Shown one piece after another: positions 1-60,863 of a stretch of DNA of 60,863 bases. The notes beneath the pieces were generated by a model. It saw only the letters and a program-made list of their open reading frames with translations. It had not been told where the DNA came from and made no database searches. Source of the stretch: an uncultured Myxococcales bacterium (GTDB lineage: Bacteria; Myxococcota_A; UBA9042; DTJE01); the NCBI GenBank assembly GCA_964424165.1, contig CAYRIB010000003.1, forward strand, positions 1 to 60,863, written 5' to 3'. Position 1 is the first letter of the stretch. The number at the start of each line of letters is the position of its first letter. The position numbers were made by a program, and so were the translations under genes.

Positions 1-1
1 C

Positions 2-577
2 GAAGAGGCCCGGTGCTCGATCCGCGTCAATTCCTACGTATCCGAGTACATGACGCGGGAATTCACCTCTTCGGGCTTCGACGTGGCGACCTTTTTTTCG
101 GTTTTGTCCCGTTACAACGAACCCATGATCGTACTCAAGAAGGCGGCGCGCGAGCTGCGTGCCGGGGGCCGTTTGTTTGCACGAGTCAGGGTTCGACCCG
201 GGGTCGAGCCCGTGCTCCAGAAGCTGCGTCGTATCCCTCTGTGGGACAAGGCTACAGCCCTGATCCTGCGCCGGGTACCCATGATGCGTGAGTTCTTGAG
301 CCTGCCGGATGCGGGCCAGCTCCTCGCCGAGGTCGGCGAGATCTTCAAGGTCGAACGCTGTGATCGCGAGCACCTGCTGGCCGCCGAGGTGATCGGCCTG
401 TCGCGGTCCGGCCCGTTGTGGAGCCGGGATGCCCTGTCGCGGGCCGTGCCCCTGGCCCTGAAGATCGATGCGACGGCCCTGAAGATCCCGCAGGTGGATC
501 GGCTTGCCACGCACCTCGTGCTGTATGGCTTGAAGGAATTGGGGCTCGGAAAGACGTTTTCGATGAAGGATCGTTAG
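2..577 (+). CDS. SAM-dependent methyltransferase-like protein, C-terminal fragment (5' end lies left of the window)
   Basis: The frame of track ORF 50..577 stays open back to nt 2, so the gene is cut by the window edge. FDVATFFSVLSRYNEP...VLKKAARELRAGGRLF resembles the distal motifs of class I methyltransferases. Codons are GC3-rich. Confidence 0.5.
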   Translation, partial: EEARCSIRVNSYVSEYMTREFTSSGFDVATFFSVLSRYNEPMIVLKKAARELRAGGRLFARVRVRPGVEPVLQKLRRIPLWDKATALILRRVPMMREFLSLPDAGQLLAEVGEIFKVERCDREHLLAAEVIGLSRSGPLWSRDALSRAVPLALKIDATALKIPQVDRLATHLVLYGLKELGLGKTFSMKDR

Positions 578-583
578 GGTCTT

Positions 584-1546
584 TCAGAACCGCGTGCGGA
601 CGACGCCCAGCATCTTGCGCGACATGAAGCTCAACAGCCAGCCCCCGAGGAACCCGGCCACACCACCGAAGATGGCGCTCCAGATGGCCGCGCTGGTCAC
701 TCCGCCGCGCTCGTAGGCCGACGTGAACACCAGCAGGAACCCGATGCCCATGCCGATGAACACACCCAGACGCCAGCGCTCGTTCGCTTCCTGGAAGAGC
801 CCGTCCATGGCCATGGCGAAGAGCATTGCCAAGGCCAGCAGGACATAAACCACGGCCGTGGGGATGACCTGGGGATAGATCGACACGCGCACCTGCGTCC
901 CTACCACCGGGTCCAAACGGGCCACCTTCAGGGTCTGGGCACCCTCTGCCACCTGGACGCGGTGCACGTCCATGAGGTGTCGTTCCTCGACCTGCCGTGC
1001 GCCCCGACGCCCCGAGCGCACGCTGCGCATGGCATCCGCGAACCGACCCGACATTTCCTGACCGGCCACCGTGATCCGGTACTGACCCTCACCGCGCGCC
1101 TCGTTCAATTGCGCGAGTTCCGAGGCGTAGACCTCGACCACGTGTGCGCCCGCGGTCACGCCTTCCAGGGGCACTTCCTGATCGCGACTGACCATCTTCT
1201 GGAATACTGCGTTTCCAGGATACACGGTCAGATGAAACGGCACGAGCGAGCCTGCCAGAAAAACCCCGAACGCCACCAGACTGGCCTTGCGAACCCACAG
1301 GGGAAACTCGCTGCGCCAGACCATCACCAGGAAAGCCACACCGACACCCACCAACACCAGGATCCCGATCAGATACCCCAGGGCCGTGTCGTCGATCACG
1401 TTGAGCAGGCGCAGGGCCGCCAATATCGCCGCAATCCCGACCGGAACTACCAGGCGCCCCCAGTCCTCGAAGAACGGAACCCAGGACGATTGGGTCTGAA
1501 CGGTTTGGACAGGGGTCTTTTCGACGTGTCGCTTGAATCTCGCCAT
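584..1546 (-). CDS. polytopic membrane protein, function unknown
   Basis: Track ORF 584..1705 trimmed to Met54. Its ATG (1546..1544) overlaps the TGA of the upstream regulator (TGATG). Hydrophobic helices at both ends (GYLIGILVLVGVGVAFLVMVW, AVVYVLLALAMLFAMAM, IFGGVAGFLGGWLLSF) flank a soluble loop of roughly 130 aa. Confidence 0.6.
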   Translation of the reverse strand: MARFKRHVEKTPVQTVQTQSSWVPFFEDWGRLVVPVGIAAILAALRLLNVIDDTALGYLIGILVLVGVGVAFLVMVWRSEFPLWVRKASLVAFGVFLAGSLVPFHLTVYPGNAVFQKMVSRDQEVPLEGVTAGAHVVEVYASELAQLNEARGEGQYRITVAGQEMSGRFADAMRSVRSGRRGARQVEERHLMDVHRVQVAEGAQTLKVARLDPVVGTQVRVSIYPQVIPTAVVYVLLALAMLFAMAMDGLFQEANERWRLGVFIGMGIGFLLVFTSAYERGGVTSAAIWSAIFGGVAGFLGGWLLSFMSRKMLGVVRTRF

Positions 1547-2970
1547 CACTCCGTCTCCTTCGTACTTTCCCCGATGCCATACTTGCGAACGAGCTTGCGC
1601 AGATACTTCCGGTCCAAATCCGCCTCGCGCGCCGCCGCAGACAGGCTGTTGCGGTTGCGGCCCAGCAACTGTTCCAGATACTGCCGCTCGAACTGCTCGA
1701 TCCACAGTTCCTTGGCTTCCTTGAACGTCCTCGATGCGCGCAGAGTCGCGGTCATCGGCTCGGTGATGTCACCGGCCACTGCCGAGGAACGACGCGCACG
1801 CCCGAAAATCTGCGGGGGCAGGGCATCTTCTTCGATCAAATCCCCGTCCGCAAACGACGTGGAACGCTCGATCACGTTGATGAGCTCGCGCACATTGCCC
1901 GGCCAGTGATATTCCATGAGCGCCCGCATCGCACCGTCGGACACGCCCTTGACCCGCGATTCACCGTCCGCGCCACGATTGAAGGGTGCCTGCTTCAAGA
2001 AGTGCCGCACCAGCAGAGGGATGTCCTCGATCCGGTCGCGCAACGGGGGCAAGGGGATCCGAACCACGCTCAGGCGGTAGAACAGGTCCTCGCGGAAACG
2101 ACCATTGTGGACCTCTTCTTCGAGGTTGCGGTTGGTCGCCGCAATCAGCCGTGCATCCACCTTCACGGGCCGGTTCGAACCCACGCGACGGATCTCGCGC
2201 AGTTCCAGGGCCCGCAGCAGCTTTGGCTGCAGTTCCATGCCCAACTCGCCGATCTCGTCGAGAAACAAGGTCCCGCCATCGGCCATTTCGAAGAGCCCCT
2301 GCCGTGCCTGGACCGCCCCGGTGAACGATCCCTTTTCGTGCCCGAACAGCTCGCTTTCGATCAGGTCCTTCGGAACCGCACCGCAGTCGAACACCACGAA
2401 GGGCTCCCGAGATCGCGGGCTCTTCTGATGCAGGGCCCGGGCCACGACCTCCTTGCCGGTCCCGGTCTCGCCCTCGAGTACCACGGTGGCCCCCGTGGGC
2501 GCGATGCGCTCCAGGATCGAGAACACCTCGCGCATCTTGCGGCTGCGACCCACCACGCTGCCGAACGAATCGCGCATCGAAGGGGTCAGTTCCACCCGTT
2601 CGCCAAAGGTCTGAAATCGCAGTTCCACCCCGCCGAGCGCGATCACCGAGCCCGACTTCAGGTAGCCCTCGCGAACCCGGACACGGTTCACGGTCGTCCC
2701 GTTGGTCGAGCCGAGGTCCATCACCAGATAGCCCGATGGTTCATGCAGGATCTTGCAGTGATGCCGGGAAACCCGGGAGTCCGGCACCACCACGTCGTTT
2801 TCTTCGGCGGACCCGATCTGGATGATGTCCTGATCAAAGATGTATTCGCGCACGCCCCCGACCTGGTCCTCGACCACCAACTTCACCTTGTTCAGGTGCA
2901 GGGTGGTGGGCCGACCGTCGAGGTAGTCGATGTGGGCCGAAAGCCCGTTTTCTCGTTCGTCGTTACTCAC
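1546..2970 (-). CDS. sigma-54-dependent transcriptional activator with N-terminal FHA domain (no receiver domain)
   Basis: FHA signature ([23 protein letters not shown]...[11 protein letters not shown]). AAA+ enhancer-binding core ([39 protein letters not shown]). C-terminal Fis-type HTH ([25 protein letters not shown]). Confidence 0.9.
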
Positions 2971-3110
2971 GAGGATGGTTATTAGCGGTAGACGTGGCTT
3001 TTGTCAATTCATCGCGATCCACGATGCGGGCGCGCCTCGTCGTGATCCAGAAGTCCTTGCCGCACATCGTGGTCATGCTATCATTCGCGCGGCTCTGGCA
3101 AAGACTTGGC

Positions 3111-3947
3111 ATGAGCTTGCGCATCGCACATCTGTCGGACCTTCATCTGCTGCCTTCGGGGTGGATCGGGGCTCGAAGCTTTCTGGGCCGACGCGCGTTC
3201 GGGACCGCGAACCTGCTGTTGGCACGCCGACACCTGCACTCCGAGGCAGTGGCGCGGGCCGCGGTCGATGCCGTGATGGGCGCGAACATCGATCACTGCG
3301 TGGTCACGGGGGACGTGTGCAATCTGGCACTCGATGCGGAATTCGCCCTGGCCGCCGAGGTCCTCAGCCCGCTTGCCGGGCGCATGACCGTGATTCCGGG
3401 AAACCATGACTACTACACGCCCGGGGCCATGCGCACGGACCCCTTTGGACGTCACTTCGGCGTTGCCGAATACCCCCGCGTCGTGGACCTTGGGGACGTG
3501 CGCCTGATCGGTTTGCGATCCCCCACACGGGTCCCCCCCATGTGCGCCTTCGGGCGTGTGGGCGAAACCCAGCGAAGCGCCCTGGTTGGTCGCATCCGCG
3601 AGGCCGATGGCCGTTTCGTGATCGTGGCCCTGCACCACAACCTGCACAGGCGTCCGTGGCTCAGCGACACCACGGGGCGCCTGCTCGATCGGGACGCCCT
3701 GGCCGACACCTTGCGAGCGAATCCACCCGGCCTCGTGATCCACGGACACGACCATCACGAACACGAGATGTGTCTTGCGCCCAACGGGGGTATTCCGGTG
3801 ATCGGATGCGGGTCGACTTCGATCCTGGACCCCTCCCGGGCCCGCCTCGGCCGGTTCAATGTGTACACGATCAATGCAGGAAGGCTCGACATCGAGCGAT
3901 GGCAATACCATCCTCAAAGTGGTGGATTTCGTTGTTCACTGGCGTGA
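3111..3947 (+). CDS. metallophosphoesterase (calcineurin-like)
   Basis: Track ORF 2994..3947 trimmed to Met40 so the protein starts MSLRIAHLSDLHLL (DxH motif at the N-terminus). Further motifs: VVTGDVCN, GNHDYY, ALHHNL, IHGHDHH. Confidence 0.8.
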   Translation: MSLRIAHLSDLHLLPSGWIGARSFLGRRAFGTANLLLARRHLHSEAVARAAVDAVMGANIDHCVVTGDVCNLALDAEFALAAEVLSPLAGRMTVIPGNHDYYTPGAMRTDPFGRHFGVAEYPRVVDLGDVRLIGLRSPTRVPPMCAFGRVGETQRSALVGRIREADGRFVIVALHHNLHRRPWLSDTTGRLLDRDALADTLRANPPGLVIHGHDHHEHEMCLAPNGGIPVIGCGSTSILDPSRARLGRFNVYTINAGRLDIERWQYHPQSGGFRCSLA

Positions 3948-4645
3948 AAAGCTACTTCGTGTCCACCCGCAAGAACGCGGTGGCCACGGCCGTGACCCTG
4001 CCCCTGCTGCTGCTTTACAACGTCGGCCTGCTGATGCCAGGAAACCGCAGCATGAACGCCGCGGACTTCTTGACCGGTCTGGTGATGCGTTTTGCGGGCC
4101 TCAATGGGTTCCTGGTGCTCAACGGCGTGCTGGTATGCGCTTCGATCGTGATGCTGCTGATCCTGATTCGGGACGGGCAGTTCCGCCCCCTGCACTGGCT
4201 GCTGCTGTGCTTCGAAGGACTCGTCTTGGGTTTGCTCCTGGGGCGTGGCGTGATCTATGTGATGGCCGAAGTGCATTTGCTGGCGTCCGGAGGCCTGCCC
4301 GAGATGTCCCTGTTGCAGAAGCTCACGATGTCTGCGGGCGCAGGCTACTGGGAGGAACTCGTCTTCCGGTTGCTGATGATCGGCGGCCCGATCGCGATCG
4401 CGCGACGCCTGCGCCGCGGCAAGGGTGGGGTAGGGGGGGTGATCCTCACGGCCCTGGTCGCCACCGTGATTTCGTCGGTGCTGTTTTCGCTGGCGCACTA
4501 CCTCGGACAGGAGGCCTTCGAAGGCTACACATTCTGGTACCGGACCCTGTCGGGCGTGGTGTTTTCGCTCATCTTCCTGACCCGCGGCTTTGCGGTCGCT
4601 GCGTACACGCACTTTCTGTATGACGTGGTCGTGATGGTGTTCTAG
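3899..4645 (+). CDS. CPBP (CAAX/Abi) family intramembrane glutamic endopeptidase
   Basis: Multi-pass membrane protein with EELVFRLL (EExxxR), FSLAHY and HFLYD motifs. The start is uncertain: ATG 3899 overlaps the upstream gene by 49 nt, and an in-frame GTG at 3944 forms a GTGA overlap with the upstream stop. Confidence 0.75.
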   Translation: MAIPSSKWWISLFTGVKSYFVSTRKNAVATAVTLPLLLLYNVGLLMPGNRSMNAADFLTGLVMRFAGLNGFLVLNGVLVCASIVMLLILIRDGQFRPLHWLLLCFEGLVLGLLLGRGVIYVMAEVHLLASGGLPEMSLLQKLTMSAGAGYWEELVFRLLMIGGPIAIARRLRRGKGGVGGVILTALVATVISSVLFSLAHYLGQEAFEGYTFWYRTLSGVVFSLIFLTRGFAVAAYTHFLYDVVVMVF

Positions 4646-4651
4646 GGCGGT

Positions 4652-6067
4652 TCAGTCCTCGGACGTGGCCACCGCCACCCCGTGCTTCGCCAAAAATGCC
4701 AGGCAGTCGTCGTCGCCGGGGTTGGCAGCCAGGGTCCCAGCCTCGACGGCTTCGAGCAGGATCCCCCGCAACCGTCCCACTTCCGGCCCAGGCTCGATCC
4801 CGAAACGCTCGATAATGAGGTTGCCGATTCCCTTTGGCAACGGGTTCTGGGCTGCGTCGGCCTCGCGCACCTCGAGGATGCGGATCTGCAGGTCCGTGAG
4901 CAGCGAACGCACCATTTCAACCCGTTCGGCCCGCTTGGAGGTCAAATCCGCCTTCGAGAAGGCGATCATGTCGTCAAGGTGTTCGCCCACTTCCTTGATG
5001 AGCCGTCGCACGGCCGAATCCGTCCAGTCCTCGCGGTACAGATTGATGCGGGAATGGTTCTTGATGATGTAATGGACACGCGTGGCCAGGTCCGCGGGCA
5101 TCTGGAAACGCGTGCTGATGCCTTCGAAGAGTAGGGCGCTCATGTCCTCGTGGCGGAAGAAATGCACCTTCTCGTCCCGAAAGACCTGCCGAGTCCAGAC
5201 CTTGCCGATGTCGTGGCACAGGGCCGCCCAGCGAACCACGGTCGTGGCCTCGGAGTTGGCCACGACCTGCTTGGTGTGCTCCCAAACATCCTTGTGTCGC
5301 CCACCACTACCCTCGGAGAAACTGATGAGACTGGCCACCTCGGGCAGCAGAAACGACAGGATCCGCGCATCCGCCATGAACTGCAGGCCCTTGGGACAAT
5401 GCGGGCCACACAGGATCTTTTCCATTTCGCGCAGCCAGATGTCCCGAGGCGCATCCAGGATGTTCGAGGCATCCCGTTCCGCTGCCACGCGCACTTCACG
5501 GGCCGCATCGAACCCGTAGCGCGCCACGTAGCGTGCAACCTTGAGCAGCCAACTCGCGCTTTCGCGGAAGATGGATTCCACCGGGAAGATGGGACGCACC
5601 AGGCGTTCCTTGAAGTCCTGGGCGCCCCCGAACGGGTCGATGAGGTTGCCTTCCGCGTCGAACCCGAAGGCCTGCAGCGTCACCTCGCGGGTGGCCAGGT
5701 CCAGGATAATCCCCGACAGGTTCTGCCCCCGCAACGACCGCAGGGGCGGCAGGTAGTTGCGGAAGGGACCCACGTTGAACGTCCAGGCCTCGGTCGCCCC
5801 CTCGCCACGGGGCACCTTGAACGTCAGGATCTTCGGTCGATCGTCCTTGGGGTCTTGCGGCGACGTCTGGAAGACCTCGAACATCACCCCTTCGATGTTC
5901 GACAGGGAGGCATCCACGGTGAGGTCAAAGGACCCCGCTTCCTGGATGTCCTGTTCCTGCACGAGGTCCCGGGCTCGGGGCCCGATCAGATAGGCGGGAA
6001 AATTCTGCGACTCGAACGCCTGCATGGCCCGGTTCAGGACATCGGGGTAGTTGGCGGCCACGGGCAT
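4652..6067 (-). CDS. CCA-adding enzyme / poly(A) polymerase family protein with HD domain (nucleotidyltransferase head looks degenerate)
   Basis: Overall poly(A) polymerase head-neck layout followed by an HD domain (RHKDVWEHT...ALCHDIGK...FFRHEDMSA). The N-terminal motif reads YLIGPRARD...GSFDLTVD rather than GGxVRD...DxD. Confidence 0.7.
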   Translation of the reverse strand: MPVAANYPDVLNRAMQAFESQNFPAYLIGPRARDLVQEQDIQEAGSFDLTVDASLSNIEGVMFEVFQTSPQDPKDDRPKILTFKVPRGEGATEAWTFNVGPFRNYLPPLRSLRGQNLSGIILDLATREVTLQAFGFDAEGNLIDPFGGAQDFKERLVRPIFPVESIFRESASWLLKVARYVARYGFDAAREVRVAAERDASNILDAPRDIWLREMEKILCGPHCPKGLQFMADARILSFLLPEVASLISFSEGSGGRHKDVWEHTKQVVANSEATTVVRWAALCHDIGKVWTRQVFRDEKVHFFRHEDMSALLFEGISTRFQMPADLATRVHYIIKNHSRINLYREDWTDSAVRRLIKEVGEHLDDMIAFSKADLTSKRAERVEMVRSLLTDLQIRILEVREADAAQNPLPKGIGNLIIERFGIEPGPEVGRLRGILLEAVEAGTLAANPGDDDCLAFLAKHGVAVATSED

Positions 6068-6144
6068 CTCCGTCTATGACAGCATCATCGCGCCCCAAGG
6101 CGGCGCGGTTGCGGAGAATACCCGTCCATCCGGGGCCTGTCAAC

Positions 6145-8241
6145 CTACAACGGCGAGCATCCGTTGCTGTCGATGGTGCTGCCCACGGCCGCCGGGTCGA
6201 TCCGTTGCCAGTCGAACACGCGACCGCAGTTGTTTTCGAAGTAGTAGTAGCGGTCCCACAAAAATGGGGTCGCACCCGCGGACACGGGGATGTCCACGAA
6301 ACAGTTCGCCCCATCGAACCATACGTCGTAGGACCCGACCGCAAAGGGGCAAGGGTTCGCACCCGCCACCTTCGAGTAGTAGAAGTTGCCCTCCCAGATG
6401 AACGGGGTGGTGCCGGGTGGGGCTGCCGCAAGTTGGCAGTTCGCACCGTCGAAGGTGCCACCATACGGACAGGGCGTGGCGCAGGGCGGTTGGACTGCCG
6501 TGGTGCTGCATCTGGACTCCACATAGAAGGCGGATCCGTGGATGAAGGGGCTGCGCCCGGCTGGGATCGGCCCCGCATCGCAACCCTTGCAATAGCCAAG
6601 CCAGGCATCCCCGGACATGCACGAACTCGGTCCCGAGGTGCACGGCACATGACGTCGGTACCGGAAACGTCCTTCATCGATCAGGAGCTTGCGGCCATCC
6701 GGGGCCTTGCGCAGGAAGCAGTTGTACCCGTCGAAATACCCGACCCCGGCACATGGGTTCTTGCACGCCGGGCTCAGGGTGCTCTCGACGCACGGCGATG
6801 GATACATTTTGCCATTGGCGAGAATGCAGTTGGAGCTTGCCCCATCATAGGCGCCCCCGTTCGGACAGAGGTCCTCGGGAAGGCATTTCACGTAGTTGCG
6901 CACGTAATCGATCCGCATCTCCTTGTGACGGAAATCATCGTAGGACGGCACGCCGTCGGGCTCTCCCTCCCGGGAGTGCAGGTTGTCGTTCAGAATCCAG
7001 TAGAAGGGGTGGCCCGAGGGAATCGCCATGGTGCACGTATCATCATCCCAACGATCGTCGAGCACCTCGGCGTTGCCGATGCGTCGCACCAGGCGATTGT
7101 CGGTGAAATAGCGGATTTCGGTCGCATCCCATTCCGCTGAGTAGACATGGTAATCGCGCGTCCATGTGTCGGCGAACGGCGGCTTGGTCGTGAAGACTCC
7201 GCCCGCGCTGGTGTGGATGTCGCCCTCTCGGGCGTGCAGCGTCTGGTAGAGTTCCTCGGGGTGCGGGGCCGTCGATTCCATCACGTCGATTTCGCCGCCA
7301 TCCGGCCAGCCGCCATCCTGGGGCAGCAGCCAGGTGGCCGGGAAGGCACCGGCTCCCGAAGAAATGCGCGTCCGTACCTCGAACCGGCCGAACTTCTGCT
7401 GATACCCGGGCACGTCCACCTGCCCGTCGCCCCAGATGTCCACGTATCGACGCCCCCAGATCGCACCCACGTGGAACGGGCACGCACGCGTCCAGTCCCA
7501 TTGGTTGGCCGGGTCCACGGCGCCGCAGTCGAACGGCCCCGGGGCCGTGGCGCCGTCGAGCACGAGTTCACCGTTCTGCATGCTCACCAGGCTCGAGTGG
7601 AAAGCGCTCGTCTTGTTACCCCAGTAGTTGTATCCCGACAGGATGGTCCACCGGCAGCGGTTGAAGTCCTCCATCCCCTCGCCGAGTTCCTCGGGATTAC
7701 AATCGCTGACGTAGAGGTTCAACCCATCGGTGCAGGACACGGGGCGCGTGTAGCAGGGATCGTCCGGGCCCGTGCGATCTTGGCCGTCGAATTCGTCCTG
7801 CCATACCAGGCGCCAGCGCGGGCTGACCGCGTAGTCCGACAGCGCCACCTTGGCCTCGGGAATCCACTTCTCGGCATTCGGGTCCACCAGAGGACCCTTC
7901 GAGGCCTCGGATACCTCGGACTGGTCGGCATCCTCGAGGATTTCCGCGAGCAGGTCCTCGGGGGGAATCACATCCTCCAGGACATCCGAGACCAACAGGT
8001 CCTCGTCGGGTCCGTCGATCTCGTCGAACCCCAGGTCCGGCCCGATCACGAAATCCTCGTCCGCAAAATCCGACACGACATCGTCTGGTATCGCGTCATT
8101 CGACAGATCGGCGCTTACCGCGTCGCCCACCTCGTTCCAAGCGTCATCCAGCAATGATTCATCGCCACTGCCGCACGACACGGCAACCGCAAGAAGCATC
8201 GGCAACAGCAAGGCACAGATCACATCGAGATGACACCGCAT
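6145..8241 (-). CDS. secreted/lipoprotein glycoside hydrolase family 16 (beta-glucanase-like) with acidic linker and Cys-rich C-terminal repeats
   Basis: Signal peptide ending AVAVSC|GSG. D/E-rich linker. GH16 catalytic motif GGEIDVMES (ExDxxE). C-terminal region of about 220 aa with repeated CPxGGxFDGxNC...PFIW...FYY modules. Confidence 0.8.
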   Translation of the reverse strand: MRCHLDVICALLLPMLLAVAVSCGSGDESLLDDAWNEVGDAVSADLSNDAIPDDVVSDFADEDFVIGPDLGFDEIDGPDEDLLVSDVLEDVIPPEDLLAEILEDADQSEVSEASKGPLVDPNAEKWIPEAKVALSDYAVSPRWRLVWQDEFDGQDRTGPDDPCYTRPVSCTDGLNLYVSDCNPEELGEGMEDFNRCRWTILSGYNYWGNKTSAFHSSLVSMQNGELVLDGATAPGPFDCGAVDPANQWDWTRACPFHVGAIWGRRYVDIWGDGQVDVPGYQQKFGRFEVRTRISSGAGAFPATWLLPQDGGWPDGGEIDVMESTAPHPEELYQTLHAREGDIHTSAGGVFTTKPPFADTWTRDYHVYSAEWDATEIRYFTDNRLVRRIGNAEVLDDRWDDDTCTMAIPSGHPFYWILNDNLHSREGEPDGVPSYDDFRHKEMRIDYVRNYVKCLPEDLCPNGGAYDGASSNCILANGKMYPSPCVESTLSPACKNPCAGVGYFDGYNCFLRKAPDGRKLLIDEGRFRYRRHVPCTSGPSSCMSGDAWLGYCKGCDAGPIPAGRSPFIHGSAFYVESRCSTTAVQPPCATPCPYGGTFDGANCQLAAAPPGTTPFIWEGNFYYSKVAGANPCPFAVGSYDVWFDGANCFVDIPVSAGATPFLWDRYYYFENNCGRVFDWQRIDPAAVGSTIDSNGCSPL

Positions 8242-8374
8242 CTGCTTCCCCCGTTGTATGCATTCAAGAATCTGTCCAAGATTCTACCGAATCCGTCCTT
8301 TCGCGTCCACGGCCGGTTCCTTGCGTCGGGGCAGGTTTGGCCTAAAATAGGGGCCGGTAGGTGCGGAAACGACC

Positions 8375-9310
8375 ATGAACATCTGTCGCGACTGGAACGA
8401 ACTGCCCGTGGAATTCGGGCCCACCGCGCTGGCGATGGGAAACTTCGACGGGGTCCACCTTGGACATCGGGCCGTGCTGGCCAACGTGGTGAAGACCGCC
8501 CGGGAACACAGACTGACGGCCTGTGTGCTGACGTTTGATCCCCATCCGGTGATGCTTCTGCATCCCGAGCGCGCCCCGGCCATGCTTCAGACCCTGCAAG
8601 ACCGGGTCCGCGCACTGGCCCTCACGGGATTGGACTGCCTGCTGCTGGCCCCGTTCACACAGGAACTGGCCGCGGTGCCGGCCGGGGAATTCATCGAACA
8701 CTACCTGCTGCGACGCCTCCGTTGCGCCGACTTGTTCGTGGGGCACGATGCCACATTCGGGCGCGAGCGGGCCGGGACACTGCGGACCCTCCAAGCCGCG
8801 GCTGGGCAAGGCCTCTTCCGTCTGCACATCACGCAACCTGTGATGCACGACGGCGAGCGAGTGTCGTCGTCGCGCATCCGGCGACTCCTGGAAGCCGGGG
8901 AGGTCGATCGTGCCGCTGTGCTGTTGGGACGTCCGTTCGTGCTCGAAGGACCCGTGGTGCGGGGCGCGGGCAGAGGGCAGGTTCTCGGCTTCCCCACCGC
9001 CAATCTGGCGCCCGAAGGCACCCTGGTGCCGGGGTCCGGTGTCTATGCCTGCCGTGCCGAGACGGCCATGGGCACCTTCGCGGCCTCGGTGCACCTGGGT
9101 CCGATCCCCACGTTCGCCCGCGAATCTCCGACCGTCGAGGCGCATCTGCTCGACTTCGACCACGATCTGCGAAATCAGCGCATCCGGTTGTATTTCGTCG
9201 AGCGCTTGCGGGACATCCGCATATTCCCGGATTCGGACGTACTCGCGCGTCAAATCGTTGAGGACGTTGCCATGACACGTCGGGCCCTGGCGACCCGGAT
9301 GGGGGCTTGA
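8375..9310 (+). CDS. ribF: bifunctional riboflavin kinase / FMN adenylyltransferase
   Basis: N-terminal GNFDGVHLGH adenylyltransferase motif. C-terminal riboflavin kinase region (GRGQVLGFPTANL...GVYA...HLLDFD). 311 aa. Confidence 0.92.
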   Translation: MNICRDWNELPVEFGPTALAMGNFDGVHLGHRAVLANVVKTAREHRLTACVLTFDPHPVMLLHPERAPAMLQTLQDRVRALALTGLDCLLLAPFTQELAAVPAGEFIEHYLLRRLRCADLFVGHDATFGRERAGTLRTLQAAAGQGLFRLHITQPVMHDGERVSSSRIRRLLEAGEVDRAAVLLGRPFVLEGPVVRGAGRGQVLGFPTANLAPEGTLVPGSGVYACRAETAMGTFAASVHLGPIPTFARESPTVEAHLLDFDHDLRNQRIRLYFVERLRDIRIFPDSDVLARQIVEDVAMTRRALATRMGA

Positions 9311-9312
9311 GC

Positions 9313-12150
9313 ATGGGTGTCCCATCACGCTGGGCGGGCTTTGTGGATGTGCTCAGCTTCAGTGCCGAAGTGCGCAATCTGGTCGACACACTGAACCAGG
9401 AGATTGCCTCGGCCGGGCGATCGGCGCCGCGCCTGCCATCTCATCCCGCGGGATTCGTCAAGGAGATCACGAAGCGCCGCCTGACCATGGCCGAGGCCTA
9501 TTTGCGCCTTGTGACGTTCACGGGCATCGACGATTATCGGGAGCGCCTCGACGCCCTTCAGACGTTGATTCACCAAGCCTGGCATTCCAAGACCCTGTTG
9601 ATGCCGGTGAACACGGCCCGGGTCCAGGCCGCACTGATGAAGGAATGCGTCAAGGCGAGCGGGGACAAACGCCGCCAACTCGAACTGATGAGCGACTTCG
9701 CCCTGGCATCGCACGGGCAGCAAAATGTGATTCACCGCCTGCTGCGCGAACACGACATGATCGAGGTACCCGAAGATGGGCGTCCCTTGTCCGAAATGGA
9801 CCTCGGCTGGGACGACCACGTGCACGATTTCCTGACCGAAGGGCGCAAAACCCCTTGTCAGCTTCTGCTCGATGCCTTCATCAAGGGGATTTCGCGGCTG
9901 ACCGTGGCCTACTACGACCTGCACGATGCGCGGGTGTTCGAGGAGGCCCTCGAGGCCGGACGGTTGCTCGGGATCCAGGTCGAAATCGGGATCGAGTTCA
10001 GTGTGGGCAAGAGCACCGAGCGGCTCCACTTCATGTTCATTCCACCCGGCAGCACGTCGGCTACGGAACTCGAAGAATTTCTCGAGGCCCGCAAGGAAAC
10101 GCTGCGTCCCTTCTTTGATGGCCTTGACCGTAATTCCGACAGTCGCCGCCGGACGATCAGCACCCTGCTCGAAAGCTTCAACAACACCCATTTGAAGGAC
10201 CTGAATGCACGGTTCCGGCATCTGCCGTTTCTCATGGTGCAACCGCTGCACTGGCTGGATGTCGAACGCCTCATTCAGCATCATCAGGCGAGTCGCATCC
10301 ATCTCGGACAGGTGCTATGGCAGCAGATTCAGCCCGTGCTGCACAAGCGGGTGCTGTATTTGAAGAACCAGTATCTGCATGCCCGGGACAAGCTGAACAA
10401 CGGCTCGACCTCGACCTGGGAGGTCGATCAGCTTCGGACGCGATACCTGGAGGTGCGCGCGGAATACGAGACGTGCAGCGCCCGTGGCCTGCTCGACCGC
10501 TACATGCCATCACGCGAAGGCGTGGACTACGATTCGGCGTTCGCCACCCTCGAGGAATCGCTTGGCTTGTTGTCCGGTTGCGGCGGTCGCATCGTGTTCA
10601 TTCATCCCCTGTCACAGGGGCCGCAGACCGCCGTGGACACGCTGGTAGGCGCACACCCTTGGCTCACGGACGTCGAGACCTTCAATCTGGCGGATTCGCA
10701 GTCCCGGGACCCCGCGGACCTTCGACGACTCAGCAGCCTGATCGGGCGTCTCAACGCAGGCAAGGCGCAAGAAGTCATGACCCTGCTTTCCGACTGGGGC
10801 ATCTCGGCCCGTTCCGAGGATGTCGCTGCGGCGTGCGAATCCTTTCACAAGCGCCCCTTGCTGCCCAGGTGCGGCAGCGACTATGACGGTCGGGATGCCC
10901 GTGTTCCGGGCATGGGTTTCATCAAGGACTCTCGGCTTCCCCGGCGGTCTTTGCTGCACTGGCAGAAGCAGCCCCACCAGTCCCTGTCCGCAAACATCGG
11001 ACAGCTTCTGCTGCAGCGGGGGGATGCGAGTCGGACCCTCGAGGATGGGCAGAAGATCCTGGTGCTCGAACGTCCCCAGGCAGTGATCCGCAATCGGGTC
11101 GGGGACGAGGCCCCAAGCTTGGGGTTCGGGCCGATCCGCTGGTGGCGATACTTGAACCTGAATTTGAAGAGTCTGGCCAAGATTGCGTTTGCCTTTGTTC
11201 CGGCATTCTTCCTGACGAGCGCCATCTTCCCCGCGAATTCGGAATACGCCATCGGGCTGGGATACGTGCTGCTGTGGTTCGGGATCACGGGGTTGCGCAA
11301 CGTGATGGCGGATCTGGTGGCAGCGGCCGGTCTGTCGGCGCGCTCGTGGCGCCTGGAGATCGTGGACCGCGACAACCTGGCAAATTCCATCTTCTGGACC
11401 GGGTTCTCGGTCCCGGTGCTCGGGGCCGTGAAGCTGGCGTTCGATGGGGCCTGGCCCCAGGTCGGCGAAGACACCTTCCTCCGGGTTCTGGCCAAGTTCT
11501 GCGTGCTGGCATTGGCCAACGGTCTTTACCTGTCCACGCACAACAAGCTGCGCGGCTTTGATGCGGCCGTGGTGCGCGCCAACTTCTTCCGCACCGTGTT
11601 GTCCTGGCCCCTGGCCACGGCGGGTTCTTACGCCTTGAACCTTTTGTCCATCCCCAGCATCGTGCAGGCCAAGATCTGGTCCGACGTGGTCGCGGGCGTC
11701 ATCGAGGGAACCGGCAAGGCTCGGCGTCGCCTCAGGCTGTGCCGAAGGGACTACTTCGAGTTGTTCCGTTCTTTGCTGCAGGGGGATCGACAGGCCCAGA
11801 TGATTGCGGTGGCGGACATTCTCTTTGTGTGGGCGCGGCGCCACAAGGGGCGTTCGACTCTGCAGCGGATCCTGCAGCAATCGGCGCAGGTCGCCGCGTC
11901 CAGCAACGATCTTCAGGATGCGGGCAAGCGCCTGAATCCGGCACAGATCCGCAAGGCCGTGGAGATTCTAAGGGGAATCATGCTTGCCGAGGGCAGCATG
12001 GAAGGATTGACCAGTTTGATCCTTGAACACTATTGTGGGCGTGAAGCCGTGGTGCTGAGCAGCCTGGTGGCGGACCACCATCTGGCGTTTCGACGTTGGG
12101 TCCGCCGCTACGCGCCGGCCCCTGCAACACCCACCGACAAACCTGCGTGA
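9313..12150 (+). CDS. large conserved-looking hypothetical protein: soluble N-terminal part (about 610 aa) plus polytopic C-terminal membrane domain
   Basis: One uninterrupted GC3-rich ORF. ATG 9313 lies 3 nt after the ribF stop (the track's TTG 9307 overlaps it). Hydrophobic helices start at WWRYLNLNLKSLAKIAFAFVPAFFL. I recognise no catalytic motif. Confidence 0.7.
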   Translation: MGVPSRWAGFVDVLSFSAEVRNLVDTLNQEIASAGRSAPRLPSHPAGFVKEITKRRLTMAEAYLRLVTFTGIDDYRERLDALQTLIHQAWHSKTLLMPVNTARVQAALMKECVKASGDKRRQLELMSDFALASHGQQNVIHRLLREHDMIEVPEDGRPLSEMDLGWDDHVHDFLTEGRKTPCQLLLDAFIKGISRLTVAYYDLHDARVFEEALEAGRLLGIQVEIGIEFSVGKSTERLHFMFIPPGSTSATELEEFLEARKETLRPFFDGLDRNSDSRRRTISTLLESFNNTHLKDLNARFRHLPFLMVQPLHWLDVERLIQHHQASRIHLGQVLWQQIQPVLHKRVLYLKNQYLHARDKLNNGSTSTWEVDQLRTRYLEVRAEYETCSARGLLDRYMPSREGVDYDSAFATLEESLGLLSGCGGRIVFIHPLSQGPQTAVDTLVGAHPWLTDVETFNLADSQSRDPADLRRLSSLIGRLNAGKAQEVMTLLSDWGISARSEDVAAACESFHKRPLLPRCGSDYDGRDARVPGMGFIKDSRLPRRSLLHWQKQPHQSLSANIGQLLLQRGDASRTLEDGQKILVLERPQAVIRNRVGDEAPSLGFGPIRWWRYLNLNLKSLAKIAFAFVPAFFLTSAIFPANSEYAIGLGYVLLWFGITGLRNVMADLVAAAGLSARSWRLEIVDRDNLANSIFWTGFSVPVLGAVKLAFDGAWPQVGEDTFLRVLAKFCVLALANGLYLSTHNKLRGFDAAVVRANFFRTVLSWPLATAGSYALNLLSIPSIVQAKIWSDVVAGVIEGTGKARRRLRLCRRDYFELFRSLLQGDRQAQMIAVADILFVWARRHKGRSTLQRILQQSAQVAASSNDLQDAGKRLNPAQIRKAVEILRGIMLAEGSMEGLTSLILEHYCGREAVVLSSLVADHHLAFRRWVRRYAPAPATPTDKPA

Positions 12151-12159
12151 GGCTGGTCA

Positions 12160-13356
12160 TCAGGGCCTCGTGGAACGCACCCGTTCATACCGGTCGATCG
12201 CGGTTCCGTCCCAGCGGTAGGACTCGAAGATCAATCGTTCCGACGACAGAGTGATCACCTGCCATGTGGATACATCGCCCAGGATCTTCGCAAACAGAGG
12301 GCTGGGCTCGGTGCGGTAATGCTTGCTGCCCGCATTGGCCACGCAATAGACCGTGCCATCGGGCGTCTGGCTCCCCGCGCGAAGCGGCCATGTCCGTGAA
12401 TACACATGATCGTGTCCCGTAAGCACCAGATCCACGGCATGCCGATCGAACACCGGCACCAGGACGTCTCGCAGCCATGCGCTGTCCCTCCGGGGCACGG
12501 ACGTCCAGATTGGATGGTGGAAGGCCACGATCTTCCAGATGGCATGCGAGTCCGTCAGGACCTGGTCGAGCCACTGGGCCTGGACCTCGATGCGATCGCG
12601 GTCCGTGGTATCCAGCACGGCCAGGAGCAGCGGTCCATAGCGGATCACGTAAGCACGTTCGGGCGCAACCGGGCCGTCGGACGGCAGAACGAAGAAGGCA
12701 TCGAACAGGGCACCGCCACCCGCGAAGGTTTCGTGGTTGCCGATCGCGGGCACTACGGGGATGCTTGCAAAGGCATCGCCGGCGGCCGCAAGGGCCTCGT
12801 CCCAGAGTGTGCTCATGGCGCCGAAGTTCACCAAATCCCCGGTCAACAAGGCAAAACGAAGGTCCGGTCGGCTCGATACCAGGGCCGAGAATTGCCGGCC
12901 CCACTCGGGCACCCCGGTCTGCACATCCCCCAGATACACGAAGCGGATGGCTTCATCCGCATCCCTTGGCGCGGTGCGCACGACCCGAGTCGGGGTCCCT
13001 CCCCACCACCCGTCCGTCATCACCTGGTATTCGTAAAGGGTATCCGGATAGAGGTCCGTGGCAATGGCCACCAGACGGTTCCCAGCCAGACTGGCAGAGG
13101 CCTCTCGAAATGCACGCACGTTCTGCCAGGCACCGCCATCCTTGCGAATCCGAAGCGTTCCAGCGGTCGCAGAACGGGGGGCACGCCACGACACGGCCAG
13201 TGTCGAGGCAGGGTCACCCGGGAAGGTCACCAGGATCTGATCCGCGCCCGTGGACGACACCAGGTCCGGGGCATGCGTGCCCCATTGTTCCCAAACCAGT
13301 GCGAACATCAGGGCCAGGAAGAACACTGCAGGTATCCCGGGTCCGAAACGATTCAC
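12160..13356 (-). CDS. purple-acid-phosphatase-like metallophosphoesterase, secreted
   Basis: Track ORF 12160..13710 trimmed to GTG 13356, which forms a GTGA overlap with the upstream gene's stop. Signal-like N-terminus (GIPAVFFLALMFALVW). Motifs: FVYLGDVQ, LTGDLVNFG, GNHE, VAFHHP, GHDHVY. Confidence 0.8.
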   Translation of the reverse strand: MNRFGPGIPAVFFLALMFALVWEQWGTHAPDLVSSTGADQILVTFPGDPASTLAVSWRAPRSATAGTLRIRKDGGAWQNVRAFREASASLAGNRLVAIATDLYPDTLYEYQVMTDGWWGGTPTRVVRTAPRDADEAIRFVYLGDVQTGVPEWGRQFSALVSSRPDLRFALLTGDLVNFGAMSTLWDEALAAAGDAFASIPVVPAIGNHETFAGGGALFDAFFVLPSDGPVAPERAYVIRYGPLLLAVLDTTDRDRIEVQAQWLDQVLTDSHAIWKIVAFHHPIWTSVPRRDSAWLRDVLVPVFDRHAVDLVLTGHDHVYSRTWPLRAGSQTPDGTVYCVANAGSKHYRTEPSPLFAKILGDVSTWQVITLSSERLIFESYRWDGTAIDRYERVRSTRP

Positions 13357-14291
13357 GGCGGCCCCTCCTTGGAAGGTGCTGACGATCGCTTTGACGTTCG
13401 CAACGATGCCTGCAATGCATCGATCAGCAGGGGATAGCGGAAGGCATGCCCGACGCCGGTGAGCACCGTGGGAACGACCCTCTGTGACGCCAACAGCACG
13501 TCCGCAAACCCGCCGAGCGCCAGACGCAATGCAAAGGCCGGAACCGGCAGGATGGCAGGACGGTGAAGCATTGACGCCAGGGCTGATGTGAACTCGCGAT
13601 TCGTGACAAGTCCCGGGGCGACCGTGTTGACCGGGCCAACAAGCCGGTCGTCGTTTGCCGCAGCCAGCAGGATGTCGACCACGTCCTCGACGTGGATCCA
13701 TGGCATCCACTGACGACCGGATCCGAGTCGGCCGCCGAGCCCGGTCGCAAACAGGGCCGACAGTTTCGCCAACGCGCCCCCCTGTTCACCGAGCACGAGT
13801 CCGAAGCGCGGATTGACCACGCGGATGCCCAGTTCCCCGGCCCGGGCGGCCTCGGCCTCCCAGTCGCGACACACCTCGGCCAGAAAGTCGCTGCCCGGGG
13901 GCGCCCGTTCGTCGAGCATTTCATCCCCGCCATCCCCGTAGTAGCCCACTGCCGACACCGACACCAGACATCGAGGACGAATCCGGCATGCTCGGAGGGC
14001 CTCGACCAATGCCCGGGTTCCGCGCACGCGACTGTCACGGATTCGCGCCTTCTTTTCCCGATCCCAGCGGCCCGTGCCAAGAGGTTCGCCGGCCAGATGG
14101 AACACGCAGTCCACCCCATCGAGGGCCTGTGGGGGCATCTGTCCCGATGCGGGGTCCCACGCAACGGCTTCGACATTGCCCAGGGCGCGTGCAGCGCGTT
14201 CCGCATCGCGGCTGAACACCACCGGCCGCTCGAGGCGTGCCACGAGTTGCCGTCCCACGAACCCGGTGGCCCCGGTCACTGCGGTCTTCAT
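13353..14291 (-). CDS. TIGR01777-type NAD-dependent epimerase/dehydratase family protein (SDR with C-terminal DUF1731-like part)
   Basis: Trimmed to Met34, giving MKTAVTGATGFVGRQLV (Rossmann GxxGxxG at the N-terminus). About 312 aa. Confidence 0.85.
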   Translation of the reverse strand: MKTAVTGATGFVGRQLVARLERPVVFSRDAERAARALGNVEAVAWDPASGQMPPQALDGVDCVFHLAGEPLGTGRWDREKKARIRDSRVRGTRALVEALRACRIRPRCLVSVSAVGYYGDGGDEMLDERAPPGSDFLAEVCRDWEAEAARAGELGIRVVNPRFGLVLGEQGGALAKLSALFATGLGGRLGSGRQWMPWIHVEDVVDILLAAANDDRLVGPVNTVAPGLVTNREFTSALASMLHRPAILPVPAFALRLALGGFADVLLASQRVVPTVLTGVGHAFRYPLLIDALQASLRTSKRSSAPSKEGPP

Positions 14292-14451
14292 GGTGCATCC
14301 CCCCACAAAAGAGCTCCATGCGCTTGTTGTATCATGAATCCTATTCGAAGGTTCTGCATCCCAACCCGTCGAATCCAAGCCGGTTTCCAATCACCGACGG
14401 CCCGATGGCGCTTTCCGGGCATCTGAGATCTACCGGTCACACAAAAAATGA

Positions 14452-14479
14452 TTGACACAACGGCACTTTCTAGTAGTAT
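14452..14479 (+). promoter_or_regulatory. sigma-70-type promoter candidate for tRNA-Val / infC operon
   Basis: TTGACA (14452..14457), 16-nt spacer, TAGTAT (14474..14479). It ends 18 nt upstream of the tRNA 5' end, in a locally AT-richer stretch. Confidence 0.5.
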
Positions 14480-14496
14480 TCGCCTGCTTGTTCCCC

Positions 14497-14568
<72 letters not shown>

Positions 14569-14576
14569 CAGGATTC

Positions 14577-14625
14577 GCGGTCAGCGCAGCCCCCGCTGCC
14601 CGCAATGTTTCCGGTTTCTTTGCTT
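14577..14625 (+). terminator. GC-rich hairpin plus T-rich tract between tRNA-Val and infC (terminator/attenuator candidate)
   Basis: GCGGTCAGCG (14577..14586) pairs with CGCTGCCCGC (14594..14603), 10 bp with one mismatch and a 7-nt loop. It is followed by aatGTTTCCGGTTTCTTTGCTTCT. Confidence 0.35.
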
Positions 14626-14645
14626 CTGATTGATAGGAGTCGGCC

Positions 14646-15203
14646 CTGGAGGAAAAGGAAGCACGCATCAATACCCGGATTCGCGCACGGGAAGTGAGGC
14701 TGGTCGGTAACGACGGGACCCAGTTCGGAATCGTTCCGTTTCCGCAGGCTTTGCATATGGCCGAAGAGGCCGGGTTTGACTTGGTGGAAGTTGCCCCCAT
14801 GGCCGTTCCGCCCGTATGCCGCATCATGGACTACGGGAAGTTCAAGTACCAGAAGAAGAAACGGATGCAGGAGGCCCGGAAGCGCCAGTTCGTGGTGCAG
14901 ATCAAAGAGGTCAAGATCCGCTACAAGACGGATGACCACGATCTGGCCACCAAGGTGCGACAGGCCGGCGAATTCCTGAAAGAGGGCCACAAGGTCAAGT
15001 TCGTCATGTTCTTCAAGGGACGCGAGATCCAGTTCGCATCCCTGGGTCAGCACGTCATGGAAAAGGTGGCGGCGGACCTGATGGAGTTCGGTAACCTGGA
15101 ACGGCCTCCGCGCATGGAGGGTCGTGTCCTTTCCATGTATTTCATGTCCAAGGGGACGGTCAAGCGAACGGAGAGCAACGATGCCAAAGATGAAGTCGAA
15201 TAG
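14646..15203 (+). CDS. infC: translation initiation factor IF-3 (non-AUG start)
   Basis: The track ORF starts at GTG 14694 (MRLVGNDG), but the conserved IF-3 N-terminal motif [14 protein letters not shown] lies upstream, in a frame that is open from 14637. AGGAG (14635..14639) sits 6 nt before CTG 14646; ATC 14667 is an alternative start. rpmI and rplT follow. Confidence 0.85.
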
Positions 15204-15378
15204 GTCGGCGGCCAAGCGCTTCCGGGTTGCGGAGAGTGGTGCAGTGAAGCGCTCGCAGGCCTTCAAGAGCCACATCCTGACCAAGAAGTCGGCGAAGCGT
15301 AAACGTGGCCTGGTCAAGGCCGTGTTGGTGACTGGACCGGATGCCAGGCGGGTGAAGCGCCTGCTTCCCGGAACCTAA
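15181..15378 (+). CDS. rpmI: 50S ribosomal protein L35
   Basis: [16 protein letters not shown]...; track ORF 15124..15378 trimmed to Met20. It overlaps the infC 3' end by 23 nt. Confidence 0.9.
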
Positions 15379-15390
15379 GGGAGGATTGTC

Positions 15391-15747
15391 ATGGCACGCG
15401 TAAAGCGAGGCTTCAAGAGGCGCCAGCGTCACAACAAGATCATGCTGGCAGCGAAGGGTTTTCGCGAACGGCGGCGCACCGCATATCGCCGCGCGGTGGA
15501 ACAGGTCCATCGCGGGTTGCGGTATGCCACCATTCATCGCAAGCTCAACAAGCGCAACTTCCGTGCGCTGTGGATCGCACGTATCAATGCGGCCTGCCGG
15601 CTCAACGGAACGAAGTATTCGGAACTCATCCATGGTCTGACCACGGCCGGCGCCCCGATCGATCGCAAGATCCTGGCGGACTTGGCGGTCAATGACCCGG
15701 ATGGTTTTGCGCGCATTGTGAAGCAGGCGACCGCGTCGAACACCTAG
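15391..15747 (+). CDS. rplT: 50S ribosomal protein L20
   Basis: MARVKRGFKRRQRHNKIMLAAKGFRERR... is a typical L20. 118 aa. Confidence 0.95.
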   Translation: MARVKRGFKRRQRHNKIMLAAKGFRERRRTAYRRAVEQVHRGLRYATIHRKLNKRNFRALWIARINAACRLNGTKYSELIHGLTTAGAPIDRKILADLAVNDPDGFARIVKQATASNT

Positions 15748-15767
15748 CGACGTGACGGAGGATTTCG

Positions 15768-16046
15768 ATGACGAAGGCCGACATCGTGGAAGGCGTCTAC
15801 GAGAGGCTGGGGGGCTTTTCCAAGAAGGAGGCCGCCGCCATCGTCGAAACGACCCTGGGCGTCATGAAAGACGCCTTGGCCGACGGCGATAAGGTGAAGA
15901 TCTCGGGCTTTGGTTCCTTCTCGGTTCGCATGAAGCGAACCCGCAAGGGCCGCAATCCGAAGACCGGGCAGACGCTCGAGATCTCGGCCCGCAAGGTCAT
16001 GTCTTTCAAGCCGAGCCCGGTTCTGCGACGCATCATCAATTCGTGA
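15768..16046 (+). CDS. ihfA: integration host factor alpha-like (HU/IHF family DNA-binding protein)
   Basis: MTKADIVE...GFGSFSVRMKRTRKGRNPKTGQTLEISARKVMSFKPS is the IHF/HU fold signature. It is followed by a MerR gene, as in many proteobacterial ihfA loci. Confidence 0.75.
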   Translation: MTKADIVEGVYERLGGFSKKEAAAIVETTLGVMKDALADGDKVKISGFGSFSVRMKRTRKGRNPKTGQTLEISARKVMSFKPSPVLRRIINS

Positions 16047-16074
16047 CCCATACCCGTTTCGGACGGGAGGAGCG

Positions 16075-16647
16075 ATGACCCGCCCTGTCCAGGGAACCAT
16101 TCCGGATCGCCCATTCTTCAAGATTGGCGAAGTGGCGGAAATCCTGGGGGTGGCGACATCGGCTATCCGCTACTGGCAACGGGAGTTCTGGCCTCACATC
16201 CGTCCAGTCATCACGCACTCTCGTCAGCGTGTGTTCACCCGTCGGGACCTCAAGATCCTGGCAACCATCCGTGCGATGCTCCGCGATCAAGGCTATACGA
16301 TTCGCGGGGCCAAGGACCGTCTGTCCACGCTCATCTCCGAAGGCAGCGAGGGTTCCGGGGCGTTCGACGCGCCAGAGATCGTGCCGTCCTCCGATGACAA
16401 GGCGACGGTTCTTGGAACCCAGCGCATGGAGTTCCGGCGTCTGGGCGAAATGGCGGCCGAGATGGCCAAGCTGAAATACGCCCTGGACCAGGAACGACGA
16501 CGTATCGAGGAACTCGATGCCCGCCATCGTGCCGAGCAGCGCACCCTCAAGGAACAGCATTTCAGCCATCTGGCGCGGGTCCGCGAGGCCCGGACGGCGC
16601 TACGCAAACTGGTCGTCGATGTGCTGGCTTCCGAGGATGAACGGTAG
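16075..16647 (+). CDS. MerR family transcriptional regulator with C-terminal coiled coil
   Basis: N-terminal HTH FFKIGEVAEILGVATSAIRYWQREF...RQRVFTRRDL. The C-terminus is helical and charged. Confidence 0.85.
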   Translation: MTRPVQGTIPDRPFFKIGEVAEILGVATSAIRYWQREFWPHIRPVITHSRQRVFTRRDLKILATIRAMLRDQGYTIRGAKDRLSTLISEGSEGSGAFDAPEIVPSSDDKATVLGTQRMEFRRLGEMAAEMAKLKYALDQERRRIEELDARHRAEQRTLKEQHFSHLARVREARTALRKLVVDVLASEDER

Positions 16648-16661
16648 AAAAGAGGAAAGAG

Positions 16662-16880
16662 TCAGCGCGAACTGAACACGAGTTTCTTGCGCCGACGCTC
16701 GGCTTCGCGCTGTTTCCGCTTGGCCTTGATGCTGGCCTTCTCGAAGAAACGCCGCTTCTTCAGCTCTTTGTACAGGCCTTCGTTGGCCATCTTGCGCTTC
16801 AGAGCGGACAGGGCACGGCCGACATCATTGTCCTGGACCACGACTTCGACCGGCCTGAACTCAATCTGCTTCGGGTTCAA
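16662..16880 (-). CDS. rpsU: 30S ribosomal protein S21
   Basis: VGRALSALKRKMANEGLYKELKKRRFFEKASIKAKRKQREAERRRKK. TTG start preceded by AAGGAGGTGA with a 6-nt spacer. Confidence 0.9.
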   Translation of the reverse strand: MNPKQIEFRPVEVVVQDNDVGRALSALKRKMANEGLYKELKKRRFFEKASIKAKRKQREAERRRKKLVFSSR

Positions 16881-17014
16881 ACGAATTCACCTCCTTCGGC
16901 CTCGAGGTTCGAGGCGGGTTGTTTTTAGACCTTTCGGCTTCTGGTGTCAAGGATTTCTTTTGACATGCGGGCGCGGATTGACGACGATTCTGGCGTGGGT
17001 CCCCGGAGGTATCG

Positions 17015-17257
17015 ATGTTTCCGTCCCGTCTGGTCTTGAAAGTTGCATTGACGTTGATGGTGGCCGCGACGGGGTGCGAATCGAACGGCCTGATGATGTC
17101 GTCCTCGGACGTCATTCAAACCGGTGACGCCAGCACGACCGGGGTGGCATCGTGCGTCCAGACATGCATGGAACTGGGAGATCAGTATTGCGCCGGTGAC
17201 CCGGAATGCGAGGGAGACCTCTACTTTGCCTGCGAGGAGGACTGCTCGGGGGGCTGA
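17015..17257 (+). CDS. small secreted Cys-rich protein, lipoprotein-like signal (80 aa)
   Basis: GGAGG 5 nt upstream of the ATG. Signal peptide LKVALTLMVAATG|C. GC3-rich codons. Six Cys in the last 34 aa. The 3' end overlaps the convergent transporter gene by 37 nt. Confidence 0.6.
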   Translation: MFPSRLVLKVALTLMVAATGCESNGLMMSSSDVIQTGDASTTGVASCVQTCMELGDQYCAGDPECEGDLYFACEEDCSGG

Positions 17258-18372
17258 GGTCTGTCCGAAGATTCCGCGTCTTCCCCAAGGTAGAAGCGGC
17301 TTTCGCGATACGAGTGGATCCAAACCCTCAGCAAGGCCCTCAGGATGGCCGCGGTCGGGACTGCCAGCAGCAGGCCCAAGAATCCCAGAAGTTCCGCGCC
17401 GACCAGCAAGGCCACGATCACCAGGAAGGGGTTCAGACCGGTCTTGCCGCCAACCACGTTCGGGGTGATGAAGGCCGTGTCCAGCGCCGGAACCGCAGTG
17501 AATAAAATGGCAACGGCCAGAATCTGCCCGAACCCGGCATAGGCCAAGGCGATCGACAGCAGCGACAAGAGGAGGCCCACGGTCAGTCCCAGGTAAGGCA
17601 CAAAACCCAGCAGCCCGGCCAGGATGCCGATCACGGCGCCGCCGTTGACGCCGATGATCGACAAGGCCACCGAGTACACCATCGCCAGGATACAGCACAC
17701 GATCAGTTGACCGCGTACGAACGCCGACAGGGCTTCTTCCACTGCGTTCATCGAGGCCGCGACCCCCTCGCGGAACCGGTCAGGGATCAGGTCGCGCGCC
17801 TTGCTGATGATGTCGTGCCAGGCGCGCAGCAGATAGAAGGTGAAGACGATGACGATCAGGGTGTTGAGCAGGGCCAGCACCAGGTTGAAGGCGCTGGCAA
17901 AGGCCTTGGACAGAAGCCATCCGGACGGAGATGCCAGTTCCCGGAAGTGACTTTCCACGAAACGGGTGACCGTTGTCCGATCCAAACTCACGGACAGTTT
18001 CAGTTCGTCGCGGACCCATGGCATCACACGCTGATCCACCAGATCCAGCAGGACCGGGATTTGCATCACGATCTCGGACATCTGGGCAATCAGCGTGGGG
18101 ATGACCAGAAAGGCCAGCAGGGCGATCACAAGCACTGCCACGAAAACCATGAATCCAGAGGCCAGGGCACGCGGCCAGCGATGGCGGCACAAAAAGTCCA
18201 CCGCAGGGGTCAAGAGAAAGGCCAGGACGCCGCCAAAGAGGATCGGGATCATCACGATCCGCAGACGGTAGAGCAACCCGATCACCAGCAGGAACAGCAG
18301 TGCTGCGCCAACGTATTTGGCGAGCAGGTATGGATACCGGACGTGCGAACGCCAACGTGTGTCGCCTTCCAT
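17221..18372 (-). CDS. AI-2E (PerM/TqsA) family transporter
   Basis: Track ORF trimmed to Met20. Eight-helix-type profile with the family's C-terminal region GGAVIGILAGLLGFVPYLG...PNVVGGKTGLNPFLVIVALLVGAELLGFLGLLLAVP. Confidence 0.85.
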   Translation of the reverse strand: MEGDTRWRSHVRYPYLLAKYVGAALLFLLVIGLLYRLRIVMIPILFGGVLAFLLTPAVDFLCRHRWPRALASGFMVFVAVLVIALLAFLVIPTLIAQMSEIVMQIPVLLDLVDQRVMPWVRDELKLSVSLDRTTVTRFVESHFRELASPSGWLLSKAFASAFNLVLALLNTLIVIVFTFYLLRAWHDIISKARDLIPDRFREGVAASMNAVEEALSAFVRGQLIVCCILAMVYSVALSIIGVNGGAVIGILAGLLGFVPYLGLTVGLLLSLLSIALAYAGFGQILAVAILFTAVPALDTAFITPNVVGGKTGLNPFLVIVALLVGAELLGFLGLLLAVPTAAILRALLRVWIHSYRESRFYLGEDAESSDRPQPPEQSSSQAK

Positions 18373-18480
18373 CTTGCGGGGCTCCCCACCACGAATCCTT
18401 GAACTGTAGCACCATTTCCGGGTGCCCACGAAGCGGACGACGGGGGGAGGCTCGTGACTTCACACGGACGTCTGGCATTC

Positions 18481-18532
18481 GTCCACGTCGAGGTCCACGA
18501 CCACGTGCACGTCCACGTCGATGTCCACACGC
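18481..18532. repeat. intergenic array of four GTCCAC(G/A) motifs around a central CACGTG
   Basis: GTCCAC occurs at 18481, 18493, 18511 and 18523. The 11-mer GTCCACGTCGA occurs twice, exactly 30 bp apart. CACGTG sits at 18502..18507. The array lies between the divergent starts at 18372 and 18601. Confidence 0.6.
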
Positions 18533-18600
18533 GACTTTGCCAGGTCGACGCCGGGGCGCGGGGGCCGTATCATGAGAACGCTCTGGGTGGAGAGACATGG

Positions 18601-19581
18601 ATGACGGTGTTCGTGACCGGTGCGACGGGCATGGTGGGGTCCCGACTGGTGTCGGTACTCAACCGGGAGGGCATCGAGCCGCGGGCCCTGGTGCGGCCAG
18701 GGGCCGATACGTCCAACCTCGAGGGACTGCGCTACCAGACCATCACCGGTGACCTTGCTGACCGGGCGGCACTGCTGCGAGGCGTCGATGGGTGCGATTG
18801 GGTGTTCCATTGCGCGGCCACCATCGCCATGTGGGCAGGGGCGCGCGCGCAATCCGAGGCCGTGAACGTGGAGGGTACCCGTGCCATTGTCGAAGTGGCG
18901 ATCCAGGCGGGCGTCGGCCGGTTGATCCACACCTCGTCGGTGGCCACGGTCGGATACCGCACGACCCCGGGGCTGCTGACCGAGGACTCTGCCTACAACT
19001 ATGCGCCTTGGATGACGTACCAGGGCACCAAGCGCGCCGCCGAGGAACTGGTGATTGGGGCTGCCCGCGAAGGCCGCATCGACGCGGTGGCACTGAATCC
19101 CGTTCTGATCGTGGGGCCTGCGGACATCCGGTTGAACGCCGGCCAACTGTTTCGCATGGCGTCACACGGATGGATGCGCATCTACCCACGAGGCGGCTGT
19201 GGGGTCGTGGACCCGGACGATGTGGCCGAGGCGCATCTTCAGGCCGCCCACAAAGGCAAGACGGCAAGCCGCTACCTGCTGTGCGGTGAGAACCTGACCC
19301 ACCGCGATCTCCTGGCACTGATCGCCCGATCGGTCGGTCGATCGCCGCCGCAGCTGCCCCTGCCAGGATGGATGGTACGAGGTGCCGGGCACGCCCTTCA
19401 GGCCGCCGCCGGCATCCTGGGCCGCCGCCCCCTACTGAGCGTGGATCAGGCCTTTTCATCGTCCGTGTTCTTGTGGGCCGACAGCACCCGCGCCCGCGTC
19501 GAACTGGGGTTTCAGGCTCGGGATGCCGCGCAGTGCGTGGCGCGCGAAGCGGCCTGGATGAAGTCGCGAGGCCTATTGTAA
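18601..19581 (+). CDS. NAD-dependent epimerase/dehydratase family protein (dihydroflavonol-reductase / HpnA-like SDR)
   Basis: Trimmed to Met50, giving MTVFVTGATGMVGSRLV. Also VFHCAA and YQGTKRAAE (YxxxK). Confidence 0.85.
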   Translation: MTVFVTGATGMVGSRLVSVLNREGIEPRALVRPGADTSNLEGLRYQTITGDLADRAALLRGVDGCDWVFHCAATIAMWAGARAQSEAVNVEGTRAIVEVAIQAGVGRLIHTSSVATVGYRTTPGLLTEDSAYNYAPWMTYQGTKRAAEELVIGAAREGRIDAVALNPVLIVGPADIRLNAGQLFRMASHGWMRIYPRGGCGVVDPDDVAEAHLQAAHKGKTASRYLLCGENLTHRDLLALIARSVGRSPPQLPLPGWMVRGAGHALQAAAGILGRRPLLSVDQAFSSSVFLWADSTRARVELGFQARDAAQCVAREAAWMKSRGLL

Positions 19582-19587
19582 CGGGGC

Positions 19588-20862
19588 TCAGGCCGAGGTG
19601 ATGCGTTCCAGACCGCCCAGATAGGGCCGCAGAACCGCGGGCACTACGATCGTCCCGTCCTCCTGCTGCCCGTTTTCGAGCAGTGCCACGACCGTGCGCC
19701 CGATGGCCAGGCCCGAACCGTTGATGGTGTGCACCAACCGCGGCTTGGCCCCAGTTTCCGGACGATAACGGATGTTGGCCCGCCGCGCCTGGAAGTCCTC
19801 GAAGTTGCTGCACGACGAGATCTCGCGAAACGCCTTCTGTCCCGGAAGCCAGACCTCGAGGTCGTAGCACTTGGCCGCCCCGAAGCCCAAGTCCCCGGTG
19901 CACAGCGACATCACGCGGTAAGGCAGTTCCAGCGCTTGCAGGATCGCTTCGGCATTGGTCACCAGGGCTTCGTGTTCGTCGTAGGAGGTTTCCGGAGTCA
20001 CGAACTTCACCAACTCGACCTTCTGAAACTGGTGAAGGCGCGTCAGACCCTTGACGTCCTTGCCGTAGGACCCGGCCTCGCGCCGGAAGCAGGCCGAGTA
20101 GGCCACGTACTTCAGCGGAAGCCGGCTGGCATCAAGGATCTCGTCCCGGTGCAGGTTCGTGACCGGGACCTCGGCCGTAGGAATCAGAAACAGATCATCG
20201 GTCGCGACGTAGGCCTCTTCCGCAAACTTCGGAAGCTGGCCCGTACCGGTCATGGATTCCCGGTTCACCACGAACGGGGTCAGCACTTCCTGGTAGCCGT
20301 GACGCTCGGTGTGCATGTCGAGCATCAGGTTCATCAGCGCCCGCTCGAGACGAGCCCCTACGCCCCGATATACCGCGAAGCGCGCGCCCGAGATCTTCCG
20401 GGCAGCTTCGAAGTCCAGTATGCCCAGGCGCTCGCCGAGGTCCCAGTGCTCCTTGGCTTCGAACGGCAATTCTCGAATCGTGCCGACCTGCCGGACCTGC
20501 ACATTGTCGTCAGCCGAGCGGCCCACGGGTACCGAGGCATGCGGCAGATTCGGAATGTTGAGGAGCAGGTCGGACAAGCGGGCCTCGATGGCCTGGACCT
20601 CCTGCTCGAGCGCATCGATGCGCACCCCGATCTCCTTGGATTGCGCTCGCAGGGCATCACGGGCCTCGGCCGTCAACCCGGGCTGCTTGAACCCGTCCGA
20701 GATCCCCTTCTGGTCATGCCGCCACTGATCGCGCTGGGTGACCAGAGAGCGCCGCTGTTCGGACAGGGTCCTTAGGGCCTCGAGGTCAATCTGCCCACCA
20801 CGCAGAGCAAGACGTGAACCAACTTCTTCAAAAGACTCGCAAACTTTTCGAATATCCAGCAT
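19588..20862 (-). CDS. serS: serine--tRNA ligase
   Basis: N-terminal coiled-coil arm (MLDIRKVCESFEEV...) and class II core motifs (FRREAGSYGKDVKGLTRLHQFQKVE, GSGLAIGRTVVALLEN). 424 aa. Confidence 0.95.
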   Translation of the reverse strand: MLDIRKVCESFEEVGSRLALRGGQIDLEALRTLSEQRRSLVTQRDQWRHDQKGISDGFKQPGLTAEARDALRAQSKEIGVRIDALEQEVQAIEARLSDLLLNIPNLPHASVPVGRSADDNVQVRQVGTIRELPFEAKEHWDLGERLGILDFEAARKISGARFAVYRGVGARLERALMNLMLDMHTERHGYQEVLTPFVVNRESMTGTGQLPKFAEEAYVATDDLFLIPTAEVPVTNLHRDEILDASRLPLKYVAYSACFRREAGSYGKDVKGLTRLHQFQKVELVKFVTPETSYDEHEALVTNAEAILQALELPYRVMSLCTGDLGFGAAKCYDLEVWLPGQKAFREISSCSNFEDFQARRANIRYRPETGAKPRLVHTINGSGLAIGRTVVALLENGQQEDGTIVVPAVLRPYLGGLERITSA

Positions 20863-20881
20863 TTATAGCTTCCTGAATGAG

Positions 20882-23089
20882 TCACTCTTCGGGATTGCTC
20901 TCAGGCCCGGGTTCGGACCGCTCACCCGATGGTGCGGTTCCGGTTGCGGTCCCTTCGGGACGACGCCGGCGACCGCCTCGATGTCGTCGCGAACGCTTGG
21001 CCGGGGCTACCGAATCGCCGAGGGGCAGTTCCAGAGGCAGCAGGGTCGGCTGGGGAGTTATCGCCTCGGCAGGTGCCGGTTGCACAGTGGCAGTGGCCTC
21101 CGGGGCGGTCGGCGCCGGTCGCGGCCGACGGCGGTTCGAACGCTCGCCCGCAGCCTTGGGACGTTCTTTCGTCCCGGTCGGCTTGGCGGCCTCTTCGGTC
21201 TTGCCCTCGACCTCCTTGCGCGGCCCGCGTCCGCGTCCACCCCGGCGCCGACTGGGTCGCGGCGATGAGGCGGAAGGAGGCGTCTGGGTCATCGGGGTTG
21301 AAGCTTTCTCGGGCGACTCCAAGGCCGCAGGCGCTGCGGGTTCCCGAGGCGCCATGATGTTTCGAGGGGCCGGTTGCGGGGCCGGCGAAGGGGCAGGGCG
21401 CGCAACCACGGGCGCTTCGACGACCTCGACCTCGGGTTCGAGCCCGATGCCGAAGACACGGCGAAGCAGACCCCCAAGCAGCGACCGTTCACGTTCCGGT
21501 TCCCGCGCCTCGCGCGAGGGCTCCGGGATCGCGGGCGATGCCCGGGGCGTCACCTCGGCCGAATTCGTGTCATCGTCCTCATCCATCACCGCATGGCGCA
21601 ACGACATGCGGTCCGAAGGCACCTCGGGAAGCACACTGACCTTGAGCCCGTCGGGCGCAGAGGCTTCGTCGCCGAGCACGTCCACCATGACGTCGTAACG
21701 CCGTTCCAGGGCCACCAGGTCCTCGCGTTTGCGGTTGTTCAGGAAGTTGGCGACCTGGACCGGGACCTGCACGGCCACGTAAGCCGGTGACTGGGCAGTC
21801 TGCGTCGCCAGACGCTCCTGGACCCGCCGCAGGGCGGACATGGCCAAAATGGCCGGCGATCGGACCCGCCCCGCGCCGTTGCACGTGGGGCACGCCAGGG
21901 TCACCCCGGAATCCACGGATTGGCGGATGCGCTGCCGCGAGAACGGCAGCAACCCGAAGTCCGTGATGTGGCCGAACGACAGGCGTGCCTTGTCACCGGT
22001 GAAGGCCGCGGCGAGTTCCTCCTCGACCTGACGGTTGTGTCCCGGGGTCTCCATGTCGATGAAGTCCACGACGATGATTCCCCCCAGATCACGCAAAACC
22101 ACTTGGCGCGCGATCTCCCGCGCGGCCTCGAGGTTGGTCTGCAGGGCCATGTCGCCGGCCTCCTTCTGGCGGGACCGCCCGGAATTGACGTCGATGGCCA
22201 CCAGGGCTTCGGTCAGCCCGATCACGATGCTCCCACCCGAGGGCAGCGAGACACGGGCGTTCAGCAAGGCATCGATCTGCCGCTCCACCCCGAACTTCAG
22301 GAACAACGGCATGTCGCCCGCATAGCGCTTGAGTTGCTGGCGCCGCTGCGGCATCCGCTGTTCCACGTATCGGGTGAGTTCCTTCCACGACTGATCGTCT
22401 TCGACCAGGATTTCGGACACGTCCTGGGCCAGATAGTCGCGCACAAAGCGCTCGGCCAGCCCCGACTCCACATGCACCTCGCCCGTGCCGTCGAGCTTCT
22501 TGAAGCGCTGGACAAGAGCCTCCCACGTCATCAACAGATGATCGAGGTCCGCCTGGATCTCTTCGAGGCGTTCCCTTTCGCCGGATGTGCGAATGATGGC
22601 ACCGTAACCTTCCGGGAGCTTCAACTGGCTCTTGATGTGCCGCAGGCGCGAACGTTCTTCCTCGTCGAGCTTGCGCGACACGCCCGTCCGGTCCGAGAAG
22701 GGCATGAGTACGGTGAAACGGCCCGGCAGAGACACGTTCATGGTCAGGGCCGCGCCCTTCTTGCCGACCTCTTCCTTGGTCACCTGGACCAGGACCGGGT
22801 CGCCGACGCGCAAACCACTGCGAGTCTTGCCCCGATCGTGGCCGGTCAATTCGGACAGAGAGCGCGAGGTCACGTCCGAGAACGGCAGGAAGCCGTCCTT
22901 GGCGACCCCGTAATCCACGAACGCCGCCTCCAGATTGGTTTCGACGGCCGTCACCTTGCCGCGGTAGAGATTGCCCTTGCGCTTGTGGCTGCCGGAGCTT
23001 TCCATCTCGACGTTCGCAAGACGGTCACCGTCGAGCAGGGCTGCGCGGGCCTCGTAAGGATCAACAGAAATCAGGATTCTCTTGGCCAA
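20882..23089 (-). CDS. rne: ribonuclease E/G family endoribonuclease with Arg/Pro-rich C-terminal tail
   Basis: N-terminal S1 domain (NLYRGKVTAVETNLEAAFVDYG), the catalytic region VIGLTEALVAIDVNSG, and a CPTCNGAG Zn-link. The last 230 aa or so are low-complexity and R/P/A/E-rich. Confidence 0.88.
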   Translation of the reverse strand: MAKRILISVDPYEARAALLDGDRLANVEMESSGSHKRKGNLYRGKVTAVETNLEAAFVDYGVAKDGFLPFSDVTSRSLSELTGHDRGKTRSGLRVGDPVLVQVTKEEVGKKGAALTMNVSLPGRFTVLMPFSDRTGVSRKLDEEERSRLRHIKSQLKLPEGYGAIIRTSGERERLEEIQADLDHLLMTWEALVQRFKKLDGTGEVHVESGLAERFVRDYLAQDVSEILVEDDQSWKELTRYVEQRMPQRRQQLKRYAGDMPLFLKFGVERQIDALLNARVSLPSGGSIVIGLTEALVAIDVNSGRSRQKEAGDMALQTNLEAAREIARQVVLRDLGGIIVVDFIDMETPGHNRQVEEELAAAFTGDKARLSFGHITDFGLLPFSRQRIRQSVDSGVTLACPTCNGAGRVRSPAILAMSALRRVQERLATQTAQSPAYVAVQVPVQVANFLNNRKREDLVALERRYDVMVDVLGDEASAPDGLKVSVLPEVPSDRMSLRHAVMDEDDDTNSAEVTPRASPAIPEPSREAREPERERSLLGGLLRRVFGIGLEPEVEVVEAPVVARPAPSPAPQPAPRNIMAPREPAAPAALESPEKASTPMTQTPPSASSPRPSRRRGGRGRGPRKEVEGKTEEAAKPTGTKERPKAAGERSNRRRPRPAPTAPEATATVQPAPAEAITPQPTLLPLELPLGDSVAPAKRSRRHRGGRRRRPEGTATGTAPSGERSEPGPESNPEE

Positions 23090-23138
23090 TGGTTCTTTCC
23101 TCTCGTGTAAAGCATCGTCTCGTTCTTGCGGGGGTGTT

Positions 23139-23936
23139 CTAGCGTACGGAGACGTCGATACGCAGGATTTGCTGCCCCACCATGATCACTTCGTCCTTTC
23201 CGACGAGCAAACTGCCCCCCTTGCGAATGAAGGTCCCGTTGCGACTCTTGAGGTCCACGAGCGCCAGGCCCTTCGCGGCCGACTCGATCGCGCAGTGGCG
23301 TCGCGACAGAAAGCGGTCCTGGGCGAACAGGACGTCCCCTTCCTCGCGGCCGAGCACGAACGGCAACGCACGGATGGCATAGACATCGCCGTCCTGATCG
23401 TTGCGCAGGATCCGGGTGAGCGTCGCCACAGCCATGAGCTCGCCCTGGGCAGCGTATGGACGAAACTCCTGTTCGGTGAGGCGATCGGCCAGCGACGTAA
23501 AGCGCAGTACCTGTTCGCCCGCCACGAACACGTCGCCGTCGACCAGGAGATGTCGACCGCGGATCTGGGCCAGCACCCCGCCGGTCGTGCTCAGGTCCTT
23601 CACCCACAGTCCCTCGGCTTCGGGCTTCACAAAGGCGTGCTTCGGGCACAGGGTGTCGTCGTCCTCGAAACGCAGATCCCCCGCACCCCGGCCAATCGTC
23701 AGTCCTTCCGGGGGCACTGGATAGATCACGGCGTCGCCCCCTCCCCGCGGCACCCGCACCAGTTGGAACGCAAGTGGTGTGGATGAACTGGATGCGGCAG
23801 GCATCGCCTTGGGCTGGGGGCCGACCGCTGGAGTTGCCTCCTGCGCGACCCGGATCACCTTCGTACCGCATTCCGGACAGAACACGTACCCCGACTGGAG
23901 TTCAACGCCGCAGTTCGCACAGAAGACCGTTGCCAT
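23139..23936 (-). CDS. zinc-ribbon plus tandem FHA-domain protein
   Basis: Trimmed to Met11, giving MATVFCANCGVELQSGYVFCPECG. Two FHA cores are present: LTIGRGAGDLRF...KHAFV and FVLGREEGDVLF...SRRHCAI...DLKSRNGTFI. Confidence 0.8.
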   Translation of the reverse strand: MATVFCANCGVELQSGYVFCPECGTKVIRVAQEATPAVGPQPKAMPAASSSSTPLAFQLVRVPRGGGDAVIYPVPPEGLTIGRGAGDLRFEDDDTLCPKHAFVKPEAEGLWVKDLSTTGGVLAQIRGRHLLVDGDVFVAGEQVLRFTSLADRLTEQEFRPYAAQGELMAVATLTRILRNDQDGDVYAIRALPFVLGREEGDVLFAQDRFLSRRHCAIESAAKGLALVDLKSRNGTFIRKGGSLLVGKDEVIMVGQQILRIDVSVR

Positions 23937-24004
23937 GCCGAGGGTCCCTCGATGCGTCAGCGTCACGAAGTATCGGCCAGGGTTCGGGGATTGTCAATCG
24001 CTCG

Positions 24005-24059
24005 GGGTGTCGTTGGGTGTCGTTGCCGAATTGATCCGGACGCGCCGTTGTTCTATATT
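24005..24059 (+). promoter_or_regulatory. tandem 10-bp repeats plus sigma-70-type promoter candidate upstream of hdrC
   Basis: GGGTGTCGTT occurs twice back to back (24005..24024). Then TTGATC (24031..24036), a 17-nt spacer, and TATATT (24054..24059). This lies 58 nt upstream of the hdrC ATG. Confidence 0.4.
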
Positions 24060-24116
24060 TCGGCGTCGTTCGAGATCAGTGCGACGAAACCGGGTGTCCT
24101 CAAGGGGGGGGGTCGA

Positions 24117-24686
24117 ATGATCCCGTCTGCAGACCACGGTCCCGCCCACGCGACCGAATCGCTCGCGCGGACGATCCGACGAGTGACCGGACTCAACCCG
24201 GCCTGCTGTTATCAGTGCGGCAAGTGCTCGGCCGGGTGTCCGATGGCCGAGGAGTCCTTGCGACCTCACGATGTCATGCGCATGGTCAACCAGGGCGAGG
24301 TGGATCGCCTGCTCGAAGGCCCCGCGATCTGGCTCTGCCTGACCTGCGAGACCTGCACGTCACGCTGCCCGAACGGTTGCGACCCGGCCCGGGTCATGGA
24401 TGCCCTGCGCGAACTCGCGATCCAGCGCGACCCTACCACGGCCCCGAAGCCCATCCGGGCATTCCATCGGGCCTTCTTGAACCAGATCAAGGCCTCGGGC
24501 CGCATCCACGAATTCGGTCTGGTCGCGGCGTTCAAGATGACCGGCGGCCCGCTGTTCCAGGACGTGGCCTCGGCTCCAGGCATGGTTGCGCGCGGCAAGC
24601 TGCCGCTGGTTCCGCATCGCATCGCGGGAGTCGCGGACGTACGGCGGATCTTTGAACGATGCTCCGACCCGGAGGAAACGCGATGA
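24117..24686 (+). CDS. hdrC: heterodisulfide reductase subunit C-like (2x[4Fe-4S])
   Basis: Trimmed to Met56. Motifs CYQCGKCSAGCP and CLTCETCTSRCP. Its stop overlaps the hdrB start (ATGA). Confidence 0.8.
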   Translation: MIPSADHGPAHATESLARTIRRVTGLNPACCYQCGKCSAGCPMAEESLRPHDVMRMVNQGEVDRLLEGPAIWLCLTCETCTSRCPNGCDPARVMDALRELAIQRDPTTAPKPIRAFHRAFLNQIKASGRIHEFGLVAAFKMTGGPLFQDVASAPGMVARGKLPLVPHRIAGVADVRRIFERCSDPEETR

Positions 24687-25579
24687 CGTTCGGCTACTAC
24701 CCCGGCTGTTCGCTGCATGCCACGTCGCGCGAGTTCGACGAGAGTCTGCGGCTGATCTCGGGTCCCCTGGGCATCGATCTCGCGCCGATCGACGACTGGA
24801 ATTGCTGCGGCGCCACCTCGGCCCACGCGACCAACCACCTGCTCAGCGTAGCCTTGTCGGCCCGAAACCTGGCTCTCGCCGAACAACAGGGGCACGCCTC
24901 GGTCCTGGCCCCCTGTGCCGCGTGCTACAACCGCCTGGCCACGGCCCGCCACGAGGTCGCTCAGGATCCGGAACTTGCGGCACGAATGCCCGATCTGATC
25001 GGGCGCCCGTTCGAGAACCGGGTGCGCGTGCTCAACGTGGTAGAAGTCCTGCGCGATCTGGCGCCGGCCATTCGCAACCTTGCCTCGCACCCGCTTCGGG
25101 ACATGAAACTGGCCTGCTACTATGGCTGTCTGCTTGTGCGGCCCGCGGCCGTGACGCATTTCGACGATGCCGAGGACCCGCATTCCATGGAAGAGGTGGT
25201 CGCGGCCACGGGTGCAACGCCCGTAAACTGGCCACAACGGGTCGACTGCTGCGGCGGCGCTTTCTCGCTGGCCCGCACCGGGTCGGTGATCCGCCTGGGC
25301 CGTGCGATCATCGATGGCGCCCGAGCGGCCGGCGCGGATGCCATCGTGGTGGCCTGCCCCATGTGTCATTCGAACCTGGACTTGCGCCAGAAGGCGATCG
25401 CCCGCAAGGACCCGGGCACCTCGGCCATGCCGATCTTGTTCGTCACACAGGTGGTGGGCATGGCTCTTGGCCTGCCCCCCAAATCACTCGGGCTGCAGCG
25501 TCATTTCGTGAACACCACGTCCGTGGTCAGTCGGATGCGCGAGCTTGCGCCCGCCACGTCCACGCAGGAGGGCATCTGA
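24683..25579 (+). CDS. hdrB: heterodisulfide reductase subunit B-like (two CCG domains)
   Basis: MTFGYYPGCSL...DWNCCGA and YYGCLLVRP...VDCCGGAF match the duplicated Cys-rich CCG pattern. Confidence 0.85.
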   Translation: MTFGYYPGCSLHATSREFDESLRLISGPLGIDLAPIDDWNCCGATSAHATNHLLSVALSARNLALAEQQGHASVLAPCAACYNRLATARHEVAQDPELAARMPDLIGRPFENRVRVLNVVEVLRDLAPAIRNLASHPLRDMKLACYYGCLLVRPAAVTHFDDAEDPHSMEEVVAATGATPVNWPQRVDCCGGAFSLARTGSVIRLGRAIIDGARAAGADAIVVACPMCHSNLDLRQKAIARKDPGTSAMPILFVTQVVGMALGLPPKSLGLQRHFVNTTSVVSRMRELAPATSTQEGI

Positions 25580-27600
25580 TGTCGCGCATCGGCGTGTTCG
25601 TTTGCCATTGCGGAGAGAACATCGGTCGCACCGTGGACTGCGCACGCGTGGCCCGGGAACTGGCCAATCTGCCGGGTGTGGTGCACGCAGTCGACTACAA
25701 ATACATGTGCTCGGATCCCGGCCAGGGCCTGGTCCGGCAAGCCATCGCCGAGCACCAACTCACGGGCGTCGTGGTCGCGGCCTGTTCGCCTCACATGCAC
25801 GAGAAGACCTTCCGACGGGCCGCCGCGGGCGCGGGCCTCAACCCGTTCCTGTGCGAGATGGCCAACATCCGCGAGCACTGTTCGTGGATCCACGAGGATC
25901 GCGAGGCCGCGACCGCCAAGGCCATCGACCTGACACGATTGATCGTCGAGAAGGTCAAGCGCAATGTTCCCCTGCAGACCATTCGCATCCCCGTGACTCG
26001 ACGGGCCATGGTCATCGGTGGCGGAATCGCCGGCATCCAGGCCGCGCTCGACATCGCGGACGGAGGACGCGAGGTGGTGCTGATCGAAAAGGGTCCATCG
26101 ATCGGCGGCCACATGAGCCAACTGTCCGAAACCTTCCCCACGCTCGATTGCAGTCAGTGCATCCTGACCCCGCGCATGGTCGAGGTCTACCAGCACCCGC
26201 GCATCCGGCTCATGACCTACAGCGAGGTCGAGTCGGTCGACGGCTACATCGGCAATTTCCGGGTCACGGTACGCCGCAAGGCGCGCAGCATCGACGAATC
26301 CTTGTGCAACGGCTGCGGGGCATGCATCACGGCCTGCCCGAACAAACGCATCCCGAGCGAATTCGACTGCGGACTCGGCAAGCGAACGGCCGTCTACGTG
26401 CCATTTCCGCAGGCCGTGCCGAACATCCCGGTGATCGATCGCGAGCGCTGCACGCTCTTCGTGGCCCGGTCCAAGGGCAAGAAGGATGCCTGCATGAAAT
26501 GCCAGACGGCCTGCACCCGGGGCGCCATCGCCTTTGATCAGCAGGACGCCTTGGTCACCGAGGACGTGGGCGCGATCGTGGTGGCCACCGGGTATCAGTT
26601 GTACGACATCGGTCGTGCCCAGCCCAAGGCCGATCTGCGCGGCTACGGCGAGTACGGCTACGGCACCATCCCCGACGTCATCGACGGCCTGCAGTTCGAA
26701 CGGCTTGCATCCGCATCCGGACCGACCGGCGGACGCATTTTGCGACCTTCGGACGGCAAGGAACCCAAGCGCGTGGTGTTTCTGCAGTGCATCGGGTCGC
26801 GCGAACCGTCCAAGGGCATCGAATACTGCAGCAAGATCTGCTGCATGTACGTGGCCAAGCACACGATGCTGTACCACCACAAGGTACACGATGGTGCCGC
26901 AACCGTGTTCTACATGGACATTCGAGCCGCGGGCAAGGGCTACGACGAGTTCAGCCGCCGCGCCATCGAGGAAGATGGGGCCTCCTACGTGCGGGGCCGC
27001 GTGTCCAAGCTGTACCGCGACGGCGACGTGATCAAGGTGGTGGGATTCGATACCCTCAACAACGCCCCGATCGTGATCGACGCGGACATGGTGGTGCTCG
27101 CCACGGCCATGCGCCCGCAGCCAGGCATCGAGGCCCTGGCCCAGAAGCTGTCCGTGTCGTACGACCGGCACGGCTTCATCAACGAGGCACATCCCAAGCT
27201 GCGCCCGGTCGAAACGAACACGGCCGGGGTCTTTGTGGCCGGGGCATGCCAGGCCCCTCGCGACATCCCGGACGCGGTGGCCATGGCCTCGGCTGCGGCC
27301 AGCAAAGTGCTCGGGCTGTTCGCCAACGAGGAACTCGAGCGCGAACCGACCGTGGCCCGCGTAGACCCCGCTCTGTGCACCGGCTGCTTCCACTGCGAAC
27401 GCGTGTGTGCCTATGGGGCGGTAGAACGCCGCGAGGTCAAGGACCGGCAGGGCAGGGTGGTACGCGTGGTGGCCGAGGTGAACGGAGGCGTCTGCCAGGG
27501 CTGCGGCACGTGCCAGGCCACCTGTCCTTCCAAGAGCGTGGAACTCCAGGGCTTCAGCGACGAGCAGATCTTCGCCCAGATCAACGCGTTTCTGGGCTAG
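25579..27600 (+). CDS. hdrA: heterodisulfide reductase subunit A-like FAD/FeS flavoprotein
   Basis: The ATG at 25579 shares one nt with the hdrB stop (TGATG). Motifs: VFVCHCGENIG, FAD-binding VIGGGIAGIQAALDIADGG, and ferredoxin motifs CNGCGACITACP and CTGCFHCERVC/CQGCGTCQATCP. 673 aa with no in-frame stop. Confidence 0.9.
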   Translation: MSRIGVFVCHCGENIGRTVDCARVARELANLPGVVHAVDYKYMCSDPGQGLVRQAIAEHQLTGVVVAACSPHMHEKTFRRAAAGAGLNPFLCEMANIREHCSWIHEDREAATAKAIDLTRLIVEKVKRNVPLQTIRIPVTRRAMVIGGGIAGIQAALDIADGGREVVLIEKGPSIGGHMSQLSETFPTLDCSQCILTPRMVEVYQHPRIRLMTYSEVESVDGYIGNFRVTVRRKARSIDESLCNGCGACITACPNKRIPSEFDCGLGKRTAVYVPFPQAVPNIPVIDRERCTLFVARSKGKKDACMKCQTACTRGAIAFDQQDALVTEDVGAIVVATGYQLYDIGRAQPKADLRGYGEYGYGTIPDVIDGLQFERLASASGPTGGRILRPSDGKEPKRVVFLQCIGSREPSKGIEYCSKICCMYVAKHTMLYHHKVHDGAATVFYMDIRAAGKGYDEFSRRAIEEDGASYVRGRVSKLYRDGDVIKVVGFDTLNNAPIVIDADMVVLATAMRPQPGIEALAQKLSVSYDRHGFINEAHPKLRPVETNTAGVFVAGACQAPRDIPDAVAMASAAASKVLGLFANEELEREPTVARVDPALCTGCFHCERVCAYGAVERREVKDRQGRVVRVVAEVNGGVCQGCGTCQATCPSKSVELQGFSDEQIFAQINAFLG

Positions 27601-27615
27601 CTGCGGGAGGAACAC

Positions 27616-28149
27616 ATGTCCGGGACCGAACCCATCGATCAGGCCCCCTTCGAACCGCGGATCACCGCGTTCGTTTGCAACTGGTGCACTTACACCGGGG
27701 CGGATCTGGCTGGCACCAGCCGGTTGCAGATGGCCTCGAACGTGCGCATCATCCGCCTGCCCTGCACGGGGCGCATCGACCCCATGTTCATCATCAAGGC
27801 CTTCGAACGCGGTGCCGACGGGGTGATTGTGAGCGGCTGCCACCCGGCGGACTGCCACTACAACGCGGGGAACTACCACGCGCGGCGGCGGTTCACGGTG
27901 TTTCGCGAACTGGCGGACTTCATGGGCATCGACCCGCGCCGCATGACCTTCAGTTGGGTATCGGCCTCCGAGGGCGGCAAGTGGCGCGACGTGGTCAACG
28001 AAACCGTGTCCCGCATCCGTGGAATGGGGCCGTTTGCGCAATACCAGGCCCTGGGACGCGACGCCGGCGACGAGGCCGCGTCCCTGTCCCCTGTAGGGCG
28101 CGGTCACCAGACCGCGTCAATGGCGTCGTCGACAGGCGGTGCAGAATGA
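27616..28149 (+). CDS. flxD: MvhD/FlxD-type (methyl-viologen-reducing hydrogenase delta-like) FeS protein
   Basis: FVCNWCTYTGADLAG...IRLPCTGRIDPMFIIKAFERGADGVIVSGCHPADCHY. Confidence 0.88.
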   Translation: MSGTEPIDQAPFEPRITAFVCNWCTYTGADLAGTSRLQMASNVRIIRLPCTGRIDPMFIIKAFERGADGVIVSGCHPADCHYNAGNYHARRRFTVFRELADFMGIDPRRMTFSWVSASEGGKWRDVVNETVSRIRGMGPFAQYQALGRDAGDEAASLSPVGRGHQTASMASSTGGAE

Positions 28150-29018
28150 ACGAACTCCGAGAACTGGCCAGCAAACTGCTCTCCGATGGCACGGTCCAGG
28201 TCGTGCTGGGGTGGGAGGAAGGCCCCCACGGGGTGCGTCCCGCGTTCGCGATGGATGCGGAGGGGGCTCAGCGTCTGGTGTTCGACGCCCGGTGTGTCCA
28301 CAATCTGGCGACCTATCTGTCGCCGCGACGCAGCCACGTGGCCAGGCTCGGGCGGGTGGGTGTCATCGTCAAGGGCTGTGACGCTCGGGCCGTGGCCGGG
28401 TTGATTCGCGAAACCCAGGTCAAACGCGAGGACCTCACGATCATCGGCGTGCGATGCGGGGGCGTGTCGGCAGATGCCCGCGACACCCGTCCGCTGTCGG
28501 CACAGACCGTGGCGGACCGCTGTCGCGGATGCAATGCCCACGAGCCACGTCTGGCGGATCATGTGGTTGGACCGGCGGTCACGGGCTTCGACGGGCCTTT
28601 CCGGCGCGATGGGCGCATCGAGGAACTCTTGTCCCGGCCCGTAGACCAGCGATGGGCGTTCTGGCAGGCCGAGATGCAGCGCTGCATCCGCTGCAACGCG
28701 TGCCGTCAGGTCTGTCCCATGTGCTTTTGCGAACGCTGCATGGCCGACAAGACACAGCCGCAGTGGCTCGAAAGCTCGCCGCATCCGCGGGGCAATCTGG
28801 CCTGGCACCTCACCCGCGCCATGCACCAAGCCGGGCGTTGCACGGACTGCGGCGAATGCGAGCGGGCCTGTCCTGTGGGCATCCCCCTGACCCTGATCAC
28901 GCGACATGTCGCCCGGGTCGTGGCCGATCGTTTCGGTTACCAGACCTCGGACGACCCGGCCGTGCCGGAACCCATCGGCACCTATCGACTCGAAGACCCT
29001 CAGGAGTTCATCCTGTGA
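28146..29018 (+). CDS. flxC: FlxC-like 4Fe-4S dicluster protein
   Basis: ATGA overlap with the mvhD stop. Motifs CIRCNACRQVCPMC and CTDCGECERACP. 290 aa. Confidence 0.7.
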   Translation: MNELRELASKLLSDGTVQVVLGWEEGPHGVRPAFAMDAEGAQRLVFDARCVHNLATYLSPRRSHVARLGRVGVIVKGCDARAVAGLIRETQVKREDLTIIGVRCGGVSADARDTRPLSAQTVADRCRGCNAHEPRLADHVVGPAVTGFDGPFRRDGRIEELLSRPVDQRWAFWQAEMQRCIRCNACRQVCPMCFCERCMADKTQPQWLESSPHPRGNLAWHLTRAMHQAGRCTDCGECERACPVGIPLTLITRHVARVVADRFGYQTSDDPAVPEPIGTYRLEDPQEFIL

Positions 29019-30079
29019 CGACACGAACCATCACCAATACCAATTTGGCTGGCCTGGCCGCGGACCTGCTGTCCCAAGGCACACGCATCATCGCCCCGGC
29101 GCTCGCTACAGACGGTCTTGTGGACTATCGCTGGATCGAGCGATTCGAGGACGCCCTGCCAGGCGGCGCATTGCCTCGTCGCTCGCTCAAGGAGTTCCTG
29201 CTGCCGCCGACCGAGCCCCTGCTCGCCTGGAAGCAAAGCAGGGATCAGGTGCACCTCCGGGAGGTGCCCGTCACTTTCGGCCCGCGGGTGGTCATCGGGG
29301 CACGCCCGTGCGACGCGGCCGCGCTCGAGGTCCTCGATCGCGTGATGAACTGGGATTATCGGGACGAACTGTGGTTCGGGCGCCGGGAGGCCACCACTAT
29401 CGTCACGATGGCTTGCCCCGGAGTCGACGAATCATGCTTCTGCACGGCGGTCGGCTTGGCCCCGGACACCAGCAAGGGGTCTGACCTGCTGCTGATCCCC
29501 GTGGCCCAGGACTATCATGTCGAGGTGTTGACGTCCAAGGGCGAGGCTCTGATCGCGGCCCATGAAACCCGATTCGGCCCCGGCGGGGACGCGGCTGCGG
29601 CCACGGCCTTCCGGGGCGCGGCGCACGATCGGGTGTCAGCCCATCTGCGCGTGAACCCCGACGGGATACGGACCTGGCTGCAGGGACACTTCGAGCACCC
29701 TCTGTGGGATGCGATCGCCCTGCGCTGCCACGGCTGTGGGGCATGCGCGGCCGTGTGCCCGACCTGTCACTGCTTCGATATCGTCGACGAGCCCGACAGC
29801 GTGACGACCGGAGTCCGGCGGCGCAACTGGGATACCTGTCAGACCGGACGCTTCACGCTGCACGCATCGGGCCACAACCCGCGTCACGACCAGTGTGCGC
29901 GTTTCCGTCAGCGCATCATGCACAAGTTCATGATCTATCCCAGCCGCTTCGAGGAGATCCTGTGCACCGGGTGCGGACGGTGTTCGCGGGTGTGTCCGGG
30001 CGGCCAGGACCTCCCCGAGGTCCTGGCGCAAATCGACGGTCTGGTCAACGGGGCAGCATCCGATGGAGGCACGCCATGA
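29015..30079 (+). CDS. flxB: FlxB-like FeS protein (sulfhydrogenase beta / AsrA-like)
   Basis: GTG start in a GTGA overlap with the previous stop. Motifs CHGCGACAAVCPTCHC and CTGCGRCSRVCP. 354 aa. Confidence 0.7.
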   Translation: MTTRTITNTNLAGLAADLLSQGTRIIAPALATDGLVDYRWIERFEDALPGGALPRRSLKEFLLPPTEPLLAWKQSRDQVHLREVPVTFGPRVVIGARPCDAAALEVLDRVMNWDYRDELWFGRREATTIVTMACPGVDESCFCTAVGLAPDTSKGSDLLLIPVAQDYHVEVLTSKGEALIAAHETRFGPGGDAAAATAFRGAAHDRVSAHLRVNPDGIRTWLQGHFEHPLWDAIALRCHGCGACAAVCPTCHCFDIVDEPDSVTTGVRRRNWDTCQTGRFTLHASGHNPRHDQCARFRQRIMHKFMIYPSRFEEILCTGCGRCSRVCPGGQDLPEVLAQIDGLVNGAASDGGTP

Positions 30080-30906
30080 ACGTCTACCAACCCCATCTGG
30101 TCCGCATCGAGGACCTGATCGACGAGACCCCGGATACCCGGACTCTGCGCCTGCGCTTCCTCGACGATCACCTGGCCGAAACGTTCGATTTTCGCGCCGG
30201 CCAGTTCGGCGAATACTCGGTGTTCGGGGCGGGGGAATGCACGTTCTGCATCGCTTCGTCCCCGACCCGCAAGGGCTTCATCGAATGCTCGTTCAAGACC
30301 GTGGGCAAGGCCACATCGGCCATGCGTCAACTCGGCGTCGGCGACACCATGGGGTTTCGGGGGCCGTACGGAAACGCGTTTCCCTTGGATCGCTTGGAAG
30401 GCAAAAGCGTGCTCTTCGTGGCGGGCGGGATCGGGTTGGCCCCGGTGCGCTGCGTGATCTGGAATGTCCTGGATCTGCGCGACCGCTTCAAGGACGTGAC
30501 CATCGTGTACGGGGCGCGAACGGTCGGGGATCTGGTGTACAAGCGCGAGATCGAACAATGGGCAAAACGCGCGGACGTGCGTCTATGGACCACGGTGGAC
30601 CCGGGCGGCGAAACCCCCGACTGGAAGGGTGAAGTCGGGTTCGTACCCGCGATCGTGGAGAAGGCGGCGCCGTCGGGAACGGATGCGTTCGCCGTGGTGT
30701 GCGGACCGCCGGTGATGATCAAGTACACCTTGCCGGTGCTGAACCAGCTCGGTTTCGCGGACGACATGGTGTTCACCACGCTCGAGAACCGAATGAAGTG
30801 CGGGATCGGGAAGTGCGGACGATGCAACATCGGATCGGTTTACGTGTGCAAGGACGGGCCGGTGTTCACGGCCCAGGAACTGAAGCAGCTACCTGCCGAG
30901 TATTGA
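30076..30906 (+). CDS. flxA: FlxA-like FAD/NAD(P)-binding oxidoreductase with C-terminal [2Fe-2S] (PyrK/AsrB/sulfhydrogenase-gamma fold)
   Basis: ATGA overlap with the previous stop. Ferredoxin-reductase-type barrel (TRTLRLRF...GQFGEYSV), NAD-binding VAGGIGLAPV, and C-terminal CGIGKCGRCNIG. Confidence 0.75.
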   Translation: MNVYQPHLVRIEDLIDETPDTRTLRLRFLDDHLAETFDFRAGQFGEYSVFGAGECTFCIASSPTRKGFIECSFKTVGKATSAMRQLGVGDTMGFRGPYGNAFPLDRLEGKSVLFVAGGIGLAPVRCVIWNVLDLRDRFKDVTIVYGARTVGDLVYKREIEQWAKRADVRLWTTVDPGGETPDWKGEVGFVPAIVEKAAPSGTDAFAVVCGPPVMIKYTLPVLNQLGFADDMVFTTLENRMKCGIGKCGRCNIGSVYVCKDGPVFTAQELKQLPAEY

Positions 30907-30917
30907 CCGTCGGGCCA

Positions 30918-32039
30918 TCAGTTCCAACGGATTTCGTGGCGCATGGACTGGCGACGGATGGTCTCGAAGGCCACTGCGGAGTCGCGCGCCGTGGCGTAGT
31001 CGGCCTTGAAGCGGATCGAGACGTCCCGGATGCCGATGGCTGCGACCAGCCGATCCAGCATGCTTTCGGTCAGTGGCTTCGATGGAACCTTGCGGCCGCC
31101 CGGCAGAGGATCGAGCCCGGCCAGCCAGCCAGACGGCGCAGAAAGGCCCAGAAAGCGGCGCACGTCTTCGGCCACCCGGGCCAGGGCCCGGGAACGCCCC
31201 TCGATGACCGAGCCCGCGACATGCGGCGTGGCCAGGATGCATGACTTCACGAATTCCGGATCCGGACGGGGTTCGTCGTCCCAGACGTCCACCGCTGAAA
31301 GGATGTGTCCGGGATGATCCGTCATCGTGCGCGTCAGGGCCGCGGTGTGCAACACGCCTCCGCGCGCGGTGTTGACGAGGATCCGGGGGTGATCGTTGGC
31401 CGTGCGAAGCCACGTCCCCAGAAAGGCACGATCCACCATGTGACGGGTGGGCCAGCGGGACTCTTCGGGCCCGGTGAGCGGCACGTGCAGCGAAATCGCT
31501 TCACAGCCGGCCAGGGCCTCGAGAGAGGCCGAACGGAAAGTCCCTCCGGATCGCACCTCGAGCGGGGGGTCATAGGCGATCCAAGTGGCCCCGATCCGAC
31601 CCACACGCCGCGCCAAGGCCACCCCGCATTGCCCGAAGCCCCAGATCCCGACTCGCAGTCGCGCGGGGTCCAGGGTCGCATGCCACGCCAGTTCGAGCAT
31701 GGCAGCCAACGCCCAGTCGGCCACGCCGTCCGCGGTCGAACCCGGGGCCGAAAACAGCGGGCACTCGCGCCCCGTGACCTTCCGGAAGCGGGTCAGGGCA
31801 TCGAAATCCACGTGGTCCAGACCGACGATAGGACAGGCAATGGCCAACAGATCGGGCATGCGCGACAAGAGCGCGTCATCGATCCGCGTCACGGACCGAC
31901 TGATCAGCACGTGCATGCCCGGCCAGAGGTCGGTCGTCTCACGCAACCGGGCGGCATCGAAGCCCTGCACATCACCCAGCGCCGCAAAGACTTCCGTCGC
32001 GCGCGGCACGGCCGTGTCCACCAGGAATTTCAGGGTCAC
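30918..32039 (-). CDS. pdxB: 4-phosphoerythronate dehydrogenase-like D-2-hydroxyacid dehydrogenase
   Basis: GTG start. N-terminus LKFLVDTAVPRATEVFAALGDV resembles PdxB. NAD-binding GIWGFGQCGVALARR. The length (373 aa) and the extra C-terminal domain fit PdxB rather than a generic 2-HADH. Confidence 0.65.
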   Translation of the reverse strand: MTLKFLVDTAVPRATEVFAALGDVQGFDAARLRETTDLWPGMHVLISRSVTRIDDALLSRMPDLLAIACPIVGLDHVDFDALTRFRKVTGRECPLFSAPGSTADGVADWALAAMLELAWHATLDPARLRVGIWGFGQCGVALARRVGRIGATWIAYDPPLEVRSGGTFRSASLEALAGCEAISLHVPLTGPEESRWPTRHMVDRAFLGTWLRTANDHPRILVNTARGGVLHTAALTRTMTDHPGHILSAVDVWDDEPRPDPEFVKSCILATPHVAGSVIEGRSRALARVAEDVRRFLGLSAPSGWLAGLDPLPGGRKVPSKPLTESMLDRLVAAIGIRDVSIRFKADYATARDSAVAFETIRRQSMRHEIRWN

Positions 32040-32041
32040 CC

Positions 32042-32413
32042 CTATTTTTTCTTGAAGAGCGCCTCGAGTCGCGCCTTGGCCTCGTCCGCATCCCGCGGAG
32101 AACCCTTGACTTCGCCGCCCCCGAACATCTTCGAGAGGCGCTTCTTGGCTTCGGACGCCTCGTCGCTGCCGTCATCGAGCACGGGCCGGAACGTGAAGTA
32201 CAGGCAGAAGTTGCCTTCTGCGCGGTCGCGAATGAATTCACCCTGGTTTTCGGTGCACTGATTGTGCACGTCCTTGTTCCAATACTTGCAGTTGAAGCAA
32301 CAGTGGAGATAGGCGTAGCAGTTCGGACACATGTCGCGACGCCCGATCTTGACGTCGAAGACCAGTTCCTCACCGCACTGGTAACACTTGAATCTCGGAT
32401 CCTGCTGTTCCAT
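32042..32413 (-). CDS. Cys-rich zinc-ribbon-type small protein, function unknown
   Basis: CYQCGEEL...CPNCYAYLHCCFNCKYW...C...C, followed by a charged tail. Its stop lies 2 nt before the pdxB start codon. A GGGAGA Shine-Dalgarno site is present. Confidence 0.7.
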   Translation of the reverse strand: MEQQDPRFKCYQCGEELVFDVKIGRRDMCPNCYAYLHCCFNCKYWNKDVHNQCTENQGEFIRDRAEGNFCLYFTFRPVLDDGSDEASEAKKRLSKMFGGGEVKGSPRDADEAKARLEALFKKK

Positions 32414-32609
32414 CCGGGCGTCTCCCGCTCCCGAGCCGGCGCCTATTGTACCCGAAACCCGGAGTTTTGCAGGAGGAATCGCGCCATGGTCCGAATCGCG
32501 CAGAATCCGTCTTGTTTACCATTTTATTTCCAATAGTTCGGCGTCGACTTGGTGTCGGATGCCATCCAATCCTACGATTACAGATGTCGAAACCTTCAGG
32601 GGGACGCCG

Positions 32610-32939
32610 ATGCATCAGACGGATTGCATGAATGACATGATGGACACCATGCTGCCAATGACCGCCGTGGACTCGAGCGGTCACCCGGATCAGGCGGTCG
32701 TGACGCGCCTCGGGCTGCGGGGCATGGAATTCGAGGCCCAGGCCATGCCCAGCGGCCGGTTTGCATGGCTGGACTTCCACCTCCCGGAGAACGGGCACCG
32801 TGTTAAGGCGCTTGGCGAGATCACGTGCGTGCTGTGCAGCAACAGTCTGATCCGCGTGTTCATCGACTTCAAGCACGTGTTCCCGGCCGATCGGATCGCC
32901 ATGAGCGGCTTCTTGCAATCCCACGCCGTGGCGGCCTGA
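32610..32939 (+). CDS. hypothetical small protein (possibly PilZ-like beta-barrel without c-di-GMP motifs)
   Basis: Track ORF 32388..32939 trimmed to Met75, which is preceded by AGGGGGA. GC3-rich codons. FAWLDFHLPENGHRVKALGEI...IRVFIDFKHV resembles the distal half of PilZ folds. Confidence 0.45.
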   Translation: MHQTDCMNDMMDTMLPMTAVDSSGHPDQAVVTRLGLRGMEFEAQAMPSGRFAWLDFHLPENGHRVKALGEITCVLCSNSLIRVFIDFKHVFPADRIAMSGFLQSHAVAA

Positions 32940-32946
32940 CGGCTCG

Positions 32947-34146
32947 TCACTCGGGACGCCACCCGGCCCGCACGTCGGCGATGGCTTCCGCGAACCGCGG
33001 CAGCGCCCGTTCGATCACCGGGTCATCCACGCAGAACGAGATCCGGAAATAGCCGGGACACTCGAATCCAGCGCCAGGGCTCACGAGCAGCAGCTTCGAC
33101 TTCAGCAACTGGATGAAGGCGATGTCGTCGGGCAACGGCGACTTGGGGAACATGAAGAACGTGCCGTCCGGGCGGCGAACCTCGTAGCCCATGCCGATCA
33201 GGGCATCGTACAAACGATCGCGCTTTCGCTGGTAGGTGGCCACGTCGACTTCGTAATGTTCGATGCGCGCCAGAACGCGTTGCATGATCGCGGGCGCATT
33301 GATGAAACCGAGCGTCCGGTTGACGAACGTCATGGCCGACACCAGTTCCTGGGCGTCGATACAGTGCGGGCTCACGGCCAGATAGCCGATCCGCTCGCCC
33401 GCCAGGGCCAGGTCCTTCGAATGGGACGTGGCCAGCAGGGTGGCCTCGTAGTGTTCGAACGGACTTTCGAACCGAAGGCCGTCGAAAAGAAGGCGGCGAT
33501 AGGGTTCGTCGGACAGCAGGTAAATGGTGCGACCGTACTGCTCGGACTTGCGGCGCAGCAGATCCCCCATGCGGGCGAACACGTCTGCGGTGATCAGGCG
33601 CCCGGAGGGATTGCACGGGGAGTTGGTGAGCACGGCACGCGTCTTCGGACCGATTCTTTGTTCGAGGTCCGCAAGGTCCGGCAGGAAGTCGGCGTCCGCA
33701 GGGGACACCACCTTCACACCCCCGTGGTTGTGGATGTAGAACCCGTATTCCACGAAGTAGGGGGCGATGACGATCACCTCGTCACCCGGTTCGAGGATGC
33801 TTTTGATGATGACGTTCAGGGCCCCGGCCGCACCGCAGGTCATGACCACGTGGTCCGAGGTGAACGGCAGGCCCAATTCAACCGCAAGGTTCGAAGCCAC
33901 GCGGGCCCGGGTCTCGGGGAAGCCGGCATTCTGCATGTAGCCGTGGATCTTCGGCTTTTCCTCGGCGACCACCTCGGCCAGCGCCGCCAGGAATTCCGGA
34001 GGCGGATTCAGATAGGGGTTGCCCAGCGTGAAGTCGAGCACGTTCTCGGCCCCGTGCTCGCGCGCGAGGCGCAATCCCTCTTCGAACATCTTGCGGATCC
34101 ACGATCCTCGGTTTATCTGCTCGCGAACAATGCTTGAAATACTCAT
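32947..34146 (-). CDS. pyridoxal-phosphate-dependent aminotransferase (class I/II, Asp/Ala-type)
   Basis: LGNPYLNPP, NPCNPSG and the PLP-lysine region SHSKDLALAGERIGY. 399 aa. Confidence 0.9.
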   Translation of the reverse strand: MSISSIVREQINRGSWIRKMFEEGLRLAREHGAENVLDFTLGNPYLNPPPEFLAALAEVVAEEKPKIHGYMQNAGFPETRARVASNLAVELGLPFTSDHVVMTCGAAGALNVIIKSILEPGDEVIVIAPYFVEYGFYIHNHGGVKVVSPADADFLPDLADLEQRIGPKTRAVLTNSPCNPSGRLITADVFARMGDLLRRKSEQYGRTIYLLSDEPYRRLLFDGLRFESPFEHYEATLLATSHSKDLALAGERIGYLAVSPHCIDAQELVSAMTFVNRTLGFINAPAIMQRVLARIEHYEVDVATYQRKRDRLYDALIGMGYEVRRPDGTFFMFPKSPLPDDIAFIQLLKSKLLLVSPGAGFECPGYFRISFCVDDPVIERALPRFAEAIADVRAGWRPE

Positions 34147-34221
34147 GCGGGTATTGATAAACCAGCCCCCCGCACTCTGTCAATGTCAAAAGGACCGCTC
34201 GAAATCGGGCGTTTGTGGTCC

Positions 34222-34250
34222 TTGACACGTCGCGTCAACCCCACTAATCT
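34222..34250 (+). promoter_or_regulatory. sigma-70-type promoter candidate for the acyl-CoA dehydrogenase gene
   Basis: TTGACA (34222..34227), 17-nt spacer, TAATCT (34245..34250), 35 nt upstream of ATG 34285. An AAGGACC...GGTCCTT inverted repeat abuts the -35 element. Confidence 0.45.
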
Positions 34251-34284
34251 CATCGATACACGTGGATTTCTACAGGGAGGCGCC

Positions 34285-36129
34285 ATGGGAACCTACACGA
34301 CCGATATGCGGGACATTCGATTCGTATTGTTCGAGATGCTCAAGATCGACGAACTCGCGAAGACGGAACGCTTCAAAGACTTCGGCAAGGATGACTACGA
34401 GGCCTTCGCCACCGAAGCGTACCGCTTTGCGCGCGAGGTGCTCGCCCCGATCAACGAGATTGGCGATCGGCAAGGCGTGCGGCACGAAAACGGGGTCGTG
34501 ACCCTTCCGGATCCCTTCGTGGTCGCGTACAAGCGGTTCCAGGAGGCCGGTTGGGTGAGCGCCATCCAGAACCCGGCCGACGGTGGGCAAGGCTTGCCGT
34601 GGCTGATCAGCCAGGCCATCCACGAGTTCTTCATCGGGGCGTGCGTGTCGTTCACGCTCACCACGGGGCTGTCCGAGGGGCTGCTCGGCATCATCACCGA
34701 GTTCGGCAGCGACGCGGTCAAGCAACGGTTCGTTCCGGGCCTCATGGATGCGCGCTGGACCGGCACCATGTGCCTGACCGAAGCAGGCGCCGGGTCGGAC
34801 GTCGGGGCCAACAAGGCCACGGCGGTTCTTCTTGACAACGGGCGATACGCGATCAAGGGCGAAAAGATCTTCATCACCGGCGGGGATCACAACCTGTCCG
34901 ACAACATCGTGCACGGCGTGCTTGCAAGGGTCGAAGGCGCCCCGGCCGGGACCAAGGGCCTGTCGTTGTTCCTGGTGCCCAAGTTCCGGGTCAACGACGA
35001 CGGCACCTTGGGCCAGGCGAACGACGTGAAGGTCGGTCGCATCGAGCACAAGCTCGGGATCAAGGGTTCCCCGACGTGCGTGATGGTCTTCGGCGACGGG
35101 GATGCCTGCGAGGGCTATCTGCTGGGCAACGAGAACGACGGCATGAAGATCATGTTCCACATGATGAACGAGGCCCGGATCATGGTCGGCGTGCAGGGTC
35201 TGGCCATTGCATCGAGCGCCTACCAAAGCGCCCTGGCGTACGCCCGCGAACGGCTGCAGGGCCCGGACCTGACCCAGATGAAGGACCCCAAAGCCCCCCG
35301 GGTACCGATCATTCGCCACCCGGACGTGCGCCGGATGTTGATGTGGCAGAAGTCGGTCACCGAAGCGCTTCGCGGAATGCTGTATGCGACGGCCTGGTAC
35401 GCCGATCAATCGGCCGCTCATGCCGATCCGGCCGAGCGCGAAAAGTTCAAGGGATTTTTGGACCTGCTGACGCCCGTGTGCAAGGCGTACGGATCGGACA
35501 TGGGATGCCGTTGCGTGGACCTCGGGTTGCAAACGCTCGGGGGATATGGATACGTTGACGAGTATCCGATCGAACAGCACTATCGGGACGCCCGCATCGC
35601 GCCCATCTACGAGGGTACCAATGGGATCCAGGCGCTGGACCTGGTCGGGCGCAAGCTCGGCATGAAGGGCGGGGCCGTGTTGATGTCCTACCTCAAGGAG
35701 ATCAGCAGTTTCGTGGATCGCACCAAGGGCCATCCCAACATCGGAAAGTGGGTGGTGAAGCTCGGCGAGGCCAAGAATCTCGTGGCCGACCAGTCGATGC
35801 GATTCGCGACCGTGGGCATGCAGGATCCGACCATCCCGGCCCTGTACGCCAGCGCCTATCTGGAATCCTTCGGGGACATGGCCTGCGCCTTCTACCTGCT
35901 GCAAGCGGCCCTGATCGCGGATCAGGCCCTGACGCGTCTGTATGCCGAGGCCAAGGCCGTCACGGTGACGGACAAGAAGAAGTTGGTCGCGGACAATCCC
36001 GAGGCCAAGTTCTATCACGGTAAGCTGATGAGCACGCAGTTCTTCGTCCACCATGTGCTCCCGAACGTCAAGACGCGCGTCGAGATCTTCCGTTCGGGCG
36101 ACCGCACGCCTCTGGATTGCGAGTTCTGA
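34285..36129 (+). CDS. long-form acyl-CoA dehydrogenase (with C-terminal extension)
   Basis: Trimmed to Met35, which is preceded by GGGAGG. Motifs: TGTMCLTEAGAGSDV, KIFITGGDH, GGYGYVDEYPIEQHYRDARIAPIYEGTNGIQ. 614 aa. Confidence 0.9.
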   Translation: MGTYTTDMRDIRFVLFEMLKIDELAKTERFKDFGKDDYEAFATEAYRFAREVLAPINEIGDRQGVRHENGVVTLPDPFVVAYKRFQEAGWVSAIQNPADGGQGLPWLISQAIHEFFIGACVSFTLTTGLSEGLLGIITEFGSDAVKQRFVPGLMDARWTGTMCLTEAGAGSDVGANKATAVLLDNGRYAIKGEKIFITGGDHNLSDNIVHGVLARVEGAPAGTKGLSLFLVPKFRVNDDGTLGQANDVKVGRIEHKLGIKGSPTCVMVFGDGDACEGYLLGNENDGMKIMFHMMNEARIMVGVQGLAIASSAYQSALAYARERLQGPDLTQMKDPKAPRVPIIRHPDVRRMLMWQKSVTEALRGMLYATAWYADQSAAHADPAEREKFKGFLDLLTPVCKAYGSDMGCRCVDLGLQTLGGYGYVDEYPIEQHYRDARIAPIYEGTNGIQALDLVGRKLGMKGGAVLMSYLKEISSFVDRTKGHPNIGKWVVKLGEAKNLVADQSMRFATVGMQDPTIPALYASAYLESFGDMACAFYLLQAALIADQALTRLYAEAKAVTVTDKKKLVADNPEAKFYHGKLMSTQFFVHHVLPNVKTRVEIFRSGDRTPLDCEF

Positions 36130-36202
36130 GCCTTCCGATTTGGCAACCAACTCCTCTTGGAGGCATAATTCGAACTGGGCATTTTTCCATCGCGGAGGCT
36201 GT

Positions 36203-37540
36203 ATGGCCAAGAATTTCGTGCTCGACACCAACGTGCTGCTGCACGACCCGGATGCTCTGCTGGGTTTCGAAGACAACAATGTCTACGTGCCGATCTACGT
36301 GATCGAGGAGATCGATCAGTTCAAGAAGGACCTGTCCGAACTCGGCCAGAATGCGCGCCGGGTGTCGCGAATGCTCGACGGCTTCAGGACATCGGGCAAC
36401 TTGCGCGACGGGGTCACTCTGTCGACGGGCGGACATCTGGCCGTTCTGTTCGGCAACGCCGAGCGCCAGAAGGATGCCGTCGCCTACCACAAGGACTTCT
36501 CGGCCAGCCACACGATGGACCGACTGATCATGGGCACGGCGCTGGAACTGATGCGCAAGGAACCCGAGGGCAGCGTGGTGTTCGTCACCAAGGACACCAA
36601 CCTGCGCATTCGTGCCGAGGCCATGGGCCTGATTGCGGTGGATTACGACAAGGAACGCAAGGACGTTTCGGAACTGTACACGGGTACCGGCGAGGTCCGC
36701 CTGCCGCCCGAGTCCATGGCGCAACTCTTCCAGGCCGGCGGGTCGGTGCCGCTGCCCGAAGGCGCGGGCTTGTACGAAAACCAGTACGTGGTGGCGCGCG
36801 GCGAGAGCAACCTCAACCAGTCAGCACTGGCCAGGGTGCTGGGCAAAGAGGGAAAGCTGCACCGGATCCTGGACCTCAAGGAGCCGGTGTGGGGCATCAA
36901 GCCGCGCAACAAGGAACAGCACTTCGCGCTCGATGCGCTGCTGCGGGACGAAATCAAGCTGGTGTCACTGATTGGCAAGGCCGGAACCGGCAAGACCCTT
37001 CTGGCCATCGCCGTGGGGTTGCAGAAGGTGGCCGAGGAACAGGCTTTCACCCGCCTGCTCGTGTCGCGCCCGATCTTCCCCTTGGGCAAGGACATCGGAT
37101 ACCTGCCCGGTGACATCGAGGACAAGCTGTCTCCGTGGATGCAGCCGATCCACGACAATGTGGAACTTCTGCTGGGTCTAGGCAAATCCGGAAGCCGGGG
37201 CGGCAGGAGCTATCGTGACCTGATCGACCAGGGACTGATGGAAGTCGAGCCCCTCACCTACATCCGAGGGCGTTCCATCCCCAACCAGTTCATGATCGTG
37301 GACGAGGCGCAGAACCTGACGCCGCACGAGGTCAAGACCATCATCACGCGATGCGGAGAAGGCACCAAGATCGTCCTGACCGGGGACCCCTACCAGATCG
37401 ATAATCCTTACGTGGACTCGGTGAACAACGGTCTGGCCTACATTTCCGAAAAGTTCAAGAACACGCGACTGGCCGCGACCATCACCCTGGTCAAGGGCGA
37501 GCGTTCCGAACTGGCCGAACTGGCCGCCAACATCCTGTAG
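36203..37540 (+). CDS. PhoH2-type protein: N-terminal PIN domain fused to PhoH-like ATPase
   Basis: Trimmed to Met51. PIN start MAKNFVLDTNVLLHDP...VYVPIYVIEEID. PhoH Walker A GKAGTGKT and IVDEAQNLTPHE. Confidence 0.9.
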   Translation: MAKNFVLDTNVLLHDPDALLGFEDNNVYVPIYVIEEIDQFKKDLSELGQNARRVSRMLDGFRTSGNLRDGVTLSTGGHLAVLFGNAERQKDAVAYHKDFSASHTMDRLIMGTALELMRKEPEGSVVFVTKDTNLRIRAEAMGLIAVDYDKERKDVSELYTGTGEVRLPPESMAQLFQAGGSVPLPEGAGLYENQYVVARGESNLNQSALARVLGKEGKLHRILDLKEPVWGIKPRNKEQHFALDALLRDEIKLVSLIGKAGTGKTLLAIAVGLQKVAEEQAFTRLLVSRPIFPLGKDIGYLPGDIEDKLSPWMQPIHDNVELLLGLGKSGSRGGRSYRDLIDQGLMEVEPLTYIRGRSIPNQFMIVDEAQNLTPHEVKTIITRCGEGTKIVLTGDPYQIDNPYVDSVNNGLAYISEKFKNTRLAATITLVKGERSELAELAANIL

Positions 37541-37554
37541 AAAGGGGGGCATCC

Positions 37555-38193
37555 ATGGACGTGCGGGAAGCGGTGCAGCGGCGGCGATCCACGCGGGCCT
37601 TCGAGCCGGACACCCTGCGCATGAAGCGTGAGGAGATCGAGGACCTGATCGTACAGGCATGCCTGGCGCCATCGGAATACAACCTGCAGCCCTGGCGCTT
37701 CATCGTGGTGCGCGACAGCGAGAAGAAGCAGGTGTTGTTCGAGTGCACCTACCGGCAGGAAAAGATCCGCGAGGCCGGGGCCGTGATCATCGTGTGCGGG
37801 GATCGGAAAGGCTTCGAGACGGCGCCGCGCGTGCTGTCCGACATGGTCGCCCAGGGCACGGTGCCGGCCGATCAGGCAGGGCCGGCTGCCGAGTCCATCA
37901 TGAGGCAATACCGAGACAGCGAGCAGGCCAGGCAGTTCCTGGCTTTGCGCAACCCCTGCCTCGCGGCCATGCAATTGATGCTGCTGGCAACCGAACGAGG
38001 CATCGCGACCTGTCCGATGGGAGGCTTCTCCGAGAGCGAGTTGCGCGCGGCATTCCACATTCCGGACCACGTCGTGCCGGTGCTGCTATTGGCCCTGGGC
38101 TTGCCTTCGACCGCGGCGCCGCAGCCCCCGAAAGGGATGCGTCTGCCGGCCAGCGAGATCATCTTTCACGAAACCATGGAAAGCAGCTTGTAG
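37555..38193 (+). CDS. nitroreductase family protein
   Basis: RRSTRAFEPD...APSEYNLQPWRFIVV...CPMGGF. 212 aa. Confidence 0.85.
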   Translation: MDVREAVQRRRSTRAFEPDTLRMKREEIEDLIVQACLAPSEYNLQPWRFIVVRDSEKKQVLFECTYRQEKIREAGAVIIVCGDRKGFETAPRVLSDMVAQGTVPADQAGPAAESIMRQYRDSEQARQFLALRNPCLAAMQLMLLATERGIATCPMGGFSESELRAAFHIPDHVVPVLLLALGLPSTAAPQPPKGMRLPASEIIFHETMESSL

Positions 38194-38287
38194 GGAAGGG
38201 CGTTGCCAATGCCCCGTTCGATGCTTATGCTATGGCGCAACGCGGGGATGAACCCATCCTGAACCCGCGCAGACAGAGAGGTGTCGG

Positions 38288-40114
38288 TTGAAGCAGAGCT
38301 TCAAGACGTTCCTGGTGTGGATCATCTTCATCGGGCTCTTCGTTCTGGTGTTCCAGAGCGTCCAGAATCCGCCGGTCGACTCCGAAATGCCATTTTCGGA
38401 CTTCGTGGCCACGGCCCTGCCCAAGGACGGGCCGTCGGGCGTGGCCAAGGTCCGCGTGACCGGGGACGTGCTCGAAGGCGAACTGGTCGACGGGACCAAG
38501 TTCAAGACCGTGGGGGATCTGAAGGAGTTCCAAAAGGACCTCGTCGACCGCAAGGTCAGCATTACCTACGAAAGCGAGACCGCCAACAGCTTCTGGGTGT
38601 CGCTGCTCACGGGCTGGCTGCCGATGATCTTCTTCGTGCTGCTGTTCTTCTTCATCATGCGCCAGGCCCAGTCCGGCGGGGGCAAGGTGTTTTCGTTCGG
38701 CAAGAGCCGACATCGCGTACTCAGCGAAAGCACTCAGCGCGTGACGTTCGAGAACGTGGCCGGCATCGACGAGGCCAAGCAGGAGCTCGAAGAAATCATC
38801 GACTTCCTCAAGGACCCGAAGCGATTCACCCGGCTCGGTGGGCGCATCCCCAAGGGCGTCCTGCTCATGGGCCCCCCGGGAACGGGCAAGACGCTGCTTG
38901 CACGCGCGGTGGCCGGCGAAGCGGGCGTGCCGTTTCTGTCGATCTCGGGTTCGGACTTCGTGGAAATGTTCGTAGGCGTGGGTGCTTCGCGCGTCCGCGA
39001 CCTGTTCGAACAGGGCAAGAAGCGGGCACCGTGCATCATCTTCGTCGACGAGATCGACGCGGTGGGTCGCCAGCGCGGCGCGGGCCTGGGCGGCGGACAC
39101 GACGAGCGCGAGCAGACCCTGAACCAACTCCTCGTCGAAATGGACGGCTTCGAGGCGAATCAGGGTGTGATCCTGATGGCGGCAACCAACCGTCCCGATG
39201 TCCTGGATCCTGCGCTGCTGCGTCCCGGACGATTCGATCGCCGTGTCGTGGTCCCGAGCCCCGATTTGCTGGGCCGCGAAGCCATCCTCAAGGTGCACTC
39301 GCGCAACGTGCCGCTGAGCGAGGACGTGACCCTCGCAGTGCTCGCCCGCGGCACGCCCGGGTTCGTGGGCGCGGATCTCGAGAACATGGTCAACGAGGCG
39401 GCGTTGCTCGCCGCGCGCAAGGGCAAGGACGTGGTCGAGATGGCGGACTTCGAGGAGGCCCGCGACAAGATTTTGATGGGCACGGCGCGCAAGAGCAGCA
39501 TGATGAGCGAGTCCGAGCGCGAGCTGACCGCCTATCACGAGGCCGGACACGTGATGGTGGCCAAGTGCATTCCGGGAACGGACCCGGTGCACAAGGTCAC
39601 GATCATTCCGCGTGGACTATCCCTGGGCATGACACAGCAGCTGCCGAACGAGGATCGTCACACGGCCGCACGTTCGTTCCTGATCAATCGCCTTGCCATC
39701 GCCATGGGCGGTCGCGCGGCGGAACTCTTGGTGTTCGGCGAAGAGACCAGCGGGGCAGGGCAGGACATCAAGATGTCCACTGAATTGGCCCGCAAGATGG
39801 TCGCTCAGTGGGGCATGTCGCCGCTGGGGCCCATCAACCTGAGCCAGCGAGAGGAAATGGTATTCTTGGGCCGCGAACTCGGGACCCAACACGAACTCAG
39901 CGAATATTCGTCGCGGCGCGTGGACATGGAAGTCAAGCGTCTGGTGCTCGACGCCCAGGATCAGGCCACCCGCATCGTAACCGAGCACCGGGATGGTCTG
40001 GAGCGGCTCGCCAGGGCCCTGCTCGAGAAGGAGACGCTCGACGGTACCGAGATCGACGCGATCCTGGTCAACGAGGTGCTGGTGCCGTCGCCCGAACCGG
40101 GACAAGCGCCGTGA
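38288..40114 (+). CDS. ftsH: ATP-dependent zinc metalloprotease FtsH
   Basis: TTG start after GAGAGG. N-terminal TM helix, [25 protein letters not shown] region, HEAGH zinc site. 608 aa. Confidence 0.95.
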
Positions 40115-41196
40115 ACGCCCCCCGCGCCCTGGTGCAGACCCTGGCCAAATGGCTGATCTCCCTGGCCATCGGCGTGCTCTTCATCTGGCTGTCCACCCGG
40201 GAATGGCCCATCGACCGCCTGTTTGCCGGCGGTTTGCGCATCGAACACGGAAGCCTGGCCACGGATGCGTGGTCGGTGCACCTCGGCTGGCTTTTGGCCT
40301 ACTTCCTGACTCTCGTATCCCTGCACGTATTCCGGGTGTGGCGCTGGCAGCCCCTGCTCAAGCCCTTGAAGAACTGCGGTTTCTGGCAACTCAACCGCGT
40401 GTGCTCGGTGGGCTTCATGGCCATGTTCGTGCTGCCGATGCGCGTGGGCGAGTTCGTGCGGCCCGTGCTCCTGGCCAGCGAGACCGGGCTGTCCAAGTCG
40501 GCGCTGCTGGCTACGATCGTGGTCGAACGGGTGATGGACGGGGTGATGGTGGCTGGTTTCCTGGCGATCGCGCTGCTGTTTCTGCCCGCAGAAAATCTGG
40601 CCGCCTACACCGAGATTCGCATCGGGACCTATCTGGCCCTGGCGGTGTTCGGTGGCCTGGTGATCGCGTTGTTTCTGATGTTTGCGTTCCGCGCGCCATT
40701 GTCCGTGAGCATTCACAAGCTTTTGTCCCGCACGCATCAGCGCCGCGCCACGGCACTGGTGGTCGGGCTGCTTGACCGATTCCTGGCCGGGCTGTCCATC
40801 CTGCCTGACTGGCGAAACTTCCTGCTGTTCGTATTTCTTTCCCTCTTCTACTGGCTGTCGAACGGATTCGGCCTGTTCATCCTGGCGCACGGCTTCGGGC
40901 TGGACATTCCGGTGATCGGTGCGTTCGCCATGATGGCTGCAGTCGTGGTCGGCATGATGATCCCGAATGCGCCCGCCAACGTCGGATCGTTCTGGTACTT
41001 CTTGCTCAAGCCCGTGGAGCTCTACGGAGTGACCGCGGGCAACCCGGCGGCCCTGGCGTATGCCTTGGTCGTTTGGACCATGCAGTTGGTGCAGTTGCTG
41101 CTGTTTGCCGCGTACTTCCTGATGCGGGGACAGGTATCGTTCCGGTCGGCCTTCGTGATCAGCGGTTCGGCCTTGCAGGAAGAGGCCACAAGCTGA
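40111..41196 (+). CDS. UPF0104 / lysylphosphatidylglycerol-synthase-TM-like (flippase-like) membrane protein
   Basis: GTG start in a GTGA overlap with the ftsH stop. Multi-pass protein with WRWQPLLKPL...VGFMAMFVLPMRVGEFVRP, typical of this family. Confidence 0.7.
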   Translation: MNAPRALVQTLAKWLISLAIGVLFIWLSTREWPIDRLFAGGLRIEHGSLATDAWSVHLGWLLAYFLTLVSLHVFRVWRWQPLLKPLKNCGFWQLNRVCSVGFMAMFVLPMRVGEFVRPVLLASETGLSKSALLATIVVERVMDGVMVAGFLAIALLFLPAENLAAYTEIRIGTYLALAVFGGLVIALFLMFAFRAPLSVSIHKLLSRTHQRRATALVVGLLDRFLAGLSILPDWRNFLLFVFLSLFYWLSNGFGLFILAHGFGLDIPVIGAFAMMAAVVVGMMIPNAPANVGSFWYFLLKPVELYGVTAGNPAALAYALVVWTMQLVQLLLFAAYFLMRGQVSFRSAFVISGSALQEEATS

Positions 41197-41599
41197 GCCC
41201 CGTCTTGGCATCGGGTTCGCGCACCGGGTCCGCGCCACCCAGCACCGAAATGGCCAGTTCCATCGCGAACACACGGCATCCCGGCATGACGTGACCACCG
41301 TGGGCATGACCATCCGAATCCGCCAGGGTGGCATGCAGATGCACGAATGGCTCGCCGTCCTTGATGCTGATGTTGCCCTGTACCACCAGGGCTTCGGTGA
41401 AGCGTTCGAAGTCGTGGCGGAGATACGCGGCCGTCGCTTCATCGTAATAGCCCAGGACCGCCCGGTCGAATGCGCCGATGCCCTGGATCCACGCCGCCCG
41501 AATCGAGCGCGTCCGGGCCAGTGCCGTGAGGGTTTCAACCAGGTCGTCGCCGCGGTCGAGGCGGGTCAAGAAGACGTGGGTAACAGGTCGCTCGATCAT
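41159..41599 (-). CDS. PPC (DUF296) domain protein
   Basis: Track ORF 41159..42358 trimmed to MIERPVTHVFLTRLDRGDDLVETL...GIGAF...VQGNISIKDGEPFVHLHATLADSDGHAHGGHV, the characteristic PPC pattern. 146 aa. Confidence 0.7.
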   Translation of the reverse strand: MIERPVTHVFLTRLDRGDDLVETLTALARTRSIRAAWIQGIGAFDRAVLGYYDEATAAYLRHDFERFTEALVVQGNISIKDGEPFVHLHATLADSDGHAHGGHVMPGCRVFAMELAISVLGGADPVREPDAKTGLSLWPLPARPNR

Positions 41600-41628
41600 C
41601 GAATGCCCTCCATTTGCTGCAATGAAAC

Positions 41629-42534
41629 TCAAGCCCTCGGGTGCGCCCTCCGATAGACCTGCATCAGATGCTTCCGTGATACGTGGGTGTAGATCTCGGT
41701 CGTGCTGATGTCCGCATGTCCGAGCATCTCCTGGACCGTGCGCAGATCCGCCCCGTGTTCGATCAAGTCCGTGGCAAACGAGTGCCTGAGGGCGTGCGGA
41801 GACAGATGGTGGCGCACCTCGGCCAAGATCCCGTAATTCTTTAGGTTCTTGAAGAAGCCCTGTCGCGTGAGGACCGTTCCGCGTGCGGTGACGAACAAGG
41901 CGTCGCGTCGTCGCCCGGACAAGGCCACCTTGCGCAGCAGCAACGGCCTTCCATGCCGAAGATAGGCTTCGACCGCGCCCACGCACGCCTCGGAAATCGG
42001 TACCACCCGTTCCTTGTTGCCCTTGCCCCGTGCCCGCACGAAACCCTGCACCAGATTGACGTCGATCACCGTGAGTCCGAGGGCCTCCGAAATTCGCAAA
42101 CCGGACCCGTACAGCAGTTCCAGGATGGCCCGATCCCGCAATCCCATCGGGGTCTCGGCCGACGGCGCCGACATCAGCCGCGCGGTCTCGTCCTCGCCCA
42201 GGGTATCGGGCAATGCGCGCTGATAGCGCGGAATGTCCACGTCCTCGGTCGGGTCGTCGGTGATCGAGCCGACCTCCCGGGCATGCCGGAAGAACTGGCG
42301 CAAGGTCACGGTCGACAGGGCCAGGGTGCGCTGCGACAGTCTCTTTGCTCGCAGCCACTGCAGAAACGCCTCGACATCCTTCCCCAGCACCTGGTCTGGA
42401 CCCTTGCCCGGCCGCTGCGAAGCGAGCCAGTTCTGGAAGCGGGCCAAGACCCGCGAATAGGTGTCGACCGTGCGCTCCGAAAGTCCACGTTGCACCCGCA
42501 GATGGAAGATGAACGCATCGATGGCCCGGTCCAT
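41629..42534 (-). CDS. tyrosine recombinase XerC/XerD family
   Basis: Trimmed to Met28. ARGKGNKER, HALRHSFATDLIEHGADLRTVQEMLGHADISTTEIYTHV (R-H-R-Y catalytic set). 301 aa. Confidence 0.88.
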   Translation of the reverse strand: MDRAIDAFIFHLRVQRGLSERTVDTYSRVLARFQNWLASQRPGKGPDQVLGKDVEAFLQWLRAKRLSQRTLALSTVTLRQFFRHAREVGSITDDPTEDVDIPRYQRALPDTLGEDETARLMSAPSAETPMGLRDRAILELLYGSGLRISEALGLTVIDVNLVQGFVRARGKGNKERVVPISEACVGAVEAYLRHGRPLLLRKVALSGRRRDALFVTARGTVLTRQGFFKNLKNYGILAEVRHHLSPHALRHSFATDLIEHGADLRTVQEMLGHADISTTEIYTHVSRKHLMQVYRRAHPRA

Positions 42535-42556
42535 GAACGACCTCCCAAGGCCGAGT

Positions 42557-43264
42557 CTAACCCGGGGCGGGCTCGATGGGTAAGTCGCGGCCAGCGTGTT
42601 GCAGTGCCCTGGCATGCTTGCTCGTCACCTGGGCCGACAAGGTGACGCCGGACCTTTGCCCCAGGATATCGAGCAGGGCCGAGGCCTCGACCGACCGCTC
42701 GTCCTCGACCTCGACCTCGTAGTCCCGCGTGGCATCCGCATAGCAGGTTTCGTCCAACTCGATCACGAAGCCGTCGTATTCGTGCACGTCCCGCCACGTG
42801 ACCGACCACGTCTGGATGCGCGGGTGCGTCTGCAACACCACATCTTGCAAGCTCCCGAAATCGGGCTCCAGATGAATCGCAACCCCAGACGTTCCCAACA
42901 TCCACGCCATGGCATCGCGGGCCGGCAGATACTGTTCGATCTCGGTGGCGGCAAATACGTCATGGTGGCGGTGACGCCCGGACTTCGCCGTGAGACAAGC
43001 CTGGGCCTGAAGGGCCAGCAGACGTTCGACCATGACCGCCAGATCCCCGTCGACCACGAACGCGTCACGGGCAGGTTGATCGGACACGTCGGCCACCCAG
43101 CGCAGGCGTACCGAAACGTCCGGATCCACCGGCGCGGGCAGCGACAGATAGACGTTCAACTGCACCAACCGTTCCGCGGGCCCGGGCAGCAGGGACGCAA
43201 ATCGTTGCAGGTCGGCAATGCCCGCAACGATCCGCTTGACCTCGGTTTCTACCGTTGTGCTCAT
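42557..43264 (-). CDS. CYTH-like (triphosphate tunnel metalloenzyme) domain protein
   Basis: Trimmed to Met86, which is preceded by GAGGG. N-terminal ExExK (VETEVKRIV), RLR, TEIEQ, FVIELDE and YEVEVEDE acidic strands. It starts 8 nt after the kinase stop. Confidence 0.6.
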   Translation of the reverse strand: MSTTVETEVKRIVAGIADLQRFASLLPGPAERLVQLNVYLSLPAPVDPDVSVRLRWVADVSDQPARDAFVVDGDLAVMVERLLALQAQACLTAKSGRHRHHDVFAATEIEQYLPARDAMAWMLGTSGVAIHLEPDFGSLQDVVLQTHPRIQTWSVTWRDVHEYDGFVIELDETCYADATRDYEVEVEDERSVEASALLDILGQRSGVTLSAQVTSKHARALQHAGRDLPIEPAPG

Positions 43265-43272
43265 CTTTGCCC

Positions 43273-44412
43273 TCACTGACCGTCCATCCACGCCATCAGA
43301 AGCCAGGTCGCTGCCGCCGATGCCAGCACCACCAGGAACAACAGTCCCCATCGGCCCAAACGTCGCCACCGCCAAACGGTCGTGTGCCGCACCGAAGAGG
43401 CAACCCGGGCATCCCCCGGATCCACCCCGACCGTTGCCTCGCCCTTCACCTGCAACAAAAGGTTGCGTGCAGCCGTCGCATCCGAGGGACGGTCCTCGGG
43501 CTTTTTGGCCAGCAGGCATTCAACGGCATCGCAAAGGGCAGGGGGCAGGCCCGGGTGCCGCTCGCACAGTGGCACCGGCATTGCGGTCATATGCTGATCG
43601 GCCACATCCACGATCGAGTCGCCGGCAAATGGGGGGGCGCCGGCGAGCATCTGGTACATGACCACGCCCAGGGAATAGAGGTCCGACCGCCCATCGAGCT
43701 CCAGACCCTGGATCTGTTCGGGCGACATGTACTCGGGCGTGCCGAAAACCATGCCGGTCACGGTCTTGAAGCTTCCTTCGCCGTTCGATTCGGCGTCACG
43801 CAACTTCGCGATTCCGAAGTCCAGGACCTTCACGAACTCCGGATCCGAGCGCAGCTTCAGGATCATGATGTTTTCGGGCTTCAGGTCCCGATGCACGATC
43901 CCATTGCCATGCGCCTCCTCGAGCGCATCGAGCACTTGCACGGCGATGTGCACAGCCCGTTCCCAGGGCAAGCGTCGTTCTTCGAACAAGAGCGTACACA
44001 GGTCCCGTCCCGCCAGGTATTCCATGACAATGTACAACAAGCCATCCTCGGTCTGACCGAAGTCCTGGACTGCGATGCAGTTCGGATGGCTGAGGCGGGA
44101 GGCCGCACGCGCCTCCCGGTGGAAGCGCAGCACCTGGCTTTCATCGCCGAGCAGGTGCCGGTGAAGCACCTTGATGGCCACGGCCCTGGCGAGCTCATCA
44201 TGCGCGGCCTTGTAGATGCATCCCATGGCCCCGGTACCGATCCGCTCCTGGATCCGATAGCGATCCGCGATCACGCGACCGATCAGGGGGTCCGCCAAGG
44301 CCGGGGCCGCGCCGCCGGGCAGCCGTTCCCCGCACGACGTGCAGAAACGGCGGCCCATGATCGCAGGGGCCCCGCACCGAGGGCAGGAAACGCTGTTCGC
44401 AGAGTCATCCAT
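43273..44412 (-). CDS. Ser/Thr protein kinase with N-terminal zinc ribbon and C-terminal TM anchor
   Basis: CPRCGAPAIMGRRFCTSCG; GTGAMGCIYKA, VAIKVL, HRDLKPEN, DFGIAK, GTPEYMSPE; C-terminal WGLLFLVVLASAAATWLLMAW. Confidence 0.92.
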   Translation of the reverse strand: MDDSANSVSCPRCGAPAIMGRRFCTSCGERLPGGAAPALADPLIGRVIADRYRIQERIGTGAMGCIYKAAHDELARAVAIKVLHRHLLGDESQVLRFHREARAASRLSHPNCIAVQDFGQTEDGLLYIVMEYLAGRDLCTLLFEERRLPWERAVHIAVQVLDALEEAHGNGIVHRDLKPENIMILKLRSDPEFVKVLDFGIAKLRDAESNGEGSFKTVTGMVFGTPEYMSPEQIQGLELDGRSDLYSLGVVMYQMLAGAPPFAGDSIVDVADQHMTAMPVPLCERHPGLPPALCDAVECLLAKKPEDRPSDATAARNLLLQVKGEATVGVDPGDARVASSVRHTTVWRWRRLGRWGLLFLVVLASAAATWLLMAWMDGQ

Positions 44413-44470
44413 GGCTTGCCTATTATAGCCCCCGATGCTAGCATCTCAACGGTTTCTTGGGCGCCACTCG

Positions 44471-45268
44471 ATGAATGCCACGTCCACGCGAACACCGTTG
44501 TTCCCCATGGTTACGTGTCCGCATTGCGGGGACGAAAACCCACCCCGCTATGCCTACTGCTTGACCTGCGGTGAGCGAATGGCCCTGGAAGTCTTGACTC
44601 CCCTGCCTGATCCACCAGCACCCGTCGCGGGAACCACGTTGTTTCGAATCGACGAAGACGGGCACGTGCGTGGCGAATTCCCCCTGTCGGCAGGAAGGCA
44701 CGTGATTGGTCGAGGGGCCTTGCTCAACACGATCGAGGACCCATGGCTGGAAGAAGAACACGCGCTGATCGACATCACGCCCGACGGATGCCGCATTTAC
44801 GATCTGAAGGGTCCCCACGGCACGTTCGTAGGCGTCCGTGACTCGGCCGTGCTTCGAAGCGAGGACCGTTTTCGCATCGGCGGTGCCCTGTTCGCGATCG
44901 AACTGTCCCGAGCCGACGTTGAGGCCAGGCTCCCCCTCGAGGCGGCCGCGGCGACGGGCATCGAAATGCCGGCCTGGGGGCGACTGGTGCGCCTGGGTCC
45001 CGATGACGTTGTCTTGGAGGCAACGCGTCTGGTGGCCTACGAAGTCACGATCGGGCGCACCGTCGGCGACATCCGACTGCCCGACGACCCGTTCGTGTCC
45101 TCGCCGCATGCCGTCCTTTCTCCGGATGGGGATCAGGCCGTGCTGCGTGATGTGAGCAGCCACGGAGGCTGCTATGTGCGCATCCGTGAACCGGTCGTCT
45201 TGCGCGATGGGGACCGCATGGTCATGGGACATCAGGTATTCCTGATGCGACAGGCCAGGGAACCTTAG
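44471..45268 (+). CDS. zinc-ribbon plus tandem FHA-domain protein (paralog of 23139..23936)
   Basis: CPHCGDENPPRYAYCLTCG, then two FHA cores: HVIGRGALL...EEEHALI...DLKGPHGTFV and VTIGRTVGDIRL...SSPHAVL...DVSSHGGCYV. The start could also be Met at 44507. Confidence 0.8.
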   Translation: MNATSTRTPLFPMVTCPHCGDENPPRYAYCLTCGERMALEVLTPLPDPPAPVAGTTLFRIDEDGHVRGEFPLSAGRHVIGRGALLNTIEDPWLEEEHALIDITPDGCRIYDLKGPHGTFVGVRDSAVLRSEDRFRIGGALFAIELSRADVEARLPLEAAAATGIEMPAWGRLVRLGPDDVVLEATRLVAYEVTIGRTVGDIRLPDDPFVSSPHAVLSPDGDQAVLRDVSSHGGCYVRIREPVVLRDGDRMVMGHQVFLMRQAREP

Positions 45269-45280
45269 GAAGAGGTAGGC

Positions 45281-45658
45281 ATGCAACAGGCTGCGGGTCA
45301 GGGACAGGACGATCAGAGAAAGAACGAGCGAATCGACTTCGAGATCGCGATCGACGTGCAGTCCGACGACAACTTCTTCGCCGGCATCACGATGAACATC
45401 AGTTCCGGTGGCCTGTTCATCGCAACCGACCGTCCGCTGCCGGTGGGTCAGGTCATCCGGATACGTTTCACGGTCTTGACCCTGCACGAACAGGTGGAAA
45501 GCCGGGCCGTGGTTCGGTGGGTCCGCGGCCCTGACGCGGGGGACCGCGACCTTCCAACAGGCATGGGCGTGCAGTTCTTGGACCTTCCACCCCATGTGAT
45601 CCAGGCGGTCGACGCTTTCATCCGCGATCGTCGTCAGGCCATCTTCTTCGATCGCTAG
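45281..45658 (+). CDS. PilZ domain protein
   Basis: QRKNER (RxxxR) and NISSGGLFI (D/NxSxxG) c-di-GMP-binding motifs. 125 aa. Confidence 0.82.
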   Translation: MQQAAGQGQDDQRKNERIDFEIAIDVQSDDNFFAGITMNISSGGLFIATDRPLPVGQVIRIRFTVLTLHEQVESRAVVRWVRGPDAGDRDLPTGMGVQFLDLPPHVIQAVDAFIRDRRQAIFFDR

Positions 45659-46614
45659 CCAATTTCGGTGTCTTTGATCATGCCCTGTTGCCGAAGGAAC
45701 CGTTCGACGGTCAGGTTGACGAGGTCGGGTTGCTCGAGGGGTAGCGAATGCGTGGCCCGCTCGACCTGCACGAGCTCCGCGTTCGGCAATGCCTCGTAAA
45801 GTTCCTCGGACAGGAAGAACGGGGTGAACGTATCGTCTTCGCCCCCGAAGATCAGGGTCGGCTGCCGCACGGACGCGAGGAACGGTCGCGTGTCGTGTTC
45901 TGCGGCGTCGCCGACCAGGGCCAGGAACAATTCCAGGTCCAGGGTCGCCAGATGATCGAGATACGGCAGGAACTGCTTTTGATCCACCAGACGTCCGTTG
46001 AGTTCCGTCAACGTGGCCATGAGATACACGAACTGCGTGGGCACGATCTGCCGCCACAACCGGGCCATCCACCGCTTCCGGTGAGTCACCAGATGGTACA
46101 GAAGGGGCAGGGCCGAACGCATGATCGTGTTGCCGTGGAACGAATCGAGCATGCGCCCCCAGGTGCCGTTCATCAGGACCAGGGACGAGACCCGCTCGGG
46201 CCATCGGTGCGCTGCATCCAGCAGGATCTGGACGCCCATGCTGTAACCCACGTGTGCGGCCTGATGGATCGACAGATGATCCATCACACGTTCGAGGTCC
46301 CGAAGGCAGTCTTCCACGGACAGGTGAGCCTGCTCGATCGGAATCCCGGACAGTCCGTGGCCACGGTACGACCATCGCACCACGTGGAACCATCGCGACA
46401 GATAGCGGATCAGTGGAACCAGATAGGTGCCGTTGCAAGCGATGCCGTCGGTGAACACCACGGCCGGCCCATCCGGATCGCCATAGGTGTCGAACGCGAT
46501 CAGCGTGCCGTCCCAGGCGCGAACGAAACCCTCGCGAATCGGTCGGGGCGGATTGGCCGCAGCCAGACGGTGGCGTCGTCCAACCGGTCGTCTGATGGCC
46601 CCGAGTACCGCCAT
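45655..46614 (-). CDS. alpha/beta hydrolase fold protein
   Basis: VVFTDGIACNG oxyanion region and nucleophile elbow HVGYSMGVQ (GxSxG). 319 aa. The stop overlaps the convergent PilZ stop by 4 nt. Confidence 0.85.
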   Translation of the reverse strand: MAVLGAIRRPVGRRHRLAAANPPRPIREGFVRAWDGTLIAFDTYGDPDGPAVVFTDGIACNGTYLVPLIRYLSRWFHVVRWSYRGHGLSGIPIEQAHLSVEDCLRDLERVMDHLSIHQAAHVGYSMGVQILLDAAHRWPERVSSLVLMNGTWGRMLDSFHGNTIMRSALPLLYHLVTHRKRWMARLWRQIVPTQFVYLMATLTELNGRLVDQKQFLPYLDHLATLDLELFLALVGDAAEHDTRPFLASVRQPTLIFGGEDDTFTPFFLSEELYEALPNAELVQVERATHSLPLEQPDLVNLTVERFLRQQGMIKDTEIG

Positions 46615-46805
46615 AATCGCCCTTCTCCCAGCCGCATCATTCGGGCCGCTTTCATTATGCGAGCCCCCCCCCGAAAGTCAAATTCGCCCGAGGTCCCCGC
46701 AACCTCGCACGCATACTTGACATCCCGTGCCAACAATGGCACTAGAAGTGTTCATTCGTGCGATCTGGCGTGGCGCGCTGCGGCACGTCGACTTGAAGGG
46801 AGGAA

Positions 46806-49319
46806 ATGATGACCCCGTTGTGGAAACGTGACCTAGGCCGCGCCATCGGCCTGCTCGGGCGGATGGCGACTGCGGTTGCCGCATCCCTGGCCTTGCTGCC
46901 GCAGGCGCTTGCGGGCGAGGCGGATCTGAATGTTCCGTCGCTGTCGCAGGTCCAGTTCCTCGGTGGGGTCGGGGGTGACACGCTCCTGCTCGTCGGCCTG
47001 GCCGTCTGCCTTCTGGGCATGGTGTTCGGACTCGTCATGTACGTGCGCCTGAAGAAGCTGCCCGTCCATCGCTCGATGGCCGACATCTCGAGCCTGATCT
47101 ACGAAACGTGCAAGACCTACCTGCTTACCCAGGGCAAGTTCCTGGCCATCCTGTGGTCGTTCATCGCGATCATCATGGTGGTGTACTTCGGCTGGCTCAA
47201 GCCCATCGACCCGGTGCACTCGCACATCCCGGTCTGGGCCAGCGTGTCGATTATCGTCATCTTCAGCATCATCGGGATCCTCGGCAGCTACGGCGTGGCT
47301 TGGTTCGGCATCCGGATCAACACCTTCGCCAATTCCCGAACCGCGTTTGCAAGCCTGCGGGGCAAGCCGTTCCCGGTGTATTCCATTCCGGCCAGTTCCG
47401 GGATGTCGATCGGCATGCTGCTCATCTCGGTCGAACTGATCATCATGCTGGCCATCCTGCTGTTCGTGCCGGGCCAACTCGCAGGCGCCTGTTTCATCGG
47501 GTTCGCGATCGGCGAATCGCTGGGTGCGGCGGCACTGCGCATCGCGGGCGGCATCTTTACGAAGATCGCGGACATCGGTTCCGACCTGATGAAGATCGTG
47601 TTCAAGATCAAAGAGGACGACGCACGCAACCCCGGGGTCATTGCGGACTGCACCGGCGACAATGCCGGCGATTCGGTCGGCCCGACCGCCGACGGGTTCG
47701 AAACCTACGGCGTGACCGGCGTGGCACTGATCACGTTCATCCTTCTGGCCGTCACCAAGGCAGGCTCGCCCGAAGCCAACGCCACCATCCAGGTGCAATT
47801 GCTCGTATGGATCTTCGTGATGCGCGTCCTGATGATCATCACCTCCGCGGTGTCGTATTTCGCCAATGACTTCGTGGCACGGATGCGATTTCTGCAGGCC
47901 GACAAAATGGACTTCGAACAGCCCCTGACCTCGCTGGTCTGGCTGACCTCAATCGTGTCGATCGGCATGACCTTCCTGGCTTCGTGGCTGCTGATCCCGG
48001 ATCTTGGCGGCAACACGACCATGTGGTGGAAGCTCGCCAGCATCATCTCGTGCGGCACCATCGCGGGCGCCCTGATCCCCGAACTCGTGAAGGTCTTCAC
48101 CTCGACCAAGTCCGGCCATGTGCGCGAGGTGCTTACGGCCTCGAAAGAAGGCGGGCCCTCGCTCAACATCCTGTCGGGCTTCGTGGCCGGCAATTTCAGT
48201 GCCTACTGGATGGGCATCACCATCGTGGGTCTCATGGCCATCGCCTATGGCATCGGTACCCTCGGGTTGCACGACCTGATGCACGCGGAGTCCGTGTTCG
48301 CGTTCGGTCTGGTGGCCTTCGGGTTCCTGGGCATGGGCCCGGTGACCATCGCGGTGGACAGTTACGGACCGGTGACCGACAACGCGCAGTCCGTGTTCGA
48401 ACTCTCGACGATCGAGACCCTGCCCAACGCACCGGCCGAAATTGAGCGCGACTTCGGATTCACGCCCGACTTCACGCGCGCCAAGGAACACCTCGAAGAA
48501 GGCGATGGGGCAGGCAACACGTTCAAGGCCACGGCCAAGCCCGTGCTGATCGGAACCGCGGTGGTGGGCGCCACGGCCCTGATCTTCTCGATCATCCAGA
48601 TGCTTGGTGCCGGCTACGGCCCGGAGGTCGTCGAGAGGGCATTGTCGATCCTGAACCCCCGCTTCCTGCTGGGCCTGATCCTCGGCGGGGCCATCATCTA
48701 CTGGTTCACCGGGGCCGCCACCCAGGCCGTGACCACGGGTGCCCACCGGGCCGTGGCCTTCATCAAGAAGCACATCCATCTGGACAGCGGGGCCGAGCGC
48801 GCCTCGGTCACGGACAGCAAGAAGGTCGTTGAAATCTGCACCCAGTATGCCCAGAAGGGCATGTTCAATATCTTCCTGGCCGTGTTCTTCAGCGCCCTGG
48901 CGTTCGCATTCCTGGACCCGTTCATGTTCATCGGCTATCTGATCTCGATCGCGATCTTCGGCTTGTATCAGGCCATCTTCATGGCCAATGCGGGCGGGGC
49001 CTGGGACAATGCCAAGAAGATCGCCGAGACCGAACTCAAGGCCAAGGGCACGCCTCTGCACGACGCGACGGTCGTGGGCGACACCGTGGGTGACCCCTTC
49101 AAGGACACCTCTTCGGTGGCCATGAACCCGGTGATCAAGTTCACCACCCTGTTCGGGGTGCTCGCCGTGGAACTGGCCGAAAAGATCCGCCATCCGGACG
49201 TCGCGAACTTCGGGGTGGTCGAAAACACCCTGCCCACCGTACTGGCCGCCTGCTTCTTCGCGGTGTCCGTGGTCTTCGTGTGGCGCTCGTTCTACGGCAT
49301 GCGGATCAAGGCGGACTAG
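46806..49319 (+). CDS. hppA: membrane-bound proton-translocating pyrophosphatase (divergent, long form)
   Basis: About 16 TM helices. Motifs: KIADIGSDLMKIVFKIKEDDARNPGVIADCTGDNAGDSVGPTADGFETY, DSYGPVTDNA, GNTFKATAKP, GGAWDNAKK, DTVGDPFKDT. GGGAGG lies before the ATGATG at 46806/46809. Confidence 0.93.
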   Translation: MMTPLWKRDLGRAIGLLGRMATAVAASLALLPQALAGEADLNVPSLSQVQFLGGVGGDTLLLVGLAVCLLGMVFGLVMYVRLKKLPVHRSMADISSLIYETCKTYLLTQGKFLAILWSFIAIIMVVYFGWLKPIDPVHSHIPVWASVSIIVIFSIIGILGSYGVAWFGIRINTFANSRTAFASLRGKPFPVYSIPASSGMSIGMLLISVELIIMLAILLFVPGQLAGACFIGFAIGESLGAAALRIAGGIFTKIADIGSDLMKIVFKIKEDDARNPGVIADCTGDNAGDSVGPTADGFETYGVTGVALITFILLAVTKAGSPEANATIQVQLLVWIFVMRVLMIITSAVSYFANDFVARMRFLQADKMDFEQPLTSLVWLTSIVSIGMTFLASWLLIPDLGGNTTMWWKLASIISCGTIAGALIPELVKVFTSTKSGHVREVLTASKEGGPSLNILSGFVAGNFSAYWMGITIVGLMAIAYGIGTLGLHDLMHAESVFAFGLVAFGFLGMGPVTIAVDSYGPVTDNAQSVFELSTIETLPNAPAEIERDFGFTPDFTRAKEHLEEGDGAGNTFKATAKPVLIGTAVVGATALIFSIIQMLGAGYGPEVVERALSILNPRFLLGLILGGAIIYWFTGAATQAVTTGAHRAVAFIKKHIHLDSGAERASVTDSKKVVEICTQYAQKGMFNIFLAVFFSALAFAFLDPFMFIGYLISIAIFGLYQAIFMANAGGAWDNAKKIAETELKAKGTPLHDATVVGDTVGDPFKDTSSVAMNPVIKFTTLFGVLAVELAEKIRHPDVANFGVVENTLPTVLAACFFAVSVVFVWRSFYGMRIKAD

Positions 49320-49338
49320 AAAGCCCTGGCGTGCGGCG

Positions 49339-50796
49339 CTAGATCGGGTCGTCGCTTCCGGTGGAATACACCACATCACCCACGTGAACCTGCGGTGTTC
49401 CCGAAGCCCGAAGATATTGCAGATCCGCCATCTCGGTGGTCAGCCGTGCGTAACCCCAGGCGGAACCGGCCTCCCCGTCAGAATGTCGCGCAAGCTGCGC
49501 ACCCAGGGCCCGATTGGCACGCGGCATGCGCCGACGCAGTTCCCCTTCCCGCAGCCACGGGGGCACCTCGTCGCTCAGGCCCGCGAGCACGGCAGCAGGG
49601 TCCGCGGGAATCTGCGGGCGAACCGGGTCCGAAAGCCATACGAGCAGCGATGCCATGGTGCGCCGCCCGCCCTGATCCGCCCCCCACAGCACGCCCCGGG
49701 CCAACAGCAGGCCGAACACGCCGATCGAGAAGCCCATGGGCACGAATACCAGGAGCATGCGCAACGTGGGGCTTGCGGCCGACAGGGTCAGGACCCCAAG
49801 CACGATCGCGCCGAGCAGATTAACGAACGAAAAGCCCATCACCAGCAGGGCTGCCGGCGTGTCATGCGCCAGGGCCCAGGACGCGGCCTCGACGCGCGCA
49901 AAGGCGTCGGGCTCAGGCGCATCGTTCTTCACATCCGCTGCCCCTTCGACATCGGTGCGCAGCAGGCTGCGGAAGTCGTAAACGATGCTGCCCCCGTCGG
50001 TCACCAGCACATCCGCCCCATATTGGGCGTACAGACGCGACACCTCGACGTCGGCCGAAGCCAGGTCACCGCCGAACAGCCAGACCCAGTCACTGGCGCC
50101 CGCGAAGCCGTTACAGGCCACGACGTGGCGCAAGAACGCCCGATCCCGGTCCCGCCCCTCAACCATACGGGCGCCTTTACCGAACACGAACGCGAAGATC
50201 CGGTCCTGCCAGGGACGCCCCGCTGCCCGCCGGGCCAGGGTCGCGAGCGAAAACCCCAGCCACCGCGATGCACCATCCGCCCCTGCCTCGGACCCGGCTT
50301 GATCGGAGGTGTCGCTTTGGGGGTGCAAGACGGCCTGCACCGGGTCTTCGCGACGGCGCACCAGGTCCAAAGCCATTCCCCCGAGCAGCTTCAGGAACTC
50401 CTTGATCGGGGTCGAAAACTCGGACAGGCCCTGGCCTCGGGTCAGCATGGCGATGAAGAACAGGATATAGATAGTGCCGTAGATCAGGAGGATACCCAGA
50501 AATCCGAGTCTGAACAGAAATCGGGCCACGGCCTGGGCCCCGTGCCCGACGGCTCGTGCGATCGCCCCCAAACGCTCCTGAACGGTGATGCGGGCCTGTG
50601 CCTCGGGCCCGAAGTCGTAGAGGATCTCGCCGCTCTGCGTGACCTTCAGCACGCATCGAAAGCGGCGAATCAAACTGCGCAGGGCCGGTTCCGCCTCGGT
50701 TTTCGGCAGCCCCGTCGCCGCCATCAACTGGCCCAGGGACAAGCTCCCTGGTGACTTGCGCACCACCTCGAACAGGGACATTTCGGCCTTGGTCAT
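49339..50796 (-). CDS. hypothetical membrane protein with three internal repeats
   Basis: Trimmed to Met50, which is preceded by GAAGGAG with a 6-nt spacer. TM helices FLFRLGFLGILLIYGTIYILFFIAML, LLVMGFSFVNLLGAIVLGVLTL and LLVFVPMGFSIGVFGLLLA. Repeated ...G.I.YDF modules. Confidence 0.65.
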   Translation of the reverse strand: MTKAEMSLFEVVRKSPGSLSLGQLMAATGLPKTEAEPALRSLIRRFRCVLKVTQSGEILYDFGPEAQARITVQERLGAIARAVGHGAQAVARFLFRLGFLGILLIYGTIYILFFIAMLTRGQGLSEFSTPIKEFLKLLGGMALDLVRRREDPVQAVLHPQSDTSDQAGSEAGADGASRWLGFSLATLARRAAGRPWQDRIFAFVFGKGARMVEGRDRDRAFLRHVVACNGFAGASDWVWLFGGDLASADVEVSRLYAQYGADVLVTDGGSIVYDFRSLLRTDVEGAADVKNDAPEPDAFARVEAASWALAHDTPAALLVMGFSFVNLLGAIVLGVLTLSAASPTLRMLLVFVPMGFSIGVFGLLLARGVLWGADQGGRRTMASLLVWLSDPVRPQIPADPAAVLAGLSDEVPPWLREGELRRRMPRANRALGAQLARHSDGEAGSAWGYARLTTEMADLQYLRASGTPQVHVGDVVYSTGSDDPI

Positions 50797-50882
50797 CTGT
50801 GGCTCCTTCGGAACGTCGCGAACTTGCATTCCGTCCGCCAAAATTCTATAACGCAGTCGTGGGTTTTGCGAGAGGCGGGCAC

Positions 50883-51338
50883 GTGCGGGTTGCGGTACCA
50901 ACGGATGATGGCAGACACGTGGCACGCCGCTTCGGCCGGGCACGGGCGTTTGTGGTCACCGACGTGGACCAGGGACAGATTGCACCTTCGGATGTGCGTC
51001 CGAACCCGATGAGCGCCACCTCGGACCCGCCGCCCAAGACCCGTTTCCGGGCGTCCCACAAGACTTTCCGACCCCATCGCCACCAGATGCTCTTGGACCT
51101 TTTGGCAGACTGCCGTTCGGTGATCGTGTACGGCATCAGCGAACCCCTGCGCCACCTTCTATTCAGTCGCGGCATCGAGGTGGTCTTCACCTCCGAGGAA
51201 CTGGTGGACCGCGTGCTGGCGCTGTTCTCGGTCGGTGCTCTCCGGGATGAATCGCGCAGCGATGAAGCCCCACTCGATGATGGCTCCGACGGGTGGGATG
51301 CCACGCGATTCGGAACCGGGGACGACTACGACGCGTGA
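50883..51338 (+). CDS. NifB/NifX-type (dinitrogenase FeMo-cofactor-binding fold) domain protein with acidic tail
   Basis: GTG 50883 after GAGAGG. VRVAVPTDDGRHVARRFGRARAFVVTDV...LLADCRSVIVYGISEPLRHLLFSRGIEV matches the family pattern. The stop lies 2 nt before the next start. Confidence 0.6.
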   Translation: MRVAVPTDDGRHVARRFGRARAFVVTDVDQGQIAPSDVRPNPMSATSDPPPKTRFRASHKTFRPHRHQMLLDLLADCRSVIVYGISEPLRHLLFSRGIEVVFTSEELVDRVLALFSVGALRDESRSDEAPLDDGSDGWDATRFGTGDDYDA

Positions 51339-51340
51339 AC

Positions 51341-52084
51341 ATGTCGAACGCAGCCGTCGAACTGCGGGATGTAGATCAATCCTTTGCGGGCCGCAAGGTG
51401 CTGGATGGGTGTGCCTTGCGCCTCGAGGCCGGCCGGATCCACGGACTGATCGGGCGCGGAGGCTCGGGCAAGACGCTGCTCACCCGCGTGATCTCGACCC
51501 TGCTGCGCCCGGACGCCGGGATCGTGCGTCTGTTCGGTCGCGAGGTGGACTGGGATGACGATGACCTCGTCCGGTCGCTCCGGGCAGGGATCGGCATGCA
51601 GTTCCAGAACATCGCCCTGTTCGACTTTCTCGACGTCTTCAACAACGTGCTGTTTCCCCTCCGGGCTCGAAAAGGAGATGCGCCTCTCGAAGACTCGGAA
51701 GAACGCGTGATGGGAGCCCTTGCCGCGGTCGGTCTGGCCGCTGCAGCGCGGCACCAGGTGTCCGAGCTGTCGGGGGGAATGCAGAGGCGCGTGGCCATCG
51801 CGCGCGCCCTGGTCACCGGGGCCGAACTTCTGATCCTCGATGACCCCACGGGCGGTCTGGACCCGGTCACGTCGTCACGCACCTTCGATCTGATCGCCCA
51901 CATCCACGAACAACAGCGCAAGACCATTCTGGTCGTTTCGCACGACCTCGACCGTCTGGAGAGGATCTGCGATCGCTACCACGTGCTCGATTCCGGCCGG
52001 ATCCTGTTTTCGGGGACCTTGGACGAGGGCAGGGGGTCGGCCAATCCGGGCGTTTCGGGATTGTTGACGGGGTACACGGCATGA
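51341..52084 (+). CDS. mlaF: MlaF-like ABC ATPase 1 (Walker B Glu replaced by Asp)
   Basis: GRGGSGKT, Q-loop MQFQ, LSGGMQRRVAIARAL, LLILDDPTGGLD, VVSHDLD. 247 aa. Confidence 0.88.
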   Translation: MSNAAVELRDVDQSFAGRKVLDGCALRLEAGRIHGLIGRGGSGKTLLTRVISTLLRPDAGIVRLFGREVDWDDDDLVRSLRAGIGMQFQNIALFDFLDVFNNVLFPLRARKGDAPLEDSEERVMGALAAVGLAAAARHQVSELSGGMQRRVAIARALVTGAELLILDDPTGGLDPVTSSRTFDLIAHIHEQQRKTILVVSHDLDRLERICDRYHVLDSGRILFSGTLDEGRGSANPGVSGLLTGYTA

Positions 52085-52851
52085 ACGCGGGACTCGCCAA
52101 CGTCGGCCGCGCATGGCTGGACCTTTGCACCACCGTGGGGGGTCTGGGACGCCTGCAGTGGGCGATCTTCCAGGCCATGTTCCCGCCCCGCTTCGACTAC
52201 GACGAAACCTTGCGGCAGTTCTACAAGGTCGGGGTTCAGAGCCTGCCCGTGGTGATCGTGACCGCACTGTTCACCGGGGCCATCATGGTGGTTGGTGGCG
52301 GAACCGCGGTGCGCAATACGGGGGCCACCTCCCTGGTCGGGTGGGTCGCGGGAACGGCGGTGCTGGCCGAGGTCGGCCCGGTCCTGATCGGCCTCATGTT
52401 CTCGGGGCGGGTCGGGGCCAACAACACCGCGGAACTCGGCACCATGAGCGTGACCGATCAGGTCAATGCCCTGCGGGTTCTGGGGCTGGACCCGATCGGG
52501 TATCTCGTGGTGCCACGCTTCGTGTCGATGATTGTGATGCTGGGCCTGCTCACCTGCATCGGGGACCTGTTCGCCCTGACCGGGGGGGCCATTACGTGCC
52601 AGTTCCTGCTCGACATCGACATGCGGGTCTACTGGCAATCGGTGATGGACAGCCACTTGATCAACGAGTTCGTCATGGGCATCGTCAAGGGCGTGGCCTT
52701 CGGTTGGAGCATCTCGGTGGTGTCTTGCTACTATGGGATGAACGTGTCAGGAGGGGCCGAGGGCGTTGGCCGAGCGGTCAACAACTCGGTGGTTGCGGCC
52801 GCCATCGGCATCTTCGTGGTGAACTACCTCATTACGTCGGTGTGGCTGTGA
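52081..52851 (+). CDS. mlaE: MlaE-like ABC permease 1
   Basis: ATGA overlap with ATPase 1. ...FSGRVGANNTAELGTMSVTDQVNALRVLGLDPIGYLVVPRF... is the MlaE/YrbE signature region. 256 aa. Confidence 0.88.
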   Translation: MNAGLANVGRAWLDLCTTVGGLGRLQWAIFQAMFPPRFDYDETLRQFYKVGVQSLPVVIVTALFTGAIMVVGGGTAVRNTGATSLVGWVAGTAVLAEVGPVLIGLMFSGRVGANNTAELGTMSVTDQVNALRVLGLDPIGYLVVPRFVSMIVMLGLLTCIGDLFALTGGAITCQFLLDIDMRVYWQSVMDSHLINEFVMGIVKGVAFGWSISVVSCYYGMNVSGGAEGVGRAVNNSVVAAAIGIFVVNYLITSVWL

Positions 52852-52859
52852 GCAGCGGG

Positions 52860-53621
52860 ATGAAGTCAGTGATTGGGAACCTCCCGTTCATGGACCTTCC
52901 AGGAAGGTACGCCAACCTGCTGGGGCAGACCCTGCGTGCGCTGTTTCGAAGCCCTCCGTCGCGCACCGTGCTGCTCGATCAGATGCACAATGTGGGCAAC
53001 CGCTCGATCCTGTTCATCACCGTGACCATCGGATTTCTGGGGTTCATGCTCGTGTACGAGGCGTGCATCAACGCCCTCAAGGTCATTCCCGAGCTGTCGG
53101 GCGTTGGAGGCCTTTTCATTTCGACCTTCGTCAGCGAGTTCGGCCCCACGATCACGGCCCTGATGATCGCGATCCGGGTGGGCAGCGGCATCGCGGCCGA
53201 ACTCGGGTCCATGAAGGTCACCGACCAGCTCGACGCGATGCGACTGACCAATACCGACCCCGTGGAATACGTGCTTGCCCCCCGTTTCGTGGCCACGTCG
53301 ATCATGACCGTGGTCTTGTCGATTTACGCGGTGGCCGTGGGCACGGCAGCGGGCATGCTGGTCGCGGCCACCCGGTTCCAGATCAATCCCAAGACCTTCC
53401 TGACGCTGCGCAACGTGGACTGGGCCGACTTTGGCACGGGTCTGACCAAGGCCGTAGCCTACGGGATCGTCATCCCGATCATTGCCGCGGAGTCCGGATT
53501 CCGCACCGAGGGCGGCTCGGAAGGGGTAGGGTGGGCCACGACCCGCGCCGTGGTCAACACATCGTTCGCAGTGATCATGCTCGATTTCGTGATTGGTTCG
53601 ATCTTCTATCTCGTGACGTGA
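52860..53621 (+). CDS. mlaE: MlaE-like ABC permease 2 (divergent paralog)
   Basis: Track ORF 52113..53621 trimmed to ATG 52860, 8 nt after the permease 1 stop. ...AIRVGSGIAAELGSMKVTDQLDAMRLTNTDPVEYVLAPRF... 253 aa. Confidence 0.85.
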   Translation: MKSVIGNLPFMDLPGRYANLLGQTLRALFRSPPSRTVLLDQMHNVGNRSILFITVTIGFLGFMLVYEACINALKVIPELSGVGGLFISTFVSEFGPTITALMIAIRVGSGIAAELGSMKVTDQLDAMRLTNTDPVEYVLAPRFVATSIMTVVLSIYAVAVGTAAGMLVAATRFQINPKTFLTLRNVDWADFGTGLTKAVAYGIVIPIIAAESGFRTEGGSEGVGWATTRAVVNTSFAVIMLDFVIGSIFYLVT

Positions 53622-53628
53622 GGGCCCG

Positions 53629-54372
53629 GTGTTCGAGTTTCGCGAAGTCAGCAAGGCCTTTGGGGACCATCCGGTATTCTCGCGCCTCTCGCTGACCCTG
53701 CACGACCGTGAAATCACCTACATCATCGGCAGCAGCGGCACGGGCAAGAGCGTGTTGATCAAGCTCGGACTCGGACTCATCCACCCCGACGAGGGCCGGA
53801 TCCTCGTGGACGGACAGGACGTCACGGACCTCTCCGAGGCGGCATGGCGCCCGATTCGCAAGCGTAACGTCCTGGTGTTTCAGCATTCCACCCTCTTCGA
53901 TTCCATGACCCTGCGCGAGAACGTGGCCCTGCCGCTGCGGCGACATGCAGGGCTGTCCCGCCAGGCCGCACTCGATCACGCGGTCGAATACCTCGAACTC
54001 ATGCAGATGGCCGATCAGGCCGATCGGATGCCGCAGGAGATCGGCCCTTCCGAACGCAAACGGGCGGCCATTGCGCGCGCCCTGGCCTTGTCTCCGCAGT
54101 GCGCGATCCTTGACGAACCGACCACCGGTCTGGACGTGCTGACCGCAGCCTCGGTCGACGAGGTGATCGTCCGCCTCGGGCGCGTCCTGGGCAAAACCGT
54201 CATCGTGGTGTCGCACGACATCCGCTCGATCTTCGGCGTTGCGGACCGCATCATCTTTTTGTATAAGGGGCAAGTGCATCTGGATGGCAGCCCGGGCGAC
54301 TTTCGGAAGTCGACGGACCCCGTGGTTCGCCAGTTCGTCAATGGGGATGCATCCGGCCCGATGGAGACCTGA
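53629..54372 (+). CDS. mlaF: MlaF-like ABC ATPase 2 (signature motif degenerate)
   Basis: GTG start. GSSGTGKS, Q-loop VFQH, AILDEPTTGLD, VVSHDI. The signature position reads MPQEIGPSERKRAAIARAL instead of LSGG. Confidence 0.85.
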   Translation: MFEFREVSKAFGDHPVFSRLSLTLHDREITYIIGSSGTGKSVLIKLGLGLIHPDEGRILVDGQDVTDLSEAAWRPIRKRNVLVFQHSTLFDSMTLRENVALPLRRHAGLSRQAALDHAVEYLELMQMADQADRMPQEIGPSERKRAAIARALALSPQCAILDEPTTGLDVLTAASVDEVIVRLGRVLGKTVIVVSHDIRSIFGVADRIIFLYKGQVHLDGSPGDFRKSTDPVVRQFVNGDASGPMET

Positions 54373-54375
54373 TCA

Positions 54376-55386
54376 ATGGCAGGGCGCGTCAAGAAAGTCG
54401 AGGTCAAGGTCGGGGCCTTGATCCTGCTGGCCGTGGGCCTGCTGATCGGATTCCTGGTACTGCTGGGCGATTTCAGTTGTGCGCCCCAGGCGGTTCTGTA
54501 CGCGGATTTCCCGACCAGCGCGGACCTGAAGATCGGCGCCCCGGTCAAGGTCACAGGAGTGACCATCGGCAAGGTGACGGCCGTGGAGTTGTGGGGCGGG
54601 CGTCCGGATCCGGCGCACGACGGCAAGCGGGTCGACGTGCGCGTCCAGATGAAGTTGACCGCAGACTCGCTGAATCTTCTGCGGGCCGACAGCCGGTTCT
54701 ATATCACAACCCTGGGGCTGCTCGGCGAACGCTACATCGAGATCGACCCCGGGACTCCGCAGGCCCCTGCGGTTCAGGCCGGCCAGGTCCTCGATGGCAT
54801 CGGGCCGATGCGGATGGAACTGGTGGGTGCGGATGCCTCGAAGCTGATCGGGGACCTCACGGTGCTCGTCAAGGACAATCGGGGGGACATCAACGGCCTG
54901 ATTCATCATTCCCGCAATGCGGTGCAGCAGATCGACGAACTGCTCGTCACCAACAAAGCAACGATTCAAGAAATTATCGTCAACACTAATGAATCATTGA
55001 CTTCCATACGCCACCTCACAGCCCAGATTGAACGGGCCATCGGCAACGGCGACGACGTGGGCCACATCCTGGCATCCCTGCGCGTGGTCAGCGAGCGTCT
55101 CGAGGAGGCGTCCCCCGCGCTCAAGGTCATGGCCGGGATCCTGAACAAGGCCGACAAGGGTGTCGGCGAGGTGACGACCATCCTGGCCACGGCGCGCCAG
55201 ATTGTGACCGATGCCCAGCAGGACGTCGGGGCAACGCTCAAGAATGCCCGTCAGATCACGGAAGCGGTCCGCGACGGCCGTGGCAGCATCGGGGCCTTCG
55301 TGGCCGATCGCGAACTCTACGACAACGTCGTGGAAATGCTCAAGGACCTCAAGCGCCATCCCTGGAAGTTCCTGTGGAAAGAATGA
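54376..55386 (+). CDS. mlaD: MlaD/MCE-domain protein with long helical C-terminal extension
   Basis: N-terminal TM helix (VGALILLAVGLLIGFLVLLG). One MCE domain (LYADFPTSADLKIGAPVKVTGVTIGKVTAVEL...GLLGERYIEIDPG). About 200 further aa are predicted helical. 336 aa. Confidence 0.88.
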   Translation: MAGRVKKVEVKVGALILLAVGLLIGFLVLLGDFSCAPQAVLYADFPTSADLKIGAPVKVTGVTIGKVTAVELWGGRPDPAHDGKRVDVRVQMKLTADSLNLLRADSRFYITTLGLLGERYIEIDPGTPQAPAVQAGQVLDGIGPMRMELVGADASKLIGDLTVLVKDNRGDINGLIHHSRNAVQQIDELLVTNKATIQEIIVNTNESLTSIRHLTAQIERAIGNGDDVGHILASLRVVSERLEEASPALKVMAGILNKADKGVGEVTTILATARQIVTDAQQDVGATLKNARQITEAVRDGRGSIGAFVADRELYDNVVEMLKDLKRHPWKFLWKE

Positions 55387-56069
55387 TCGGCCAGAGTCCG
55401 AGACGTCGGACATGGTTCGCAACGCTGACGGCGGTGGGCACGCTCGCGCTGCTGTCCTCTTCGGCATTCGCAGTTCCCGATGCCAGCCACAGCCCCTTGA
55501 CCATGCTCGAGCGCATCGCGTTCGCGGACCGTCTGGCTCGGGGCGGCCGCCTCGGTCAGGCTTTCGCGGGCTATCTCGTGGTGCTCAAGGACTACCCGAC
55601 GTGGTGGCTGCCCATGCTCAAGGCGGGCGTGACGGCCCGAGCCATGCGCATGCCGCCGGACACCGTGCGGGAACTGGTGTCACGGGCCATGGGCCTGTCC
55701 CCGGAAGGCCCTTATGCGGGCCTGATCGCCATGCTGCTCGGGCTCGAGGCCGGGCAACCGCCTCCTGCACTTCCAGGCGACCATGCGTTGCCCGGCGTAG
55801 AGAACCTGCCCGGGGACAAAAGGGACCTGATCCGCGACCGGCAGGACTTTGCTCGGGCCCTGCAGGCCGAACGGTCGGACAGCCGGGTCGAAGCCAAGGC
55901 CCTCTATCGCGAACTCATCCAACGACGTCCGACGTTCGTGGCGGCACGAGTCCGGCTGGCCCGGATGCTCTTCGCCGATGGTGCGTCGGACGAGGCGAGA
56001 GGCCTGTTGATGAACACCCGCGCCACGTCCCTCTTACCGGCGCGGATTCAGGCGATGAGCCGACGATGA
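55383..56069 (+). CDS. secreted helical-repeat (TPR-like) protein, function unknown
   Basis: The ATG at 55383 forms an ATGA overlap with the mlaD stop. Signal peptide TLTAVGTLALLSSSAFA|VPD. The remainder is Ala/Leu/Arg-rich and helical. Confidence 0.6.
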   Translation: MIGQSPRRRTWFATLTAVGTLALLSSSAFAVPDASHSPLTMLERIAFADRLARGGRLGQAFAGYLVVLKDYPTWWLPMLKAGVTARAMRMPPDTVRELVSRAMGLSPEGPYAGLIAMLLGLEAGQPPPALPGDHALPGVENLPGDKRDLIRDRQDFARALQAERSDSRVEAKALYRELIQRRPTFVAARVRLARMLFADGASDEARGLLMNTRATSLLPARIQAMSRR

Positions 56070-56228
56070 ACAAAGACTTCAAACAAAGATGCGTCGAGCG
56101 TGTGAAGAACGCAAAAATATTGTTGACGACCTCGCCCGACCCTTATAAGAATAGATGGGCTCGATGGATCCCGCAGGTTGGGACCTCGATGCAGGCGCCT
56201 CTGTAGAGGATTGCGACGGGAGCTTGCC

Positions 56229-57986
56229 ATGACTGTCGGGTTGATCATTTCGTTGGTGGGCGCTGTGGTTGCCCTGATCGGCACGCTCGCCTTCTCCTGG
56301 GTGGACGAAGATGTCGTCAAGTTCGCCGACGTCGTGCTCCATTCGGGCTATGCCTGGTGGACGGGGGTGATCTTCCTGATCACCAGTTTCCTGGGTCTGG
56401 GCGCTTGCGTCGCCGGGCTGATCACTCCGCGCAAGAAGCTTTTCGCGATGATTGGCCTCGGGCTTGCCGTGGCCGGGTTCGTGTTCTTCCTGCTGACTCC
56501 CTTCCAGGTCCGATCGATGATCGAGCAAATGAAGGCCGGTGGCCTGCTCGACGTGACCACCACCACGGCCATGTCCACGGGATTCATCATGGCGTTTTTG
56601 GGCACCCTGGCCATGGTCGTCGGATACGTGTGGACCCTTGGGGCCCAGCCGATCCTCGGACCGGACGATCGCCTTCTGCGCGTGGCGCTGCTGTGGCAGG
56701 GCAAGCTGATCAAGGAAACCACGTTCACGGAACATCGCGACATCACGGTCGGCGACGGCGTGAAATCGGATTTCGTTCTTCCGACCAAGGACTTCGGGAA
56801 GTCTACGTCCCTGTTCCGGTACGACCACAAAACCGGCTACGATGTGGGGCTGCATCGTGAGATGCAGGGGCGCGTCAGCATCGGCGGCAATGTCACTTCG
56901 GTCGCCGAACACGTCAAGAAGCACACGGGCGATGCGCTTGGCACGAACTGGGTGTCGGTCGGCAGCGGCGACTGGGGCGTGATGGAATTCGGGGACGTGG
57001 AACTGTTCTTCCAGTTCGTGCGTCCCACCGTGATCGTGGGCCGGCAACGCGCCCTCGCCATGGACCATACGATTGTGGCCGCCATCGTGGGCGCCCTGTT
57101 CGTGGTGGCCGCGTTCTTCACCGTGGCCCAGTTCGCGTGGAATCCATTCGGGAACATCGAGCAGCGCAAGGTCGAAAAGCGGCTCATGTCCGTGAACGTG
57201 AACGTGCTCGAAGAAAAGGTCGAACAGTTGCTCGAGATCGGCGAAGAAGAGGACACCGTCGGCAAGAAGGCCGAAGGTGAGGAAGGCAAGTTCGGCGACC
57301 CGGACAAGGACCCGTCTCTTGAAAGCAAGGTTCCCAAGCGCGAAGGCATGATGGTGTCGAAGATCGACCCCAAGAAGATCGGGCTTGCGAACGTGCTGTC
57401 CAACAGCATGAAGTCGGGCGCGATATCGTCGATCCTCAGCGACAACGCGGATGCCTTCGACAACAAGATGGCCGTGGCCATGGCCGGAACCGGCTCCGAA
57501 CTTTCGATCGGCTACGGGGCCGGCGGCATGGGCTTCAAGGGCACGGGCTCCGGCGGTGGCGGCACCGGGGGCTACGGCCGCATCCACGGGCTGGGTCGGG
57601 TCGACACCGGCGGCGGAATGGGCATGCGCGCGGGCCTGGGCAAGAAGGGCACGGGCAAGGTCGGAAAGTTCAGTCCCGGCGGCATGTCGGGTTCCGGCTT
57701 CTGTCAGCGCAATGACATCCAGTCCAAGGTGATGCAGCGGGCGGGCGCCATCCGCGCCTGCTACGAGCAGCAGCTCCAGATTCACGAGAATCTCGCCGGC
57801 AAGGTGACGGTCCGCTGGACCATCAACCTCGAGGGCGTGGTCGACGGCGCTTCCGTGCTCGACAGCACCCTGGGAAACAGTGCCGTCGAACAGTGCGTGA
57901 TGCGTGCCATCCGCCGAATCCGGTTCGCGCCACCGGAAGGCGGCGTTTGCGTGGTACAGTGGCCGTTCGTGTTCAACCCGGGCTAG
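56229..57986 (+). CDS. TonB-like protein: polytopic N-terminus, Gly-rich linker, AgmX/PglI-type (TonB-C-like) C-terminal domain
   Basis: Trimmed to Met18, which is preceded by GGGAG. Four N-terminal TM helices, a soluble module, a fifth TM helix, a charged E/K region, a GGxG-rich linker, and the C-terminal CQRNDIQSKVMQRAGAIRACYEQQL...KVTVRWTINLEGVV...VEQCVMRAIRRIRFAPPEGGVCVVQWPFVF. Confidence 0.75.
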   Translation: MTVGLIISLVGAVVALIGTLAFSWVDEDVVKFADVVLHSGYAWWTGVIFLITSFLGLGACVAGLITPRKKLFAMIGLGLAVAGFVFFLLTPFQVRSMIEQMKAGGLLDVTTTTAMSTGFIMAFLGTLAMVVGYVWTLGAQPILGPDDRLLRVALLWQGKLIKETTFTEHRDITVGDGVKSDFVLPTKDFGKSTSLFRYDHKTGYDVGLHREMQGRVSIGGNVTSVAEHVKKHTGDALGTNWVSVGSGDWGVMEFGDVELFFQFVRPTVIVGRQRALAMDHTIVAAIVGALFVVAAFFTVAQFAWNPFGNIEQRKVEKRLMSVNVNVLEEKVEQLLEIGEEEDTVGKKAEGEEGKFGDPDKDPSLESKVPKREGMMVSKIDPKKIGLANVLSNSMKSGAISSILSDNADAFDNKMAVAMAGTGSELSIGYGAGGMGFKGTGSGGGGTGGYGRIHGLGRVDTGGGMGMRAGLGKKGTGKVGKFSPGGMSGSGFCQRNDIQSKVMQRAGAIRACYEQQLQIHENLAGKVTVRWTINLEGVVDGASVLDSTLGNSAVEQCVMRAIRRIRFAPPEGGVCVVQWPFVFNPG

Positions 57987-58131
57987 AGGGTCTGGCGCCG
58001 TCAACGTGGTTGACTTTGGCGCCGGCCACGGGTACAAGAACAGGGCGGGCCGCCGGTTTGGTTGGGTTCCCCGAGGGCAACTGCGGGGTTGTTTTGGGTC
58101 CGAGGCATTGAAATCAGGGAGGGGTTCTCAG

Positions 58132-58803
58132 ATGTTTGAATTCATCGGCGAGGCCTTTGACAAGGGCGGCTTGAACATGTACGTGATCCTCATCACGTTC
58201 ATCTTCCTGCTGGGCTTGCTGGTCGAACGCATCATCGTTTTGTACTTCCAGTCCAACGTGGACAAGGAAGGCTTCACGAAGGTGCTCACGCGGAACATCC
58301 TGGCGGGCGACTTGCGCAACGCGCTCAAGTTGTGCTCGATCTCGAAGTTCCCGCTGGCCAAGATCCTGCAGGCCGGACTGATGAAGGCCAAGGAGTCCGA
58401 TGCCGAGGTTCAGGCCGCGATGGACGAAGCAGCCCTGCGCGAGATGCCCCGCATCGAGAAGCGCATCGGCTATCTGGCCATGCTCGGTAACGTCGGCGTG
58501 CTCATGGGTCTGCTGGGAACCATTCTCGGCCTGATCCGTTCGTTCGGCGCCGTGGCGAATGCCAGTGCCGCAGAAAAGGCGACCGAGCTCGCGAAGGGCA
58601 TTTCCGAGGCCATGTACAACACGGCCTTTGGTCTGACCGTCGCCATCATCGCGGTCGTGGCGTATGCCTTCATGCAGTCCAAGTCGCAGCACCTGGTCGA
58701 CGACATCAACGAAACCACGGTGAGCCTGCTGAACCTGATCACGTCCAACCGTGACAAGTTCCAGGGCGAGAAGGCGAACACGCGGGTCGAGGACAACGCC
58801 TAG
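58132..58803 (+). CDS. exbB: MotA/TolQ/ExbB family proton channel
   Basis: Trimmed to Met77, which is preceded by GGGAGGGG. LGNVGVLMGLLGTILGLIRSF...ISEAMYNTAFGLTVAIIAVVAY is typical of ExbB/TolQ. 223 aa. Confidence 0.9.
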   Translation: MFEFIGEAFDKGGLNMYVILITFIFLLGLLVERIIVLYFQSNVDKEGFTKVLTRNILAGDLRNALKLCSISKFPLAKILQAGLMKAKESDAEVQAAMDEAALREMPRIEKRIGYLAMLGNVGVLMGLLGTILGLIRSFGAVANASAAEKATELAKGISEAMYNTAFGLTVAIIAVVAYAFMQSKSQHLVDDINETTVSLLNLITSNRDKFQGEKANTRVEDNA

Positions 58804-58856
58804 GCCGGCGACAGGTTCCGAAGCGGAATGCGCTTCGGGAAACGACGGAGGAACCC

Positions 58857-59354
58857 ATGGGCGGCGTTTCTGAACCGACCCCAGGAAAGGGGAAGAAGGA
58901 CCTCAACGTCGAGTTGAACCTGGTCCCCTTCATCGACCTGATGACCGTGTGCGTGACGTTCCTGCTGCTGACCGCGGTCTGGACCCAGACGACCCGGATC
59001 AACATCGACCAGTCGGTGGCCAAGCCGCAGCCCAAGCAGGAACAGAAGGAACCGCCCAAGCGTCTGACCATCGTGGTCGACCAGGCCGGCTACACGGTCA
59101 AGTGGGCAGATCAGCGCCAGGAGACCTTTCCCAAGGTCGACAGCAACTACAACGAGGTCGCCCTGCGGGAGCATCTCGAGAAGCTGATCAAGGACGAGGC
59201 CGAGAAGCTTCCCAAGGATCAGAAGGTCATCGTGGCCCCCGAGGACAAGGTGGCCTACAAGGACATGGTGCAGGTCATGGATGTGTGCATCCGTGTCGGC
59301 CTGCCCAACATCATGGTAGCCGATGCCGCATCAGCCATGGCCGGGATGATGTAG
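58857..59354 (+). CDS. exbD: ExbD/TolR family protein 1
   Basis: LNLVPFIDLMTVCVTFLLL (the conserved TM Asp) and a periplasmic domain ...VIVAPEDKVAYKDMVQVMDVCIRVG. 165 aa. Confidence 0.88.
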   Translation: MGGVSEPTPGKGKKDLNVELNLVPFIDLMTVCVTFLLLTAVWTQTTRINIDQSVAKPQPKQEQKEPPKRLTIVVDQAGYTVKWADQRQETFPKVDSNYNEVALREHLEKLIKDEAEKLPKDQKVIVAPEDKVAYKDMVQVMDVCIRVGLPNIMVADAASAMAGMM

Positions 59355-59363
59355 GAGGTTTCG

Positions 59364-59948
59364 ATGCCCATTGTCGCACCAGGCTCCCGGATCGGCTCGA
59401 GCGTCCGGATGAAGGGCCTGAAAGTCCAGAAGGGGAAGGGCGGCCGCAGCATGCTGGTCTACCTCAACCTGACCCCGATGATCGACATGTTCACGATTCT
59501 GGTCGTCTTCCTGCTGATGACCTTCTCGGCAACCGGCGAAATCCTGTTCACCCAGAAGGACATCCAGTTGCCCAGGGCATTTGCGGACAAACCCCTCGAA
59601 CGCGTGCCGATCATCGGGATCTCGCAGGAAGTCATTCTGGTGGAAGGCGAGAAGGTGATGTTCACCAGCGGCGTCCAGGAAAAGAACTACCCCGACGCCA
59701 AGCTGCCCGAGCTCGCCAAGATGCTGAAAACGACTCACGAGCAGTTCATCCACGGCAATCCCATGCCGAGCGACAAGGAACGTGCCGAGCGCTGGATCGA
59801 GGAATCGAAGCAGATCATCATCCAGGCTGACCAGGGCGTGCCCTTCGAAGTCATCCGCCTCGTCATGACCACCGCGGCCTTCGAGGGCTATTCCGCGATC
59901 AACTTCGCGGTCGTGCCCAAGGGCACGGGAACCTTCGCTGCCGAATAA
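59364..59948 (+). CDS. exbD: ExbD/TolR family protein 2
   Basis: YLNLTPMIDMFTILVVFLLM (TM Asp) and ...IIQADQGVPFEVIRLVMTTAAFEG. 194 aa. Starts 9 nt after exbD 1. Confidence 0.85.
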   Translation: MPIVAPGSRIGSSVRMKGLKVQKGKGGRSMLVYLNLTPMIDMFTILVVFLLMTFSATGEILFTQKDIQLPRAFADKPLERVPIIGISQEVILVEGEKVMFTSGVQEKNYPDAKLPELAKMLKTTHEQFIHGNPMPSDKERAERWIEESKQIIIQADQGVPFEVIRLVMTTAAFEGYSAINFAVVPKGTGTFAAE

Positions 59949-59971
59949 GCTTCCACTGACCAAGACTGGAT

Positions 59972-60862
59972 TTAGGGAACGCTGCGGAGGATCGTGGGTT
60001 CGATGTTGCGGACCACGTGCAGCGGTGCGGACATCATGCGCCCCCCAAGGGTCATCGCGGCCACGGATTCGATGTCCTGGACCAGCGGCGTCACCGACAA
60101 CGTGCTCTCGTCCCGCACCGACACGGACAGGGTCTTCTCAAGCACCTTGGGCACGTCCGCTGCCGCAAAGATGCCGACGTAGATGTCCTTGACCTGCCGC
60201 GTGGGCTCGTCGCGCCCCACGACAATGGTTCCGTCCGACCAGATGGCGTACCCGCCGAGGTCGGGCCCGAAGCTTCGATAGCGAACCACCGGCCCCACGT
60301 TCGGCAGGATCTCCTTTTGTCCTTCCTTCACCGGGGCGAGTTGCAGCACCGGCACCCCGTCGACCGAGTCCGCCACGAAGAACAACGCGACCGGGTCGAT
60401 CGATTCGTCGAACTGCGCCATGGCCCGGGCAAACACCTTGACCCTCGCGGGCACGTTCACACCCCGGACCGGCTGTCCGTGCTCGTCCTCGAACCCGTGA
60501 AAGGCGATGCGTGCGCCTGCGGGCACGATCGCTAGGGGCACCCGGATGGTGTCGGTCGGTTCGGTCACCGCACCGTCGAAGAAATCGATTACGAGTTCCT
60601 CTTTGCGACCGATGTCCTGCGGGACATCGATGTGATCCTGACAGTCGAGGCTCTCGTGCGTCGCACCGAAGGCCCGTGCCACGAAGCGGCGGGAGTCGGC
60701 CCGGGACACGACCTCGCACTCGAACTTGACCCGCGTGCCCGCCATCACGTCGATCGGCCGATAGCTCTGGTTCTCGGTGAGTTCCATGCGCATGAAAGGC
60801 TCGTCATCCACGTGCACGATGGTCAGCTTGGGCGTCTCGAAGGCTTCGAGCGAGCGAGCCCC
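59972..60862 (-). CDS. hypothetical protein, C-terminal part (5' end lies right of the window)
   Basis: The frame of track ORF 59972..60817 remains open to the window edge (...LEAFETPKLTIV-HVDDEPF...). GC3-rich codons. I see no recognisable motif. Confidence 0.55.
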   Translation of the reverse strand, partial: GARSLEAFETPKLTIVHVDDEPFMRMELTENQSYRPIDVMAGTRVKFECEVVSRADSRRFVARAFGATHESLDCQDHIDVPQDIGRKEELVIDFFDGAVTEPTDTIRVPLAIVPAGARIAFHGFEDEHGQPVRGVNVPARVKVFARAMAQFDESIDPVALFFVADSVDGVPVLQLAPVKEGQKEILPNVGPVVRYRSFGPDLGGYAIWSDGTIVVGRDEPTRQVKDIYVGIFAAADVPKVLEKTLSVSVRDESTLSVTPLVQDIESVAAMTLGGRMMSAPLHVVRNIEPTILRSVP

Positions 60863-60863
60863 C

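Follow-up and report, generated by a model that had tools for sequence, protein, structure and literature searches.

Three adjacent envelope modules, an Mla/MCE block, a GltG-like transducer and an ExbB-ExbD-ExbD motor, in an uncultured lineage of Myxococcota

The gene arrangement TonB-ExbB-ExbD1-ExbD2 is known among Ton systems. The Agl-Glt machine of Myxococcus serves gliding motility, and Luciano et al. (2011) defined a "core complex" composed of the AglR-AglQ-AglS motor, GltG and the TPR proteins GltD/E/C, whose function outside gliding bacteria is unknown. AglR, AglQ and AglS measure 245, 162 and 194 aa (PMC3169522 Table 1), and the central-to-C-terminal part of GltG has been modelled as docking to AglR (PMC11761067). 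In E. coli, one primary role of TolQRA-Pal lies in outer-membrane lipid homeostasis, by a route that is unknown (PMC11889096; bioRxiv 10.1101/109884).

The window analysed here, the whole 60,863-nt stretch of a contig from an uncultured Myxococcales bacterium, contains a run of eleven intact plus-strand ORFs without internal stops that spans positions 50883-59948 (Table 1). Successive genes are separated by 2, −4, 8, 7, 3, −4 (an ATGA overlap), 159, 145, 53 and 9 nt. ORF, profile and gap checks agree with the genes, domains, junctions and two large gaps of a preliminary description of this DNA. The run consists of three modules. M1 comprises the NifX-like gene together with the genes for a pair of ABC ATPases, a pair of MlaE permeases and a "needle" protein with one MCE domain. 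M2 holds the secreted TPR protein and the 5-TM, GltG-like transducer TON, and M3 an ExbB/TolQ-like gene followed by two different ExbD/TolR-like genes. Long minus-strand ORFs overlapping the run sit over plus-strand genes with family support and are read as the antisense ORFs usual for a 63% G+C genome; the nearest real minus-strand genes are found at 49339-50796 upstream and, downstream, at c14.

Table 1. Features of the run and its immediate downstream flank, in window positions
Feature	Position	Strand	Evidence
NifX/NafY-like small protein (Nitro_FeMo-Co domain)	50883..51338	+	PF02579, 38.1 bits, cut-off 26.3
ABC ATPase1, divergent MlaF-like	51341..52084	+	ABC_tran 105 bits
MlaE-family permease 1 (MlaE1)	52081..52851	+	PF02405, 226.5 bits
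MlaE-family permease 2 (MlaE2)	52860..53621	+	PF02405, 182.4 bits
ABC ATPase2, MlaF-like	53629..54372	+	ABC_tran 99.9 bits
Single-MCE-domain protein	54376..55386	+	PF02470 (MlaD), 65.8 bits
Secreted TPR protein	55383..56069	+	TPR_19, 26.6 bits; signal peptide
Predicted sigma-70-like promoter for TON, TTGACG-18-AAGAAT	56123..56152	+	consensus scan
TON, GltG-like TonB/TolA-type transducer, 585 aa	56229..57986	+	NF033768, TIGR01352
Predicted sigma-70-like promoter for exbB-exbD-exbD, TTGACT-17-TACAAG	58010..58038	+	conservation
Candidate hairpin in exbB leader, CCCCG...CGGGG	58069..58088	+	clade A leaders
ExbB/TolQ/AglR-like proton-channel subunit, 223 aa	58132..58803	+	PF01618 (MotA_ExbB), 103 bits
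ExbD1, ExbD/TolR/AglQ-like subunit, 165 aa	58857..59354	+	PF02472, 77.5 bits
ExbD2, ExbD/TolR/AglS-like subunit, 194 aa	59364..59948	+	PF02472, 50.7 bits
c14, conserved gene convergent on exbD2, cut by window end	59972..60862	-	synteny

Synteny was surveyed at about 240 loci from species-representative genomes. The full eleven-gene cluster occurs only in clade A, roughly 18-20 species of uncultured Myxococcota in which TON is 45% to 66% identical to that of the window, and the suggested linkage of MCE to TonB/ExbBDD genes holds within this clade. Beyond it the linkage is kept in part. Clade B has Mla, TPR and TON genes side by side without the motor (TON 40-47% identical), the Mla block and TPR being the sole neighbours of TON common to clades A and B, while in clade C TON adjoins M3 without M1; outside clades A-C we found TON alone or Mla alone. 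M1 and M2 are adjacent in two clades, M2 and M3 in two genome sets, and all three only in the window's clade. Triad homologues are present throughout Myxococcota and their ExbB tree follows taxonomy; those of Anaeromyxobacter, Myxococcaceae, Sorangium, Minicystis and others lie near neither an Mla block nor TON, and the triads of the Myxococcia and Polyangia groups are located away from TON. An MCE relative is on a different contig from TON in clade C, in some clade B genomes and in outgroup lineages, and the MlaE and MCE genes themselves are often separated in Myxococcota. That TON keeps the Mla block and TPR as neighbours in both clades exceeds the expectation of simple drift, and since a single origin on the TON tree suffices for the Mla adjacency, this amounts in effect to one independent comparison. 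In clade B, an 8-stranded OmpA/OmpW-like outer-membrane barrel (c10) is encoded between the MCE gene and TPR-TON; it accompanies MCE at loci that lack TON, and TPR-TON at one that lacks Mla (L038).

M1 encodes an ATP-driven ABC transporter of Mla/MCE type, in which a single MCE protein is combined with two dissimilar ATPases and two dissimilar MlaE permeases. ATPase1 matches the MlaF equivalog with 135 bits, under its cut-off of 441, and overlaps MlaE1 by 4 nt; MlaF is the top NCBIfam match of ATPase2 (173.6 bits, under cut-off). The NifX-like gene, whose stop lies 2 nt ahead of the ATPase1 start, comes first in the Mla unit at most loci of clade A and was not detected by locus comparison in L016/L017 nor in clade B. 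The MCE protein consists of an N-terminal TM helix, a helical extension of about 200 aa and an extremely conserved C-terminal tail (...KDLKRHPWKFLWKE; alignment A2). Its best PDB sequence matches are MlaD chains, and MCE proteins of relatives carry precomputed matches to PF28544 Helical_needle. We infer a homo-hexameric ring with a helical needle, which would move lipids or other hydrophobic molecules between membranes.

The TPR protein of M2 matches TPR_Slam with 33 bits, under cut-off. The ATG of its gene overlaps the MCE stop codon (ATGA), and in most clade A loci a start codon lies no more than 4 nt from that stop, so that at least one M2 gene should be expressed from the Mla unit. A family HMM detected the TPR family only beside TON genes, directly upstream, and never at Mla loci without TON; in one sub-lineage of clade A (L007/L009) the TPR gene has been lost from the locus. 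A companion of TON, yet translationally coupled to the MCE gene in the window's clade, the TPR protein gives the best hint of a real Mla-TON link. TON has four N-terminal TM helices, then a soluble module and a fifth TM helix. These are followed by a conserved periplasmic region, charged and rich in Gly, and by a TonB C-terminal domain of AgmX/PglI type (NF033768, 90 bits, cut-off 40; TIGR01352, the TonB C-terminal domain, 40.4 bits, cut-off 27.1). The top NCBIfam match is the GltG equivalog NF033760, with 148 bits against a cut-off of 650 and confined to model positions 205-647, from the central module to the C-terminus. Full-length relatives were found only in Myxococcota MAGs. Besides housekeeping genes, the neighbours conserved around TON in a set of 80 loci are the Mla genes, TPR and the ExbBDD triad. 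In other lineages, remoter homologues of TON adjoin genes read by eye as Fur and FeoB.

In M3, the ExbB-like protein has TolQ as its top match both in NCBIfam and among PDB sequences; ExbB and ExbD scores are higher with TolQ/TolR than with ExbB/ExbD, all under the equivalog cut-offs. The TM aspartate, as read from the sequence, is kept in both ExbD proteins (Asp27 in ExbD1, Asp41 in ExbD2). With subunits of 223/165/194 aa, the triad matches AglR-AglQ-AglS in composition, order and sizes, and orthology with AglRQS is suggested by sizes, order and the taxonomy-like tree. Domain matches agree with the composition first proposed, one TolQ/ExbB-like and two TolR/ExbD-like subunits with a GltG-type TonB-like protein. 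The gene c14 accompanies the motor/TON module, adjoining ExbBDD in clade A and following exbD2 co-directionally in L032 and L027, with weak homologues in L043, L048 and L061. It gave no Pfam match. An AlphaFold2 model of the L009 homologue (pLDDT 84) has a TM helix and then beta-sandwiches with only generic Ig matches, and c14 is predicted to be a membrane-anchored protein with periplasmic tandem Ig-like domains.

The preliminary description had cautioned that the two large gaps could hold promoters, and conserved sigma-70-like promoters are indeed present in both. The element TTGACG...nAnAAT recurs ahead of TON both in clades A and B and in L027/L032. Between TON and exbB, 11 of the 12 aligned clade A sequences carry a nearly invariant GTTGACA-N17-TAnAnn; the row for L010 is poorly aligned. 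TON thus owns a promoter, as does exbB-exbD-exbD, and at least three transcription units are predicted for the run on this basis. The candidate hairpin of the exbB leader reads CCACCG...CGGTGG in L012 and L035; RNAalifold proposes an alternative in which the C-run is paired with the Shine–Dalgarno region. A scan found no terminator-like site in either large gap (159 and 145 nt), so read-through transcription could take place.

We lean, by a modest degree, towards reading the 9-kb run not as one operon but as three envelope modules, separately promoted, that lie side by side in this lineage. TON is the hub of this juxtaposition. The adjacency hints at cooperation and would suit a common part in maintaining the envelope and the outer membrane. 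M2 and M3 together are a simpler relative of the core complex (AglRQS, GltG and TPR proteins) and would act as a Tol/Agl-like force transducer run by the proton-motive force. An ExbB/TolQ-like pentamer would enclose a heterodimer of the two different ExbD/TolR-like proteins, and this motor would energise the GltG-like TON, which may dock on it in the way modelled for GltG and AglR, using its fifth TM helix and the cytoplasmic module ahead of that helix. The conserved periplasmic segment and TonB-type C-terminal domain of TON would extend towards the outer membrane, and the secreted TPR protein, by analogy to GltD/E, would be its partner in the periplasm.

Alternatively, the modules might be functionally, perhaps physically, coupled, TPR-TON connecting the motor either with the MCE transporter or with the outer-membrane partner of that transporter; the passage of lipids through the periplasm would then be helped by the proton-motive force at the outer membrane and by ATP at the inner membrane. 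Such coupling is suggested by an Mla block that stays next to TPR-TON in both clades A and B despite otherwise different flanks, by a TPR gene translationally coupled to MCE in clade A and absent from TON-less Mla loci, and by the c10 barrel of clade B, which sits between MCE and TPR-TON and associates with either. The TPR domain could bind the extremely conserved MCE tail, and the role of E. coli TolQRA-Pal in outer-membrane lipid homeostasis offers a precedent. However, TON and exbB have conserved promoters of their own, MCE relatives and TON reside on different contigs in several lineages, the TPR gene is gone from the L007/L009 locus, and the Mla adjacency requires no more than one origin on the TON tree, effectively a single independent comparison; we regard the coupling as conceivable but rather doubtful. 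The single dual-energised machine of the preliminary description agrees with the composition and with the linkage in clade A. Because of the separate promoters, the triads lying apart elsewhere and the Mla and TON genes often found on different contigs, a physical, dual-energised M1-M2/M3 machine is entertained here as a possible arrangement.

It seems improbable that the 3′ block is an ordinary TonB-ExbB-ExbD1-ExbD2 system for receptor-dependent nutrient uptake, unrelated to the Mla block. The gene arrangement, the TIGR01352 domain above its cut-off and the Fur- and FeoB-like genes seen by eye beside distant TON homologues would all suit such a system, but we noted no TonB-dependent receptor in the window and detected none among the conserved TON neighbours, and TON has five TM helices and a myxobacterial AgmX/PglI tail where a single N-terminal anchor and a Pro-rich spacer would be expected. 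The better scores of the subunits with TolQ/TolR, all below equivalog cut-offs, also argue against it. A part in a Myxococcus-type Agl-Glt gliding-motility (or Nfs spore-coat) machine would account for the AglRQS-like motor composition and sizes and for GltG as the top match of TON, but we consider it very improbable: the GltG score reaches 148 of the 650 bits of the equivalog cut-off, a 4-TM bundle replaces the N-terminal FHA domain that binds GltI (PMC11761067), and GltA-F/H-K and CglB-like genes were not detected around TON in 80 loci.

As a juxtaposition of modules, the run can be compared with several described systems. It shares with the core complex a single TolQ-like subunit and a pair of different TolR-like ones, encoded in the order R-Q-S and almost equal in size to their counterparts. 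Also shared are a secreted TPR protein encoded next to the transducer and the layout of this GltG-type transducer itself, whose TM helix is preceded by a central module and which has an extended periplasmic linker and an AgmX/PglI-type TonB C-terminal domain. The run differs in the four extra N-terminal TM helices of TON in place of the FHA domain of GltG, in a TON score under the GltG equivalog threshold, in one small TPR protein (228 aa) versus GltD, GltE and GltC, in separate promoters for TON, TPR and motor, and in being linked to an Mla/MCE transporter, a linkage not reported for that complex. Ton systems share the order TonB-like, ExbB, ExbD, ExbD, the MotA_ExbB and ExbD families and the TonB C-terminal domain, whereas here a receptor partner is not evident, the transducer architecture is atypical and the subunits are nearer to TolQ/TolR than to ExbB/ExbD.

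With E. coli MlaFEDB and mycobacterial Mce systems the run has in common MlaE-family permeases, MlaF-like ATPases and an MCE/MlaD protein with an N-terminal TM anchor; the two different permeases recall YrbEA/YrbEB of mycobacterial Mce systems, and the C-terminal helical extension the Mce/PqiB needle. In contrast, two different ATPases accompany the two permeases, one MCE gene is present versus six in mycobacterial Mce systems, MlaB, MlaC and MlaA were not detected in the run, a NifX-like gene lies ahead of the block and a TPR gene is coupled at its 3′ end, and the block adjoins a TonB-like transducer. Unlike Tol-Pal (TolQ-TolR-TolA-TolB-Pal-CpoB), the run is without a TolB or Pal gene, has two different TolR-like genes and a transducer with five TM helices and a Cys-containing AgmX/PglI tail, and its motor subunits score under the TolQ and TolR equivalog cut-offs. 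Like Tol-Pal, it combines a proton-driven TolQ/TolR-like motor, for which TolQ is the closest solved relative, with an envelope-spanning transducer of TolA/TonB type and a periplasmic TPR protein beside it that is reminiscent of CpoB; and the function of Tol-Pal is linked to lipid homeostasis in the outer membrane, a process that Mla systems serve.

The co-directional run of eleven genes first described from the sequence is borne out by ORF listing and direct translation, with no broken gene, and all eleven domain assignments are supported by Pfam and NCBIfam. In order, the genes encode a NifX-like protein (Nitro_FeMo-Co), an ABC ATPase (ATPase1), two MlaE permeases, a second ABC ATPase (ATPase2), an MlaD/MCE protein that extends into a long helical tail, a small secreted TPR protein, a 585-aa GltG-like transducer of the TonB/TolA type (TON), a MotA/ExbB-family protein and two ExbD-family proteins (ExbB, ExbD1 and ExbD2, the motor triad). 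The claimed ATGA coupling of the MCE and TPR genes is likewise seen, as a −4 nt junction. The parts are of known kinds, of which the transducer family (GltG-like, with 5 TM helices) and the way the genes are arranged are novel variants, and we found no paper describing a linkage of MCE and TonB/ExbBD genes. An Rfam scan of 50-60.9 kb gave nothing credible. The DNA of the window is present in metagenome runs from bioreactors, wastewater, activated sludge and sediment.

Coordinates of the features discussed; plain numbers refer to the window, L-numbers to fetched loci of relatives, and c10, c14 and c27 are clusters of neighbouring genes.
Feature	Position	Strand	Remarks
Eleven-gene run	50883-59948	+	successive intergenic distances 2, −4, 8, 7, 3, −4, 159, 145, 53 and 9 nt
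H+-pyrophosphatase gene	46806-49319		end of gene 1.5 kb upstream of NifX-like gene
Promoter-like site, TPR-TON gap	56123-56152		TTGACG-18-AAGAAT
Promoter-like element, TON-exbB gap	58010-58038		TTGACT-17-TACAAG
Putative exbB leader hairpin	58069-58088		CCCCG...CGGGG
RNA contig, run X25	56206-56367		162 nt, starting 23 nt before TON start codon; thin coverage
RNA contig, run X25	57735-58099		perfect, 365 nt, inside TON across its stop into TON-exbB gap; thin coverage
c14	59972-60862	-	truncated, convergent on motor genes; homologue L009:14080-15120 (-)
c10	L003:8095-8793; L019:8302-9450; other clade B loci	-	
c27	L021:7468-8316 and relatives	-	secreted ClpP/NfeD-like serine-protease homologue, PF00574 79.6 bits, signal peptide
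TPR/BamD-like gene, clade B	L003:2825-3952	+	375 aa, overlapping ATPase1 start
MCE-to-TON interval, L007/L009 sub-lineage	L007/L009:9716-10001		~285 nt
Motor triad and H+-pyrophosphatase gene, Anaeromyxobacter terrae	L170:7992-12582		

The comparison with relatives was based on three Pfam-annotated contigs and 80 species-representative loci retrieved by TON alignment, using tblastn with the window proteins, de novo clustering of neighbouring ORFs and a TON tree. At the 80 loci the families most often beside TON are ABC ATPases (27), MCE (26), ExbB (21), ExbD2 (20), MlaE (19) and ExbD1 (19). The tree contains a 47-row homologue group that splits into well-supported clades, and in these the linkage between the transporter and the motor modules survives in part. 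Clade A, which has a support of 100 and comprises the window and about 15 rows, keeps the full order [NifX]-ATPase-MlaE-MlaE-ATPase-MCE-[TPR]-TON-ExbB-ExbD-ExbD, and clades B1 and B2 (TON 40-47% identical) keep the Mla block and TPR-TON with the motor absent. In clade C and at L027/L032, however, TON adjoins the triad without the Mla block, arranged as exbB-exbD-exbD-TON, divergently or as TON-exbBDD. The outer flanks of clade A (BamD-like, LPG-synthase-like, c14, HEAT-repeat and TRAP genes) are also shared by its members, so that these genomes are simply collinear here. The flanks of clade B differ (TatA, class A PBP, MGMT and others), and of the neighbours of TON, clades A and B have only the Mla block and the TPR gene in common. 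The TON tree requires no more than a single origin of the Mla adjacency, with a few losses (L024, L047); the adjacency thus represents, statistically, one independent comparison. A search by MCE alignment (80 loci) yielded further clade A members (L085, L086, L148, L153 and L155); the MCE relative and TON lie on different contigs in clade C genomes, in some of clade B (e.g. JBMYRH, JAXLYZ) and in outgroup lineages. In the complete super-cluster two older adjacencies, Mla/TPR-TON and TON/motor, coincide within one lineage.

The 5′ half of the run encodes an ABC transporter of the Mla/MCE type, in which ATPases and permeases would both be heterodimeric and the MCE protein bears a needle. The permeases match PF02405 with 226.5 and 182.4 bits (cut-off 22.5), and the MCE protein, which carries an N-terminal membrane anchor, matches PF02470 with 65.8 bits (cut-off 25.1) and has MlaD chains as its best PDB sequence matches. 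Both ATPases stay below the MlaF equivalog NF008809 (173.6 and 135.1 bits, cut-off 441) and reach only the general ABC_tran model, while Pfam and NCBIfam gave no match to MlaB (STAS), MlaC (periplasmic carrier) or MlaA (outer-membrane lipoprotein) among the eleven genes. In clade B the position of clade A's NifX-like gene is occupied by a TPR/BamD-like gene, with which the Mla unit opens. A large Myxococcota group (L097-L120, L131-L133, L145 and L146) has the ATPase2-MCE pair alone and lacks an MlaE gene in the surrounding 10 kb, its transporter genes being split; gene order in the phylum is therefore fluid even for obligate partners.

Gene co-travel was judged by HMMs built from the neighbour clusters. 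The TPR family (>85 bits) occurs nowhere but immediately before TON, in both clades A and B and also at L030, L038, L052 and L074, and is absent from every fetched Mla locus without TON; the TPR gene belongs evolutionarily with TON. Its start codon in clade A nevertheless overlaps the stop codon of the MCE gene or directly adjoins it (−4 nt for the window, L005, L006, L012 and L014, −1 nt in L013), so that the gene is embedded in the Mla unit. In the L007/L009 sub-lineage TPR is absent at the locus and the remaining cluster is intact. The sister clade has additional companions, of which no homologues were detected in the window by HMM. The c10 protein, of roughly 230 aa, is predicted to form an 8-stranded outer-membrane barrel resembling OmpA, OmpX or OmpW (AlphaFold2 pLDDT 81; Foldseek match to the OmpA TM domain with E = 1e-7 and a target-normalised TM-score of 0.69), followed by a conserved periplasmic C-terminal tail ending in ARVPRPPEL. 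This barrel is undescribed. The c10 gene is usually part of a c10-ClpP-like-MCE unit divergent from TPR-TON, the ClpP-like gene being c27, which immediately precedes the MCE gene in clade B and is found close to MCE in clade C genomes. In clade B1 the MCE gene is inverted, with c27 and c10 between it and TPR-TON. Both accompany MCE at the TON-less loci L095, L096, L099, L101, L103, L110 and L125, and c10 is found with TPR-TON at the Mla-less locus L038. A ClpP-like gene beside an Mla-type system is an unusual companion.

The 3′ half would form a Tol/Agl-like proton-driven force transducer. Its composition had been likened both to the Agl/Glt motor and to ExbB-ExbD1-ExbD2-TonB systems. One TolQ-like and two TolR-like proteins are present and the C-terminal domain of TON matches NF033768 (AgmX/PglI) with 90 bits (cut-off 40), but with the GltG equivalog NF033760 TON reaches 148 bits (cut-off 650) over model positions 205-647 only, and its N-terminus is a 4-TM bundle in place of the FHA-bearing N-terminus of GltG. 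GltA-F, GltH-K and CglB were not detected near TON at the 80 loci, where the conserved neighbours are Mla, the one small TPR gene, the triad, c14 and housekeeping genes. The Ton likeness extends to the ExbB and ExbD families and to a TonB C-terminal domain (TIGR01352, 40.4 bits, cut-off 27.1; Pfam TonB_C below its cut-off, 20.6 against 24.6). It does not extend to the single N-terminal TM anchor and Pro-rich spacer of the Ton type, since TON has five hydrophobic segments and a spacer rich in E/K and Gly. Its periplasmic region shows very high conservation; the His preceding TM5 is not conserved. The parts in common with GltG would be the central module, TM helix, linker and TonB C-terminal domain, and the counterpart region of GltG has been modelled as docking AglR and reaching periplasmic TPR proteins (PMC11761067). 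All full-length TON relatives (38-82% identity) belong to MAGs of uncultured Myxococcota or "Deltaproteobacteria"; a single-sequence search gave one spurious Planctomycetota match and locus searches were therefore made by alignment. Tandem duplicates of TON occur at L025, L026, L064, L066 and L067, one copy usually being long-branched, and at L032 there are two TON-ExbB modules in divergent orientation. Among the distant homologues (<40% identity), whose surroundings were read by eye, those at L044-L046, L049, L051, L054-L057 and L063 lie between cystathionine beta-synthase/gamma-lyase and Fur plus FeoB, a context that hints at an iron-related role for this branch, and some others neighbour TilS and FtsH.

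The motor subunits belong to PF01618 (ExbB, 103 bits) and PF02472 (ExbD1 and ExbD2, 77.5 and 50.7 bits) without reaching the ExbB and ExbD equivalog cut-offs. ExbB and ExbD1 score higher with TolQ (TIGR02796, 78 bits against 221) and TolR (TIGR02801, 44 bits against 127) than with ExbB and ExbD, all values being below equivalog level, and TolQ chains are the best PDB sequence matches of ExbB. The membrane Asp is kept in both ExbDs (D27 and D41, as read from the sequence). The triad measures 223/165/194 aa, its Myxococcaceae homologue 244/160/about 192 aa and AglR/AglQ/AglS 245/162/194 aa (PMC3169522, Table 1); the gene order equals AglR-AglQ-AglS, and the tree of ExbB homologues takes in Myxococcaceae and Anaeromyxobacter. 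Sizes, order and tree suggest that the triad may be orthologous to AglRQS; used as a protein query, the Myxococcaceae homologue returned generic "ExbB/TolQ" names only, and the literature yielded no locus tags flanking aglRQS. An ExbB alignment search (80 loci) found triads at 45-57% ExbB identity in Anaeromyxobacter, Myxococcaceae, Archangiaceae, Sorangium, Polyangium, Minicystis, Haliangiales, Kofleriaceae and Bradymonadia. Among these 80 loci, tblastn placed the Mla block or TON nearby only at a copy of a clade A locus, and an HMM search found a TON-like ORF adjoining the triad of a Bacteriovoracaceae MAG (L226). The major groups of the ExbB tree track taxonomy and the TON-adjacent triads fall almost all in clade A, clade C and L027/L032, which fits a single vertically inherited motor; some genomes have more than one triad, e.g. 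SXOO (L043 and L237).

In Anaeromyxobacter terrae the triad stands between genes for a histidine kinase and an H+-pyrophosphatase, the latter directly following it. The window's H+-pyrophosphatase is 70% identical to that of A. terrae, but its gene lies on the other side of the Mla/TON block, and the block may thus have been inserted or rearranged between genes that were neighbours of old. A 589-aa plus-strand ORF upstream of exbB in A. terrae was rejected as a TON homologue, as was homology between the A. terrae upstream ORF and the upstream membrane protein of the window. On the other flank of the motor, c14 is a conserved companion of the motor/TON module in clades A and C, follows exbD2 co-directionally in L032 and L027 and has weak homologues at L043, L048 and L061. 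It matches no Pfam family; the AlphaFold2 model of its L009 homologue (pLDDT 84) predicts an N-terminal TM helix and, after it, Ig-like beta-sandwiches in tandem, for which Foldseek gave generic immunoglobulin-fold matches only. We consider c14 a candidate for a further part of the motor system.

The preliminary description had cautioned that the two large gaps could hold internal promoters; both do contain conserved promoter-like elements, but the RNA contigs are too sparse to settle the matter. The promoter scan returned a single site in the region, in the TPR-TON gap, and the same element precedes TON in clade A, clade B and L027/L032. Of the 12 clade A sequences aligned over the TON-exbB gap, 11 have GTTGACA-N17-TAnAnn. 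Phylogenetic conservation of this kind speaks for one promoter in front of TON and another in front of exbB-exbD-exbD, which would give at least three units (NifX...MCE-TPR, TON and exbB-exbD-exbD). The scan found no terminator-like site in either gap, so that read-through transcription may occur. The putative C-rich hairpin of the exbB leader lies downstream of the promoter element and 40-60 nt upstream of the exbB start, and is found at the same place in L005, L009, L011, L012, L015, L016, L017 and L035; in L012 and L035 it reads CCACCG...CGGTGG, a change that looks compensatory. RNAalifold missed this hairpin because MAFFT misaligned the 3′ arms, and instead paired a UUCCCC run with the Shine-Dalgarno GGAGG, a pairing that could provide an SD-sequestering switch. 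RNA from the organism amounts to a few 150-370-nt contigs in two metatranscriptome-type runs, with thin coverage and one library that may contain DNA.

We lean, with some reserve, towards separate envelope systems that happen to be neighbours. The TON and exbB promoters are individually conserved, the modules are often apart in other genomes and the Mla adjacency is of single evolutionary origin, points that speak against one machine. A functional coupling of Mla and TON is possible but rather doubtful. It would account for an adjacency that was kept while all other flanking genes changed, for the position of TON's partner gene TPR within the Mla unit and for the barrel c10, common to both in the sister clade; it would also be in keeping with the role of Tol-Pal in outer-membrane lipid homeostasis, the mechanism of which is unexplained (PMC11889096; bioRxiv 10.1101/109884). 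In its fullest form, which we regard as unlikely, a Tol/Agl-type proton-driven motor would be wired to the MCE lipid transporter through TPR and the 5-TM GltG-like transducer, with the OmpA/OmpW-like barrel added in clade B, making up a trans-envelope lipid trafficking system energized by ATP at the inner membrane and by proton-motive force at the outer-membrane end. It is very improbable that the cluster serves for gliding or is a conventional Ton system for uptake. No TonB-dependent receptor was detected among the conserved TON neighbours at the 80 loci and none was noted in the window. TolB- and Pal-like genes are absent from the run and the clade A flanks.

The movement of phospholipids to and from the outer membrane is debated, and so is the reason why proton-driven Tol-Pal affects outer-membrane lipid balance. 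If the adjacency is only historical, we are dealing with an ordinary case of adjacent envelope operons. A functional link would turn the proximity of an MCE transporter to a Tol/Agl-like motor and transducer into a concrete lead, the proposed link being a TPR gene that is evolutionarily transducer-associated yet translated with the MCE protein, and a true wiring of motor to MCE would open to genetics the question of how Tol-like motors act on outer-membrane lipid homeostasis. The lead, which concerns lipid transport and Tol-like motors, is well defined and testable but currently rests on gene context within a single radiation of uncultured bacteria. AglRQS-like triads and GltG-like transducers are widespread in uncultured, probably non-gliding Myxococcota, and this bears on the original function of the gliding "core complex" (PMC3169522), of which TON, TPR and the triad together resemble a minimal version.

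What the first reader, a model, noticed from the sequence alone, without database searches (positions are those of the whole stretch)
51341..55386. Mla/MCE-type transporter built from two different ATPases and two different permeases, with complementary degenerate ATP-site motifs
The gene order is ATPase1 (51341..52084), permease1 (52081..52851), permease2 (52860..53621), ATPase2 (53629..54372), MCE protein (54376..55386). The junctions are an ATGA overlap, then gaps of 8, 7 and 3 nt. ATPase1 has a canonical Walker A (GRGGSGKT) and a canonical signature (LSGGMQ). Its Walker B reads LLILDDP, so Asp168 (gac, 51842..51844) replaces the catalytic Glu. ATPase2 has a canonical Walker A (GSSGTGKS) and Walker B (AILDEP). 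Its signature position reads EIGPSERKR (IGPSE, 54040..54054) instead of LSGGx. In an ABC nucleotide-binding dimer, each ATP site combines Walker A/B of one subunit with the signature of the other. Both deviations therefore fall in the same composite site, giving one degenerate and one consensus site. That pattern is the hallmark of obligate heterodimeric ABC systems (TAP1/2, MRP1, TM287/288 type). The characterised MlaFEDB uses homodimeric F2E2. Actinobacterial Mce systems pair two YrbE permeases with a single ATPase species. To my knowledge an MCE system with heterodimeric ATPases, heterodimeric permeases and a built-in asymmetric ATPase has not been described. No STAS (MlaB-like) or MlaC-like gene is present. 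The single-MCE protein carries roughly 200 extra helical residues, more like tunnel- or needle-forming MCE proteins than E. coli MlaD.
Basis: partly seen in the sequence, partly recalled or inferred. Interest (0 to 1): 0.75.

Follow-up and report, generated by a model that had tools for sequence, protein, structure and literature searches.

The report
Asymmetric two-ATPase MCE lipid transporter
This operon encodes an Mla/MCE-type envelope lipid transporter built from two different ATPases and two different permeases, so that one of its two ATP sites is crippled by design; I found no published description of this layout for the family, yet it is conserved across many Myxococcota.

Summary
Five tightly packed genes encode ABC ATPase F1, MlaE permeases E1 and E2, ABC ATPase F2 and a long MCE protein D. 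Alignment with E. coli MlaF puts F1 Asp168 on the catalytic Glu and F2 IGPSE on the LSGGM signature.

The pattern is not a quirk of this contig. In 83 related loci, almost all labelled Myxococcota, all 60 F2 orthologues keep Walker A, Walker B Glu and the H-loop His but have a non-consensus signature. All 43 F1 orthologues keep LSGGM/Q but have a crippled catalytic half. That half fails in one of two ways: Walker B Glu to Asp, or H-loop His to Ser. Every defect falls in the same composite ATP site. F1, F2, E1 and E2 are each monophyletic paralogue clades.

The best reading is therefore an obligate F1F2-E1E2-D6 transporter with one degenerate and one consensus ATP site.

D (transmembrane helix, MCE domain, about 190 helical residues) is a known "long MlaD/needle" type. 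Heterodimeric permeases are known from mycobacterial Mce systems. A heterodimeric ATPase with a degenerate site was not found in the searchable literature for this family.

Verdict: a new variant of a known kind. Physical heterodimerisation remains inferred.

The parts
51341..52084 (+). F1: MlaF-like ABC ATPase and the non-catalytic partner. Walker A GRGGSGKT is at 51452-51475, the consensus signature LSGGM at 51767-51781, Walker B LLILDD with Asp168 in place of the catalytic Glu at 51842-51844, and H-loop His201 at 51941-51943.
   Evidence: ORF. ABC_tran scores 105 bits. The alignment to E. coli MlaF is. Close homologues P0002-P0025, wherever Walker B could be read, carry DDP plus (L/I)SGGM.
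52081..52851 (+). E1: MlaE-family permease, paralogue 1. Its start overlaps the F1 stop (ATGA).
   Evidence: PF02405 scores 226.5 bits. The best solved-structure match is P. aeruginosa MlaE at 121.7 bits, against 87.4 and 62.9 for YrbE1A and YrbE1B. The E1 clade is monophyletic with 76 sequences.
52860..53621 (+). E2: MlaE-family permease, paralogue 2. It is 27% identical to E1.
   Evidence: PF02405 scores 182.4 bits. The E2 clade is monophyletic and averages 33% identity to E1.
53629..54372 (+). F2: MlaF-like ABC ATPase and the catalytic partner. Walker A GSSGTGKS is at 53728-53751, the degenerate signature IGPSE at 54040-54054, Walker B ILDEP with Glu163 at 54115-54117, and H-loop His196 at 54214-54216.
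   Evidence: The gapless alignment to E. coli MlaF scores 155.9 bits. The best NCBIfam model is MlaF at 173.6 bits, below the equivalog cut-off of 441. All 60 orthologues have a degenerate signature and a consensus catalytic half.
54376..55386 (+). D: single long MCE protein. It has an N-terminal transmembrane helix (residues 2-30), an MCE domain (38-142), a helical "needle" region (147-300) and a strongly conserved Trp/Lys-rich C-terminal tail (...KDLKRHPWKFLWKE).
   Evidence: MlaD PF02470 scores 65.8 bits. The precomputed Pfam family Helical_needle PF28544 is listed for D and most of its homologues. The top Foldseek matches are full-length Mce1 subunits, followed by MlaD. Alignment A2 shows the conserved C-terminus.
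55374..56069 (+). TPR protein with a signal peptide. The probable start is ATG 55383, which forms an ATGA overlap with the D stop. It is a possible periplasmic partner of D in this subclade.
   Evidence: TPR_19 scores 26.6 bits; TPR_Slam scores 33 bits, below its cut-off. The overlap is shown. It is conserved directly after D in L001-L004, L010 and L012.
50751..51338 (+). Small Nitro_FeMo-Co-family (PF02579) protein that ends 2 nt before F1. It is a conserved neighbour, but membership in the system is uncertain.
   Evidence: The Pfam match scores 37 bits. It sits next to F1 in L001 (opposite strand), L003, L009, L010 and L012.
56178..59948 (+). Context block: an AgmX/PglI/TonB_C-type protein (56178-57986), ExbB/TolQ-like (58132-58803) and two ExbD/TolR-like genes (58857-59354, 59364-59948). 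The block is conserved downstream of the transporter in the closest relatives. A functional link is not shown.
   Evidence: NCBIfam NF033768 scores 90 bits and tonB_Cterm 40 bits. Synteny holds in L001-L004, L010 and L012.

Best explanation
The five genes encode one hetero-oligomeric Mla/MCE (type VIII) ABC transporter, most likely F1·F2·E1·E2·D6.

**Assembly (inferred).** E1 and E2 form a heterodimeric membrane module under a homohexameric ring of D. The roughly 190-residue helical extension of D forms a periplasm-spanning tube. F1 and F2 form a heterodimeric ATPase. By gene order, F1 probably docks on E1 and F2 on E2.

**ATP sites (shown from sequence).**
- Site 1 combines F1 Walker A, Walker B and H-loop with the F2 signature. 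It is degenerate. F1 keeps Walker A Lys and the Q-loop Gln, so the site should still bind ATP. It lacks the catalytic Glu (Asp168) and faces IGPSE instead of LSGGx.
- Site 2 combines F2 Walker A, Walker B Glu163 and His196 with F1 LSGGM. It is fully consensus and should do the hydrolysis.

**Function (inferred by analogy with degenerate-site ABC transporters).** ATP held in site 1 would keep the ATPase dimer engaged, or would tune it. Hydrolysis at site 2 alone would drive the E1E2 conformational cycle that moves lipid or another hydrophobic cargo between the inner membrane and the D tunnel. Transport direction and substrate are unknown.
For: **In this window.** Motif positions are fixed by alignment to solved MlaF.

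**Synteny.** The order F1-E1-E2-F2-D is kept in relatives that are only 49-57% identical in F1. Forty of 83 non-redundant loci carry F1, E1, E2 and F2 together. F1-E1 is never found apart from E2-F2. The E1-E2 tandem is the most conserved element.

**Motif census.**
- 60 of 60 F2 orthologues have consensus Walker A, Walker B Glu and His wherever those motifs were covered (a few are cut by contig ends), together with a non-LSGG signature. The variants are IGPSE, VGPGE, VAPSE, VGPSQ, LPAGE, IGDGL, LGDGL, LGDGM, LSDGM, LGEGM and FGDGM, among others.
- 43 of 43 F1 orthologues have LSGGM/Q and a degenerate catalytic half. In 16 this is Walker B DDP with His. In 27 it is DEP with the H-loop His replaced by Ser.
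- Two different lesions in F1 both hit the site that already carries the F2 signature lesion. None hits the other site.
- F1 keeps its Walker A GK[ST] and Q-loop Gln wherever they were covered.

**Phylogeny.** F1a, F1b, F1a+b, F2, E1 and E2 are each monophyletic. F1 and F2 are about 35% identical, and E1 and E2 about 33%.

**Definition used.** The composite site, and the Glu-to-Asp, H-loop and signature degeneracy, are defined as in PMC7756269.

**Coupling signals.** ATGA overlaps and 3-8 nt gaps suggest coupled translation. E1/E2 coordinates overlap in L001 and L003.
Against: - No physical or structural evidence for the heterodimer could be produced, because no multimer prediction tool was available.
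- Thirteen loci (Polyangiaceae including Sorangium, Chondromyces and Polyangium, plus L040) have E1-E2, F2 and mostly D but no F1 within at least 2.5 kb upstream. F2 there still carries LGDGM. Either F1 is encoded elsewhere or F2 can work without it.
- Six to eight loci have E1-E2 with no ATPase nearby, and six have a lone E2-like gene.
- Acidobacterial MlaF-like proteins with Ser at the catalytic position sit in simple E-F pairs. A non-consensus catalytic residue alone therefore does not prove a heteromer.
- The loci are phylogenetically related, so the counts are not independent events.
Confidence: 0.8

Rival explanations
1. E1E2 is driven by an F2 homodimer. F1 is an accessory, alternative or regulatory ATP-binding subunit, for example one that replaces MlaB or swaps in under some conditions, and is not an obligate half of the motor.
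For: Thirteen loci keep E1-E2 and F2, mostly with D, but have no F1 gene nearby. Their F2 signature is the same mild LGDGM or LSDGM seen where F1 is present. F1 clades are less conserved than F2: 48-55% against 62% mean identity.
Against: - An F2 homodimer would place a non-consensus signature in both ATP sites. In this window's clade that signature is badly altered (IGPSE, VGPGE), with the Ser and first Gly both lost.
- F1's consensus LSGGM/Q is conserved in 43 of 43 orthologues. That conservation is explained only if it completes F2's active site.
- F1 is first in the operon and overlaps E1 by ATGA.
Confidence: 0.12
2. Two separate homodimeric transporters, F1 with E1 and F2 with E2, merely abut and share or compete for the single MCE protein D.
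For: The gene order places each ATPase next to one permease. E. coli MlaFEDB and most bacterial importers are homodimeric (own knowledge; PMC9882608).
Against: - F1-E1 and E2-F2 never occur apart. E1-E2 adjacency survives even when both ATPase genes are gone or moved.
- An F1 homodimer would lack a catalytic Glu or His in both sites, and an F2 homodimer would lack a proper signature in both.
- The lesions are strictly complementary across 43 F1 and 60 F2 orthologues.
- Only one D gene is present.
Confidence: 0.04
3. The deviant motifs reflect relaxed selection in a decaying or non-functional paralogous system.
For: Many MlaF-like proteins in metagenomes carry non-consensus residues: 63 of the 120 best hits to F1 and 21 of 68 single-domain hits to F2.
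Against: - All five ORFs are intact, and within-clade conservation is 57-62% for E1, E2 and F2.
- Walker A, Q-loop and D-loop are retained in both ATPases wherever they were covered.
- The lesions are confined to one composite site across a phylum-level clade.
Confidence: 0.02

Closest known systems
E. coli, P. aeruginosa and A. baumannii MlaFEDB (type VIII ABC, MlaF2E2D6B2; PDB 6XBD, 7CH8, 6Z5U)
   Same: The same three protein families are present. F2 aligns gaplessly with MlaF. E1 and E2 match MlaE best among solved structures. The MCE domain of D superposes on MlaD with TM-score up to about 0.87 normalised to the target.
   Different: - MlaF and MlaE are homodimers with two consensus ATP sites. 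Here there are two paralogous ATPases and two paralogous permeases, with one degenerate site.
- No MlaB (STAS) or MlaC domain was found among the genes scanned from 49.3 to 60.8 kb; MlaA was not searched for specifically.
- D is 336 aa with a long helical extension, against 183 aa for MlaD.
- The NCBIfam equivalog cut-offs for MlaF, MlaE and MlaD are not reached.
Mycobacterial Mce1/Mce4 (YrbE1A/B heterodimer, MceG homodimer, Mce1A-F heterohexamer; PDB 8FED; PMC9882608)
   Same: Both have a heterodimeric MlaE-type permease pair. Both have MCE proteins with a long helical needle, and the best Foldseek matches of D are Mce1F and Mce1B over about 310 columns.
   Different: - The Mce ATPase is a homodimer of one consensus protein, MceG, encoded elsewhere and shared between systems.
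- Mce systems have six different MCE subunits. Here there is one.
- E1 and E2 both score higher against Gram-negative MlaE than against YrbE1A/B. This suggests, but does not prove, an independent duplication.
Long-MlaD MlaEFD systems (Veillonella parvula; PMC10665443) and Brucella MpcEFDA (PMC12436622)
   Same: Both have a single MCE protein built from a transmembrane helix, an MCE domain and an extended helical region. MpcD is 331 aa and D is 336 aa. Both lack MlaC and are proposed to bridge the envelope.
   Different: - Those systems are modelled with homodimeric E and F.
- V. parvula MlaD ends in a beta-barrel.
- Mpc has a STAS domain fused to its permease and a PqiC-like lipoprotein, MpcA.
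- Here D ends in a conserved Trp/Lys-rich tail and is followed by a TPR protein.
Heterodimeric ABC exporters with one degenerate site (TM287/288, TmrAB, BmrCD, PatAB, TAP1/2, MsRv1273c/72c)
   Same: The logic of asymmetry is the same. One subunit has a non-consensus Walker B Glu (often Asp) and/or H-loop. The other has a non-consensus signature. Together they give one degenerate and one consensus site (PMC7756269; titles).
   Different: Those are type IV exporters with transmembrane and ATPase domains fused in each half, and their membrane fold is unrelated. Here the ATPases are separate polypeptides of the MlaF lineage, serving a type VIII MCE transporter.

Membership tests
Mla/MCE-type (type VIII) ABC transporter, broad sense | MlaE-family permease (PF02405) | tested here: met
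   E1 scores 226.5 bits and E2 182.4 bits against a cut-off of 22.5.
Mla/MCE-type (type VIII) ABC transporter, broad sense | MCE/MlaD-domain protein encoded with the ABC module | tested here: met
   D scores 65.8 bits for PF02470 against a cut-off of 25.1. Its start lies 3 nt after the F2 stop.
Mla/MCE-type (type VIII) ABC transporter, broad sense | MlaF-lineage ABC ATPase | tested here: met
   The best NCBIfam and PDB matches of F2 are MlaF. F1 matches MlaF at 125-134 bits among many ABC families.
E. coli-type Mla pathway (orthologues of MlaFEDB plus MlaC and MlaA) | Proteins reach the NCBIfam equivalog cut-offs for MlaF, MlaE and MlaD | tested here: not met
   The scores are: MlaF 173.6 and 135.1 against 441; MlaE 149-152 against 315; MlaD 64.8 against 135.
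E. coli-type Mla pathway (orthologues of MlaFEDB plus MlaC and MlaA) | STAS protein MlaB and periplasmic MlaC encoded with the system | tested here: not met
   The genes scanned from 49.3 to 60.8 kb carry no STAS or MlaC domain. The rest of the window and genome was not scanned.
Actinobacterial Mce operon | Two YrbE permeases followed by six Mce genes | tested here: not met
   Two permeases are present but only one MCE gene. TIGR00996 scores 69.9 against a cut-off of 140.5. E1 and E2 are closer to MlaE than to YrbE1A/B.
ABC transporter with heterodimeric ATPase domains and one degenerate ATP site | Two distinct ATPase paralogues co-encoded with one transporter | tested here: met
   F1 and F2 are 31% identical. 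They form separate monophyletic clades. They are co-encoded in 40 of 83 loci.
ABC transporter with heterodimeric ATPase domains and one degenerate ATP site | The non-consensus catalytic residue (Walker B Glu or H-loop His) in one ATPase and the non-consensus signature in the other fall in the same composite site, while the second site is fully consensus | tested here: met
   This holds in the window and in 43 of 43 F1 and 60 of 60 F2 orthologues. The definition follows PMC7756269.
ABC transporter with heterodimeric ATPase domains and one degenerate ATP site | A physical F1-F2 heterodimer, with ATP hydrolysis confined to one site | not testable with these tools
   This needs co-purification, cryo-EM or multimer modelling, together with mutant ATPase assays.

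The most novel reading that the evidence does not exclude
The conserved eleven-gene block encodes one envelope-spanning machine. The block runs from the FeMo-co-family small protein through F1-E1-E2-F2-D, the TPR protein and the TonB_C/AgmX-like protein to ExbB and two ExbD genes. In this reading, an ATP-driven MCE needle transporter with a built-in regulatory (degenerate) ATP site is mechanically or functionally coupled to a proton-motive-force-driven TonB/Tol-like motor and a periplasmic TPR adaptor at the outer membrane. The small cytoplasmic FeMo-co-family protein would take the place of MlaB.
Probability: 0.12. Interest if true: 0.85.

Novelty: new variant of a known kind. Interest (0 to 1): 0.65.

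Why it matters
**Where the design is new.** Degenerate ATP sites have been studied almost only in fused type IV exporters and eukaryotic ABC proteins (PMC7756269). Here the same design appears in a lipid-trafficking MCE transporter with separately encoded ATPases. It is conserved across many Myxococcota and was reached by two different catalytic lesions in F1.

**Why it is experimentally useful.** The system has a single hydrolytic site. That makes it a natural tool for asking how ATP binding and ATP hydrolysis each drive lipid movement, and in which direction, in Mla/MCE transporters. Direction remains an open question for the family (PMC10212509 title; PMC10665443 discussion).

**Practical consequences.**
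- The "MlaF" and "MlaE" annotations in these genomes hide four non-equivalent subunits.
- Surveys that assume an E2F2 stoichiometry, or that set MlaF aside as those authors did, will miss this class.

Tried and rejected
1. **Fused tandem ATPases as evidence for F1-F2 pairing.** The exhaustive search with F2 found MlaF-MlaF proteins of about 520-600 aa in Myxococcota, with a consensus N half and a degenerate signature in the C half. I tested whether they are F1-F2 fusions. They are not. The two halves are each other's closest relatives (43% identity), and the genes are orphans with no MlaE or MlaD neighbours. They are a parallel case, not evidence for F1-F2 pairing.
2. **Promoter and terminator scan of 49.0-60.9 kb.** Counts were at or below shuffled expectation, so the scan says nothing about operon limits.
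4. **Acidobacterial context.** I looked for a split version of the system. The MlaF-like protein with Ser at the catalytic position sits in a plain E-F pair. The long D of Granulicella is a solitary gene whose neighbouring ATPase, from its consensus motifs (LADEPTGNLD), looks like an unrelated ABC ATPase. This stays unexplained.
5. **Lone DDP-type ATPase P0065.** It has no MlaE neighbour.
7. **Multimer modelling.** A linker-fused F1-F2 model was considered and not attempted.

Full report

Yes, to the base. The six-frame ORF list shows five consecutive + strand ORFs: 51341..52084 (F1), 52081..52851 (E1), 52860..53621 (E2), 53629..54372 (F2) and 54376..55386 (D). A GTG at 51293 could lengthen F1, but the database copy is the 247-aa form. 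The junctions are an ATGA overlap, then gaps of 8, 7 and 3 nt.

Pfam assigns ABC_tran to F1 (105 bits) and F2 (100 bits), MlaE to E1 (226 bits) and E2 (182 bits), and MlaD to D (66 bits). NCBIfam places all of them nearest the Mla/MCE models, but below every equivalog cut-off.

F2 aligns without a single gap to E. coli MlaF (PDB 6XBD chain I). IGPSE (residues 138-142, 54040..54054) lies on LSGGM, and ILDEP on MFDEP. F1 aligned to the same MlaF sequence puts LILDDP on IMFDEP. Asp168 (GAC, 51842..51844) therefore takes the place of the catalytic Glu, while LSGGM, Walker A, the Q-loop Gln and the H-loop His are all consensus. F1 and F2 are 31% identical to each other. E1 and E2 are 27% identical.

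**2. Is it conserved, or a one-off?**

A search with F1 returned a discrete set of about 24 clusters at 46-59% identity. Wherever a source names them, they are labelled Myxococcota or "Deltaproteobacteria" MAGs. All in which Walker B could be read have DDP and (L/I)SGGM.

Their contigs show the same gene order, F1-E1-E2-F2-D. This is followed by a TPR protein, a protein of about 590 aa, ExbB and two ExbD genes, and is preceded by a Nitro_FeMo-Co-family gene.

A scan of one genome per species with an E2 alignment returned 80 loci. Almost all are labelled Myxococcota: Sorangium, Polyangium, Chondromyces, Haliangium, Kofleriaceae, Sandaracinaceae, Labilithrix and Bradymonadia. A few carry doubtful labels.

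I mapped the window's proteins onto all loci with tblastn. I then read the motif residues by alignment to F2 (checked in the multiple alignment).

The result is strikingly regular.
- **F2.** All 60 F2-type ATPases keep G-x4-GK[ST], the Q-loop Gln, Walker B D-E and the H-loop His wherever those motifs were covered; a few sequences are cut by contig ends. All have a non-consensus signature: IGPSE, VGPGE, VAPSE, VGPSQ, LPAGE, IGDGL, LGDGL, LGDGM, LSDGM, LGEGM, FGDGM and others.
- **F1.** All 43 F1-type ATPases keep LSGGM/Q but have a defective catalytic half. In 16 it is Walker B D-D with His, as in this window. In 27 it is Walker B D-E with the H-loop His replaced by Ser (VSSD for VSHD).
- **Pairing.** The F2 signature variants partnered with the two F1 types do not overlap.

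In neighbour-joining trees F1a, F1b, F1a+F1b and F2 are each monophyletic against consensus MlaF-like proteins. E1 and E2 are each monophyletic. These are distance trees and are indicative only.

**3. What follows**

An ABC ATP site is made of Walker A, Walker B, the Q-loop and the H-loop of one ATPase domain and the signature of the other. Glu-to-Asp, H-loop and signature changes are the recognised marks of a degenerate site (PMC7756269).

Every lesion seen here lies in the site formed by F1's catalytic half and F2's signature. Every residue of the other site (F2's catalytic half plus F1's signature) is consensus in every orthologue. This pattern makes sense only if F1 pairs with F2.

The two alternative F1 lesions (Glu to Asp, or His to Ser) occur in sister clades. 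They look like independent hits on a site already disabled by the partner's signature. No hit falls on the other site.

The gene-arrangement census agrees:
- 40 of 83 non-redundant loci carry F1, E1, E2 and F2 together. In 25 of them D is adjacent.
- The E1-E2 tandem is the most conserved unit. It survives where F2 has been inverted and where no ATPase gene is nearby.
- F1-E1 is never found apart from E2-F2.

I therefore read the system as F1·F2·E1·E2·D6 with one degenerate and one consensus ATP site (confidence about 0.8). Two parts are inference: the assembly itself, and the idea that the degenerate site holds ATP to keep or tune the dimer while the other site turns over.

**4. Evidence that cuts the other way**

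- Thirteen loci have E1-E2, F2 and mostly D but no F1 within at least 2.5 kb upstream of E1. These include the cultured Sorangium, Polyangium and Chondromyces genomes. In the Sorangium, Polyangium and Chondromyces-type loci F2 lies on the opposite strand. F2 carries the same LGDGM signature as in loci that have F1. F1 may be encoded elsewhere, much as mceG is in mycobacteria, or F2 may work alone. I could not search those genomes further. This keeps alive a rival in which F2 forms the motor as a homodimer and F1 is accessory (about 0.12).
- Six to eight loci have E1-E2 only.
- Six loci have a lone E2-like permease. These form a subclade of E2 and sit among unrelated genes.
- Acidobacterial MlaF-like proteins with Ser at the catalytic position sit in plain E-F pairs. 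A deviant catalytic residue alone is therefore not proof of a heteromer. The complementarity is what carries the argument.

**5. The MCE protein**

An AlphaFold2 model built on a 58-sequence alignment has a mean pLDDT of 81, falling to 51-73 within residues 211-290. It gives a transmembrane helix at 2-30, an MCE beta domain at 38-142 and helices from 147 to 333.

The best Foldseek matches are full-length Mce1 subunits (8FED chains F and B, about 310 aligned columns but very high rmsd). MlaD follows, matching over the MCE domain only. The precomputed Pfam family "Helical_needle" (PF28544) is recorded on D and most of its homologues.

Long MlaD proteins (transmembrane helix, MCE domain and a helical region) together with an MlaEFD-only core are described as widespread (PMC10665443). 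Brucella MpcD (331 aa) is modelled as a needle of about 250 Å (PMC12436622).

One detail stands out. The last 40 or so residues of D are its most conserved part outside the MCE domain (...DRELYD...KDLKRHPWKxLWKE). I suggest, as inference only, that this Trp/Lys-rich tail is the distal contact to the outer membrane or to the TPR protein. The probable ATG of the TPR gene (55383) overlaps D's stop codon.

**6. Comparison with known systems**

- **Mla/MCE type VIII transporter, broad sense.** All three families are present, so it is a member.
- **E. coli Mla pathway.** It is not an orthologue. The equivalog cut-offs are missed, and no MlaB or MlaC was found among the scanned genes.
- **Actinobacterial Mce operon.** It is not one. 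There is one MCE gene rather than six. E1 and E2 both score higher against Gram-negative MlaE than against YrbE1A/B, which hints at an independent permease duplication.
- **Degenerate-site heterodimeric exporters.** It shares its asymmetry logic with TM287/288, TmrAB, BmrCD, TAP1/2 and Rv1273c/72c, but on an unrelated membrane fold and with free-standing ATPases.

**7. Novelty**

Six full-text searches found no description of heterodimeric MlaF, of paired MlaE outside Actinobacteria, or of a degenerate site in an MCE transporter. They combined MlaF, MlaE, MlaD and MCE with heterodimer, degenerate, Myxococcus or Myxococcota, and paralogue-style names.

The one broad phylogenomic survey I read set MlaF aside because of annotation uncertainty. 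It notes only "several duplications" of MlaDE in Gracilicutes. Public annotations of these proteins are generic.

The library is limited to open-access papers and preprints, so absence is not proof. I rate this a new variant of a known kind, with interest 0.65.

**8. Side findings**

- Degenerate MlaF-like ATPases are common in environmental data. They make up 63 of the 120 best hits to F1 and 21 of 68 single-domain hits to F2.
- Myxococcota also encode orphan tandem MlaF-MlaF fusions with a degenerate C-half signature. These arose by their own internal duplication.
- A second cassette type, F1-E1-E2-F2 with no adjacent D, exists.

Asymmetry in this ATPase lineage therefore seems to have arisen more than once.

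Noticed in passing
window 50751-51338 (+): A small Nitro_FeMo-Co-family (PF02579) protein ends 2 nt before F1. It is kept next to F1 in L001 (opposite strand), L003, L009, L010 and L012. It might be a cytoplasmic accessory factor where MlaB is missing; that idea is pure speculation.
   Followed up: partly
window 55374-59948 (+): The TPR protein probably starts at ATG 55383, overlapping D's stop as ATGA. It is followed by an AgmX/PglI/TonB_C-type protein, ExbB and two ExbD genes. The same block follows the transporter in L001-L004, L010 and L012, and partly in L013, but not in the more distant Polyangia loci.
   Followed up: partly
L007 and L008 7218-8837; proteins P0076-P0119: A large group of MlaF-like ATPases of about 280 aa, the named ones from Acidobacteria, has Walker B YDSP, with Ser in place of the catalytic Glu. 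The signature and, in most, the H-loop are consensus. They sit in simple MlaE-MlaF pairs with no second ATPase nearby. In Granulicella the long MlaD-type gene is solitary (L093). How a homodimer lacking the catalytic base would work is unexplained.
   Followed up: partly
P0241-P0244, P0391-P0509; L089 7001-8599; L090 7001-8656: Tandem fused MlaF-MlaF proteins of about 520-600 aa occur in Myxococcota. The N half is fully consensus. The C half has a degenerate signature (VSAGE, ISSGQ, ISNGE). They are encoded as orphan genes with no MlaE or MlaD neighbours. The two halves are each other's closest relatives, so this is an independent origin of asymmetry. They could serve the E1-E2-only loci; this was not tested.
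   Followed up: partly
L011, L014, L015, L016, L021, L024 (E2-like gene, at about 7001-7700 in most): A monophyletic subclade of E2-like permeases stands alone, with no E1, ATPase or MCE gene in the flanks held for these loci. In L011 the neighbours are an S41 peptidase, a PEGA-domain protein and a Dicty_CTDC-repeat protein.
   Followed up: partly
L028, L033, L035, L042, L043, L045, L047, L049, L050, L056: In Sorangium, Polyangium, Chondromyces and related Polyangiaceae the cluster is rearranged to E1 and E2 (+), F2 (-), D (+). No F1 gene lies within 6-7 kb upstream, and F2 still has the LGDGM signature.
   Followed up: no
L005 8001-11226; L092 6001-9156: A second cassette type, F1(DDP)-E1-E2-F2(LPAGE in L005), has no adjacent MCE gene and lies beside a methylmalonyl-CoA-mutase gene. 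L005 comes from the same lake metagenome as L009, which carries the full F1-E1-E2-F2-D type. The two may be paralogous systems in related organisms.
   Followed up: no
window 46806-49319 (+) and 49339-50943 (-): Upstream lie an 837-aa multi-pass membrane protein that looks like a proton-pumping pyrophosphatase (judged by eye from the sequence, not tested) and a 534-aa membrane protein with a weak HTH_IclR match. Neither appears related to the transporter.
   Followed up: no
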